The notes beneath the pieces are model-generated. The model ran no database searches, was not told the origin of the DNA, and saw nothing but the letters and a program-made list of their open reading frames with translations. Positions 1-64,000 of a DNA stretch of 64,000 nucleotides are shown here, one piece after another; position 1 is the first letter of the stretch; each line of letters starts with the position of its first letter. The DNA comes from Macrostomum lignano (lineage: Eukaryota), in the NCBI GenBank assembly GCA_002269645.1, contig NIVC01001519.1:62001-126000 (forward strand). Reading direction: 5' to 3'. A program made the translations under genes and the position numbers.

Positions 1-420
1 TCTGATGATCACTCTGCCGCCCCTATCATAGCTCTGAGGATCACTCTGCCGCCCCTATCATAGCTCTGAGGATCACTCTGCCGCCCCTATCATAGCTCTG
101 AGGATCACTCTGCCGCCCCTATCATAGCTCTGAGGATCACTCTGCCGTCCCTATCATAGCTCTTAGGGTCACTCTGCCGCCCCTATCATAGCTCTTAGGG
201 TCACTCTGCCGCCCCTATCATAGCTCTTAGGGTCACTCTGCCCCCAACTATCATAGCTCTTAGGGTCACTCTGCCGCCCCTATCATAGCTCTTAGGGTCA
301 CTCTGCCCCCAACTATCTCAGCTCTGAGGGTCACTCTGTCCCCAACTATACCAGCTGTGAGGGTCACTCTGACCCCCAATTATCCCAGCTCCGGGGGTCA
401 CTCTGCCGTCAACTATCGCG
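1..420. repeat. Intronic minisatellite, 32-bp unit
   Basis: Tandem CTCTGAGGATCACTCTGCCGCCCCTATCATAG (later copies with TTAGGGTCAC), degenerating just before the acceptor at 468. Confidence 0.95.
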
Positions 421-468
421 TATTAACAATCCCAGGACCTGAATTAAATCAATCCATCTGCATTCCAG

Positions 469-705
469 CGCCTGGCCCTGGGCAATTCCATCGGCAAAGT
501 GCAACTATTCGACTTGGACGCGCCGGACATTTTCGATATGCGGCCAGCAACGCTGAACGTCACTAAAGGCCAAGGCGCAGTCAGGCAGACCTGCTTTAGC
601 CGCGACGGATCGACACTACTGTGCGTCTGCGACTTCGGCCTGGTTGTACGATTCGATCTGGACAAGCAGAGCGCCGCTGCCGCCGCGACAGCTGCTGCCA
701 AATAG
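469..705 (+). CDS. EED: Terminal exon of Polycomb protein EED/ESC (WD40, PRC2 subunit); upstream exons lie outside the window
   Basis: After ttccag (467-468) it reads RLALGNSIGKVQLFDL...GAVRQTCFSRDGSTLLCVCDFGLVVRFD, matching the EED C-terminus as recalled (LALGNQVGKLYVWDL...[28 protein letters not shown]). Stop TAG at 703-705. Confidence 0.85.
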   Translation, partial: RLALGNSIGKVQLFDLDAPDIFDMRPATLNVTKGQGAVRQTCFSRDGSTLLCVCDFGLVVRFDLDKQSAAAAATAAAK

Positions 706-1315
706 GAGCCGAATGCAGTAGTCACGTGAGCTAATGCTGAAATTGACATGTGGTGCATGTATAGTATCTATGTATATAGTTGCATGTACAAGTTTATTGT
801 CAAAAAGTTTCTATTTCTCAATTAACGAAATAAAGCAGCTATCTGCAGGCTTCATTATCTAAGTCTTTCTTCTCGCTAGTGAAACTACTCAATTTTAATT
901 TAATTAGATAAAAGCGACTGTAGGGTCAATTCATTCGCGTTTCGCCGCTGAGAAAGGTTTATGCGCACTAATCCGGTGTTTTTGCTCACTAAGTAGATAC
1001 CGTGTGTCTGCAATTCGTGTGTTCGCAATTCCCTTGGTAGTTTTTTAACTTTGGTAACTAATTTACCGGCTGGAATATTTCTGCCAAAATACAATGATTA
1101 GCAATACTTAGTATATTTGTCTATTAATAAGTTGTGCTAAAATACTTTTCTTCAATTCTGTTGTCTCATTTATTTTAAATTTAATATTTTTTGTGTTTGA
1201 TTGTGTAATATAATTTACGGTATTCGAATTCACAGTTAGACACCGTGACTAATCACTGGATTCACGTTAAGAAGTATCAATAACATTAAAAATCATGACC
1301 TGCGTGTAATGAGAT

Positions 1316-1833
1316 CCGCCTGGAGTCTCCCCCTCGGATACAAGCCTTCCAGACTCACTCCAAAATAGAGCTGGGTAGTGAAAAGCCTTGAGGCTCGAGA
1401 CCTACAGTAGGCTAGTGCTGTATAGGATCGCTCCTGGTAATTAGCTGCCCAGACTCGCTCCAATAGTTTAAGCCATTTCCGTAGGTTTAGGAGTAACTCC
1501 TCACTCGGACCGCTTTCTTAGTAGTATTCCAAGCATTTCGCTCTCCAATTTTTCTGCGCACTCCCAAAGACTCGCTGGCTGGGGGGTGGCCTGGGTGGAC
1601 TCGGTCCTAGCACCGTCCCTGATTCCACTGTTTGGGTTGGCGGTGTCTTGTACCGTAGGTTTGGGTCAACTCGCCCACCCGCGCTTTGAGCTGGGTCCAA
1701 TCCCAATGCATCCATGGGGTATCTCGGGCCCTGGACAGTTAATGCCTTGGCCCCTGGTAGTGCCCCTCAGCGGCAGAGCCCACCCCGGGCTGATCCGCGG
1801 GTAGCAAAGCTTCCCACCCTCGTTTAACAACAA
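1316..1833 (+). mobile_element. Dispersed repeat, truncated copy of the element at 26637-27519 (opposite orientation)
   Basis: Long near-identical blocks to the reverse complement of 26637-27110, e.g. GAGTCTCCCCCTCGGA..AAGCCTTCCAGACTCACTCCAAAATAGAGCTGGGTAGTGAAAAGCCTTGAGGCTCGAG. Ends in TTTAACAACAA. Confidence 0.8.
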
Positions 1834-2737
1834 TGAGATGCAGCTAACTGCCGGGGCATATTCTGTGGAGGCGGTCAGCCAAAGCAGATGCAAGCTATTC
1901 CATAGCCCATACCCAGTATTTTACACGTACATTACAATTCACACGAACAGCTGATATCCATTTTATACAATTCTGATAGTATAACTAATTTCAAATTATA
2001 CTTGTTTTACTGACATTAAACATTCTCAGCCACAGAGTCCACGCTACAGCGACTATTCAAAGGCAAAAATTCAGATTACGTGCATACATGTACTATGCAT
2101 CTACAAGAAAAGAAACTAACAATACACCTAGTCCAGCCCTAGCAGTAGAGTTTTGTGGCGCATATCTTTGCTGTTTTGTTTAAGGCTTAAAGCTTTTTGC
2201 TAATTTTATTCGTTATAACTGTGGGTTAAAAGATTTTGTTAAACTTGCTAAGATATAAATAACTCGTTTTAACTTCATTCAGTGAATGCCGAATTTTTGG
2301 CCACGTCGATCGATTTCTATAAATCATGCTCATTCCTCTAAATTTGATTAAAACTGTATAAAATACTGTAAAGTGTAGCCAAATACAAAGTAAATCTGCA
2401 TTTTTTAGGTTTAATCTAGATTATAAAGGTTTTTTTTTCAACGCAAACAGCACCGAGGCACAGACTTTCTAGTACGAGTTTCGCGGTACACATCTTGATA
2501 TTTTTAGAAGCGGTAGAGTTCGTAGATATTATAAACCATCCAGTAGGCCTACACTAGCATATGTCTAGATAGAAGTCAAAGTGGATTCTACAGTATTTTA
2601 TCATCTGGACGATCACTGCTAATTATACACTAGTTTTATAGTAAATAATAGTGCCTAGGATAGGATAAATCGAATACGACTTTTATTATCCAATCCAGCT
2701 ATACTATCTTAAGGACCTAGCTAGCCCTTAATCAGCA

Positions 2738-5700
2738 ATGATTCTACTAACTATGATTGCGCGAGTGTCTGATGGTCTGCCATTGGCTGCTTCAATTCAC
2801 AATGAAGAGGTATGATAAAAAATATAAAGACATTAAATATTTTTAATTTCATTGGCAAATTGCCAATTTTAGTTAAATCAACTGCAAGAAGTGGTACCAA
2901 AATCTTGTCTTAGGTAACTTAAGTCTAGTCTAGACTATGCATAGATCTTTTTAATATAATATCAAGTTAGTGCTTAGTAAGGCCTAAATAATATAATTAA
3001 TATAGGCCTATATGGCTATAAGCCTATTTTGTTTGTATAATCATACATGCGCAACAGTCGGCCGAGTCGGCCGATCTGGCCGACCGATTTGGCGGCCAAC
3101 CAAGGAAGTCGCAAAAATGCCCACCCGAAAAAATAATCAAGTAGTAGTACTAAGTAGCTGACGAGGCATTTTGGCTTAATAAGACAGTCATAGTTACTCC
3201 TGCCGTTTACCCAAAGTTGCGTTAATTTTGCTTTAGGGTTTTTTTACATGTAAGTCGCATTTTTGGCCAAAAACTACGTCGCATTTTTGTTAAAACTAAG
3301 TCGCATGGCCGACCGAATTTCAGAGGTTGCGCATGTATGTGTATAATCATATAATATAAATGCTAATTTTGCTAAATCAGTTTTTTTTTGGTATATAAAT
3401 GTTGCAAAAATATAATTTGTGTAATATAATATTTTTCAACATGTAATTAAACATTTTGTCAACTAATATTTCCTCAATTAGGCCTAGTAGTTTGTTAATT
3501 AGCCATTGTTTGTTAGATACTATTATATTATAAAAAACCTATGGCAAAAACATCAGTCTTAAAACAAAAAACCTTACCTATTTACTACTTTTGATTGATT
3601 GAAAATTAATTGTTAATCTTTAATAAATATTACTTAATATTAAATACCAAGGCCTAGTATTTAATCATTATAGAACATAAAAATTGCCTATAAGCAAATT
3701 GCCCACCAAGTTTTTTTCCTACTAAGGTTTGCCTTTTGCCTACAATGCTTTTTCCTATAGCATATTAGGCAGCTAGATTTTGTCTACATTCCTCTCCTCC
3801 TAATTCTTAATAAGCCCTATTGAGTACTGTCTAAGTCTTAAAGAGATTTAGAAGACAAAGCGATATAGCAAATGCATGAATTAATAGCTTATCAATGTAC
3901 TCTCACATATATATAGAACTAAATACCTACAAAAAATCTGAATTTGAATCATTTGATATGCAGTTATTATCAAAATGTTTTGATTGAGTAAATTTTTTTA
4001 TTAAGACTTATTAAGCATTGGAAGATAATATAGACAAAATCTAATATGTGCCTAAATGTGCTATAGGAAAAAACATTGTAGGCAAACTATAGCAAGAAAA
4101 ATCTCTGTGGGTAATTCACTTGCAAGCTAATTGCACTACAGGCAAATCTTAGTAGACAAATCTCAATGCGCAATTTTCCCATAGGCAAAATGCACTGCAG
4201 GAAAATCTTGATGAAAAAAGCTTTATAGAGAAATCTTGATGGTCATATCTCCTGCAGGAAAATCTTAGCTAGCAATTCATTTATGGGCAATATAAGCCCT
4301 ATTGGAATAAGTGGATAGTAGGCATCTAATGGTCTGTCACATTTTCATAATTTTCCAATTAATTGCCTTGTCATCTAATTAGTAATATGCCTATATTTGG
4401 TGCAAAAGTTAACATGTTCTATGTTAATTTTTTTGAGCTTTTTGAGCTACAATTTTAGACCCCATGTTGTATGTCTGCAGGTTTTTTACATTTATTCCAT
4501 TAGGGTATATAAACTAAAGGTTTTTTTCAATAGCATTAACAAGTATAGCAAAAAAGTTACAAAAGATTGGGAAAGAAATAAATCAAATTAATACTTATGT
4601 TTTGAAGCGGAAGGCCTTAATTAGTTCAATAGATGTAATGGCAGCGAAGATTTTGCGCTGCTTTGCGTGTATATTTATATTTACACAAATAGCGCAATAT
4701 TGAGAGGCCTAGGGAGGTGCAAAAAGGTGGCGTGATAGGCTATGCCAACCCCCTCCCCCCCCGGCTTAGCAAGCCAGCTTGCTTGGTGCACACCTACCCC
4801 ACCTCAGCTAGACAAAGGTTGGGGGGTTTCCAGTGTGGCTGCACTGGTGCTGCCGGTTGCGTACAGTCTGGCTGCCACAATATGCAATAATTTATAAATA
4901 TAACTTAAATAATGAAATCAAAAAGTAAAAAGTTGTTACATTCCTGGATCATTATTATAAGCAAAACATTAATTATGCACATAGGTAAATTTAATTTGTA
5001 ATCTCAAAACTTCTTGTCAGTCTTATATTTTGGTTCTTTGTTTTTTGGTCTTATTGATATTGCCATTAATGCTAACAATGACTTTGTTTACTTATAAAAT
5101 GAATAATGCAAATTCATTTATCCACCATAAACTGTAAAAAACTTATTCTGTAATAGGCAGTCTGTTACTATTAATAAAAATATTACTATTTATTAACACC
5201 TGTTAATGGTATAATGCTTTGGTCCCTTATTAATAGACTAGTGCCCAATATTACAACCAACTTACTTAAAAATTTCAAATAATGCTTAAAGTGTTGCACC
5301 AATGTTGCAAGCATAGTCAAACCATTTCTTGGAGCTATGGCAATCAAGTCTATCCTTACTATCCTTGATGTCATTTTGATAAACAGGGTATCTTGAAGCT
5401 TGCTAATGCCTACTAGGCATTTTGTGCTTTGAGGTTACATTGTATAGTTACAAAAACATTATATACCATTGAGTATCAATTTTGTAAAAAGTTATTTTCT
5501 AGGAATGTACACATTTTAAACAAATTTTACATCACATCATTACTTCTTTTACTAGTGCAGCTATAATGAATTTGTCAAGTTGCCATAATGTCTGGTTAAC
5601 AAAATGCCAGTGGATGAAATTTCCTAGAACCAGCCTAAATATGAGTATACTTTTTTGTTTTTAAATTGTAAGCTCTTTGTAAAATGAAACTAAACAATAC

Positions 5701-7456
5701 ACTGGGGCCTACTAGACTATAAAGTACTATGATCACTGACTTATAACTTTATTGAACCATTGAGTAAAATGGAAAATGATATTTTTATCTTGCATATTTT
5801 TGCTTTATACCTTAATTACTTTATAATATAACATTTAAAAAATCAATACCAACAAGCTATTTAAGGTAATATAATGGTATCATTAGTTTATGTTCATTAG
5901 AGTCAATAGTTATGCAAGGACAGTAGGTTAAGTCTAAAAGTAGCATTGTTTTGTTAATTTTTCTACCAGAACCATATATTTATTTATGTACACATTATAG
6001 GTGTGTTTCTGATAATTTACTACTCAATTTTCAAGAAAATTTTCATTCATATTTAAACTTCTTAATCTCATCTCTAACAGACTGCTCCCAACATGCCAGA
6101 GTACCAGAGCAAAGCCAAAAAATTGTTTCGCCGATTGAATTCTACTTCACCATCAAGGTGCAGTCTGGAATCTGGTGCCTACACATTCCAGTAAGTTCTT
6201 GTACCCCTCACACTGATCTAGTGATCTTTGATAGCTAATCTAAGAAACTGCAAATCTTGTATTATTATTATTATTATTAAATGCCTACACGAGGGGTTGC
6301 TGATTTTTTTTTTTCTGATATTATTTAAGCCAAACTAATGAATATACAATCAACAAAATTGTAAATAAATACAAAATTAGCTCGTTTTGTCTTATTTTTA
6401 AAATTCTGCCTCTAACTTGACCTTTAGAGGCTTCAATGACCCCATTTAATCTTCGTGTCATCAGCCTTGGTCACCATTGAGCTCCTTGACCCCATATTAC
6501 CCCAGAACTTTGATCACTACTGAGTTCCGTGACCCCATGTGACCCCTAACCTTCAATCACTACTGAGCTCCATGACCCCATATGACCCCTGACTTTGATC
6601 ACTACTAAACTCCGTGACCCCATATGAACCCTGACTTTGATCACTGCTGACCTGCGTGACCCCATATAACCCCTGACCTTTGATCACTACTGAACTCCGT
6701 GACCCTAAATGACCCCTGACTTTGATCACTACTGAACTCCGTGACCCTAAATGACCCCTGACTTTGATCACTACTGAACTCCGTGACCCCATATGAACCC
6801 TGACTTGGATCACTACTGACCTGCGTGACCCCATATGACCCCTGACCTTTGATCACTACTGAACTCCGTGACCCTAAATGACCCCTGACCTTTGATCACT
6901 GCTGAGCTCCGTGACCCCATATGACCCCTGACCTTTGATCACTACTGACCTCCGTGACCCCATATGACCTCTGGCCTATTTGAACAGCTACCAGATCGAC
7001 TCGGGAGTCTGCTACCTGGCCCTTGCCGGTTGCAATTTCTCCAAACGCCTGGCCTTCTCCTACCTGGACGATCTCCGTCGCGAATTCGCCAACCAATTCG
7101 ACACCGTCCGGGTGGACTCGGTGGCCCGGCCCTACCATTTCATAGAATTCGAGCAGTACATCAAGAAGGCTCGCCGCTCATTTGTTGACAGCCGGGCCAA
7201 CCGCAATCTGGCCATGCTGGGCGCCGAGCTGCAGGACGTCCAACGGATTATGGTAGAAAATATGGACGAAGTGCTGGCCAGGGGCGAGTCCTTAGCAACG
7301 CTGGACGACAAGGCTAGCCACCTGTCGTTGCTGTCGCGCAGGTATCGCGACGATGCAGCGTATTTGAATTTGCGCTCGGTTTACGCCAGATACGGCATAG
7401 CCTGCGTTGTCATTTTGATGCTGTTCTGCTACATCTACTTCAAATTCCTGTGGTAG
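2738..7456 (+). CDS. SEC22B: Vesicle-trafficking R-SNARE SEC22b; exons 2738-2809, 6081-6190, 6988-7456 (216 aa)
   Basis: MILLTMIARVSDGLPLAASIHNEE | TAPNMPEYQSKAKKLFRRLNSTSPSRCSLESGAYTFH | YQIDSGVCYLAL...ELQDVQRIMVENMDEVLARGESL...C-terminal TM. Longin + SNARE + TM; GT-AG introns in phases 0 and 2 join in frame (651 nt). Confidence 0.95.
3042..3339. mobile_element. MITE with 14-bp TIRs and 8-bp TSD (hAT/P-type), in SEC22B intron 1
   Basis: TIR CATACATGCGCAAC (3042-3055) and GTTGCGCATGTATG (3326-3339); both flanks read TGTATAAT (3034-3041, 3340-3347). Confidence 0.85.
3149..3212 (-). other. Degenerate 28S rRNA fragment (helix 68-71, R2/I-PpoI target region) inside the MITE
   Basis: Minus strand GGGTAAACGGCAGGAGTAACTATGACTGTCTTATTAAGCCAAAATGCCTCGTCAGCTACTTAGT vs the conserved LSU sequence GGGTAAACGGCGGGAGTAACTATGACTCTCTTAAGGTAGCCAAATGCCTCGTCATCTAATTAGT (recalled). 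Confidence 0.85.
3690..4330. repeat. AT-rich inverted/degenerate repeat region (foldback-like)
   Basis: GCCTACAATGCTTTTTCCTATAGCA (3738-3762) is the reverse complement, with one mismatch, of TGCTATAGGAAAAAACATTGTAGGC (4059-4083). Degenerate GCAAAT/AAATCT subrepeats on either side. Confidence 0.55.
4361..4383 (+). other. Short 28S helix 70-71-like fragment
   Basis: AATTGCCTTGTCATCTAATTAGT vs LSU AAATGCCTCGTCATCTAATTAGT (2 mismatches in 23 nt). Confidence 0.5.
6480..6972. repeat. Intronic minisatellite, ~42-bp unit, abutting the SEC22B exon 3 acceptor
   Basis: Tandem TTTGATCACTACTGAACTCCGTGACCCTAAATGACCCCTGAC variants. Confidence 0.95.
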
Positions 7457-7506
7457 GCAAAGTTTGAAAACTAATGAGGTGCCGAAGCAATCGACTATTT
7501 AATTCC

Positions 7507-7533
7507 AGTCATAGTTACTCTTACTGTTTACCC
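7507..7533 (-). other. Degenerate 28S helix 68-69 fragment in the SEC22B 3' UTR region
   Basis: + strand AGTCATAGTTACTCTTACTGTTTACCC vs antisense LSU AGTCATAGTTACTCCCGCCGTTTACCC; preceded by AATTCC, as in the copy at 13324. Confidence 0.6.
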
Positions 7534-8029
7534 AATTAGGAAAATGCAGAAATAAGAATATAGAATGACCTGACCTGATTTTCTGAGAAATTTCTGAGAA
7601 ACTGAGTTACTGACCTGAGCCAGGCGTTGGCTTAGTTGTTGATTGATTCGATTCCCGTCTTTCTTGAACAACATTCCGTGCCTTTTAATTTTTTGTGCTA
7701 TTTTCATTGGTATTCTTCTATGACAGGTGATTTTTCGCTTTTTTGATTTGCATAATATTAGCCTTTTTTATGTAATTTGCAAAATTACGTCTTATCGAAC
7801 GGTGCTTTTCTGCAAGAGTAATTGCCTTGCTTAACTATCTTTGGCAATACAAACAGTTCATCAACGACTGTTAGTTTTTATCCTTTGAAACTTTTGTAGG
7901 TGAATTGTTTATTTTTATTACAGTCCTGTTAGACATTAGAAATCCTGTTCGATATTATACATCCTGTTAGATATAAATACTGTTTGACAGTATAAATCTT
8001 TTTAGACAGTCGAGATCCTGTTAGATATG

Positions 8030-8944
8030 CAGTAGGAACCCTGTTAGACAGTAGGAACCCTGTTAGACAGTAGAAATACTGTTAAACAGTAGGAACCCTG
8101 TTAGACAGTAGGAACCCTGTTGGACAGTAGAAATCCTGTTAGACAGTAGGAACCCTGTTAGACAATAGGAACCCTGTTAGACAATAGGAACCCTGTTAGA
8201 CAATAGGAACCCTGTTAGACAATAGGAACCCTGTTAGACAATAGGAACCCTGTTAGACAATAGGAACCCTGTTAGACAGTAGGAACCCTGTTAGACAGTA
8301 GGAACCCTGTTAGACAGTAGGAACCCTGTTAGACAGTAGGAACCCTGTTAGACAATAGGAACCCTGTTAGACAGTAGGAACCCTGTTAGACAGTAGGAAC
8401 CCTGTTAGACAGTAGGAACCCTGTTAGACAATAGGAACCCTGTTAGACAATAGGAACCCTGTTAGACAGTAGGAACCCTGTTAGACAGTAGGAACCCTGT
8501 TAGACAGTAGGAACCCTGTTAGACAGTAGGAACCCTGTTAGACAGTAGGAACCCTGTTAGACAGTAGGAACCCTGTTAGACAGTAGGAACCCTGTTAGAC
8601 AGTAGAAATCCTGTTAGACAGTAGGAACCCTGTTAGACAGTAGGAACCCTGTTAGACAGTAGGAACCCTGTTAGACAGTAGAAATCCTGTTAGACAGTAG
8701 GAACCCTGTTAGACAGTAGGAACCCTGTTAGACAGTAGGAACCCTGTTAGACAGTAGAAATCCTGTTAGACAGTAGGAACCCTGTTAGACAGTAGGAACC
8801 CTGTTAGACAGTAGGAACCCTGTTAGACAGTAGGAACCCTGTTAGACAGTAGGAACCCTGTTAGACAGTAGAAATCCTGTTAGACAGTAGGAACCCTGTT
8901 AGACAGTAGGAACCCTGTTAGACAGTAGGAACCCTGTTAGACAG
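8030..8944. repeat. Minisatellite, 19-bp unit
   Basis: Tandem CAGTAGGAACCCTGTTAGA, about 48 copies. Confidence 0.97.
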
Positions 8945-9584
8945 GTCATCCTGTTATAGAGAAGAATGCAAGAAACGTTGTTAGACCTTTTTAGAAGATC
9001 CTTCTTTTAAACAGACTGTAATAAAGCGGGGTTTAGCAGAAGGGCTGAAAGCTTTTAGGATTTGGCTGGTATCACATCTATCTTTATCCAATACTCTATA
9101 TGCATTCCACTTGGATATCTTTTGCAATAAACAAGTCGAATACAGCAAATGGATTGCTAAATTATTTAATTTGCGCCACGTCGGGAACCTGCATGAGTCT
9201 GGAACTATATAATATTGAATAGTATGAAGATTTTGTGTTCAGAGTCTAGTCTCGATGACCTTGGGGCGTCAACTACTTAGCTTTATAATCCGAGCACTAT
9301 ATTATATCGAGCAGATTCTTTATGAGTATCAACTATCGTTTCTGTATGCCCAGATCGCAGCTCTCAGAGCGGCACTGTGTGTTTTATTCGACTGCTGCTC
9401 CATGCGCTCTCTCCATTCCTCTTCCTCTCAGCTGCTGGGTGCGCACTTCTAGCTAGAGTCTCACTTGTTTATCAGGCTATGGATCCCTTGCCTTATAATT
9501 GAATTTAAAAGTACTTTTCCTGTTTGTAAGTTGGGAGTGACTTTTTGTACAGCTGTACAGTTGAGGCCGTTTGAATTTGGGCCT

Positions 9585-10760
9585 AACTGTTAGATAGGTT
9601 ATGAATAACTGTTATATAGGATGTTGATAACTGTTAGATAGGGTGTTGAAAACTGTTAGATAGGGTGTTGATAACTGTTAGATAGGGTGTTGAAAACTGT
9701 TAGATAGGGTGTTGAAAACTGTTAGATAGGGTGTTGATAACTGTTAGATAGGGTGTTGAAAACTGTTAGATAGGGTGTGATACATGTTAGATAGGGTGTT
9801 GATAACTGTTAGATAGGATGTTGAAAACTGTTAGATAGGATGTTGATAACTGTTAGATATGATGCTGATAACTGTTAGATAGGGTGTGATACATGTTAGA
9901 TAGGGTGTTGATAACTGTTAGATAGGGTGTTGATAACTGTTAGATAGGATGTTGCTAACTGTTAGATAGGGTGTTGATAACTGTTAGATAGGGTGTTGAT
10001 AACTGTTAGATAGGGTGTTGATAACTGTTAGATAGGGTGTTGATAACTGTTAGATAGGGTGTTGATAACTGTTAGATAGGATGTTGATAACTGTTAGATA
10101 GGATGTTGCTAACTGTTAGATAAGGGTTTTGATAACTGTTAGATAGGGTGTTGATAACTGTTAGATAGGATGTTGCTAACTGTTAGATAGGGTTTTGATA
10201 ACTGTTAGATAGGATGTTGATAACTGTTAGATAGGATGTTGATAACTGTTAGATAGGGTGTTGATAACTGTTAGATAGGATGTTGCTAACTGTTAGATAG
10301 GGTTTTGATAACTGTTAGATAGGGTGTTGATAACTGTTAGATAGGATGTTGCTAACTGTTAGATAGGGTGTTGATAACTGTTAGATAGGGTGTTGATAAC
10401 TGTTAGATAGGGTGTTGATAACTGTTAGATAGGATGTTGCTAACTGTTAGATAGGGTGTTGCTAACTGTTGGATAGGGTGTTGATAACTGTTAGATAGGA
10501 TGTTGCTAACTGTTAGATAGGGTTTTGATAACTGTTAGATAGGGTGTTGATAACTGTTAGATAGGATGTTGCTAACTGTTAGATAGGGTGTTGATAACTG
10601 TTAGATAGGATGTTGCTAACTGTTAGATAGGGTGTTGATAACTGTTAGATAGGATGTTGCTAACTGTTAGATAGGGTGTTGAAAACTGTTAGATAGGATA
10701 TTGATAACTGTTAGATATGATGCTGATAACTGTTAGATATGATGTTGATAACTGTTAGAT
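9585..10760. repeat. Minisatellite, 22-bp unit
   Basis: Tandem GATAACTGTTAGATAGGGTGTT variants; shares the CTGTTAGA core with the 19-bp array. Confidence 0.97.
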
Positions 10761-11051
10761 AGATGTTGATGATGCTAGATATAGTAACATTTCGAAAAAT
10801 TCACAAAGCCCAACTCTGCACACTTGATAAGAAAAAGACAATTATATTCTTTTCAGCTACGTCAGCGGCCGCAGCAGCAACAGTGGCGGCAGCGGCAGCA
10901 GAAGCAGCAGACGTTGGCTGCTTAGACTGCCAATAAAATTTTAAAAATCGTCAGTGCTATTCTTTTGTACTTGTGCTTACCTTGTATACTTTTGCCAGCT
11001 TTGGTTTAGTCCTGTAGTCCTGTATTTCTGATTAATCGATTCGAACTCGAG

Positions 11052-14000
11052 ATGAAGGGTTTCTTATCGAAGCTCGGAGGTCCTCCAGCCTCATCGTCAA
11101 TGTCGTCATCGTCATCGACCTCTGCCGGAGCTTCTCATGACGCAGGCGGCGGCGGTTTCATTGGCAGGACCTTCCACCTGCACCGCTACCAGCTGATTGT
11201 TGAGGAGAAAATCGCCGAAGGCGGCTTCGCCGTCGTGTTTAAAGTGCGCAGCACTCAAGACGGTCGAATATTTGCGCTAAAACGCATGTGCGTCAATAAT
11301 GAGAACAGTCTGCAGATCTGCCAGCGGGAGATCACCATTGTGGTGCGTGTTGTCATGGTGATCTATTGTGCGCGGCTGTGGAACAGTGTGCACACACACA
11401 GCTATGGAACAGCTCCCCTCACTGTCAGTGTACACACACACAGCTATGGAACAGCTCCCCTCACTGTCAGTGTGTACACACACACAGCTATGGAACAGCT
11501 CCCCTCACTGCCAGTGTGTACACACACAGCTATGGAACAGCTCCCCTCACTGTCAGTGTACACACACAGCTATGGAACAGCTCCCCTCACTGTCAGTGTA
11601 CACACACACAGCTATGGAACAGCTCCCCTCACTGTCAGTGTGTACACACACACAGCTATGGAACAGCTCCCCTCACTGTCAGTGTGTACACACACACAGC
11701 TATGGAACAGCTCCCCTCACTGCCAGTGTGTACACACACAGCTATGGAACAGCTCCCCTCACTGCCAGAGTGTACACATAGCATCAATATTTGAAAAGCC
11801 TACTTATTGACTTAGCAAAAGAACCAAGTCTGCAGTTGTTCAATTTGCCTAGTCACGTATAGGCCTCGGGCATATCAATATAAATTTGCATAATGATATT
11901 TTTAACTTCGGATTGGCTTCATCAGCCCCCCCCCCGCCGCACCCAATGACCTTCATTTGCAGCGGTCGTTAACCCACAAGAACATTATTAAATACGTTGA
12001 CGACTGCGTTAATCACCTGCCAAACGGTGTTTACGAAGTGCTGCTACTCATGGCCTACTGCAAAAGTGAGTAGGGAGGGAATCTGTTGATTTACGTCATG
12101 TGCGTAGAACAGTGGGACAAAAAGAGGTGGAGAGATGAAGGGGGCGAGTGAAGATAGAGGGGTAGAGTGAGAGATAGAGGGGTAGAGTGAGAGATGAAAG
12201 TGTAGAGTGTGAGATAGAAGGATAGAGAGGCAGATATAGAGGGGTAGAGTGAGAGATAGAGGGATAGAGAGGCAGAGATAGAGGGATAGAGAGGCAGAGA
12301 TAGAGGGGTAGAGTTAGAGATAGAGGGGTAGAGTGAGAGATAGAGGGGTAGAGTTAGAGATAGAGGGGTAGAGTGAGAGATAGAGGGGTAGAGTGAGAGA
12401 TAGAGGGGTAGAGTGAGAGATAGAAGTGTAGAGTGTGAGATAAAAGGTTAGAGAGGCAGAGATAGTGGGGTAGAGTTAGAGATAGAGGGGTAGAGTGAGA
12501 GATAGAGGGGTAGAGTGAGAGATAGAGGGGTAGAGTGAGAGATAGAAGTGTAGAGTGTGAGATAGAAGGATAGAGAGGCAGAGATAGTGGGTTATCTAGG
12601 GAGGAATAGAATTAGTGATACGAGTTCAGATGATTTAAATCAAAGCCGAGTCAAACTGAAACTGAGACCGCAGGATGCGCAGCCGAGGCTGTACTATATG
12701 ACCTTCACCCGTGCCCGCAGAGACAGTAGTGGGGCAACTGAACGATTGCGCCCAGTCTGGCGGGCACTTGACTGAGTCGCATATTCTGCGCATATTCTGC
12801 GACGTATGCGAGGCCGTGTCGAGGCTGCACCACTGTCACACGCCCGTGCAGCACCGCGATCTCAAAGTAGAGAATGTACTAATAGACGATTCCGGCAACT
12901 ATGTACTGTGCGACTTTGGCAGCGCCACTGTACGCGTGCTGCAGCCAGCTGTTCAAGGCGCCGCTCCAGTTGAAGAGGAGATTCAAAAGTACACGACGTT
13001 AGCCTATCGCAGCCCTGAGATGGTGGACCCGTACTCTGGCCGGCCTATCGGCACTAAGGCTGACATCTGGGCGCTGGGCTGTATGCTGTACAAGTTGGCG
13101 TACTTCAGTCTGCCATTCGGCGAAAGCACCCTGGCTATCAGTTCCGGCCGTCTGTGTCTGCCCGACCGGCCTGAATATTCTGTTGAATTGCGCAAACTGA
13201 TTCGCTATGCGTTGCAGCCGGACCCCAGCCTGAGGCCGGACATATTCCAGATCTGTCATTTGGCATTTCGATTGGCTGGCCGAGTTAATCCGGTGCAAAA
13301 TGTCAATGTGAGCTGGGCGTGAGCACTAATTAGATGACGAGGAATTCCGTGTCCTAGTTACTCACGCCGTTTACCCAGAGATATCAGTTTTAGTTACCCA
13401 AAAAAATAATGAGAGCGGAGATCAGTGACGGATTTCGGGGGGGGGGGAGGGGGTTGCCGATGATGGCGCCCCCATTTTCTTTGCCTTAGAAAAGATCCTT
13501 ACCGCCTTCAGTTTGTTCAGTATGGCGCCCCTCAAGATCGCCACTCTAGTGTATATCATAGCGCCCCTCTAGTGTTTATTATGGCGCCCCTCTAGTGTAT
13601 ATTATGGCGCCACTCTAGTGTATATTATGGCACCCCTCTAGTGTATATTATGGCGCCACTCTAGTGTATAGTATGGCACCCCCACTCATGGTTGATATCC
13701 GCCCCCTCCCCCCATTTTATATGATTCTAAATCCGCCTCGGCGAAGATGAAAGGAGAAAAGAGAAAAGAGAGAGTAGACAAGAGCATAGATAAGAAGAAA
13801 TGAAAGGAGAGGAGAGAGCTGAGAGGCGACACTAACCCTGAGTGGCTGGATTACTATTGCTAAGTTTCAAATGACCCTTTGCCGAAACCTGATTTAGTGG
13901 GACATAATGCACAGTAGCTTTTCAAAATCAGGCAATATCGCACCTGAAAATAAACTTTGTGTCTGTGTCTAGACCTAGTGCTAGGATTTTCAAGTGTTTG

Positions 14001-17000
14001 AATAAAAAGTTTTACCCAGCTGGTTGCATTTCTCTTTGACCAAACAGAAATCGGAAATACCTCGCTTCGACATTCTCAACGCGCCGCCAATTGAAAGCGA
14101 AAATCGTCGCGAACTCAGCAAATCGCCTAGCGTTGGGTGAGTCGCCGTAGTCTTTGTGTCCGTGTTGGCGTGTCTTTGTGTCCGTCTTAAAACGTGTCTT
14201 TGTGTCCGTCTTGGTGTGTCTTTGTGTCCATCTTGGCATGTCTTAGTGTCCGTCTTTACGTGTCTTTGTGTCCGTCTTGGCGTGTCTTTGTGTCCGTCTT
14301 AAAACGTGTCTTTGTGTCCGTCGGTGTGTCTTTGTGTCCATCTTGGCGTGTCTTTGTGTCCGTCTTTACGTATCTTTGTGTCCGTCTTGGCGTGCCTTTG
14401 TGTCCGTCTTGGCGTGTCTTTGTGTCCATCTTGGCGTGTCTTTGTGTCCGTCTTTACGTGTCTTTGTGTCCGTCTTGGCGTGCCTATGTGTCCGTCTTGG
14501 CGTGTCTTTGTGTCCGTCTTTACGTGTCTTTGTGTCCGTCTTGGCGTGCCTATGTGTCCGTCTTGGCGTGCCTATGTGTCCGTCTTGGCGTGTCTTTGTG
14601 TCCGTCTTTACGTATCTTTGTGTCCGTCTTGGCGTGCCTTTGTGTCCGTCTTGGTGTGTCTTTGTGTCCATCTTGGCATGTCTTTGTGTCCGTCTTTACG
14701 TGTCTTTGTGTCCGTCTTGGCGTGTCTTTGTGTCCGTCTTAAAACGTGTCTTTGTGTCCGTCGGTGTGTCTTTGTGTCCATCTTGGCGTGTCTTTGTGTC
14801 CGTCTTTACGTATCTTTGTGTCCGTCTTGGCGTGCCTTTGTGTCCGTCTTGGCGTGTCTTTGTGTCCATCTTGGCGTGTCTTTGTGTCCGTCTTTACGTG
14901 TCTTTGTGTCCGTCTTGGCGTGCCTATGTGTCCGTCTTGGCGTGTCTTTGTGTCCGTCTTTACGTATCTTTGTGTCCGTCTTAGCGTGTCTTTGTGTCCG
15001 TCTTTACTTGTCTTTGTGTCCGTCTTGGCGTGTCTTTGTGTCCGTCTTGGCGTGTCTTTGTGTCTGTGGTGATGGGGCTCAAGGGCTCGGTCCTTTCGTG
15101 CCCCTTTCCCAGACCCGGGTTCGCGTACTGACCCTGGCTGCGGTCCTCCACTGACACGCGTACGACGCGGTGTCCGTCGGGACTAGGCTGCTCGAGCGTA
15201 CGACGCACTTAATCCCCCTAAGGTGCCTAGTACAGAGGCAGACCCAAATGACTTGCAAATTGGAAGGCTTACCAGCCGCGATTTCGGTCGTACAACAAGA
15301 CACAGCGCCGTCAGAGCAGTGGTAGCATTGATCGATATTCATTTAATTGTATTGGTATCGCAATTACCGCTGGCACAATCACCGGGGAGCCACGACGATG
15401 ACGAGAATGGGGTCTCAATGGGGTCCGAATAAATAGGCAGCAAACTGGGGGTTGAGGGCGCGGGATAAAGGCAGAAAAGGGGGCTTAGACATCAGCATAG
15501 GAAAAACATGAGCCGTACCAGCCAATCGCCGGGGCGCAGCACGGCAGACTGGGACTGGCAGCCAATCACAAACAGGGGCGGGGAAGCAAAGCTAACAAAA
15601 GAATGGGGCGGGGGCGCACACAGAGCAAGGGGGGGTTGACTAAACGGAAAAGGCCTAGGCAGGGAGGGGGGTACGCACGCGCAGAAGTGCAGGTGGGTGA
15701 GTCAGAAAATATCTGAGGAGGGGGGTGTGGTGTTCGTGTGGCCAAGCAATCTAAAGTTTCTCTTGGCGGTCGCGTGTATTATAAAGAATAGAATACTCTA
15801 TGGTACAAGCATAGATAAATGAAATGAACAGTCAGTCTGGGGATACCACATCCCTCCACCTTTAGTAAAATCAGTTCATTGTAGGGAAACGAATTGGCCT
15901 CCTCAGTACAGTCTGTGGTCGGAGTCCACTTCTGCGCATTGTTCTTGGATCACACTGTGGTATTTCGAATGCGTCCCTCTTTTCTCGCTGACTGTCGCTC
16001 ATTCCTCCTCCACCAGAAAACGTTACCAGAGCCTCGTCAGATTCTGAGTCTGGGAATATCTTTCTGGCCTTGTTAACGTGGCGCTTCTTGATTGTGCCAC
16101 TTTTGTTCTCCAGGATCAGCAGTCCTCCGACTCGCTTCCTTACGTAGTATTGCTCTGTACCAAAAAAACTATCGTACTTGTTCCTGGCTTCCCTTTCAAT
16201 CACTACTGTGTCACCTGTTTTGATGTCGCAGTCACGAGCGTTCCGATTAGCGTAGTTGGACATTTTTTTCTTTTGTAGTCGGCGTCTTTATCTTTCTGCT
16301 TAATCAAAGGATCTATTGTCTCGTCGTTCATTTGAGGAAGTTTTGTCCGCGCGCTACACCGAAAGAATAGGCTTGCTGGCGCTACGCCTGTTGCTCTCAT
16401 CGGTGTTGTTCTGTAGGCGTGCAAGAAGATTTGCAACTCCTCTTCAAAACTTGATCCATTCAAAATTCTGGATCTTCTGATGACTTTGATGACTTTCATT
16501 GAATCTTTCCACCTCCCCATTTGCTGCTGGGTGACGCGGAATTATCCGTGAGTGAATGACGCCTTGATTGTTAAGGTATTCGTCAACGACTTTCGAACAG
16601 AAATTTGTTCCGTTGTCTGAGACGAGTTCTTTCATTGGTCCAAATAGTGAAATCACTTTCTTTAGAATTCGCTTCTGTGCGCTTCATGATGAACACTAGA
16701 GGAAATCTCGAGTGGTAGTCGATGAAAACTAGCAGGTTGCTACCATTCGGAAGTGGTCCTTTGAAGTCCATTGCCACTTTGTCCCACGGCTTATCCGGAA
16801 TTTCCGTTGGCACAATTGGGATCCGACTTCCTTTTTTCGTTGTGTGGATGCACACATTGCATTTCTTTCAAAAGATCTCCACGTCTTTGCTTATACCAGG
16901 CCAAAATACGGTACTTCGCAGTCGTTCTTTGGCTTTGGAAATGCCTTGATGTCCTTCATGGGCAATTAACAGAGCTTTTTGTCGCAGACTCTTCGGCAAG

Positions 17001-20000
17001 ACAATGCGGTCTTCGTACAGGAGAATTCCATTCTGCTCCGACAGCTTATTTCTTTCTGCAAATAGTTTGTTGTGCTTTTTCCATGTTCCTCCTGATACTA
17101 TTGATTCCAGTGCCTCGACAATTTCATCATCAATCGCAGAATCTTTTCGGATCTGCTCTAAGCTCAGAGCTGTGCTTACTGCGCTTTCAAGTTTGCTGTT
17201 AATGAATGCGATGTCGCGTCGATTGCAGAGTGTGTCGTTTGGTGTTTTCACCGGTTGTCTCGACAAAATATCTGCCTCGTTAGTGTCGCCTGGTTCATAT
17301 TTTATCTTAAAGTTGAATGGTTGCAATCTCATTGCCCAACGCTCAATTCTTGGTGGTGGTTTTGAGTTCGATGCAAAACATCCGAGTAAGGGTTTATGAT
17401 CCGTTATTACCGTAAATTCGGTTGCTCCTTTGAGAAAGTGAGAAAATTTCTCGCATCCCCATTTAATTGCCAATGCTTCTCGCTCGATTTGACTGTATCG
17501 AGTCTCCACGTCTGTGAGAGTTCTACTGGCATAGCAAACTGGCTGTAGATTTCCATCTTTCTGCCGCTGAACCAAGATCGCACCAAGACCGACAGGACTA
17601 GCGTCTACTCGCAGCTGAGTTTCTCGCCCTGTTCCAAAGTACGCGAGCGTTTCCGTTGAGCTGATCGCTGCTTTGATGCTGTTGAAAGAATTTTCTTGTT
17701 CTGGACCCCATTCCCAGGTCTTTCCTTTCTTTGTGAGGTCATTCAGAGGCTTCGACAAGGTTGCTAGGTTTGGTACGAATCGAGCAACAAATTGTGCTAG
17801 ACCAAGAAACGATTTAACTTCACTTGGATTGCACGGTGGTTTGAACATTTGAATAGCTTCCGTTTTCTTCTCGTGGATGGTTATTCCCTTCTCGGTTAGA
17901 ATAAATCCCATAAAAGTAGCTTTACTCATTCCAAATTTGCATTTTTCCTTTCCAACGGTCATGCCGTTCTCCACGAGCCTTGCTAAGACCTGCTTTAGCC
18001 TGTTGTTGTGTTCCTTGACGTCCTTTCCATACACAATTATATCATCCTGAATATTTAGCAGTCCTTGTAAACCAGCCAAAACTTTTGTCATGTAGGCTTG
18101 AAGATAGAATGACGAGTTGACCCAACCCATCGGCAATCGTTTGTACCTGTACAGCGGTTGTCCAGGGATTCCTGTTGAGAACGTTGTCAGATGTCTAGAT
18201 TCACTGTCCAGTTCAATTTGATGGAACATTTTCTTGCCATCAATGTAGCTGAAGCAGCTTGCTTCTCCCATATTGGTGAGCTGATCATCCAGAGATGGAA
18301 TAGGAAATTGTAGCTTTTCCGTTGCCTCGTTCAAGTTTCGTAAGTCAACGGTCAGTCGTACCTTACCAGTCTTTCCTTTTGGGACGACAACTAGCCGCGA
18401 AAGCCATGCACTGGGACCATCAACTTTTTCTATGATTCCTGAGTTTTCCTGCTCTTCCAGTTCTTGTAAGAGTGCTTCTCTGAGATGGGCGGCTACTCTT
18501 GTTATCGATTGTGATGTCGGCGTGCTTCCTTCCTTCAGAGCAATGGTCACTGCTGGCTGCGTGGTCAATCTACCAACTCCCTGAAATACCTCCTGATGAT
18601 CTTTCAGAATTCGTTCGATTTCTTCGTTCTTCTTCTCAATCTGATTGACCGTTAACTGCAGCAGATTCAAATCGATGCTGTCTTGACATCCGAGTATTGT
18701 CTCAGCGTTGATACAATATCATATCATACGATATTGTTTACTACGCTTTACTGAGTCTCCAGCCATCACAACCAGTGTTGTTGTTCCCAAGACTTCCAGC
18801 GCCTTTTCGACATATAGGCATATAGTCTTGGCTTTTCTGATCTGTTTAGGATGGTATCCTTTGACTTCACTGACTCCCACGATTTCATACTTATCAAACT
18901 TGCTGAAGATCCGGAGTCAATGAGCACTGTACTCTCAATGCCATTGATCTTCACTTTGGCTCTTGCGCCTGCTGAGTCCTTCGATTCAGTCATAGCGACA
19001 GTGTTGATTTCTTCGCCATTCGATTCGTCGTTGCCATTTTGCTCTTCCGGTTGCTCAGACATCTGAATATTTCTGGTTTTTATTCTGCTCCCTGTCTTTA
19101 GACATAGTCTACATGCTTGCTTAATGTGCCCTTTCTTATGGCAAAATTTGCATTCTATGTTACGAGCGAAGCAATCCCAGGGTCGGTGACCTGTTCTGTT
19201 GCATCTGTAGCAGACTCGATCGCACTTGTTGGTGTTTAGAGTTGATGTCCGCTTGTCAGTCTGTTTGAACTGTAGCTTGTTAGTTGGTCTGTTGTCAATT
19301 TTGCTGACTGTGTTGCGCGTCTCATTGGTTGGTTTTTCAATGTCTTTAGCCTGCGTTTTTGTTGCTTCGAAATTCTTGCTGATTTCTACTGCCTTCTTTA
19401 AGGTGAGGTCAGAGCCTTCCTTTAGCAGCAGAGTCCTTAGCGGCTTTGATGTGCTCTTTAGGACTATCAGATCGCGTAGCAGACGATCCTCGAAGCTAAG
19501 CTTCACTGTACTCTCGTTTCCTCCAGGCTTGTACTCGACGTGTAAGTTGCAGTACTTTGCTGCACTTTTTAGACGACTGTAGAAGGAATCAAACGTTTCT
19601 CCCTCTATCTGGTTAACTGACAGCAGCTTGTAAGTCTCATGGACGCTATTGGTTGCACCTTGGAATAAAGAGCTGAGCGCTTCCTTCGTTGCTTCGTAGC
19701 CTTGTTCATAGCTTACGGTTTGCAACAGCTTTCGGATTTTCGGCCCTGCTAGAAGCAAGAATGTAGCTTGCTTCTTTTCGTCGGCTATTCCTTGCACTTC
19801 CATGAACAGCTCGACTTCCTGCACATACTCGTTCCACTTATCTGCATTGTTGAGCGGATCTTCGTCTGGATCGAAATGCCCAATGCTGTAGAACTGTGCT
19901 GAGGCCATCCTGCGAGGTATTTTCTTAATAGTACATCCGTAGCTTTTCTCTTTTCACCGCTGCCACCAATGTGGTGTTCGTGTGGCCAAGCAATCTAAAG

Positions 20001-23000
20001 TTTCTCTTGGCGGTCGCGTGTATTATAAAGAATAGAATACTCTATGGTACAAGCATAGATAAATGAAATGAACAGTCAGTCTGGGGATACCACAGGGGGG
20101 AGAAGACGGCCGACTGGCCCGGCGTAGCAAAGTAGCAAAGTACACACAGTCATAATAACACATTCATGACATGTCCGTCTTGGCGTGTCTTTGTGTCCGT
20201 CTTAAAACGTGTCTTTGTGTCCGTCTTGGTGTGTCTTTGTGTCCATCTTGGCGTGTCTTTGTGTCCGTCTTTACGTGTCTTTGTGTCCGTCTTGGCGTGC
20301 CTTTGTGTCCGTCTTAACGTGTCTTTGTGTCCATCTTGGCGTGTCTTTGTGTCCGTCTTTACGTGTCTTTGTGTCCGTCTTTGCGTGCCTTTGTGTCCGT
20401 CTTAACGTGTCTTTGTGTCCGTCTTGGCGTGCCTTTGTGTCCGTTTTAACGTGTCTTTGTGTCCGTCTTAAAACGTGCCTTTGTGTCCGTCTTAACGTGT
20501 CTTTGTGTCCGTCTTAAAACGTGTCTTTGTGTCCGTCTTGGCGTGTCTTTGTGTCCATCTTTGCGTGCCTTTGTGTCCGTCTTAACGTGTCTTTGTGTCC
20601 GTCTTTGCGTGCCTTTGTGTCCGTCTTTGCGTGCCTTTGTGTCCGTCTTTGCGTGCCTTTGTGTCCGTCTTGGCGTGCCTTCGTGTCCGTCTTAACGTGT
20701 CTTTGTGTCCGTCTTGGCGTGTCTTTGTATCCGTCTTAGCGTGTCTTTGTATCCGTCTTAGCGTGTCTTTGTGTCCGTCTTGGCGTGTCTTTGTGTCCGT
20801 CTTGGCGTGTCTTTGTGTCCACATTAGCTTTTCTTTGTGTCCGCTTTAGCGTGTTTGTGTTTGCCTTGATGTCTCTTAATGTATGTCTGTGTTTTTGATG
20901 TCTGTCTGCGGGTCTCAGTGTATTTTTTTGTGTTTTAATGGTTGCTTTGTTCCATTTTAAACTTAGTGTCTATCCATCTTAAAATGATAGAATCTGTATT
21001 AATAAATATGTCTTAGCATCGGACTGTCTTCTTTCTGTCCTTTTAAGTCGTAGTACATAGTCATTCAGACTTTCACGCCTCCCTTAGGAAGGGACAAGTT
21101 TGCTAGTCTACCTTTACTAAATATTCCAATCTATTCTACTGATACTACTGATCAGTATTTAAGTAGTGTATTTTCATTCGCACTCGCAGCCGAATCGCTA
21201 CTCAATCCGCTTCGACGGTGGCGCCGCGTCCGCCTCTTGTCGCCGGCGTCGTCCAACAGAAGCCGCCGCAGCCGCCGCCGCAGCAGCAGCACCAGCCGCA
21301 GCAGTTGCCGCAGGCTTCGTCGTCCGCATCGGCCGGTTCGCCGATCAAAGCGGCTCCTCCTCTTCCTACGGCGACGGCGGCTGCTGCTGCTGCTGCGGAC
21401 GCGGCGCTGATTAAACCTACTGTGCGCCAACGGCCGAGACCGTCGCAGGCGCAGCAGCAGCAGCAGAAGCAGACGCTGAAACAGCCATGGGTGACGCTTG
21501 AACCTCAGCAGCAGACTTCCTCGTCCGCTGCTGCGTCTGCGACTGCCGCTGCCGCTGCGCCAACGCAGCCGTCTGCCGGCAATCGCAGCTCGTCACTGTT
21601 CGACATTCGGGTTAGCGAATTCGCCCCAGCGACTGGCTGGGTGGGCCTCGGCGATGTGCGCGCTGCGCTGATGGAGTAGATAGGGGGCTTCTGACTTTAG
21701 CCACCTCCCCAGATCCTCAGTTGCTAAGCCAGCCTCCCAGATCCTCAGTTGCTGGGCCAGCCTCCCAGAGTGCCAGTTGCTGGGCTAGCCTCCCAGAGTG
21801 TCAGTTGCTGGGCCAGCCTCCCAGAGTGTCAGTTGCTGGGCCAGCCTCCCAGAGTGTCAGTTGCTGGGCCAGCCTCCCAGAGTGTCAGTTGCTGGGCCAG
21901 CCTCCCAGAGTGTCAGTTGCTGGGCCAGCCTCCCAGAGTGTCAGTTGCTGGGCCAGCCTCCCAGAGTGTCAGTTGCTGAGCCAGCCTCCCAGAGTGTCAG
22001 TTGCTGGGCCAGCCTCCCAGAGTGTCAGTTGCTGGGCCAGCCTCCCAGAGTGTCAGTTGCTGGGCCAGCCTCCCAGATCCCCAGACTTGGCCGCCGAGCT
22101 TCAGATTAAGTTGTTCAATTTAAACTCTTGATAATTTGCCAGCACACTCTCCCGATTTTATCCATTCCCAGTCGCAACAGTCCGGCTCTCAAGAGCAGCC
22201 GGCATTTCCAGCGGCGGCAACTGCAGCAGCGGCGGCGGCGGCCGCTCCAGCCAGCAGCCAGGCCGGCTCTCTGGACCGGCTGCGTCACGCCTCCCAGCAG
22301 CAGCAGCAGCCTCCGCCCTCCATCGCCGGCTGGAACCCTTTTGCCACGGACGATGATCAGCACCAGCCCGAGACGGCTGTTGGCCGCGGTGCGTCTGTCG
22401 GGACCAGCGGCGCCGCCGCCGACGGGAACAGCTCCGAGGACGCGCTGGAGGACGCCATGTTCGGTTTGGAGTTCGATAGAATCAGACGAGCCGGCTCGCA
22501 GAGCAGTGAGTCCTCTGTCGGATTTTATTTTGGAAGCAAAATGCATCCTATATCCAGGTCAGTAGCTAAGTAGGGAATTCCTGGCGCAACGCAAATCTAC
22601 CTAGGAGCCAACGGAATGGGCATGACTGCTCGCCTCTATTGCCTCTCTAGCTTTTTATGCATTCTATGCTACTTATTTCGCTGTAGTAGCACATTTAGTT
22701 TAACGTATTTAATTCGCTTCTTTTTGCAGGCATGGCGGCGCAAAAATCACGCGAAGATTTAGTTATGGAGGAGCCCGATCCCGCATTTGATCCGTTTGGC
22801 GCGGCGCCTATTAATCCTAAGCGTGAGTCATCAGTGCTTAATACTAGCTAATAAGTACTTAACAGCAAATTTTAATGACTTTTTATGACTTATTCATTTC
22901 AATTCCATAGGTATATAGTGTGCAAATTAGCATAACGTTTTCACGTGCCGTCATGTGACGTTTTTTACCAAATTAGACAAATTTTTACTGTTTTATCCTT

Positions 23001-24959
23001 AGATTTCTACTTTCAGTAGCCGATCTCGCACATTCCATCCTATATTTGCATCAATCAATCTTTGCAGTAAAATCCAAGCACTCAAGCGGCTCCGGTGGCA
23101 ATTCCGCCAGCGCCGATCGGTCGAAAAAATTGCGCCGATCCAAACGCGAACAGACGCGAGCTCGCCGCGGCGAACAGCATCACCAGCTTCATCATCATCA
23201 TCACCGGGCTGACGTTGACTGGCTGTGCGCCGGCAGCGATGACGAAACCGCCTGCGGTCTGGACCGCTCGGGCCGGTCCGACCTGTTCGCAGCGATCCCA
23301 TTCCGCAAAGATCCCGACGACAAGTCGCGCTACGAACAATTGGACCATTGCTACTCAGACGAAGAGGTGCTGCAACAATCGTCTATTGCTAATTTTAATT
23401 TTATAGCCTCGGATAATGACAACACCGGGTCCAAGCAGCTGCCGCGTCAGGTTGACTGCGGCAGCGCTGCACCGGCGGCTACTGTCGTCGATCCTGCCGC
23501 AGTTCCTGACCACCAACTAGGAGCTGGACGACACCGTCTGCGACTACCGTCTAGGGAGACATCCTCCGACGGTCTGGACGAGTATGGCACCGACGGCGGA
23601 GGCGGTGGCGGCGGTGGTTGCGGCCCAAGTGTCGGAGTCGGGGCTCGCGGAATCCCTATCAGCGGCGGCGGCACCGGAGGCGCCCCCAGCGGCGCTGCCG
23701 GTGGCAACCGCCTGTTCAACTACGTGACCCTGATGGAGGACGCGGCCGACGCCGGCAGTCTGGACAGTCGATCCTTTGAACTCGGCGGCGGCGGCAGCAG
23801 CCTCACAGCCGACAAGGCCAGCGTGCTGTCGTTTGGCGACTACGAAAACGGCGTCAGCGGCAGCCAGGTCCAGGCTCCACTGCCGGCCCCACCGCAGGCG
23901 ACAACCGATCGCATTGTCGGGCATCAGTACGGCGTCCGGCCTCTGCTAGATGACGATGAATTGTCCGAAGGTGAACGGCTTAGCGACTGTGGCGGAGGAG
24001 GCGGCGTCGGTGGAGCCAGCGACTCGTCGGATCCGTTCTCGCTTGCGCCGTTCAAACCGCCGAAGCAGCGCAGGCGACCTGCTGGCTCGAATCGGCAGCC
24101 GGCGCCGCCACCCCAGCAGCCCCAGCAGATTCAGCGGCCGCCTGCAAAGCCAACGAACGATCCCGATTCCGATTTCGATCCTCGTGCGGGCGAGCTGCCA
24201 AGGACAGCGGCGCCGGTTCAGCCTGCTGCAACGCATCCAGCTCCGACTACGCCGTCGCAGCCTCGGCCGTCCGCCGTCGCTGTCGCTGTGTCGTCTTCGT
24301 CGGCGACGAGCGCCTCCACGCCGTCGAAAAAGTTCATCAGCAGCCCGTCGCGGAGTCAGCGTAGGCCGCAGCCGCCAGTCGACGATCGGCCACTGCCGCA
24401 AATCGGCGTCACCAGCGACGACGGCTTTGCTGCCGACTTTTTTGACGCATCAGACGACGAAGCCGGCGCCTCGTTGGTCGCCTCAGCGGCCGGAGCTTCC
24501 TCGCCTCCGGCGTCGCCGCCGCCGCCCAGATCGGCGTCCTTGTCTTCCCCGTCGGCTGGAGCCGTCGGCACCGCCGCGACCACTCCGGCGACAAATTCCG
24601 CATCTGTGGCCGTCAAGCCGAAATCCTCGGGTCGGTTTCGCAGTCTGCTTGGCGGCGGCGACGCTTCAGCACCGGCTGCGGCGTCAACGGCGCCGCCGCC
24701 AGCTTCGCTGTCCTCCTCGGCTCCGTCAGCTGCCGCAGTGACGCAGCAGTCAGTGCCGGTATCGGCTGCGCCAGCAGCGCCGGCCGCCGACCTGCCTGTC
24801 AGCGGATCCGGCAGCGTCGGCGGTGGCGGCGGTGGCAGCAGTAAGAAGGCCAAGAAAAAAGAAAAAATGGCGGCGGCTTTTGCCAATCTCAGCTTTGTCG
24901 ACTTCGACTCGGGCGCTGAGGACGGCAGCGGCAGGGCGGCTGCGTCAGCTGTAGATTAG
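11052..24959 (+). CDS. AAK1: NAK-family Ser/Thr kinase (AAK1/BMP2K-like); exons 11052-11342, 11963-12065, 12721-13307, 14048-14136, 21190-21610, 22172-22505, 22730-22822, 23068-24959 (~1269 aa)
   Basis: Kinase motifs IAEGGFAVVF, ALKRM, HKNII, HRDLKVEN, LCDFGSAT, YTTLAYRSPEM, KADIWALG. Tail with a Q/P/A-rich region, WNPF, FGLEFDRIRR..KSREDLVM, DPFGAAP, GHQYGVRPLLDDDEL, DPF and FANLSF. All junctions are GT-AG and phase-compatible (3810 nt). Boundaries of exons 5, 6 and 8 are less certain. Confidence 0.9.
11385..11778. repeat. Intronic minisatellite, ~38-42-bp unit (AAK1 intron 1)
   Basis: Tandem CACACAGCTATGGAACAGCTCCCCTCACTGTCAGTGTGTA; explains the repetitive spurious ORF tails. Confidence 0.95.
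12130..12586. repeat. Purine-rich minisatellite, 20-bp unit (AAK1 intron 2)
   Basis: Tandem GAGATAGAGGGGTAGAGTGA. Confidence 0.95.
13324..13376 (-). other. 28S helix 68-71 derived fragment with the central R2/I-PpoI site replaced, 16 nt inside AAK1 intron 3
   Basis: + strand CACTAATTAGATGACGAGG (19/19 to antisense LSU) - AATTCCGT - GTCCTAGTTACTCACGCCGTTTACCC (2 mismatches). Confidence 0.8.
13422..13740. mobile_element. MITE-like element with an internal 23-bp tandem array
   Basis: Imperfect inverted ends CAGTGACGGATTT...AAATCCGCCTC, a G-run after the left end, and internal (CTCTAGTGTATATTATGGCGCCC)n at ~13545-13680. Confidence 0.45.
14148..15064. repeat. Minisatellite, 22-bp unit, left half (AAK1 intron 4)
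   Basis: Tandem GTCTTTGTGTCCGTCTTGGCGT variants; resumes at 20172 after the nested insertions. Confidence 0.95.
15871..16855 (-). pseudogene. Gypsy integrase broken across four reading frames
   Basis: PWDKVAMDFKGP / LVSDNGTNF..ANGEVERFN / AYRTTPMRATGVAPASL / C-terminal GDTV..Y.V pieces lie in different frames. Confidence 0.85.
16868..18670 (-). CDS. Gypsy pol: reverse transcriptase, RNase H and start of the integrase Zn finger
   Basis: VRLTVDLRNLN, YRYKRLPMG, NIQDDIIVYG, FLGLAQF, VDASPVGLGA, YSQIEREALA, ITDHKPL, AHEGHQG. Confidence 0.92.
   Translation of the reverse strand: MNLLQLTVNQIEKKNEEIERILKDHQEVFQGVGRLTTQPAVTIALKEGSTPTSQSITRVAAHLREALLQELEEQENSGIIEKVDGPSAWLSRLVVVPKGKTGKVRLTVDLRNLNEATEKLQFPIPSLDDQLTNMGEASCFSYIDGKKMFHQIELDSESRHLTTFSTGIPGQPLYRYKRLPMGWVNSSFYLQAYMTKVLAGLQGLLNIQDDIIVYGKDVKEHNNRLKQVLARLVENGMTVGKEKCKFGMSKATFMGFILTEKGITIHEKKTEAIQMFKPPCNPSEVKSFLGLAQFVARFVPNLATLSKPLNDLTKKGKTWEWGPEQENSFNSIKAAISSTETLAYFGTGRETQLRVDASPVGLGAILVQRQKDGNLQPVCYASRTLTDVETRYSQIEREALAIKWGCEKFSHFLKGATEFTVITDHKPLLGCFASNSKPPPRIERWAMRLQPFNFKIKYEPGDTNEADILSRQPVKTPNDTLCNRRDIAFINSKLESAVSTALSLEQIRKDSAIDDEIVEALESIVSGGTWKKHNKLFAERNKLSEQNGILLYEDRIVLPKSLRQKALLIAHEGHQGISKAKERLRSTVFWPGISKDVEIF
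18766..19908 (-). CDS. Gypsy gag-protease (two CCHC knuckles, aspartic protease)
   Basis: CYRCNRTGHRPWDC, CKFCHKKGHIKQAC, LIDSGS; frame breaks after the protease. Confidence 0.9.
   Translation of the reverse strand: MASAQFYSIGHFDPDEDPLNNADKWNEYVQEVELFMEVQGIADEKKQATFLLLAGPKIRKLLQTVSYEQGYEATKEALSSLFQGATNSVHETYKLLSVNQIEGETFDSFYSRLKSAAKYCNLHVEYKPGGNESTVKLSFEDRLLRDLIVLKSTSKPLRTLLLKEGSDLTLKKAVEISKNFEATKTQAKDIEKPTNETRNTVSKIDNRPTNKLQFKQTDKRTSTLNTNKCDRVCYRCNRTGHRPWDCFARNIECKFCHKKGHIKQACRLCLKTGSRIKTRNIQMSEQPEEQNGNDESNGEEINTVAMTESKDSAGARAKVKINGIESTVLIDSGSSASLISMKSWESVKSKDTILNRSEKPRLYAYMSKRRWKSWEQQHWL
20172..20822. repeat. Minisatellite, 22-bp unit, right half
   Basis: Same unit as 14148-15064. Confidence 0.95.
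21705..22085. repeat. Minisatellite, 28-bp unit (AAK1 intron 5)
   Basis: Tandem CCAGCCTCCCAGAGTGTCAGTTGCTGGG. Confidence 0.95.
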
Positions 24960-25789
24960 GCTGGAGACGGGCTTACAGTGCTGGTTTTATTGACCCTAAA
25001 CCTATTAGATTACCGTTTGTATCCGATAATTTATAAGTCTCTGCGCTCACTGATCACCTACTGAGAGGTACCGTATAATTGCCGCTGGTATTTTTCTCTG
25101 CACCCGGACAAAAGAGTCATAATATTAAATTTTTTTACTAACTATTATTAGTAATTGAAATTGTAATAATTTCAAGAGTTAATCCGCATTGCATTCACAG
25201 TAATGCAGTTATATTTTTTCCTTAAAACCTTCATGCTTCATTCTATATACAAAATGTTTTCTTTGACGGAACTCGCTTCAATAATTTGGCCGTTTTGAAA
25301 TGCGCATGCTCTAAATCTCTATTCAGTGTTATTTTGCTTGTTTTCCTTTCTATTAACCGCATATTTGCATCTCTATTTCCGTTTCGGAAATTAACAGCGC
25401 CACTTTAACATTGGTTTTGTCTGCAGAAAAATCTGCGTTTGCTAGCAGAAATTCCAATATGAATTCGCTGAATGTCGATACAAAAGCGCACTCGGGCTAG
25501 TTATAGTTTGTATTGATCGTTAACATTTTGTTTGTTAATTACATTTCGTGCACATACGATGAAACTACGAGAATATTTTATCTACAGTTGCTAACTATTG
25601 ATATTATTGTTTATCCAAAATAAAACTATTGCGGATGCTAGCTAGTAAATAGAATGCTTGGAGTGGTCATTTTGGCAACTGCAACTGGAAGGCAGATTTA
25701 AAATCATCCTCTCCGTAATAGTTGTTTCAAATTAGTCTAGAGAAAGCGTTTATCTATTCATTGGCCTGAAGGGCTGAGGGGCTGGCCAG

Positions 25790-26225
25790 CTAGAAAATCG
25801 ATAAACCTTTACTTCTAGGCTTTAACTCACCCCGCCCCACGCACCAGCCAGTCAATGGGGTAGAAAAGAGGGCATGTTAGATTGGGTCAATCATAAAATC
25901 GATAAATCTTTAACTGGCCTCACACACCAGCGACAAAGACAGTTTGATACGCTTGTTGGTTGAGGAGTGGAAAAAAGGCGAAAAATCTTTAACTTTACCA
26001 AGTTAAGCGGTACATTCAGTGTGTGGGATAGGAAAGAGGCTGGAGGCTGAGGGGCCGGCCATAAAATCGATAAATCTTTATTAAACTCAACCCACCACAC
26101 ACCAGCCAAGCCTTAAAGCCAGTCAGTGGGGCAGAAAAGTGGGGGGAGGGTAGAAAAGTGGGGCAGACCAGAAAATCGATAAACCTTGAACTCACCCCAC
26201 ACCACACACCAGCCAGCCATAGTAA
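25790..26225. repeat. Degenerate tandem repeat with an AAAATCGATAAA core
   Basis: AAAATCGATAAA at ~25795, 25895, 26063 and 26172, each followed by CACACCAGC-like and GTCAGTGGGG/GTCAATGGGG-like motifs. Confidence 0.55.
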
Positions 26226-26636
26226 CTCAGTGGAGTAAAAAAGAGGGCAGGAAGGACCGCTAGATGTACAAATCGATTCTCGGAATTGTAAAAGATTCGA
26301 AGGCTTCAAAAAGATGTTAAAGTAAACTGTTTAATAGTGCGTAATATTCGTATGCGAGAACTTTTCATGACTTGTCTGCTCTATTTCTATTTTTCTGTTT
26401 TCCCTTCTATATACGAGTATGATGACTCATGAGACCAAGTCCTTTTACTAATGTTCTTTACTTTAGTAACGTATTATTTTGAAAATTAAGCCTTGAAAAC
26501 AGTTTGCAAGAAACGAAGTGTCCTCTTAAGCTAATTCTAGTAGGGGTCATTCGTACTGTTATTATTGGCTTAAAAAGCTGCACCCAAGCGTTATGCTGCA
26601 ATGTTGCTGAACTTTGCTACCCTAGAATTGTGATTT

Positions 26637-27519
26637 GTTGTTAAACGAAAGGGTCCTAGGGGGCCCGCGGATCAGCCCTGGGGTGGGCTCTGCCGCGAGG
26701 GGCACTTCCAGGGGCCAAGGCATTAACTGTCCAGGGCCCGAGATACCCCGTGGATGCAATTGGATTGGACCCGGCTTAAAGCGCGGGGGGCGAGTTAGAC
26801 CCAAACCTACGGTACAAGACACCGCCAAACCAACAGTGGAATCAGGGACGGTGCTAGGACCGAGTCCACCCAGGCCACCCCCCAGCAGACAAGTCCTTGG
26901 GAGTGCGCGAAAAACAGAATTGGGATTACTGAAAAAGCCGTCCAAGAGCGGGGAAACCCAGAAGTCTTGGAAAAGGGCTAACTATTGGAGAGAGTCTGGG
27001 CAGCTATTTACCAAGAGCGTTAACTCGAGCCTCAAGGCTTTTCACTACCCAGCTCTATTTTGGAGTGAGTCTGGAAGGCTTGAATCCGAGGGGGAGACTC
27101 TAGGCGGACACCGCACGCCTCTATTGCTACCAACCCAAGGGCATCGCCTATCCAGCTCAATATTGGAGGCCAGGCCAAGGGGTCGGGAGAGAGGCACCCA
27201 GGGCAAGAGGACTCCGGACTCAGCCGGTAGTCCCCGGTTCGGGACGAACATCCTTCCCAGGACACCAATCCTGACTGTTTTTCTGACTCTGACTTTCTGA
27301 CTCTGGTCTCTGACTGTTTTTACCCTGGTTGCCTCTCTGGTAGCTTGTCTAAGGGTTGTGCGCAATCCGATTGGCTATGCCAATTTCTAAGGGTCCGCCC
27401 CGGAGGGGCTGTGCCCATTCTAAAAATAAACCCTATTTTTTCTCTCTATATCCAATTTCGGCCCTCGGCCCTGGTTTAGGGGGGGGGGGGGTGGTGCCCG
27501 GAGTGAGTTGTCTCTCTGG
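26637..27519 (-). mobile_element. ~880-bp non-coding dispersed element with 13-bp flanking direct repeats
   Basis: AGAATTGTGATTT at 26624-26636 and 27520-27532; homologous inverted copy at 1316-1833; AAC-repeat end on the minus strand. The ORFs here show no recognisable domain. Confidence 0.65.
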
Positions 27520-28129
27520 AGAATTGTGATTTACAAGTATAGTGTTCCTTTTCACAGAAGAAAACAATAGTTTCTTTTCCGCCAAAATGATTCAATTAAT
27601 CAATTGTATTAATTACACGCGTAAATGTGTGTATTTATGCTGATTTCTTATTGCATGCTTCTGCGCATTCTGTTCATTCACCTCAGTTGCGGTGTTTGAA
27701 ACGTATCTACATGTTTCTTTCTAGTTTGAGGTCTGCTGGCTTACTTTATGGAATAAATTTGTGTACTATTAAAACTCAGCAGCGCAGCACTTGTGCAATG
27801 CTGTTTTTCACCTGTTTTTAATAGTTTCTTCATCCCATACACACACATCTTAATTCCTGTAATTAAGTTTATCTTTGAATACGCTCTTGTTGTTGTGTAA
27901 CGAGGTTGGCTTTTAATTTCCAATATGATTATAAATATCTATATTAATATAAACTGTATAACATACATATATATTACATTTGATTTCTATCATTATATTA
28001 TTCCTATGCACAGACGTAGACAGTGGCCGTCGGCCTGCCAGTTTCATTAACGAGTTTTTACAAACTTGAAAAAATCAGTGCTAAAATTTTGGTTTTTTCC
28101 TTCATTTTTTCTCTATATTTGGCCATGAG

Positions 28130-28750
28130 ATGACCTTGCAACTGCAACCCCCAGGAACAGCGTTATCTTATAGAAAACCCACACAGTCAGCAATTGCAAA
28201 CCCTAGCTGGCAAAAATGGTCTAACAACCTACAGCGCTACCTTTCCGGTCGTTTAGAGCGGGAAATTCTGCTCTACACGACCGAAAAGGAAATCAGCGAC
28301 CCGCTGTACAAAAAGATCGCAAACAACGAAACGATCGCAGAAGCCAGGCCAAAGTGCAAGCATTGCAAAACTTATCGAGTCCTCCAGCAAACAGTTTAAA
28401 GGCCGCGACAACGTTGTAGCTCGTATTCATCAGATACTCAAATCCGGCAATGCCTTCAGGAGGCTGGTGTAAAGATGGACTCATGGTACAGCAGACTGAG
28501 GAGCTGCATCAGAAGTGTGCCAGTTTGAAGACCTGCAGTAGTCACTAATCTGTGACCAAATCGTGGCTTGCTGCCGCAGCGACTCTTGAATGTACTGTAC
28601 GCAAGGGAGATGTACGTCTATATTGGGGCTTGCTTGAGCACCACACAAATTTGTACACAACTCGAACTGCCACAAAACATAGTTGGGCACACAAGTCTGC
28701 ACCAGTTTGGCCATGTGTGACACTGTTGGCACAGTTGCACTCTGATAGTT
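28130..28750 (+). pseudogene. Degenerate Ty3/Gypsy gag remnant
   Basis: Fragments WQKWSNNLQRYL..EILLYT, PRDNVVARI, CQFEDLQ*SLICDQIV resemble the retrotransposon gag pattern; stops and frameshifts throughout. Confidence 0.5.
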
Positions 28751-29647
28751 GGTACATTTAGTTTTGGTTGGGAAACTGCATTGTACTCTCGCTCCTTGAT
28801 GCGAGTATACTTATTGATTTTGTTTTATGAAAATTTGTCTATTTATTTTAGTTTGTCTAATTATCAATCTGTTACATTACTGTCATTATATGGTCATTAT
28901 GTTGGATAGCATACCTAAACCAACTTTAGACTTTACTCACGTACTCGTTTGGAGATTGGTTTAAGCTGGGAATAGGATTCATTCCGACCGTTTCAGACGT
29001 TTGAACTCGAAATTACTAGTCTGCTAGTTTCAACTATATGGCAACAGTGGTCACGGAGCCAAACGATGCTGCATTCAACATTGAGACAATCGCGAAAGCG
29101 ACAAGCCACAAGCTTTTTTGGAGAGCTACAAAAGAAGAAGCAAAAAATGAGAGCAATAGCTATCAGTTAATGACAACGATTTAGACTAACGTCGGCGGTA
29201 CTCGAGAAGTTGCTAATGTCTTTTTGTAATTCAAAATTCGATTTAACAGTAATACCAGTGGTATAATCCTAAAGGAGAAAATGGAAAATGGGTTCCGTTT
29301 TGGGAGATTTCAGCCCAAACCTACTGTAGAGATACGCGGTAGTCACGTAGGAAACACAAATATCTTGTCAAGCAATTTTTTTAACATTCTTGCTTCTTTC
29401 TCTCTTAAAAATAGAGGAAACATCTGCTGACATCAGTAACAGAAAATAACTAGTTATAGGTAAATCACATGACGCATTATAATTAAAAGCTGATTTATTT
29501 TATCCGCCCTCGATCGGGATTATATCGATTTTCAAGCACTAATTACTGGATGAATATGTGAGTTGAAACGTGATGCGAAGTGTTTTTGCCTATTTACTGT
29601 AGTTGCAAGTTATCTATTTATATATTATTCGAGCTCTGCGAAAAACG

Positions 29648-29801
29648 CGTCTGACTCCCCAGGCCACACGACCCCGCAGGTTTGATTCCGTGCTTAGCTA
29701 TGGCCTCGGGGTGGGGGGGGGGGTTATCGTGCAATTCTCGCCCATGTAGGCCAACCCCCAAGGCGCAGAGTGTGCGGTACATGACTGACGATGAGAACTG
29801 T
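29648..29801 (+). mobile_element. tRNA-head SINE-like family B, 5' partial copy
   Basis: Shares GGTTTGATTCCGTG (B-box-like), GCCAAC..CCCCAAGGC and TGACGAT with the copies at 30989 and 56683. Confidence 0.55.
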
Positions 29802-30988
29802 GTTAGATCCCTTTCATATCATACACTTTACTGCATGTGAAATTCATGATTAAGCATGTATGCATTCAATGAGCTCAAAAATTCAATAGCAGTTTTGAAA
29901 GTTGACAGAGAGAGAGAGTCTTTGAGAGAGGTTGCTGCATGCTGATATACTTTTCTTGCTGATGTCTATGGCCAAAATATCAACTTCTTCGTTGCCTTTT
30001 TCGTCCATGTCTATGTCTATGGGCAAGACCAAATCATACTGCAATTCTCGACCTGGTTGGTTTAAGTATCGAATTGGCTGACAAAAGCAATACCATGCAG
30101 AGCGTACATGCTACAGAGAACGCATACCGCTGAATGAAGTTTGGCCATAGACGAATTCAGTTAGAGAGCAATCTCTGCACTTTGTCCACGCTGCTTCACC
30201 CGGCGGCTACTTCGGTTTGATCTTGAATCGTAAAATTGGATGGGGGCGGACAGAGGGGGACAGCTGCCCTCCTCTCAAATTGCAATGGGGGACCAATCTA
30301 GGGGAGGTCAAGGCGGTCAATGGCGTCCAGGAATCAATAAAAGCAGTCTGTCTCTATTGCGGTGGACAAAATGACTCTAGATAGCATATTTGTTCAGTGT
30401 CAGGGAACTGCTTGGGGCCCCTGCTCCTGGCAACAAGTGTTGTGGCTTTGGATCGTCAATGAATGTAGTGACAATTCTAAATTTCTGACACTTTTTCCTG
30501 GTACGGTTACAAAAGCACTCGCCTCAGCTCTAGTAAAGTAAACAATAATGCAAGACTGGCTGTATTAGAATTACAACACTGTTCCGTTCCGAAGTATAAA
30601 TGAAAAAGTACAGCAGACAACTGAAAAATGAGGATTCTTGTGTATTGACAGAAAGAATATTTTACATTTAGCATGTATGATGATACACTACTGGCTTGTC
30701 GGCTGATACGATAAGGATTCGGTTAGGGAAGATGGTGCAGGCAAACCAGTCAGGTATGGTAGCATTTTTAGAAAAATGAATTGGTCACTTAATGACAATA
30801 CGCATTTTAATGCATACACTGCTGAGTGAGTGACCAACCAGCTTTCGAAATTGCATATTAAATTGTGCATACATGTACATGACTTGGCTAAATTAATGGC
30901 TGCAGATAAGATGGACATAAAATCGAAAGACACTGCAACTTGCAAAACCATGCGAAATTGACTGACTCGTCTCGTCTGAAGGTGCAAA

Positions 30989-31345
30989 GCGTCTGACGAT
31001 CACCGTTCCACGACCAGTTGGTTTGATTCCGTGTGCGGCTCACATTTGGGGCTTGTGTCCAGAAAATATAGCCTGGGATTGTCGTACAATTCGCACCCAT
31101 TAGGGCCAACACCCCCAAGGCAGAGAGAGTGCACATGCCTGACGATTAGAAACTGTCAGGGTCAGCTGTACACCCTGTGTGAGAGTGTGCAGTAGTGCGT
31201 GCCTGCGTACAGTATTGGCGCGCTTGTACGTGCTCGGTAGTCAGGGGAATGGGCCGAATTTGCCTCTCAGTGCTGGTTTGTGGGACAATGTTTCCGAAGG
31301 CGTTGCGCCAGGGTTGCCCAACAGCCCTCCTGTAATTATTATTAT
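30989..31345 (+). mobile_element. tRNA-head SINE-like family B, near full-length copy
   Basis: B-box-like GGTTTGATTCC; body GTACACCCTGTGTGAG..GTGCCTGCGTACAGTATTGGCGCGCTTG shared with 56683-56958; (TTA)n tail. Confidence 0.7.
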
Positions 31346-31456
31346 AAGCCAGTGAACCAACGTTGGATCAGGCGCAAAACTGAAAACATCCTACATCTCG
31401 CTGAGGCCATTTTTGTTGCGAAAAGCCCGCTGAGTCGCAATCCATTCGTTCAAAAG

Positions 31457-32834
31457 TCAAAACTTCTCGACCTGCTGCTGCCCTCCGGTTGAAAAGTACA
31501 CCGAGGCCTGGCCTAGCAACAGCAGGCAGCAGCCGACGGCCACGCAGCCGCAGTCCAGACAGCGCTGCCCGCTCTCCCGACTGCCGGCAAGCCGCAGGGC
31601 CAACGCAGCCGCCGCCGCTGCGGTGAGTGCGGTTGCCAAAGGCAACGCCGCCAGGATCCAATAGTAGGCCAGAGCTCGCGCCACCTCCAGGCGGAACAGC
31701 TGCTGCTCGTCGTCCACGTCGCCTCCCCATCGTCCGCTTCCCGTTGCTCCTTCCCCAGCGTCGCCAGGGAGGACTCTGTGTTGACGTCTTGGTCGCTTAC
31801 GCCTACGCAGGACTCGAACTTTGGTCACTGACCAGCTGCTGGAGCCGGCCACCAGCAAACTGGCGTTGCTAAGCAACAAGCGGAGTCGTCGACGACTCCG
31901 ACGCTGCCGGCCAAGTCGAAGGTCGCAGCGCCGCGTGTCAAATGGAAAGCCAGACGATCCGGGCATTACTCGACATTGAGTTCGCAGGGCGGCCCGGAAG
32001 CGGAGGGTCACCTCGCCGTTTGGCCGCACCGCTCGGGTTGAGGCGTGGCGTCTGCGGTAGCATGGGGAGGGTTGTCGAAGCCCTTAGCCTTGTTTTGCTC
32101 GACTCTCATTGAGTGGCATTGTCTGTTTTCAGACACCTGCTTCCTGACACCTGCTTCCTGACACCTGCTTCCCGATACCTGCTTCCGGGTCCTGCTTCCC
32201 GATATCTGCTTCCCGATATCTGCTTCCCGATACCTACTTCCTGATACTCGAATCCCCAGCTTGACACCCGATTTCCAGTGTCTAGCACCCAAAATCCCTC
32301 AGCAGCTCACCGACTCCAGATGTCCGCAATGCTGGCATTATTAGTGGCACTGAGACCGCTTTCAACGCCAATCTCAGGCGCCCAGTCGATGTTCGCAGAC
32401 TCTGTCTTGTTCTTCCTGGCCGCTGCAACCGATTTAGTGTCATTCCAGGCTAGAAGGAAGCTGCCCGACCACTGCAGGACGCCGCCTCGGCTGCCGGCGC
32501 TCCCGGTGCCCCGGTCGCTCAGCCCGATGATGGCCACCCCAGTGAGGCTCAGGCGTACTACACGAACTTGATTCCCGGGGATCGTTAAGTTAATTGTGCT
32601 CCCGCTACTGCTGGCATCCAGTGCGCTGTCCAGCAGAGCTGCTAGCTGCTGTTCGACCGCCGGCCTCCGGCAGCTGTCCGACTTTGATGCGGATGGAAGC
32701 GGCGATCCGGCGGTCAGAAGCAGCAGCACCAGAAGGGGACTGCGGTGAGGTGCTGGGGAATGGTGTGAGAAAATTGAGGTAAACTTTTTTGCGAAAATGC
32801 ACTGGTGATACGTATTTTGTACTGTAAATGGCAT
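31457..32834 (-). CDS. Divergent Cys-loop ligand-gated ion channel subunit (nAChR-like, non-alpha); exons 32834-32311 and 32051-31472/31457; TM3-TM4 not located
   Basis: Hydrophobic leader PLLVLLLLTAG; LLAWND, DWAPEI, VRPNGEVTL; Cys-loop CRVMPGSSGFPFDTRRC; FRLEVARALAYYW followed by two hydrophobic segments. Phase-2 GT-AG intron 32310-32052 joins in frame. Confidence 0.7.
32130..32245. repeat. 14-bp minisatellite in the ion-channel intron
   Basis: (ACCTGCTTCCCGAT)n; same unit as 33890-34270. Confidence 0.9.
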
Positions 32835-32844
32835 GGTAGGTGAG

Positions 32845-33410
32845 TGCGCTGGCGCCCCTGGTGCTGGCGCCCCTGGTGCTGGCGCCCCTGATGCTGGCGC
32901 CCCTGATGCTGGCGCCCCTGGTGCTGGCGCCCCTGCTGCTAAAGCCCCTGCTGCTAAAGCCCCTGCTGCTAAAGCCCCTGCTGCTAAAGCCCCTGCTGCT
33001 AAAGCCCCTGCTGCTAAAGCCCCTGCTGCTAAAGCCCCTGCTGCTAAAGCCCCTGCTGCTAAAGCCCCTGCTGCTAAAGCCCCTGCTGCTAAAGCCCCTG
33101 CTGCTAAAGCCCCTGCTGCTAAAGCCCCTGCTGCTAAAGCCCCTGCTGCTAAAGCCCCTGCTGCTAAAGCCCCTGCTGCTAAAGCCCCTGCTGCTAAAGC
33201 CCCTGCTGCTAAAGCCCCTGCTGCTAAAGCCCCTGCTGCTAAAGCCCCTGCTGCTAAAGCCCCTGCTGCTAAAGCCCCTGCTGCTAAAGCCCCTGCTGCT
33301 AAAGCCCCTGCTGCTAAAGCCCCTGCTGCTAAAGCCCCTGCTGCTAAAGCCCCTGCTGCTAAAGCCCCTGCTGCTAAAGCCCCTGCTGCTAAAGCCCCTG
33401 CTGCTAAAGC
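32845..33410. repeat. 15-bp minisatellite
   Basis: (GCTAAAGCCCCTGCT)n, ~32 perfect copies plus GGCGCCCCTG variants; produces the AKAPA, LAAGA and SRGFS ORFs. Confidence 0.97.
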
Positions 33411-33889
33411 AGGACAATGATAGTGTAATCGAGCCCATCCATGATAATCCAAGACCAAGAGTTATCCAGCCGCATTTCTACAAGAGTAAACGACAAGACA
33501 TACTAATAAAGTGATGATTATTTTACTTACAAAACTCGTAGGTCATAAGCTAATTACGTCAATACTTATTCAGGCAATTGTAATTGTTGCTTTTAGTCGC
33601 TGACGATTGAGTCCGCGGTGCTCCTGCTCTTCCAGACAGCCCTGTGCGCTGCAACTTTTGTAAATATCTGTATAGCTTACTGTAGCTAAGGACGGAAAGT
33701 CGGAAATGTTGAGTCAACATGCCCGAGTCCAATAATAAGTTTGAGAACGAAGCGCATGCCCAGCGCAGACCTATAGAGTATAGGAGTCTCTTTGTATATT
33801 GATTAATTTTTTTCTCCAACTTTGCCCAGGGGTTGACCCAGACAAAATTCTGTTCATGGAGCGCTAAAAACTGTTTATGCAATGTTTTC

Positions 33890-34270
33890 TGCTTCCAGAT
33901 ACCTGCTTCCAGAAACCTGCTTCCCGATACCTGCTTCCAGATACCTGCTTCCCGATACTTGCTTCCCGATACCTGCTTCCCGATACCTGCCTACCGATAC
34001 CTGCTTGCCGATACCTGCCTACCGATACCTGCTTCCCGATACCTGCTTCCCGATACCTGCTTCCCGATACCTGCTTCCCGATACCTGCTTCCCGATACCT
34101 GCTTCCCGATACCTGCTTCCCGATACCTGCTTCCCGATACCTGCTTCCCGATACCTGCTTCCCGATACCTGCTTCCCGATACCTGCTTCCCGATACCTGC
34201 TTCCCGATACCTGCTTCCCGATACCTGCTTCCCGATATTCTATGCTTTCCGATACCTGCCTACCGATACT
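33890..34270. repeat. 14-bp minisatellite
   Basis: (ACCTGCTTCCCGAT)n. Confidence 0.97.
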
Positions 34271-34794
34271 TCATGCTTCCTCAAGTCCTCCTTTTTATTT
34301 CGGTATTTTTCGAGTCCTTCAAATCCCTAAACTTTTGCTATCCAACTTTCATTTCAAGTTATATTTAGCTAAGAACTCCATGGTCGAAGTATATTAGAAT
34401 TTCAACTCTCTAGTGAACTACTCTATACAATGCATAGAGAGGCCAGCTGTCGAAACTGCAACCCACTTGGCAATGCAATGTGCACGAGGGACAGAACAGT
34501 GCTTGCACAAACCCCAGCAAGGTTCCTTCATATTGCACTGGAATTTTCCTTACATTTCCAAAACTATAACTGCAAATTATTTCCACTGCTCGATCACAGT
34601 CTTTGATTGCATAAATTTTATTCAGGTACCTTAAAATAACTATGTAGTTCAATGAAATAGACAGTACATGAAGCACTTTATTTAGGAGCAATCACCAAGG
34701 CTGGGGTTTGGTGGGCAACTGACCTCCCATCACTTTGACCTCTCTCTGGATGACTCATTGATTCTTTGAGCCAAATCACATTGTGTCTTGTAAG

Positions 34795-35145
34795 AGCCTG
34801 CGGCGCCAAAATGAGTGCCTGTAGCGCCAAAATGAGTGCCTGCGATCTAAAATGAGTGCCTGCGATCTAAAATGAGTGCCTGCGATCTAAAATGAGTGTT
34901 TGCGATCTAAAATGAGTGCCTGCGATCTAAAATGAGTGCCTGCGATCTAAAATGAGTGCCTGCGATCTAAAATGAGTGCCTGCGATCTAAAATGAGTGCC
35001 TGCGATCTAAAATGAGTGCCTGCGATCTAAAATGAGTGCCTGCGATCTAAAATGAGTGCCTGCGATCTAAAATGAGTGCCTGCGATCTAAAATGAGTGCC
35101 TGAGATCTAAAATGAGTGCCTGCGATCTATAATGAGTGCCTGCAG
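34795..35145 (+). repeat. 20-bp minisatellite
   Basis: (GCGATCTAAAATGAGTGCCT)n; related in inverted orientation to 38868-39298. Confidence 0.95.
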
Positions 35146-36237
35146 CCGCTGAAAGCAGGACAAACAGAAATAATTCCTAAAAAAAAACTTTTGTATTGGA
35201 TTCTTTATTCCATCCGCCTTACCATTATAAAAGCAATGGAGGCATAGTGTTGTTTGCATTAAGTTTGCCTAAATAGCAAGGGCAATTTATTCTTGAAGCT
35301 GGCAGTCCCAAATATTGCTATAAAACTTTGAAGGGGGGGTGAGCGATTAAAAAGTGCTGGCCAGCAGAGAAAAATGACACAGGAGTGCCAAAAACACAAG
35401 CATGGAAGTTGCCCGGCCAACTTCACACACAAGCTCTGCGGGTTCGTCATCAAAAAGAGGTCCTCACCTCCCTCTGTGGTGCCCCCACTCTTATATTTCT
35501 AAATCCGCCTCTGTGTATAAGCGGATTTTTTACAATCAAAATTGAAAACCGCCGACATCAAATGACCTAAGAATGTTCAGAGGGTAGTAGCTGTACTTAA
35601 CGAATAAATGAAATGAAAATCCAAACAGCAAGCTATTTAACTGTAATCTTCATCGAAGACGAAGTACAAGCTCGGAGAACAGAGAGCTCTGGCCTCGCCC
35701 TCCACCTAGTCTTGATGCACGAGGGGGCCCTGATGCACGGGCATGGAGCTTTTAGATTAAAAAAATCTGGATCTGGAAGGCTAGCATTTATAATAGCATC
35801 CATTTTTGCAAATTTCTCTAGGATGTTAATTTCCAAAACTATTTTTACAGTAGGACATGTTGTTCTTATTAAAAAATAATATGTGGTAATCTGATTAGTA
35901 ATTAAGTACCCAGAGACAATTGATGAGCCTTGACAACAGAGTTCGCAGGTAGAGACCGAGAATGCTGTTCCTGAATCGGACAGTTGTAATAACACAAAGA
36001 TTTCTCAAGTAACAATAGGGCACTAAAGCACCAACGGCTGGCAGTGCAGCAAGGCTAAATCCAACTAGAATGTCAGTTTCAAAGATATGCTCTCCAGCTG
36101 CCGCTCCAGATTCTGAGTCTAGAACGCCATGGCGCCGTGGGTGAAGGTGTCTCGAATTGCAGTCACCCGCAGATTTGCCGGGAGTCCCGGAACTGATGAG
36201 GGCTTGACTTCGTCTTCGAAGGGGTATTTAGCTCGTA

Positions 36238-37230
36238 ATGTATGAATTCATTTTTTCATTGAGCTCTCAGAACATTCGAACCTTTGCCTCTTCGCAATCG
36301 CAGCTCATCATGCTGTCTTCTTCTTTTGCACTGCAGTTGCTTCTCAGCATCGTTTTCGGCGTCATCCTTGCCCTGGGAGCGTTCGGAAACTCGGTCGCTC
36401 TCATTGTTGCGGTGATTAAAAAAACTCCAGACAAAGTGGTCAACATCTACCTTGCTAACCTGGCTGTTGCTGACCTGCTTCATCTTGTCTCCATTGTGCC
36501 GCTCATCCTGGCAACGGGAAGTGGATGGCAATGGGGAAGAGGCCTGTGCCAGATCAACTACGCGGTCAAGTATACCAGCTTTACTGTCATCGCCTTCACC
36601 ATCACCGCAATGGGATTCGACTGCTGCGGCGACATGGTGAGGCCTGAACTTTACAGACTGCGCAGTCCCAGATTTGTGTGGGGCCTCATGCTGGGCCTGT
36701 GGATCCTGAGCACCTCAGTTATGAGTTGTATTGGCGCGTATGCCACAGTTAGCCCATCGACCGGAAATGGAAGTGCTGTCATTGACCACTGCGGCCACTT
36801 CTTGGACAATTACAACAGTGATAGGGCAGACCAACCCTCGTCGAGCTTCGGTTTAAAAATCGCTGCTATCTGCATCTGGCTTGTCCTACCGTTGGTTCTT
36901 CTCTTTGGTTTCTACCGCAGCATCCGGCGCAACACGGACGCTCAGGCGCCTGGCGCAGCGTCGCGTTTTAAACGCGTCCTGCTCCCAGTAATCGTTTTGG
37001 CTGCGAGCTACTCAGTCTGCACCCTGCCGCAGTGGCTCTCTATGTTGCTGAGTTGTTGGAACCTGATCCCCGAGCACGTGTCTGATTCCTTAACTCGCTC
37101 CTCGGCGCTGCTTGTCTACCTGAACAGCGCCTGCAGCGCATTGCTCTACGCCTGGCACAACCCGTCGCTTCGTCGAGGCCTGCGTCGCATCTTCGTCTGC
37201 CCCTGCCGCTGGCAAAATAGATCTTGCTAA
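36238..37230 (+). CDS. Intronless class A (rhodopsin-like) GPCR of peptide-receptor type
   Basis: Seven hydrophobic segments; GAFGNSV (TM1), NIYLANLAVADLL (TM2), WQWGRGLC (ECL1), CTLP (TM6), YAWHNPSLRRGLRRIF (helix 8). Start could be 36238 or 36310. Confidence 0.9.
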   Translation: MYEFIFSLSSQNIRTFASSQSQLIMLSSSFALQLLLSIVFGVILALGAFGNSVALIVAVIKKTPDKVVNIYLANLAVADLLHLVSIVPLILATGSGWQWGRGLCQINYAVKYTSFTVIAFTITAMGFDCCGDMVRPELYRLRSPRFVWGLMLGLWILSTSVMSCIGAYATVSPSTGNGSAVIDHCGHFLDNYNSDRADQPSSSFGLKIAAICIWLVLPLVLLFGFYRSIRRNTDAQAPGAASRFKRVLLPVIVLAASYSVCTLPQWLSMLLSCWNLIPEHVSDSLTRSSALLVYLNSACSALLYAWHNPSLRRGLRRIFVCPCRWQNRSC

Positions 37231-38867
37231 TAAAAAGCAATTTCGAAAAGAAACTAAAACAAAAATGATTTACTCTGTTTGTTATTTAATTGTGATCCAT
37301 TTTTAAGAACTTCAAAAGTACATATAAGCGATTGGTTGCTAATTTATCCAAATAGCTACAAACCCAAACATCCTATATATGTATGCTTAAGTGCTATTTT
37401 TACTGCATACTTTTCCGGCATTAGAAGATTAAAGATTGTAATTTGTTCGTTGTGTTAAGCTGTGTAAGACCAGTTGCAGTTGTAGAGCTTTATCTTGCAA
37501 CAACCCACTCCCGTGCATACGTGTATTTACATACTTATCTTATCCGCTACGAAATACTGTATAGAAAAAGTGTAAAAGGTCGATAAATTAAAATGTACGA
37601 ATACAACTGCTATACGTACGACATAGCCAGTATTTTCTTGATAACTTTACGTAAAGTAACTTGTAAGCATAGCAGTATTTTTTCGTAATTAAAAATTTTC
37701 TGTCTGCTTCATTGTGTACTTTTATTTTCCATCAATATTTTTTTCACTTTTTGCTTCTACTACGCATTCAATCAATTCTTGTTTAAATCGTACAAACCCA
37801 ACTTCGCAGATTCAAAATAGGTTTTGCTCGTTAAGTTGGTCATTGTCTTCTTAATCAGAATATATTGAACCTATAAACAAATTATATGAAACTTTTATTT
37901 TATACTCTACTAACAGTAGTACTACTAGGGAAATACGTTTACCAATAAAATCAATTAAAATGCGGTCGAAAGAATCAAACCATTTCTATTCAATACTGTC
38001 AGTAAAATATTGATAATATTTATAATATAATGTTTCTTAGTCACAACTGCACGTTGTACGAGCTAAGCTCTCATTTAAAAACGTTTACTTTTCCTATTGT
38101 TCCTACAGATTATAATGTACCTGAACTTTGTAAGAATTGTTAAAAGAAGAATCGGTGGAAAATTTAACAGGAAAGTTCTAAGAAACTCAAAGAATTTACG
38201 ACCTACATGTTAATTAAAAAGTGATCAATATACACATACCAGTAGATATTTTTTATTAGATATAGCTACCTGTTTACTGTGGCAATTTTTTGTCTAAAGC
38301 ACCCAATACGCTGGCAACAATGATGGTACCCCCTCATAGCAGGTTTGGCGCTTCAGTTTCCTATTTTAGCAGTCCCTCTAGCAACTATTTTGACGCTTGT
38401 GCTTAAGCCCCAATAAAAGATCCTAGCTACTAGTTAGTAACTCACGTTTTTCGATTGTCAGTACAATTGAACCACTATTTTAGCATTAGCATTAGCATTA
38501 GCATTAATTAGCATTAGCACTAGCATTAGCGTTGTTAGCATTGCCAGAGCGATTGACATCAGCTCACTACGCTGCAAATGACGCAAGTTTTTCTTCAAGG
38601 TTTTCATGCAACAAGGAATATAGAAAAATGAATTGGAACGTGTATAGAATGAAAAATAGGTGTCTCAATCCGTAAGAACGTAACGTACCACAAGATACTG
38701 CACGATACAAGCATTCACATGTACCATTTTGTACATACATGTATAAGATGCGTCAGGGGCGTTGCCATGGATTTTATGGTGGGGGTCAAAGCCAAGAATT
38801 CTACATGTACATGACTAAATTCCTATATGTACATTATTTTCAGAATCGGTGTTGTCAGCGCTCTTTT

Positions 38868-39298
38868 TGGCGCCGTAGGCACTCATTTTAGCGTCGCAGG
38901 CACTCCTTTTGGCGCCGTAGGCACTCATTTTAGCGTCGCAGGTACTCATTTTAGCGCCGAAGGCACTCATTTTAGCGTCGCAGGCACTCCTTTTGGCGCC
39001 GTAGGCACTCATTTTAGCGTCGCAGGCACTCATTTTAGCGCCGCAGGCACTCATTTTAGCGTCGCAGGCACTCGTTTTAGCGTCGCAGGCACTCATTTTA
39101 GCGCCGCAGGCACTCATTTTAGCGCCGCAGGCACTCATTTTAGCGTCGCAGGCACTCATTTTAGCGCCGCAGGCACTCATTTTAGCGTCGCAGGCACTCA
39201 TTTTAGCGCCGCAGGCACTCATTTTAGCGTCGCAGGCACTCATTTTAGCGTCGCAGGCACTCATTTTAGCGCCGCAGGCACTAATCTTGGCGCCGCAG
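38868..39298 (-). repeat. 21-bp minisatellite inside a MITE-like element (~38754-39393)
   Basis: (GCAGGCACTCATTTTAGCGTC)n; enclosing imperfect inverted ends CAGGGGCGTTGCCA...TGGCGACGCTCCAG. Confidence 0.9.
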
Positions 39299-40188
39299 TC
39301 GCTATGTTTTGTCGCCTTGAAGTGACATGTCTCCCCATTGCTTTTACTGGGGGGGGGGGCATGTCCCCCCTGTCCCCCCGGTGGCGACGCTCCAGAGATA
39401 TACTTCTTAATACATTTTCATATCGTTCATTAAGGTTCCAGAACTATAGATTTCCAAGAGGTGGCTTAAAAAAGTTTTACTATGTATAAATTTTCATCAA
39501 CAAAAAGATGTATAGTCATACTCAACAACATTAAAAAGTCGCCAGCTTTGAGAGAGCGCAGTAAATTCCAGCTCAGTATTGACTTTTGAGTGACGCAACT
39601 TGCGCCACGCGACGCAGAGTTGGGCTGGGTGGGGAAGGATAGGGAAAAGCGGAGGTCGAAGACTGGATGGATTGAAGCTTCCGGCGCCCGGTTTTCATTG
39701 TTTTTTTCAAGCATTTTTTAATATCAAAACGGTTGGCCAGGTGAAAGACTCTGCTCTCTGGGGCAAAGGCCGTGGCGACTTCCAATGTTGCTGAGTACAT
39801 ATTCTGGTTCTGGAATCGAGCCATGAAAACCCTCATTATAGTTGATCATGCGCTCGTAATACTATTACGCTCCTATGTACATTTAATTTAGGATTGTGCA
39901 ACTGTGTCATAAATAACAATTTTAATTAGTTGGTAGATTGCTACTCTATGCTAAGCCCATGTAGCTCGTATGTACTCTTGACCATGAGAGTGTACCGTCG
40001 CGATCTGATTGGTTGGAAGAATTGAAGATTTCAATCTGAAACTGTGCGCAAGTGCGATGCCTCTCGATCCATGCCAGTCTTGGCTAGTTAATAAAACCTG
40101 ACTACACTCAAAGTGATATGAAGAACCCATTAGAAATCGTGTCAGAAATTATATTCTCTAGTTGCGAGTATTTAAATCATCCAAAATC

Positions 40189-40722
40189 ATGACAAAAATC
40201 TCGGAGCGGAGTGCTTTGTGGTGCATAGTTGGAGTCGTATTATTAGGCGCCGCACAGATTGTTCACTGCAATAGAAACTATTATAGCGATGGTTACAGCG
40301 GCGGCAGATACGGCGATGGACAAGGCGGCTACGGCGGTGGTTGGGATGACTACTATGGTGGTGGACGTAGTGACTACAGCGGTGGACGGAGTGACTACAG
40401 CGGTGGACGGAGTGACTACAGCGGTGGACGGAGTGACTACAGCGGGGGACGAAGTGACTACAGCGGTGGACGGAGTGAGTACAGCGGTGGACGGAGTGAC
40501 TACAGCGGGGGACGAAGTGACTACAGCGGTGGACGGAGTGAGTACAGCGGTGGACGGAGTGACTACAGCGGTGGACGAAGGGGCTACAGCGGTGGACGGA
40601 GGGTCGGTGAAGAAAGCTACTCTGGAAACGACGTTTCTTCATCAGGAAACAACGGTGGTGGCTATAAGTTTAAGCCCAATAGCATTTTCCACTATGCCGG
40701 AAAGAATACTGGAAAGTATTGA
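40189..40722 (+). CDS. Secreted Gly/Tyr/Ser-rich repeat protein (177 aa), candidate neuropeptide precursor
   Basis: Signal-peptide-like ALWCIVGVVLLGAAQIVHC, ten S(D/E)YSGGR units, GGRR sites; synonymous third-position variation between units. Confidence 0.75.
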   Translation: MTKISERSALWCIVGVVLLGAAQIVHCNRNYYSDGYSGGRYGDGQGGYGGGWDDYYGGGRSDYSGGRSDYSGGRSDYSGGRSDYSGGRSDYSGGRSEYSGGRSDYSGGRSDYSGGRSEYSGGRSDYSGGRRGYSGGRRVGEESYSGNDVSSSGNNGGGYKFKPNSIFHYAGKNTGKY

Positions 40723-41588
40723 ACTGCAATGCAGTTCGTTTTGGACAGACGTTAAAAAAACCAATTCTGTACTGTAGCAACTTGATACTGCACTGCACTG
40801 CATTAAGCCGGTTGTCTCTCTTAAATTAATTGTCAAGGCACTACATAGAAAGAAATAAAAACGTTTTGAGTTACCGCAATGTTGTGGTCTGTGTTTCACT
40901 TTCTCGAAGTTTATTTAGAATCGATGGTAACCTCAGATAAGGATTAGCTTAGTTGCAAGAATACGAAATCTAGATTGTCTTTTTTTGCAATGCGACTCGT
41001 ATATTTGATGCATACAAGCGTATTTTGAAAACAATTTTATATTCTAATGAGAATTGCTGAAAAGGTTTGAGGTTTTAAGCCAGGGGTCGGCAAAATCTGG
41101 CCCGCGAAGTCTCATAGTTACTCTAATACTTTTATAGTTCACGATAGCCTGCTCTAGGCTTTTGTCTCTTCTCAGCTCTCCTCTCTCCCCACAAGTCTTC
41201 TCTTTAATTTTTTCTGTCCTTTCTTCTCTCATCCCATCCATCCTCTTATCTCCTCGCTCTTCTCTACGCTACCTTCATAAAAGATTGCGCAACACTCCCG
41301 CTTCCCAGAAGACAGTCCCAAGCTGCACTCCTATTAGGACTAATAGGACAGACTTAATTTGAGGCCCAGCAGTCTTCAGTTAGGACTCCTAACACGAATT
41401 TACTCTTGACTCGTACTTTTATAGCTCCGGCTCCTGATGCTCCAATATACTGTACAGTGTACACTCTCCAACATGTTGATTGTTGAAGTTTCCACCCCGA
41501 AACAAGTGGTCAACTTTTCTCAAGATCTCAGCCCCAAGTGACGCAGTTCACAAAATCACACCACGGCCCACGCGGTTCTTGTCTCAAT

Positions 41589-42130
41589 TGTGGGGTGACT
41601 CGTCAACTAACTAAGCGATAAACTTGTTAAATTTGGTGGGTGGGGTGCCTGAGCTGAGCCTGCACGCGCCTGGGCGCGCGTCAGAAAGCAAGTTACTCAG
41701 AACTCAGAACTCAGTACACTCACTGTCTGCCAGCAAGTCTGCCAGAATTGTTTTGGGTTGTTTAGAAATCCAGCGGTCGGCCCTGGGCTGGGCCAGACCT
41801 GGACTCCTAGATTCTACTTCCGAGATCTCGTAAATAAAGTCGTCCATTGCTAGGTGGAACTTCGCTATACGTGCGTTGGAGCTTTTGTTTTAGCTACCTA
41901 GACTGGGGTTGGTGTATCAGTTATCTCAGTGTACAGTCTGGGCTGAATGTACACCTATGTGCCTCCACGCCCCAAACCTTTCTAATCCTCGCACGCCCGC
42001 CACCCCAAGAACCCCTTGCCTTGGAGGTTTGAAGTGGTGGGGTGTCCGCACACTCACCCTACCCCCCCCCCTCTATCAGACAGACTACTGGACTTGCCGC
42101 TATTTCATTCGAAGTTTCAACCGTTTCTGT
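41589..42130 (+). mobile_element. Possible solo LTR
   Basis: GC-rich non-coding block starting TGTGGGGTG with internal short direct repeats (CTCAGAA x2) and AAATAAA. No TSD established. Confidence 0.25.
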
Positions 42131-42286
42131 TAGCCACAGTGAAACCGATATAATGGCAACTTGGCATGCGCACAGCGCGACTAATGTGTAGTCTGAATGC
42201 TGCATGCTATTTACTGTTTTTCAGATAAACTAGCGCTATTGATACAATTAATAGTAGAAATTTACTCTACAGTCTAAATATTAAGC

Positions 42287-45200
42287 ATGGCCGCTGCTGT
42301 CGTCGCAGCCGCCGCCCGCCGCAGCTGCCAAACCACATCGAAGACGCCGCTTTGCATCGAGTTCTACGACTTCTGCCGCAAAGGCGATGTAAGCAGGGTT
42401 CAATTCTACCTTAGTGCGGGCCTGTCTGCTGACTGGACTAATGAGAGAGATCGCAATAGGAGTTTGTTGATGGCCACAGCCTGGAAGGATAGCGAGGAGG
42501 TCTGCCGGCTGCTCATTGAACAGAAAGCTCCCCTGGACCATCAAGATAGCTCGGGGCTCAGTGCGATGCACATCTGCGCCAAGCAGAATTCGATTCGCGT
42601 AGCCAAGTTACTATTGCAAGCCGGTGCCAACGTCAACTTGCTGGCTGAGAACGACATTACCGCGCTGATGATTTGTGCTGACTTGGGCCACACGGAGCTA
42701 GCCGAAGTGTTGTTAAAACAGCCGACAATCAATCTCGACCAGCAAAGTAGTCGCGGATTTACAGCTCTAATGAAGTCCGTGTTTGAGAACAGCATTCAGC
42801 TAGCTCACCTGCTCATCGATCGTGGCGCCAAACTTGACCTGGCCTCTAATAGCGGCTTCACCGCGCTGCATCTTTGCGCCCAGCTGGACAGGCGCGAGAT
42901 CGCACAGCGCATCCTGGCCAAGGCACCGCCTGAGATGGTTAACCAGCCAACTAAGCCGGAGTTCAAAGGCAACACGGCATTAATTTTAGCCTCGCTTAAT
43001 GGCCACGTGAAGATGGTGCAGCTGCTGCACGAGAACGGTGCCGATCCTAATTTGGCCAACAGCGAGGGTTGCACAGCCTTGGACCAAGTGTCTGGCAGCG
43101 ATTCGAAGGAGCTGCTGAAACTGCTGCAGAGCTGGAGTAGTCAGAGCAGGAAGTGAGTTTTGTTAGCGTTGATTTGATTGCATGGTTCAAGTTTATATTT
43201 AAGATAAGGCGTATATACCTAACGTGCAGATGCTTGATCTGCTGTGGAGAATCTAATTCTTTTGGGAGCAATCAATGGAGCAACAATTGATTCTTTCAGT
43301 GGGCAATTATCGATTCTCCTGGTCGGTGGGCAATCACTGGAGTCTGGAGCAATAATTGATTATTTCAATGGGCAATTATCGATTCTTTCGGTCGGTGGGC
43401 AATCACTGGAGCAATAATTGATTCTTTCAGTGGGCAATTATCGATTCTCTCGGTCGGTGAGCAATCACTGGAGCAACAATTGATTCTTTCAGTGGGCAAT
43501 CATCGATTCTCTCGGTCGGTGGGTAATCAATGGAGCAATCATTGATTATTTCAGGGGGCAATAATCGATTCTCTCGGTTGGTGGGTAATCAATGGAGCAA
43601 TCATTGATTATTTCAGTGGGCAATAATCGATTCTCTCGGTTGGTGGGCCGAGAGCAATAATTGATGTTTTCAGTGGGCATTTGCAGTGTGACCACACGAC
43701 CCGAATGCTGATAAACAAAGGGCCGCTCGTCTCCGATTTTGTTCTTTGATTACAAAGAAGGATGCTCGTTCCGGTTCACAGATGAGCTGGCGGAGGTTAT
43801 CCCTGTCGCCTTCCCAGACAGTAAAATTGCTGAAAACTATGCTTGCGCTAGAACGAAGACGAACTACCTGATCTGCCTGTCGAGAATGCTACATCACTAT
43901 GTATCCTAGCTTGCATCCATTATTTGGCTATTTTACTATTTTAGTTTCTGAAAAAGCACATATAGCCATTAAAACACTCCAGAATCCTGCTGCGCTATTT
44001 TTTACTGCTCTATTTTTTATAAATTCTTTGTGGTCACACTGGTGGGCAATCATAGATTCTTTTGGTGGGCAACCATTGGAGAAATAATTAACTCTTTTAA
44101 TGGGCAATCTCGATTCTCTCACACAATAGAGATATACTCATACTGCGCTGCATATTTCCATCTTTTCTAGTAATAAAAACGACATGCTATATAAACACAC
44201 TACTTTAAGCATACTTAATCACTTTGCAGCAAACCGACAGCACCGGCAGGCCTCAGCCTTGCCGACGCCATTCGCAAAGACGATCTAGAAAGCGTGCGGA
44301 AGCTGGCGAAATCGGAGACAGTGACCAACGTAGATAGAACAACAGGCTGGACGCCTCTGATGCTGGCTGCCGGACTGGGCAAGACGGAGTCATTGAAAGT
44401 GGTACTTTCGCTAATCGGCACCAGTAGTAGTCTCGACTTTCATGTCAATAGACAGGCGGAAGACTCAACTAAAGCAACTGCCCTGCATGCCGCTGTCCAG
44501 TGCGGCAGTGAGCCCTGCGTCAAGTTGCTGTTGCAAGCTGGTGCCAGCCTGGCTGTGTTAAACGCCCAGGGTTCAACTCCGCTGTCCTTGTGCGCCGACC
44601 TGGGCTCGGCCACGGATGTCGCAGAGCTAATTATTGAACGAGCCAGCGCGGACGAATTGATGAAACCAGGTGCTGACGGCCGGCTCTGTCCGGCCAATTT
44701 GGCCGCCGTCCGTGGCCATCTGGACGTGCTGCGCCTGATGCTCAATCGACTTCGTAAACTCGACGATAATTCAAGTCGCCAAACATGGCTGCCACAGATT
44801 CTCGAAGAAGCCAAAGCGGCTTGGCAATTCGAAGCGGCAAATGCTGTGCTAGAGGAAATGTAAGACCATAAATTGACTTTAATTGTCTAGTCTCTAGGCC
44901 CTTATGCGAAGCTAATTACGAGCTCGTACATGTACAAGAAATTGCCTCTAAAATGTAGCGACAACGTGAAGTGAATAACTATATGTCATGCTATAAAGAA
45001 ATGGAAATGTCTTGTGAGTAATAACTAAAAATGTAAGCTGTCAAGACTTTGGCTCCCATTAACGCTATCGCATTCCACTCTCGCACTTCTCCCAGGCCTA
45101 AAAACGCGAAGAACAATGAGGAGCTGACAACTGCCAGACTGTTTAAGGCAGCGATGGATGCCAACCCGGAAAAGGTGAAGGAACTGCTCGATTCTAGCCA

Positions 45201-46980
45201 AGCGGTGCGAGATAGCATCAACAAACGAAGCCAACAGGATCCAGGATGGACCGCTTTGATGGCTAGCGCCTGGAATGATGATGAAAGTACTTGTAAGCTG
45301 CTGCTAGATCGAGGCGCGGATCCCAATGTCACGGAGCAAAAGCTTGGCATCACAGCGCTGCACATCGCGGTGCAGCAGAACAGCCGTCGGGTTGCCAAAG
45401 TCCTCTTGGACCAGAAGTCCATCGGCCTCAATGCCAGGAGCAAAGACAATCGGACTCCGCTGATTCGAGCAGCTTGGCTTAACCATATGGACATCGCCAA
45501 GCAACTGTTAGACCGGCATGCCAGCGTCAACGCCCAAGAAATTGATGGATTCAGCGCGCTGCACTTTTGCGCCCAAGAAAATCTGCTGGAGCTAGCGAAA
45601 CTGTTGATCAGTCACGATGCCGACCTGGAACTGCAGACAAGCTCTAAGAAGAACTGCAACACCGCTTTCACCCTAGCCGCGGTAAAGGGCCACACGGACA
45701 TGCTGGAACTGCTAGCCAATGTTGGGGCCGATATCTACTACAAGAGCTCGCAGGGCGACGCCATGGATCTGGCCAAGCGGGCGAAGAGAACCGCGGCTAT
45801 TGAGATGCTGGTCAAGCTCGACAGGCAGCGAAAATGCAGCTGGGAGGCCGCTACGGCGCCAATACCGTCAAGGTTAGATAGCTTTTACAAACGAGGAGAG
45901 TACCTCGTTGCTCATTCATTTTTAGATTTTTATGCAATCCAGCTCGTATCGTGAGGTCATATTTTCTCAGTTTTATAAGAAATAAATTTTGCTTGGCTGA
46001 ATTTTTAAAATCTTCCTCATTATCTGTATCTCTGTCTAATTTTTTACAGCAGCACCACCAGCAATGAGACAGCAGGAGTCAAGATGCAGCTTGACGCTGG
46101 GAGTGCTCAGGTAGCTGAAGTACCTTCAGTGGAGATGGACAGTTCGAACTTGAACTCCAGTGTTGTGCCGCCTATATGCGGCTACTAGTACTGCATGCGC
46201 TCCAATCCGCGTGGAATGTGCGTCATCATCAACAATGAGCAGTTCTCAGGCGAATGTGAATCTCGACCCGGCTCAAGGAAAGATGTAGCCAGTCTGGAGC
46301 GACTGTTTAAGGACACACTCAAGTTTCGGGTTCAAGTCCACCAGAATCTGGACGCGTGCGACATTCTCGCCCTGATGCGATCGCTAGCTGCCCGCGATCG
46401 TCACACGAAATTTGACTGTTTCGTTGCTTTCATCATGTCGCACGGTGAATACGACCGCGTTCTTGGCTGCGACGGCGAGTGGGTCGCCCTAGATGACATG
46501 TTCGCGCCATTCTACTGCTGTGACTCTCTGCAGCAGAAGCCGAAGCTGTTCTTCCTACAGGCCTGTCGGCCTCTCGGCGTCGGCGCCAGCGTGACAGCCG
46601 AGTCAAACGTCGACCAGCCGGTGTCGTCTGTTGGAAGCAACAACAGCAGTCCAAGCAATTTCGATGCCTCCAACAGGCGGTTAAACAGACAACTCTCCGA
46701 GAAGCTTGACTTTCTATTTGCCTACTCGGTGACTAGGGGTGACTACGCTCTGAGATGCCCGACGACAGGAAGTATTTACATACAAAAATTGTGTGAAGTG
46801 TTCAGAGAAAACTACAAGACTCATCACCTCTGCACTATGCTTAATATGGTGCGCCAAACGCTGGGTCGCCTCCCGATGTACGTCAATCAGCAACCCCAGG
46901 AGCCCATGTTTAACTTGCCATCCGAGACCACGCAGCTGCGGGGCGAAGTCTGGTTTAAGGATCTGGAGAACGACCAATAG
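42287..46980 (+). CDS. Ankyrin-repeat-caspase fusion protein; exons 42287-43152, 44230-44859, 45096-45872, 46050-46110, 46189-46980 (~1041 aa)
   Basis: Three ANK blocks (TALxxA/TPLxxA..GH..LL..GA) joined by phase-2 introns with donors GTGAGT (43153), GTAAGA (44860), GTTAGA (45873) and pyrimidine-rich CAG acceptors. Caspase domain with PRGMCVIINN, RPGSRKD, IMSHG, KPKLFFLQACR, DFLFAYS, GSIYIQKL. Total 3126 nt, in frame. Confidence 0.8.
43262..43670. repeat. 62-bp minisatellite in ANK-caspase intron 1
   Basis: Tandem GAGCAATAATTGATTCTTTCAGTGGGCAATTATCGATTCTCTCGGTCGGTGGGCAATCACTG. Confidence 0.92.
43763..43880 (+). pseudogene. hAT-like transposase fragment
   Basis: Translates ..FTDELAEVIPVAFPDSKIAENYACARTKTNYLIC, resembling the FPDS.IA..F.C.RTK motif of hAT-type transposases as recalled. 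Confidence 0.5.
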
Positions 46981-47379
46981 CAGCTCTAATTGTCTGGAGT
47001 TCCAGGATGATATCACTTTAAACAACAGTCTGAAGTTTGTGTGGGGTTTGTGTTCTTTTAAACATACCGAATTTCATGCAGTTCCGTTCCGCTAAAATCA
47101 CGTGAATAATTTTTACAATAGCAATGGCCAACCAAATATTGATTGATATATATTGCCAATTGTACAAAATCTTAATTCAACTTTTTTACTCAACCTTCAT
47201 CTGAATGTCAAATTACTCGTATATGGTGCTATTCACAGTAATATTTTATAGTTTAATAGTAATAATAATATAATTGATTACACCTGCCTCAATTTGGCCA
47301 GATGTGCAACCGAGAGCTCATTGCAGCTGCTATATTGCGCGGCGCATCTGAAGGCTAAGTACGTCTGTTCAGTCCAAGG

Positions 47380-47566
47380 ACTGGGGGGTCGTCACACACA
47401 CCCTCAATTACCCCAGCTAATGCTGGCACCCATTTTACAGCTGGGTGAACTGAAGCAATGCAGAGTTAAGTGTCTTGCTCAAGGACACAAATTGTTCCGA
47501 GTGGGATCGGGAATCGAACCCCCGACCTTCAAGTCGGAAGTCCGACGCTCTAACCAATAGGCTACA
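47380..47566 (-). mobile_element. tRNA-derived SINE with a CORE-like central domain
   Basis: Minus strand: A-box TAGCCTATTGG, B-box GGTTCGATTCC, then TTGTGTCCTTGAGCAAGACACTTAACTCTGCATTGCTTCAGTTCACCCAGCTGTAAAATGGG, similar to the MIR CORE as recalled. Confidence 0.8.
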
Positions 47567-48169
47567 ATCTCCTTAATTCTGTAGCTCGGGTGGATCGGGT
47601 GGCAGGTGACTCGCTGCCTGCAGCAGCTCAAGGGGCGGCTCAACAGCGTGGAGCAGCAGAAAAACCTCATTGACAGTAGTTGCCAGCGATGTCGGAACAT
47701 ATTTCAAAGTGGGGAGCTATTGGTGGGAGGGCACATTGCCCATGATTTTTTAATCTAAGAACACCCAAACTCCTGCTGTTATGTCAGTTTGTGACATTAG
47801 TTGTGACAACCAGACCAATATTCAATTCTGTGTTGGAAGTGGCCAAAAGTCTGAAAAATGTTCGAATTTTCAACTAATTCAAACATTGCGCAACTGCACT
47901 GCACTATCAATTTATTTAGTAAATATCTCAAATGAATGAAATTTGCCAGGGCAAGACCAGTAGTTTTCTGGATCTCTTGCCTGCCTCCTGCCTGGCTGCC
48001 TGCCTCTTGGCGTTGTCTTTTTATTATTTTATCTGACGGCATTTCAGTGCTTTTATTTGCAGTACCCTGAGGACCAAATGTGGCCCGAAAAGCCTCTCTA
48101 TCCGGCACTTGGGTCCTTTGAATCTTCACAATAGCAATCCTGCCCGCTCGATGTTTGTGTCTTCTCAGC

Positions 48170-48390
48170 TCTCTTCTCTCATCTCTCTTCTCATGTTCTC
48201 CTGTTCTCTCCTCTCCTGTCCTCACCTCTCTCCTCTACTCTCCTCTCCTCTCATCTTCTCACCTCTCTCCTCTCCTTTCCTCTCATCTCCTCACCTCTCT
48301 CCTCTCCTCGCCTCTCCTCTCCTCACCTCTCTCCTCTCCTCTCATCTCCTCTCCTCTCCTCTCCTCTCATCTCACCTCTCTCCTCTCCTG
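48170..48390. repeat. CT-rich low-complexity microsatellite
   Basis: (CTCCT/CTCT)n. Confidence 0.9.
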
Positions 48391-48403
48391 TTGATCATCT
48401 CAA

Positions 48404-48643
<240 letters not shown>

Positions 48644-49459
48644 TTCATATAAGTGCATATATACTAGTCCTTGTCCATAACTTGGAGTCTATTTCGTATC
48701 AATCCGGATATTAACTTTTCTATGAAATTCTTTATTTTTAATAAGTAAAAAATTTTTTTCGCTCAAGACACAAAATGGAAACTGTTTATTAGCCGGTATA
48801 ACTCGACCTGTATTTAGCTTGCAATCACTTAGATTCATAAACTTATTAGAATTTGAGTTTGTAAACACCTTTTGTTAAAACGTTTGGTTTGAGCTTTTCG
48901 TACAGTCAGTATGAATTAACAACTAGTAGAGAAAATTTAACAGCTAATATTCGGATACGTAATTGTGAACACAGTGGCTATTCGCATGGTAGTCCTCATT
49001 GCTCTATTCTAATGTAAAAACGGTTTCATTAAAACAAAAGTTAGTCTAAAAATCCTTGAAGCCGCTTAATTACTTGAATGTTATTTTTTTCAAATACAAA
49101 AAATTCACTAGTTTCTCAAATTAGGTATTTTTAATATGCTAAGTTATGTAGTTCGTAATTGAATGTCTACAATTTTTAATGCGAATTTTCTTCGGTTGTA
49201 GGACTACCGTACGAATATTCACAATCTTGAGTGAAACAGCATGAAAAAAATATTAATAAAACGTTTAAAATAATAAAAATATGGCTCATAGGAAAGTAAG
49301 GGATAGTAATTTCAATATTATATTAACTGACGAAGAAGTGCATTTTGATTCTGCAAAATTGATTTCTTTTCGTATCACCGATTTTAACTGTGAGCGTTTT
49401 CATAAATCTTTAAAAAGTTGTTGCTACTTGAACAATCACCATAAATCAATCCGAGACAG

Positions 49460-52400
49460 CTAGTTCTTCTTAGCCACGGACTTGGTCGAGTCTCGCAGTT
49501 TCCTGCGACTCCCATAATTGCCTTCGTTTTCGCATTTTGGCGTCGGCGTGCTCACTTCGTCGCGGCCCGGCCTTGGGAAATTGTGATAGACGGGCACCTC
49601 GGCGGATGACGGACCATCGCCCGCGGTCCACTGGTCATAGCCTGTCGTGTTGTCTCTCATTATGTCTTGAATTCCGACTACGCTGACGTTGGACGAATTT
49701 AGATCCACTCTAGTGTGCCTGTTAACAGTGCCGCAGCACAGCATCGCTATGGCAGCCCCTCGGAACTCCCAGTTTAGCAAGCCGAGACAGAGTAGGACAA
49801 AGAATCCTTGACAAGCGTTCAGAATGACGAAAACGTACTGCACGGGTAGGGTGTACCATAGAGTCTGCGGAACAGCGAACAGCCAGGCGGCGGTCAGTAG
49901 TGGCGCCAGCAAGGCGCACTCGTGCGACTGGTGCTTAAGCTCGGTTTGAATATCGCGTCGCTTGATAGCCTGCTGGCTGAGGTTGCACAAGACTATCAGA
50001 GTGACCAAAATTGACAGTAGGCCAAACAGTAGCAGCGGTCCCAGGAATGACCAAATATAGATACCATCCAGCCAGCACTGGGGGCCGTAGCCAAACGACT
50101 GAAAGTTGACCCCGGCGACAACGGCCACAATAACCACGGGAAGGATCCATGCTATTGGAAGAAGCCATTTCAATCGACCGATAATGACGCCTTTGACTAC
50201 AGCGTGGAACAGCCAAATTGATGCGGCTAGCAGCATCGCTAGGCCAGCGACAAAGAACAGATGCATAACAATAGAAACCGCCTTGCAAAATTCGTCGCTT
50301 TGTTTTGCTATTCCAGTCAGTAGAAAGCTTAGCTGACCAATGAAAATTGCTCCGGCAAGGTTCAGATACAGAATGTACAGTTCATTGTGCAGCTTTTTGT
50401 CGCGAGCAACAATTATTATAAAGAAGATCAGACACAAGAGCGAAATTCCCGTGAGAATGTACTTCAAGTAAGCTAGAATTATCTCGTGTATGTTGTTGTC
50501 GTATTCAGGCGCAGGTTGCATCAGCACTGCAAAGCTAGTCAGGTGGTTACAGCTGCATGTTACGCTTTTCTCGTCCTCGTACAGCTTGACACAGCCTTCG
50601 GTTGACCACATGCCTCTGCCGAAGGCTGAGCCACTAGCCTTTCTTGGGTCCCAGAAGACGCATCGAGTTTCAAGCTGCATTTCTTCTTTATTAATTTGAC
50701 TTTTTATGTTAGGCACAAACAATTGTAGAGTTAAATTTACAGGCTGCTCCATTTTCCTTGTCATTGCAACGGGAATGCTAGTTTTAATGGATACTACTCG
50801 ACTGTTGACGACTAGCACAATGCTACCGTTTGTAGCACTAGATAAGACGGTTTCATTCGTAGCAACGTTAGGGAGCAGGTCGCTAACCTGATTATAAACA
50901 ACGCAGGCAACTTTGACTTCAGTTCCAGCCTGTGTTAGACTAGTAAATAAGCTGATAGGAAGGAGCACGGTGTCGGTTGACTGCATCCACAGGCTGTGGG
51001 TTTGTTCCGTATAGCGCAGTGCGTCAACTGGGCGATCAATGCAGCTCGAGCTAATTAGTTGAGTGCTCCAGTGCATCAGACCCTGTGTAAAGGTCACAGA
51101 AGAGCAGGCGGTGGGCAGCTGGCCAGCGAGACGGAGTGCCAGAGACTCGATTGGGCCAAGCATCGCTGCTGGATTGAGCTTTCCAGAGTTGATCTGAGGT
51201 CGGAGTTGGTCCGCAAACTTTTTCTGCATCACGGCACTGAATGCTCGACTAAATGAGCGCAAACTAGTGGCCAATGACTCGTTGCTGGTTCCGTCTGATT
51301 TTACTTTTAAGTTTGCCGTAATGCGACTCAGAATATCAAACGCTGACTGAGCGAATTCGACACTCGTTCCTTTGGCATCCGCAGTACCAGCTATCACTTC
51401 GCAAGCGGAATCGGCCTCAGACTGGACTGAAAACCTACGACTTGAGTTGGCAATACTTGCGATATTGTCAAATTTATCGTCTTGGCATATTCCATAGATG
51501 TAAACGCTTTGACAGCTGCCCACAATGCAGGTTGTAAGCAGGCTATCCAGTTCAGTGGCGCAGTTACCTGTAAGCAGCTTCTTGTTCTTGGGCGGGTCCA
51601 GGCAATCAATCGGCGGTTCGTTCCAAAATACCAGATCGCTCATCAGCATAACTGCAGAAGGTGAGCCAAGCACAGCATTTGAAACTGTGGATGGCGCTAA
51701 ATTCTCGCTACTGAACTGAGTCGACGCCACGACTTGGACGCCATTCAAATAGAGTTCGACGACTGCCTTAGTAACACTAACTGCCAAGTTGAACCAGGAT
51801 CTAGTATGAATCTGCTGCTCAATAGAGCTGTCTCCAAGAGTGACTTGAGAAAGTTTTTCTGCAATACTCAGCTCCACACTAATTTTCACGATGTTTGAAG
51901 AAGCGGATTTCTTCTTTGCTCGAATGCGCAGCCCTTGGTTAGATGGATAGCCGGCCCGAAGAACATCCACGTACTCTTCCGTACCGATGGATTGAATCTG
52001 CAGCCAGAGCGATATTGTGAAGCCTTTAGGACAACCGGATCCAGAGAAGAGGCACACTTCAGTGCCCAAGTCAACAGATTCGGCTGCAACGAAGCGTCTA
52101 CTTCGATTGGCTTTATTTGCGTGGTTACTGTTTCCCGCAGAATGCATGGGAACATGAATGGTTTGCCTATCGTAGCAATTTGCGTCAAGATCTGTGGAAA
52201 GCTCGTCTGCACTGCCTAACGGCAAGTACTTCAGCATGATATCGCTAAAACAAGCGGCCGCTGCGTTTTTGCTCTTGTCATTGGGTCGGCCTAACAAGCC
52301 CGCTGTGTAGTTACCAATGTCATTATCTTCATTCCAACACAAAGTGCTTGCGTTTTCAAAATATGTAATAATGTAGTCATCGGCTTTAAGTAGTATACTG

Positions 52401-55400
52401 GCACTGGCGTACCAGAATACCTGCAGTGACACCCAGGTTGAGTAGTTAAATGGCGCCGAGGCTGTACAAGTTCTGTTAGGACTGCGAACTGTGACTTGAA
52501 CAAAAGCATCGCGAGTCAAGGCCACCGCTGTACCAATCGAGCCCGGGTTCTGACCACCTGTGCTAAATAGGTAAGCGGTATCTTCAGTTTTTGGCATAGT
52601 TGGCTTCATTACTAGCGTTAAAATGTACGACTTGCAATTCGAGGTATTGTAAAGACAGCTGTCTTGCGAGTTCTCCATAATAACATATGAGCCTCCTGTG
52701 CCAAGGGTGCACAGAGCTCCGTTTTCAGTGCCGTATTTGTCCGGGCCAAAGTCTGTGTTAACACCGTGCAAAGATTTTGGCTGGAGCTTTGACCACAGAC
52801 CCGCGACTGTCCAGTAGTCGTCAGCCAGGCGCAGAAGATCGTACTGGCTGCTTTGAATACCAAGAACGAGATTGCTTTGACTGCTCGTCAGGAGCTCCTT
52901 GTACCAGGCAGCAACTATAAACAGCAAGAATGAATCTCCTAGAGCGGCTGACGGATCCACCAATTTTCCCACAGTTAGTGCTCCAGCTGCAGTGCTGTCT
53001 CTGAACGTCCCACCAGATTCTCTGTACTCAAGACTGATGCTCACATTAGTACCATTAAGAATAATTGTAGGAAAGAAATTATCCTTTGAGAGAAGCAGAG
53101 CTACATTAGACCACCGATTGAGGCGCATCTTTACGTTGGATTTGGTCACCATTTTAGCAGTCCAGCCGGCTAGTTTGACCCAAGCTGCTAAGCTACCATC
53201 AGCGCTGATGTTCATTCCGAATCCTTCAAACGGATCGGCTTCATTGCCCATTGAAATTATTGTTAGGTCCGCTCCACTGTCCTTGCTGAGAAGCTTCATC
53301 CACAGAGTTACAATTACTTGTTTCCTGCAGGAGCTCAATCGCCTTGGGCATTCTTCGGCCCGGAATGCTTTAATGCCTACCTGTCCGTTGGTTCCGATCT
53401 TAGAGAACTTGGCTTCATAGCTGCTGACATTGCCAACTGGACCGATCGGCGTCGAGAGCAGTTTAGCCTGCTTTAACAGAAGGAATTCGGTGTCTATGAT
53501 CGCTTGGCCCCACGAAATCAAGTCAGAATCAATGTAGTAGCGGTTATTTAAGCTGCCAACAGACATTGCGAACTCCTCCGGGGTCATCCACCTGTCGTAG
53601 AAGACTATATCAGTAAATGAAAAATTGCCCATAAACCAGTCAGGATTGTCCTTCCAAGTGCTGTTCTGATCGTTGTCAAACCTGCCAACCACAGCTCGGA
53701 TGTGCTTATCGTAAGCCTTGTAACTGATGTCTGGCTGCAAATTGCGAATGCCGTAATCAGTACCATTTAAAAAGAACCGCATGCCCTGCTGTAAGTTCCA
53801 AGTAAAGCCAACATTGAACCACTCGTTCAAACCGAATCGATTGGCGTCGATTACAATAGTCCAATCTTGCCTGTCAATAGAGATTGACGCGCCTAGCAGA
53901 TTGCCTGTGGTAAATATGCTGATGCCTCTCGAGTCGAACGCTGAGGATCTGGACTCGCCAAAGTCGCCAGAGTTTAAAATGAACTGCATCTTCGAGGGAT
54001 TTACACTTTTTATATTCACCCATGCGTGCACAGTGAGACCGCTGATTTGGCAATCGCGCTGATACGGATCCGTGATGCACTTGCCAGACCAACTGATTGA
54101 ATTCTCGGTTGGTCTCAACTGAATGTCACTTCCCAGGAAGAACTGACCTAGCCAGTTAGAGTTCAGTCGGGCTATCATGGATTTATTGAATCTGTCTATT
54201 TCAAGCGTAATGGCAGAGTCGAACACGTTACGGAAGTTGAAGTAATAAAGCGATTTTAGGCTGTAGTTCTTCGTGTCCTTCAAAATAAGACTGTCGCCAG
54301 TGATTTCGGGATCCGTTGACCAATAAAGGGTAGCGTTGTGCACGTATCTAAACTGGTCGCGAGTGTAGCCCAGGAAGCGATGCGATTCAAAATCTTCGAG
54401 CGGTCGAAACCAAAAAACAAGATGGTTCAGAACGACTCCAGCCGGAGTTGGGCCACCTCCGACAGCCGAACCAATTGTGATGCTTTCGTTGAAGGTGGCA
54501 GCGATAGTTGTCGATGCATCAGATGCTGTAGCGCCGCATTGTACTCCGTTGACGTACAGCGTCAGTGACGGTGCAAGGCCTCGCTGGTCATAAATGAGAC
54601 CAATGTTGGTCCACTGCTGATTGGTGATCGGACAGCCAACAGACCTGCTTCCAGCTTTTGCTAGCAGTGACACAGACCCAGACGCACTGCTCAGTCTAAG
54701 CGAGATAATGTTGAACCTCAAAAACTCGGTATCGCCACTGGGTAGCGACTGAGTTACTTGCAACCAAATCGACACCGAAATTCCATTGGAACAGGGTGAC
54801 CCGGAAATTACGCAACTGTTACCAAGACTACCTACTTGTAGACTGGCTAGGTTGTTCTGAATGAGAAAGACAGCCTCCATTGCATCACCTCGCTGCAAGT
54901 TCGTGACCGTGACATTTGAGCTAGCCGTCTCTGGAGCCAACGCGCCCATGCCAACTCCGGCACGCAGGTAGAAGCCCGCCATCTCGTAGTATGGATTTGG
55001 GCCAGTGGTTGCGTAAGTAAAACGTTTCAAAATTGTCGAGTAGGCAAAGCTTGGTGCGCTGGGACTCGTTGGTTGAGGCGTGCTGACGACAGGCTGGTAC
55101 TTGATCAGCTTGTAAACTGCAAGCGCATAATTGTTAAGGCAGAATGTTTTTAGCCAAAGTCGAAATTTATAAAAGAAAATTAAATAGCTTGCCACTGAAA
55201 TCTAGCTTGACGTGATTTCAACAAGTATTTTCATAGTCTTTATCGTATTTTGCCTAAGTATATGTTTTAGTGTGAGCATTAGTGACTCTATATTTGTCTC
55301 CGTTTTGGCTTGCTCACTTAGTTTTAGACTTCGTGTAGCTATTTTAGATTTGACTTAGTGTTCTGTCGGTCTTTGTTTCTGTCTTAATCTGTTTTATAAC

Positions 55401-58211
55401 ATTACTTTAAACCATTTTGCAAACGTTTCAGGTTATTATTATTACATAATAATTATTTGCAATTTAGTATTAAATTTTTTATATATTTCATTCAGCTCCT
55501 CCAGGGGGAGGCTAGTGCTAGTCCAATATACTAAAAATTAAATTTTTACCTAAAGCTCCTGTAAGCAATATCAGGTTTTCTTCATGGATTGGCCAGAGCC
55601 ACAGGGCTGGATGGATCGCCTGCGCGTGCAAGTGGCTGCTGCTAGCCGGTCTAGTGACCGCGACGGAAATCTCGCAGCCCATTCTCACTTCCGTTGCTGG
55701 CTGGGCGAGACTATTCGGCTCGGAGTAGGTGCTCATGTAATAGAACGTCGTCACTGAACTATCAATGTAGATCTGAGGAGCGGTGTTGTGTTAGGAAAAC
55801 GCTCGCATGGATCATTATCTATTGTATACTGTGTGACAGTAGATACACTCAGTTGTGTTGTAAGCTATATAAAAACTAACATTCGACTAGTAGCGGAGAC
55901 TGTAATACACTACCATTGTTGTGGGTATCTTCTCTTAATCTTCTGCCTAAAAGGTAGATTACTATGCTTAGCAAACGTTTCTTCAGTAATTGTACTTAAT
56001 TTTATACGTGCGTCATTATTCTGTTTCTAATGCAAGTAATGCTAATTTTATTTATACACTCGAAGGTCAATTTAAATTTAACTATAGTGTAGTTTTATTG
56101 ATTGCTCATCAAGTCTCTGCTCAACTACAAAACTTGGACTAATACTGCTCAACACCCTCACCCTAATGATTCCCGTCGACCTCTCCCAGGTGAAGCCGAG
56201 CAAGCGCCAGAATCCGCATTTGCGTTGGAATTCGTCCACGCAAGAATGCCAGCGGCCTTTGGCTCCGATAACTGTCAGGCACAGCTTGCCAACGTCTGTG
56301 TAGAACTGAAAGCCCTGACTGTGGCTGGTGCCTAAAAGGGGTTTTTTCAAATCACTGTATGGCATTTCTAGGTTTACGATGCTCTGAAACTAAGGAGATC
56401 CATTTACCTTAAACTAAGGAGAAACCTTTTTATTTAAAACAGAAACATTATTACGATTCAGTTTTTGTTTTAACCGACATGTATTAATCATTCCTCATCT
56501 TCTTAAATTGAACATACGCTCGTAGAATTTAAGACTCATGCATGTACGTTAGGAACTTTGACTACTAGAGTCCGGAAACAGGCAAGAAAGTACTTTATGC
56601 TCCCTATAAGAGAATATTTTATTTCTTTCGTATGTAACGGCGATTTGGACAATCATGTGGCCAAAAAAATCTGTAAGGAAAAATGACACCCCTGGTTTGA
56701 TTCCGTGAGCAGCAGTCGTGGCTGTCGTGCAATTCACAGCCAACAAGGGCCAACCCCAAGGCACAGAGAGTGTACATGCCAGACGATAAGAAAGCCAGGG
56801 CCGTTGTACACCCTGTGTGAGTGAGTGTTTGAGTGCAGTGCCTGCGTACAGTATTGGCGCGCTTGTGTGAGCTCAGGAGCCAGTGGGATGGGCAGAATCA
56901 GCTCAGCGCTGGTTTCTGTGCCAGGGTGCGCCAAGCTCTCCTGTAAATATTATTATTTTTAACAGGCCAGAGTTTTAAATAATTTTGCTCGCCGAAGGCG
57001 TTGCGCCAGGGTGCGTAAAAGAAGGAAACTCACTGGTAGCCAGCAGGACCTCCTTAGCGTAGTTCTCCAGGGTGAAATTGACCCACACCGATGCACTGAG
57101 GCCGTAGTCGCACATCTCCGGTTGTTGAAAGCACAGCCGTCCGTAGGGTGCATCGTTGGCCAGACTGCCGAGTAGCAGGCAAGTGTCTGCCGAGCCGGCG
57201 AACATCACCGACGTGGTGTCCTCGGCGTCTAGACCGGGGCCCAGGCCGACAGTGTCCGGCAAGAGCCCGTTCAGAGCGTTGGTGATGTTCGACCAAGTCG
57301 AATTGTAGCCGGGAACATTGTCCAGCAGATCCTCGTCGCGACAGGCCACGCAGCAGGAGGGGTCGGGCGACTGGCTGGGATTCGCCGCTCGGCTGTCATT
57401 GCAGGCCTGTCTAAAGTAGTCCCGACGTTGATTGACCTGCGCCCTAACGAAGGTGTTGTGAGCGCCGAGATCGCGCAGAGTGAGATCGGCGTTGAACTGC
57501 CAGTAGTGATTGCAGGTTGCCCAGTAGTTGATGCCTGTTCGTGAGGTGGTTGGGGTGGCTTTAATTGGGATTTAGGTGAGATGACAATGCGTTTAACTCC
57601 CTACTCGCTCAGGGGGACCATACTCAGGGGGACTCAGGGGGGGAGCTGCGAGCAATTGCAGGTTAAGCTGAGTTGATTACGGTTAGTGCTCAGCCGAATA
57701 CTCTCGTAGTCGGCTTGCGTCACTCCAAACTTAGCCGATTTTAAAGGGCGCCGATTTAAACAGAGGCGCCGAATAGGATATGGCGCCGATTTATATGTCG
57801 CGCCGAGTTGGATGTGGCGCCGATTTGTATGTGGCGCCAATTTACATGTGGCGCCGATCTATATGCAGCGCCGATTTATTTGTGGCGCCGATTTATTTGT
57901 GCCGCTGGTTTGGATGTGGCGCCATTTAGGATTTGGCGCTGATTTTGATCTGGCGCCGATTTCAATAGGGGCGTCCAATTTTAGTAGTCCAAGCTTAACC
58001 TAAGCTAGCATAGTCTCGAATAGTAGTGTTGGAGTTCTTCTACTGATAAGTAGAACGTATAGAGTTTTAAAAAAATGCTTACGGAAACGATTTTCAACAA
58101 CAGGTGGATAGATGCGAGGCGGGATGTATGGTGTTGTTACTATAGGCTGTTGAGTTGTAGTAATAGGTGTCGTAGTAGTGACTGTTGTAGTAGTCGTATT
58201 GGTGGTAGTCT
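49460..58211 (-). CDS. Adhesion GPCR (ADGRD/GPR133-like) with multiple LamG/pentraxin-like domains, GAIN/GPS and 7TM; exons 58211-58083, 57534-57034, 56331-56162, 55772-55550, 55116-49460; first exon(s) not resolved
   Basis: GPS CVFWD...WSTEGC...TCSCNHLTSFAVLM; secretin-type 7TM (SLLCL, FCKAVS, GYGPQCWL, WSFLGP, NACQGFF); repeated C-x-C-G(I/F)T.S.W...W.N.G...LY.NG modules; Thr-rich exon. Junction phases (1, 1, 0, 1) are compatible. Confidence 0.88.
56683..56958 (+). mobile_element. tRNA-head SINE-like family B copy (intronic, antisense to the aGPCR)
   Basis: Colinear with 30989-31345; ends CCTGTAAATATTATTATT. Confidence 0.7.
57690..57965. repeat. Degenerate ~20-bp tandem array with a GGCGCCGATTT core
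   Basis: More than 10 GGCGCC(G/A)ATTT motifs spaced about 20 bp apart. Confidence 0.8.
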
Positions 58212-58829
58212 CTAAAAATTGGCAATCCAGAACCGAAGCAAAAAGGTGGGGAGCTGGTGTGAGCTATTGAACTTAATTTAATTCAATGGGTTTTGTTTAT
58301 AATTCGCATAAAATTGCACATTATTAACAAACCGGATGCTCCGATAAAGCATGGAAAATAAACATTTTATCACGCAAAACATCGGGGGACATGCATACAG
58401 TAGAGTTCTCCACGTACTTGTACAGGGCGAGCCTTACAAATTATAATTTCTTATAAATTTACTAACAATCCCACTATTAACAAGGCCTTATACTGAACTA
58501 TTAGATGATGAAAGAGATGATTTTAACTGAGATTGAAGCGAAGTGTGAACTGATTCAGTGAGAATTGAGTGATTTTTAAAAAAAATTGTCCATGACGAAT
58601 TTGCTGTCACTTCTGGAGCGCCGGACCTGCAATCATAAACGGGTTGCTATGGTCGATGCCGTTTCTTAAAATATTCAATCAGTAATTATATTTTTTCAAT
58701 GTTTCAGGATGTAAAACGGAGTGCAACTTAACTGAATCCGATGCTAAATCTGTGTCGAACCAGTCCGAGTCAATGGTCTGAAAATCGATAAAAATTCTAA
58801 GGGTCAGGTTCTTCAGATAGGGGATCTGG

Positions 58830-59385
58830 CTCTTGGGATGGGGTGTCAGGCTCTCAGGATGGGGGGTCAGGTTCTCAGGATGGGAGGTCAGGCTCTCAGG
58901 ATGGGGGGTCAGGCTCTCAGAATGGGAAGTCAGGTTCTCAGGATGGGGGGTCAGGCTCTCAGAATGGGAAGTCAGGTTCTCAGGATGGGAGGTCAGGCTC
59001 TCAGGATGGGGGGTCAGGCTCTCAGAATGGGAAGTCAGGTTCTCAGGATGGGAGGTCAGGCTCTCAGGATGGGGGGTCAGGCTCTCAGAATGGGAAGTCA
59101 GGTTCTCAGGATGGGGGGTCAGGCTCTCAGGATGGTGGGTCAGGCTCTCAGGATGGGGGGTCAGGCTCTCAGAATGGGAAGTCAGGTTCTCAGGATGGGG
59201 GGTCAGGCTCTCAGGATGGGGGGTCAGGCTCTCAGAATGGGAAGTCAGGTTCTCAGGATGGGAGGTCAGGCTCTCAGGATGGGGGTCAGGTTCTCATCAA
59301 GGGGGGTCAGGTTCTCAAGATGGGGGTCAGGTTCTCAAGATGGGGGTCAGGTTCTTATGATGGGGGTCAGGTGCTCATGAAGGGT
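58830..59385. repeat. 21-bp minisatellite
   Basis: (GGGGGTCAGGCTCTCAGGATG)n variants. Confidence 0.95.
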
Positions 59386-59794
59386 CGGATCGCAATTCTG
59401 ATCACAAACGAATTGCATGCAGTAGTTTTGTACATGTGCATGTAAAAAGTGGCAAAGAAGTTTCGAAAATTGCAATACTCACAGCCAGTTACGCTGGTGA
59501 CGGCAGAGACAGCCCACTGTAAGACGGAATGGCATTGTTGGTTCTTCTCCCTTGAGTCTTATAGTCCCTTGTAATTCTCAACCCACCTGTCGCGGGTGAT
59601 TAAAAATTCAGTCAGGTGATTCAGGAAGAGAAGATGATGAGGCGGGAAATTTCCGCATGGCTGCAGGGGGAGCGGCGCGCAAGGCGGGGGGGAGGGGCCA
59701 AGGCCTGTTCCGATCAGGGACTTCTAAGAGAATGTGGACTGGAATTATAATCGCTAAAGTTCTCAGTGAAAGCTATATCAGTTAAAGCTAGCTA

Positions 59795-60580
59795 ACTGGG
59801 AGCGCCAAACTGAGGGCGCCAAACTGGGGGCGCAAAACTGGGGACGCCAAACTGGGGGTGCCAAACTGGGGGCGCCAAACTAGGGCACTGAAGGCGCCAC
59901 ACTTGTGGCACTGGGGGCGCCAAACTGGGGGCGCCAAACTGAGGGCGCCAAACTGGGGTCGCCAAACTGGGGTCGCCAAACTGGGGGCGCCAAACTGGGG
60001 GCGCAGAACTAGGGCACTGGAGGCGCCACACTTGTGGCACTGGGGGCGCCAAACTGGGGCACCAAACTGGGGGCGCCAAACTGAGGGCGCCAAACTGGGG
60101 GCGCCAAACTGGGGGCGCCAAACTGGGGGCACAAAACTGGGGTCGCCAAACTGGGGGCGCAGAACTAGGGCACTGGAGGTGCCACACATGTGGCACTGGG
60201 GGCGCCAAACTGGGGGCGCCAAACTGGGGGCGCAAAACTGGGGACGCCAAACTGGGGTCGCCAAACTGGGGGGCGCAGAACTAGGGCACTGGAGGTGCCA
60301 CACATGTGGCACTGGGGGCGCCAAACTGGGGGCGCAGAACTAGGGCACTGGAGGCGCCACACATGTGGCACTGGGGGCGCCAAACTGGGGGCGCCAAACT
60401 TGGGTCGCCAAACTGGGGGCGCCAAACTTGGGTCGCCAAACTGGGGGCGCCAAACTTGGGTCGCCAAACTGGGGGCGCCAAACTTGGGTCGCCAAACTGG
60501 GGGCGCCAAACTAGGGGCGCAGAACTAGGGCACTGGAGGCGCCAAACTAGGGGCGCCACACATGTGGCACTGGGGGCGCC
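59795..60580. repeat. Composite 15-bp minisatellite
   Basis: (GGGGCGCCAAACTGG)n interspersed with GCAGAACTAGGGCACTGGAGGCGCCACACATGTGGCACTGG. Confidence 0.95.
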
Positions 60581-61721
60581 ACCTACAAGCCAACAGAACC
60601 GATAACAAAGAGTTTTTGAAACTCGTTTTTAAAAAGTTCAGTCCAAAATGTTTTTCAATTTTAACTACATCTATTTTCTTTTTTTATTTGGAAAAGTTTT
60701 GCTTCCAATCCATAAGTCAACTGTATAGCCTTTTTTAGCGGTCCATGAGTGGAAGGAAGGAAGGAAGGAAAACAATTGAGGTGGATCACGAGAGCGGATG
60801 GGGGCAGTTGCCCTCCCCCCCCACCTCCCTATGCAAAGCTCCCAGACCCACGAAACAATGAAAATTCTGCTGTAGCGAGTCAAGGAGCTTCGGTAGTTAT
60901 AGGTAGTATCTGGAATGGCTGTGCAGCCTGATGCTTATAAACTTTATCTAAATCTAAGTTTAGATTTAAATCTAACGTAATTAGCCGGACTTTTTAACAA
61001 TAAAACTGGCAGTTGGAAAACTTGTTTTGCCCCAAAGACCACATATGAAGAGGGGAGAGAGGAGAGAAGAGAGGAGAGCAGAGAGAAGAGAGAGAGAGGA
61101 GACGAGTTGATAAGTAGGGGGGAGAGAATAGACACCAACCGAATGGGCCGAATAGAGGTTTCGTAGTTCGAAAATTAATCAAATAAAAACTGCAGTCAGC
61201 CTCACAATGTATACCGCTGAAACAGACAATTTAAAGAGGAGTTGCAGCAGCGCTACTGCAGACTCTTATCTGCTGGTCTCCATGGACAAAGTCTACAAGC
61301 AGTGTTGCCACCGTTGCCATGATCAACAATGCCATGATGCAGCAGCAGAAGCCACTCTCAGCCGCCTCGTCAACTTTTTTCCAATCGATATTCCCCCACC
61401 CCCCTCCCAAAGCAGACTCATTCAAGCGCAACAAACGACAGCCTCCGCCATCAGCTTCCCGCATTGTTTATTGCAACAATAGCCCTCCCCCAGCCCCAGC
61501 CCCATCCCTGCACAGTTGAGGGGGAAGTCAGCCAAGGGGCTTTATTGATTAGGCGATGCTGTAGAGAGCTCTGAGTTCATATGTGTCCATAAAGTCTGCT
61601 ACGGTCGACTCAAGCTATGAAGCTGTGATGTTAATTTGAGTTGAGCAGGCGGACAGGTTGCTGAGGAGTGCCACCGACAGAGCTGTCGGCTTCTACTGCT
61701 TTCATTTTCTCATTTGGAAGG

Positions 61722-61772
61722 CTAAGACAGACAGACACTAAGACAGAGAGACAGACAGACAGACACTAAGAC

Positions 61773-61805
<33 letters not shown>

Positions 61806-61992
61806 GGCAGACAGACAGAAACTAAGACAGACAGACAGACAGACAGACAGACAGGCAGATAGAAAGGATGGCAGACAGACAGACAGACAGAAAGACAGAC
61901 AGGCAGACACTAAGACAGACAGACAGACAGACAGACAGACACTAAGACAGAGAGACAGACAGACAGACAGACAGGCAGACAGACAGAAACTA

Positions 61993-62029
<37 letters not shown>

Positions 62030-62116
62030 GGCAGATAGAAAGGATGGCAGACAGACAGACAGACAGAAAGACAGACAGGCAGACACTAAGACAGACAGAC
62101 AGACAGACACTAAGAC

Positions 62117-62153
<37 letters not shown>

Positions 62154-62772
62154 GGCAGACAGACAGAAACTAAGACAGACAGACAGACAGAAAGACAGAC
62201 AGGCAGACACTAAGACAGACAGACAGACAGACAGACAGGCAGACAGACAGACAGACACTGAGACAGACAGACAGACAGACAGACAGGCAGACAGACAGAC
62301 AGACACTGAGACAGACAGACAGACAGACAGACAGGCAGACAGACAGACAGACAGACAGACAGACAGGCAGACAGACAGACAGACACTGAGACAGACAGAC
62401 AGACAGACAGACAGACAGGCAGACAGACAGACAGACACTGAGACAGACAGACAGACAGACAGACAGGCAGACAGACAGACAGACACTGAGACAGACAGAC
62501 AGACAGACAGACAGGCAGACAGACAGACAGACACTGAGACAGACAGACAGACAGACAGACAGGCAGACAGACAGACAGACAGACAGACAGGCAGACAGAC
62601 AGACAGACACTGAGACAGACAGACAGACAGACAGACAGGCAGACAGACAGACAGACACTGAGACAGACAGACAGACAGACAGACAGGCAGACAGACAGAC
62701 AGACACTGAGACAGACAGACAGACAGACAGACAGGCAGACAGACAGACAGACACTGAGACAGAAAGACAGAA
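61722..62772. repeat. (GACA)n microsatellite with higher-order variants
   Basis: ~1 kb of GACA with periodic GGCA and CACTGA/CACTAA variants. Confidence 0.98.
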
Positions 62773-64000
62773 AAAGACTTCTCCATAATCGATATTTAAA
62801 TAATCGTTACAGTCGCAAATACAAATTATGTTAAAACGGATGCACTCAGCACAAATACAAACAGTCTCTATGCACTATTTATATATTTCTGGCTAAATAA
62901 AAAAAAAATTTGGAAGTTTTGCAATATAAAAACTGTTTGCGAGCTTGTAAAACATGTTCAATGATAAATTTAACAACTTGGTTGTTGATAATCACTTGAT
63001 TAAACTGATAATTCAGTGGCTGGAATAAATTTCGCAAGGCCTGGAATATTAGTATTACAGAAGCCTATAGGCATTACAGATGCCTGCGGGTGAATAAGCT
63101 TTTGTACAAAAAGCGGATGGCTGAGTATGCCATTGGAAATGCTGTACATGTACAAAAACAACAATTATAGAATATTTTTGACACAGAATAAACTAATTTC
63201 GGACACTTAAGTAGAGCTTTGTTATCAGAATCAGAAGCTACAGGAATTAATAAGGCGCGTACAGCAGAACAAGTTAAAATCAATGATTCAATAACAGGTG
63301 AAAAACAAACAATACTCGTAAAGCGAATCGCCTAATTCTACTTATAGCGTCTTAAGTATACTCAAGACCTTTCTGCCTTAGTGCCAGTAAATGCCATACA
63401 CACACACATTAACGTGTAACGCTTAAAGTTGATACGACGAGATTTCTATGGCCAAAAATCTATTAGGTGCCCGGAAATATCTGAAAGTTATTTATAGAAA
63501 TTTGTCTATGGTAGTTTGGGCGGGGTGCTCTCTCCCAGCCCCCCTCACACCAGCGTCCATCATTCTTATGACTAGCCAATCCTAGCTTATCTTTTATAGT
63601 CTATGGCTCATAGACTAGGCTGCACGCAGCCAGGCCCTTCGCAGTCAGCGTAGGCAGGATTCTCATTTTGGATGGCTTTATTCTCAGTTAGGCTGACAAA
63701 ACCAATACTATAATATACCAACACAGTCACACAGTTACAACTGGTCTGTACAGGATACTGTACTGTCCTGTAACCGTAACTGAACGCCGTTCAATCTGCA
63801 AGTCCATTGAAAGCACAGAAAATATTTATAGTTATAAGCTGCTGTTTAATTCTCAGTGGCTGGGTTGCCGAATTCGAATTTCGATAATAATTTTACACAC
63901 GAGTAAAATCAGTTCCTGGTACAAAACTATGAAGTAAAAACTCAAGTTTTAGAAACACCACAGATAGCAGAATAGCTAGATATGTGACTCGAAAAAGCGC

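What the first reader, a model, noticed from the sequence alone, without database searches (positions are those of the whole stretch)
42287..46980. Caspase with a ~18-20 ankyrin-repeat prodomain instead of CARD/DED
Seen: the four ORFs listed separately are joined by GT-AG introns whose phases match exactly, giving one ~1041-aa frame of three ANK blocks followed by a caspase domain. The His (SHG) and Cys (QACR) dyad and both Asp-specificity arginine positions (RPGSRKD, ALRC) are present. Established: animal initiator caspases are normally recruited through death-fold prodomains (CARD/DED); ankyrin arrays are protein-binding or sensor scaffolds. Inference: this may be a self-contained sensor-protease, in which the ankyrin array detects a ligand or stress and activates the caspase without an apoptosome or DISC adaptor. 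It would be an unconventional cell-death or innate-immune module. I cannot confirm that it is undescribed.
Basis: partly seen in the sequence, partly recalled or inferred. Interest (0 to 1): 0.88.

Follow-up and report, generated by a model that had tools for sequence, protein, structure and literature searches.

The report
Known flatworm ankyrin-caspase, interrupted copy
This is one copy of a Macrostomum lignano (free-living flatworm) gene that joins about 20 ankyrin repeats to a caspase, a protein type already catalogued in flatworms, and this copy has a stop codon just before the caspase part.

Summary
The ankyrin-plus-caspase gene is real. The window is Macrostomum lignano DNA, 90-99% identical to two GenBank contigs. 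They encode three ankyrin blocks, a linker and a caspase domain with an intact Arg/His/Cys/Arg set.

Those 78 bases are coding in every sister copy and in a 56%-identical paralogue, and they hold the best-conserved linker motif. The window has a private C-to-T change that turns codon 804 (CAG) into TAG at 46186-46188. The proposed intron merely steps over this stop. This copy is therefore a young nonsense allele or duplicate, less likely a base-call error, and would give an ankyrin-only product.

The architecture is not new. "ANK caspases" were described in Schistosoma (2014) and across parasitic flatworms (Genome Biol Evol 2024). What is under-reported is that free-living M. lignano has at least five ANK-caspase lineages, contrary to that paper's claim of restriction to parasites. 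The sensor-protease idea remains untested. The ankyrin blocks are conserved rather than hypervariable, which favours a fixed binding partner.

The parts
42287..43152 (+). Exon 1: start codon and ankyrin block 1 (about 8 repeats including caps), aa 1-288
   Evidence: ORF and GTGAGT donor. Same boundaries as in PAA92194.1 and PAA51086.1. Ank HMM hits. Protein identical to UniRef A0A1I8G5A3 here.
43153..44229 (+). Intron 1 (GT..AG, phase 2), containing a 62-nt tandem repeat at 43268-43679
   Evidence: The repeat copy number differs in L001, where this intron is 1795 nt.
44230..44859 (+). Exon 2: ankyrin block 2 (about 5 repeats and a long C-terminal helix), aa 289-498
   Evidence: 99.8% identical to L002; the one difference is the private change D400N.
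44860..45095 (+). Intron 2 (GTAAGA..CAG, phase 2)
45096..45872 (+). Exon 3: ankyrin block 3 (about 7 repeats), aa 499-757
   Evidence: 100% identical to L002.
45873..46049 (+). Intron 3 (GTTAGA..ACAG, phase 2); holds an AATAAA at 45981
46050..46980 (+). Last exon as annotated in the sister copies: linker (to 46188) plus caspase domain plus stop codon. In this window it is interrupted by TAG at 46186-46188
46111..46188 (+). It is coding sequence in all sister copies and in the paralogue, and includes the conserved motif NSSVVPPI(C/R)GYQ
   Evidence: The AF2 model places ICGYQY in the confidently folded part (residues 61-70 of the query, mean pLDDT 90).
46186..46188 (+). In-frame TAG (codon 804). 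It is CAG (Gln) in L001, L002 and P0265, so the C>T change is private to this window
46129..46140 (+). VEMD, a candidate prodomain-removal site about 16 residues before the caspase fold (AEMD in PAA92194.1, FEPD in the paralogue). A second candidate is MQLD at 46084-46095. Inference only
   Evidence: Sequence shown. The region is predicted disordered.
46189..46977 (+). Caspase (Peptidase_C14) domain. Arg 46264-46266, His 46441-46443 (SHG), Cys 46564-46566 (QACRP), Arg 46753-46755 (ALRC). The intersubunit loop has Asp at 46612-46614 (SNVD) and 46663-46665 (SNFD)
   Evidence: AF2 with 113-sequence alignment gave pTM 0.75, and Foldseek matched caspase-7 with target-normalised TM 0.88-0.91.

Best explanation
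Shown. The locus is one haplotype or recent duplicate of the Macrostomum lignano gene deposited as BOX15_Mlig008053g1 / BOX15_Mlig008805g1. The gene has four exons. In the sister copies it encodes a 1067-aa protein. Three ankyrin-repeat blocks, one per exon and about 20 repeats in all, are followed by a roughly 47-aa disordered linker. A caspase-8/-7-like Peptidase_C14 domain with a complete catalytic and Asp-pocket residue set comes last. In this window a single C>T transition has changed codon 804 (Gln) to TAG. That codon lies in the conserved VVPPIxGYQY motif at the N-terminal edge of the caspase fold.

Inferred. Because the stop lies in the last exon, this copy would most likely yield an 803-aa ankyrin-only product, or be a null allele, in a genome that carries intact redundant copies. 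The intact protein most likely works as an initiator-type caspase. The ankyrin solenoid would replace the death fold as the module that binds a conserved partner, concentrates or releases the zymogen, and allows dimerisation-driven activation. Self-cleavage could occur at Asp sites in the linker (VEMD, MQLD) and in the intersubunit loop (SNVD, SNFD).
For: Identity: the window is collinear with M. lignano NIVC01000059.1 at 90-96% and with NIVC01003507.1 at 99.2% over 10 kb. The best protein match is PAA92194.1, 97% identical in the caspase domain.

Gene structure: the same three introns are used in both deposited CDSs, and the last exon is uninterrupted there. Those models come from an RNA-seq assembly that was cut at experimentally mapped trans-splice and poly(A) sites (PMC5730564).

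Stop codon: TAG in the window versus CAG in three other copies. The window's three private changes in exons 2-4 are all C:G>T:A transitions.

Selection: dN/dS between the window and L001 is 0.28 for the ANK part and 0.28 for the caspase part. The ANK blocks are 55-67% identical to paralogue P0118.

Caspase competence. There is no CARD or DED.

Redundancy: the DV1 line has extra large chromosomes and 180 Mb of duplicated blocks at 95% identity or more.

Against: There are no transcript or read data for this particular copy, so the TAG could be a base-call error, or it could be bypassed. No binding partner, activity or phenotype is known for any ANK caspase, so the mechanism is inference. The active-site pentapeptide QACRP (Pro for the near-invariant Gly) is unique among about 390 caspases gathered, so normal activity is not assured. 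Escape from nonsense-mediated decay for a last-exon stop is a rule taken from other animals and was not tested in flatworms.
Confidence: 0.7

Rival explanations
1. One reading: a 78-nt intron (46111-46188) is spliced out in this copy, rescuing a functional 1041-aa ANK-caspase. This would be 'intronisation' of a stop-bearing exon segment.
For: GT at 46111 and AG at 46187-46188 exist. The segment is 26 codons long, so the frame is kept, and the invariant Tyr follows directly.
Against: The same GT...(C)AG is kept as exon in the transcript-based model of L002, and the GT is absent in L001. The donor GTAGCT and the purine-rich acceptor ...GCGGCTACTAG are weak compared with the three real introns. 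At 78 nt it is far shorter than this gene's introns (177-1077 nt) and the species average of about 1.1-1.4 kb. Splicing would delete the most conserved linker motif and about five residues that AF2 folds with high confidence.
Confidence: 0.07
2. The TAG is a sequencing or assembly error. This copy is then an intact 1067-aa ANK-caspase like its sisters.
For: It is a single base. Three other versions, including the same exon-1 haplotype in an independent assembly (P0265), read CAG.
Against: The window looks like the cleaner assembly. It keeps a 1911-aa adhesion-GPCR ORF intact where L002 has seven 1-nt deletions. Window-L002 differences of about 0.3% look like ordinary variation rich in transitions.
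Confidence: 0.2
3. There are two genes, perhaps an operon. An ankyrin-only gene ends in intron 3 (stop at 45952-45954, AATAAA at 45981). A short-prodomain caspase gene starts at ATG 46084 (the M of MQLD) or ATG 46195, after a trans-splice acceptor at 46049.
For: AATAAA lies about 65 nt before a strong TTTTTTACAG acceptor, and in-frame ATGs exist. M. lignano trans-splices many mRNAs, and about 7% of its transcriptional units are polycistronic.
Against: The TBONE pipeline cuts at mapped trans-splice and poly(A) sites, yet it left ANK and caspase in one 1067-aa CDS in two copies. The exon 3 donor and the linker are conserved in frame in a 56%-identical paralogue. Five M. lignano lineages, a monogenean and the published neodermatan family share the same N-to-C order.
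Confidence: 0.03

Closest known systems
ANK caspases of parasitic flatworms (first noted in Schistosoma, Lee et al. 2014; defined as a clade in PMC11463336)
   Same: Ankyrin repeats are N-terminal to a caspase-8-like catalytic domain in a platyhelminth, with no CARD or DED. Function is unknown, and an initiator role has been proposed.
   Different: The host is free-living, although the paper states that free-living flatworms lack them. This protein has about 20 repeats in three blocks, against only a few Pfam-detectable repeats in the single neodermatan example seen here (Cichlidogyrus, 799 aa). In an NJ tree the window type does not join the neodermatan clade (1% bootstrap), whereas another M. 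lignano ANK caspase (PAA94436.1, 599 aa) does (83%).
M. lignano paralogues: A0A1I8I0Q1 (P0118), Mlig001045 (about 650 aa), Mlig000705/009621 (about 700 aa), Mlig019067 (599 aa)
   Same: All have ANK followed by Peptidase_C14 in one ORF. P0118 has the same three-block layout and an identical NSSVVPPIRGYQY motif.
   Different: They have different repeat numbers and different active-site pentapeptides: QGCRI, QACRT or QACRG against QACRP.
Caspase-8 / DED caspases and caspase-7
   Same: These are the closest catalytic domains by sequence (fish caspase-8; caspase-7 at E 1.7e-28) and by fold (target-normalised TM 0.88-0.91). The catalytic and S1-pocket residues are the same.
   Different: There are no death effector domains, so recruitment through FADD/DISC cannot apply. 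Pro replaces the Gly of QACxG.
Caiap (CARD plus 16 ANK; zebrafish)
   Same: An ankyrin array that physically engages a caspase and stabilises an active complex (PMC5662874).
   Different: Caiap works in trans and has no protease domain. Here the ANK array and the caspase are one chain.
Prodomain-only decoys derived from caspase duplicates (CARD16/17/18, short cFLIP). Comparison from my own knowledge
   Same: A recent duplicate or allele of a caspase gene, truncated by a stop so that only the recruitment domain is made.
   Different: Those decoys are fixed and functional. Here the stop is one private SNP with no evidence of expression, fixation or selection.
Sanderia malayensis (jellyfish) ANK-caspase-ANK-caspase and the Alitta virens ANK caspase
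   Same: They have the same domain pairing outside flatworms.
   Different: They have short ANK arrays and probably arose by independent domain shuffling.

Membership tests
Caspase (MEROPS C14A / Pfam PF00656) | Peptidase_C14 domain above the curated threshold, and a caspase fold | tested here: met
   162.3 bits against a cut-off of 21.4. AF2 pTM 0.75, with target-normalised TM 0.88-0.91 to caspase-7.
Caspase (MEROPS C14A / Pfam PF00656) | His-Cys dyad and the Asp-pocket Arg/Gln/Arg | tested here: met
   The R of SRPGS, the H of SHG, the Q and C of LQACRP and the R of ALRC align with caspase-7. All are invariant in A1. The residue after Cys-Arg is Pro rather than Gly.
Caspase (MEROPS C14A / Pfam PF00656) | Catalytic domain reachable by translation from the gene's start codon | tested here: not met
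   In this copy, TAG at codon 804 (46186-46188) precedes the domain. The feature is met in the sister copies.
Caspase (MEROPS C14A / Pfam PF00656) | Cleavage after Asp | not testable with these tools
   Needs recombinant enzyme and peptide substrates.
Platyhelminth ANK caspases (PMC11463336) | Ankyrin prodomain and caspase domain on one polypeptide | tested here: met
   Met for the gene in its sister copies, whose CDS is transcript-based. In the window the two parts are separated by one stop codon.
Platyhelminth ANK caspases (PMC11463336) | Catalytic domain falls in the monophyletic ANK-caspase clade next to DED caspases | tested here: inconclusive
   NJ on 249 columns. Neodermata including the Cichlidogyrus ANK caspase: 100%. 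With Mlig 599-aa added: 83%. With the window type added: 1%. The method is crude and only one verified neodermatan ANK caspase was sampled.
Platyhelminth ANK caspases (PMC11463336) | Restricted to parasitic species (a property claimed by the paper) | tested here: not met
   M. lignano is a free-living macrostomorph and has at least five ANK-caspase clusters.
Death-fold initiator caspases (CARD/DED) | CARD or DED prodomain | tested here: not met
   No PF00619 or PF01335 hit; only Ank families upstream.
Death-fold initiator caspases (CARD/DED) | Monomeric zymogen activated by induced dimerisation | not testable with these tools
   Needs biochemistry.
Prodomain-only caspase decoys | Truncation retained and selected; the product inhibits the parent caspase | not testable with these tools
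   Only shown here: the stop is private to this window and one base away from intact copies.

The most novel reading that the evidence does not exclude
Macrostomum carries a lineage-specific, diversified set of caspases. A caspase-8-like protease would have been fitted with interchangeable N-terminal modules: five ankyrin types and a Ras/Roc GTPase type. This set would form an adaptor-free sensing and cell-death repertoire that predates flatworm parasitism. The stop-bearing copy in this window would then be an ankyrin-only regulator of its intact sisters, analogous to CARD-only proteins.
Probability: 0.12. Interest if true: 0.6.

Novelty: new member of a known kind. Interest (0 to 1): 0.3.

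Why it matters
As a claim of a new cell-death module it does not hold up, because ANK caspases are already named and this protein is already deposited. Its modest value lies elsewhere.

First, it corrects the published picture. A free-living, early-branching flatworm has ANK caspases, and one of them groups with the parasite clade. The ankyrin prodomain is therefore probably older than parasitism and is not an adaptation to it.

Second, M. lignano is a transgenic, RNAi-amenable model. This makes it the practical place to find out what an ankyrin prodomain binds and how such a caspase is switched on, which nobody has yet shown.

Third, the window gives a cautionary example. A phase-perfect GT-AG 'intron' can be nothing more than a path round a nonsense mutation.

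Tried and rejected
- Word-indexed protein searches were of limited use. With the linker plus caspase as query, the search found no self or Macrostomum ANK hits and no Ank-bearing caspase. With P0184 as query it returned only P0184 itself, because low-complexity words filled the candidate list. With the profile A1 it again missed the Macrostomum proteins. The exhaustive HMMER scan is what found them.
- Exact look-ups of the exon-5 ORF and the exon-1 ORF found nothing. No independent assembly of this exact haplotype could therefore be inspected for the TAG.
- The single-sequence AF2 model of the 1067-aa protein was unusable (pLDDT 41). Nothing can be said about whether the ANK array docks on the caspase.
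- Literature searches for the Mlig gene identifiers, and for Macrostomum caspases beyond PMC11463336, found nothing. No supplementary files were held for that paper.
- I first mislabelled a kinase-caspase (P0209) as possibly from Macrostomum. It is a fish RIPK1-like protein.
- Pfam found no ankyrin repeats in several neodermatan caspases that cluster with the Cichlidogyrus ANK caspase. The neodermatan sample of verified ANK caspases here is therefore a single sequence.
Full report
1. What is in the sequence.

Joining 42287-43152, 44230-44859, 45096-45872, 46050-46110 and 46189-46980 gives 3126 nt and 1041 codons, with GT..AG at every junction and consistent phases. Pfam places Ank/Ank_2 repeats over roughly aa 30-740 (E 3.6e-81). 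It places one Peptidase_C14 domain at aa 786-1020 (E 1.9e-47) and finds no CARD or DED. A repeat HMM built on the protein finds 15 canonical repeats. With the capping units they form three blocks of about 8, 5 and 7 repeats, one block per exon.

The caspase domain aligns best with caspase-7 among solved structures (E 1.7e-28). The R of SRPGS, the H of SHG, the C of QACRP and the R of ALRC sit on caspase-7 R87, H144, C186 and R233. The descriptive part of the finding is therefore largely accurate.

2. Where the window comes from.

An exhaustive HMMER scan with the caspase domain gave a 1067-aa top hit, 97% identical, with the caspase at residues 805-1067. This is PAA92194.1, hypothetical protein BOX15_Mlig008053g1 of Macrostomum lignano. 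PAA51086.1 and UniRef A0A1I8G5A3 are in the same cluster.

The window is collinear with M. lignano contig NIVC01000059.1 (L001) at 90-96% nucleotide identity, including introns and intergenic DNA. From intron 1 onwards it is 99.2% identical over 10 kb to NIVC01003507.1 (L002). A0A1I8G5A3 is identical to the window protein through exon 1.

The window is therefore M. lignano, a free-living macrostomorph flatworm. It represents one of several near-identical copies. The DV1 line carries extra large chromosomes, and its assembly has 180 Mb of duplicated blocks at 95% identity or more (PMC5730564).

3. Gene model.

That annotation derives from a genome-guided RNA-seq assembly that was cut into genes at experimentally mapped trans-splice and poly(A) sites. 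It therefore provides indirect transcript evidence that the ankyrin exons and the caspase exon belong to one mRNA.

In both sister copies it runs without interruption from the equivalent of 46050 to the stop codon, giving 1067 aa.

- In L001 the proposed donor does not exist (CTA rather than GTA).
- In L002 the identical GT...CAG is exonic.
- In paralogue A0A1I8I0Q1 (P0118, 56% identical in the caspase domain) the stretch NSSVVPPIRGYQY is conserved residue for residue. It is the best-conserved part of the linker.
- An AF2 model of linker plus caspase (113-sequence alignment, pTM 0.75) folds ICGYQY with a mean pLDDT of about 90.

The window's only peculiarity is one base: CAG>TAG at 46186-46188, which is codon 804 of the 4-exon CDS. 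Compared with L002, the window has three private changes in exons 2-4: D400N, Q804* and a silent TGC>TGT. All three are C:G>T:A transitions. The fourth 'intron' is therefore a frame-preserving detour round a nonsense codon, not a feature of the gene.

4. Is the stop real?

I cannot see reads. The window nevertheless looks like the better assembly. It keeps a 1911-aa adhesion-GPCR ORF intact where L002 has seven single-base deletions. The remaining window-L002 differences (33 substitutions and 11 indels in 10 kb) look like ordinary variation. I put a real nonsense allele or duplicate at about 0.7, a base-call error at about 0.2, and splice rescue below 0.1.

The rest of the CDS is intact. Between the window and L001, dN/dS is 0.28 for the ankyrin part and 0.28 for the caspase part. 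The gene family is therefore under purifying selection, and the stop must be very recent.

5. Rival: two genes or an operon.

An AATAAA lies in intron 3 (45981), about 65 nt before a strong acceptor, and in-frame ATGs exist at 46084 and 46195. M. lignano does have polycistronic units. Three observations make this unlikely:
- The boundary-cutting annotation left the ORF fused in two copies.
- The linker is conserved in frame in the paralogue.
- The same ANK-then-caspase order recurs in five M. lignano clusters and in a monogenean.

6. How it probably works.

Shown: the catalytic domain has everything a caspase needs. There is no death-fold domain. The ankyrin blocks are as conserved as the protease between paralogues, at 55-67% against 54% identity.

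Inferred: the ankyrin solenoid is the recruitment or regulatory module of an initiator-type caspase. It would bind a conserved partner, or the caspase itself as Caiap's ANK domain binds caspase-1. Activation would follow from induced proximity, with self-cleavage at Asp sites in disordered segments. Candidate sites are VEMD and MQLD in the linker and SNVD and SNFD in the intersubunit loop.

The pentapeptide QACRP, with Pro for a near-invariant Gly, is unique among about 390 caspases collected and might alter activity.

For this copy, a stop in the last exon should escape nonsense-mediated decay. That rule comes from other animals. The result would be an 803-aa ankyrin-only protein. Whether that protein matters is unknown.

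7. Comparison with what is known.

PMC11463336 (Genome Biol Evol 2024) names 'ANK caspases' and credits their first sighting to Schistosoma (Lee et al. 2014). It finds them in all parasitic flatworms and in one annelid, places them beside DED caspases, and states that free-living flatworms lack them. For M. lignano it reports only a kinase-like-prodomain caspase. The architecture is therefore described, although functionally uncharacterised.

The data here contradict the claimed restriction to parasites. M. lignano has at least five ANK-caspase clusters: the 1067-aa type, P0118, Mlig001045, Mlig000705/009621 and Mlig019067.

In a bootstrapped NJ tree of caspase domains:
- The neodermatan group, which includes the Cichlidogyrus ANK caspase, has 100% support.
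- The 599-aa M. lignano ANK caspase joins that group with 83% support.
- The window type plus P0118 form their own 100% pair, whose link to that clade is unresolved (1%).

This tree is crude and should be redone with likelihood methods. No paper in the library mentions these Mlig genes.

8. Verdict.

The gene and three of the four junctions are right. The fourth junction hides a stop codon. I file it as a new member of a known kind and rate its interest as low to moderate.

Noticed in passing
P0235 (PAA63380.1) and P0284 (PAA49772.1), M. lignano; not in the window: Caspases whose prodomain is a Ras/Roc-type small GTPase domain (Pfam Ras E 2.5e-33 and 5.1e-60, plus Peptidase_C14). The lophotrochozoan caspase survey does not mention them.
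   Followed up: partly
P0179 (PAA94436.1, M. lignano, 599 aa); not in the window: An ANK caspase of a free-living flatworm that groups with the neodermatan caspase clade (83% NJ bootstrap). This contradicts the published claim that ANK caspases are specific to parasites.
   Followed up: partly
P0173 (Acropora millepora XP_044178405.1), P0120 (Sanderia malayensis), P0209 (Paramormyrops kingsleyae): Other unusual caspase fusions appear among the nearest relatives. These are a GT4 'conflict-system' glycosyltransferase plus caspase, an ANK-caspase-ANK-caspase protein, and a RIPK1-like kinase plus caspase.
   Followed up: no
window 43268-43679: A 62-nt tandem repeat (6.6 copies, 87% matches) lies inside intron 1. 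Its copy number differs between gene copies, so intron 1 is 1077 nt here and 1795 nt in L001.
   Followed up: partly
L002 (NIVC01003507.1) compared with the window and L001: L002 is a mosaic. Up to intron 1 it resembles L001 (97-99.8%), and from intron 1 onwards it resembles the window (99.2%). This could be a recombinant haplotype or a chimeric assembly, with the switch in the tandem-repeat region.
   Followed up: partly
window 49460-55195 (-): A single 1911-aa ORF encodes an adhesion GPCR (three Laminin_G_3 domains, GAIN, GPS, 7tm_2). The GenBank contig L002 has seven 1-nt deletions in it, and the gene call there is only 729 aa.
   Followed up: partly
window 46564-46572: The active-site pentapeptide is QACRP. 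Pro in place of the near-invariant Gly is unique to this gene among about 390 caspases gathered. The paralogues have QGCRI and QACRT.
   Followed up: partly
window 16868-19908 (-): A gypsy-type LTR retroelement is present. Its pol ORF has RVT_1, RNase H and integrase zinc-binding domains, and a gag-like ORF with a CCHC motif lies next to it.
   Followed up: no
window 6980-7456, 11052-13322, 36238-37230, 40162-40722 (+): Neighbouring genes are a SEC22-like longin/synaptobrevin exon, protein-kinase exons interrupted by microsatellite-like repeats, an intronless rhodopsin-type GPCR, and a Gly/Tyr/Ser-rich repeat protein (GGRSDYS units). The window as a whole is rich in simple and tandem repeats.
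   Followed up: no
P0118 (UniRef A0A1I8I0Q1), residues about 1060-2049: The paralogue's database model continues for about 1000 aa past the caspase domain and picks up a PIRC1_2 domain. This is probably a gene model that merged with its neighbour.
   Followed up: no
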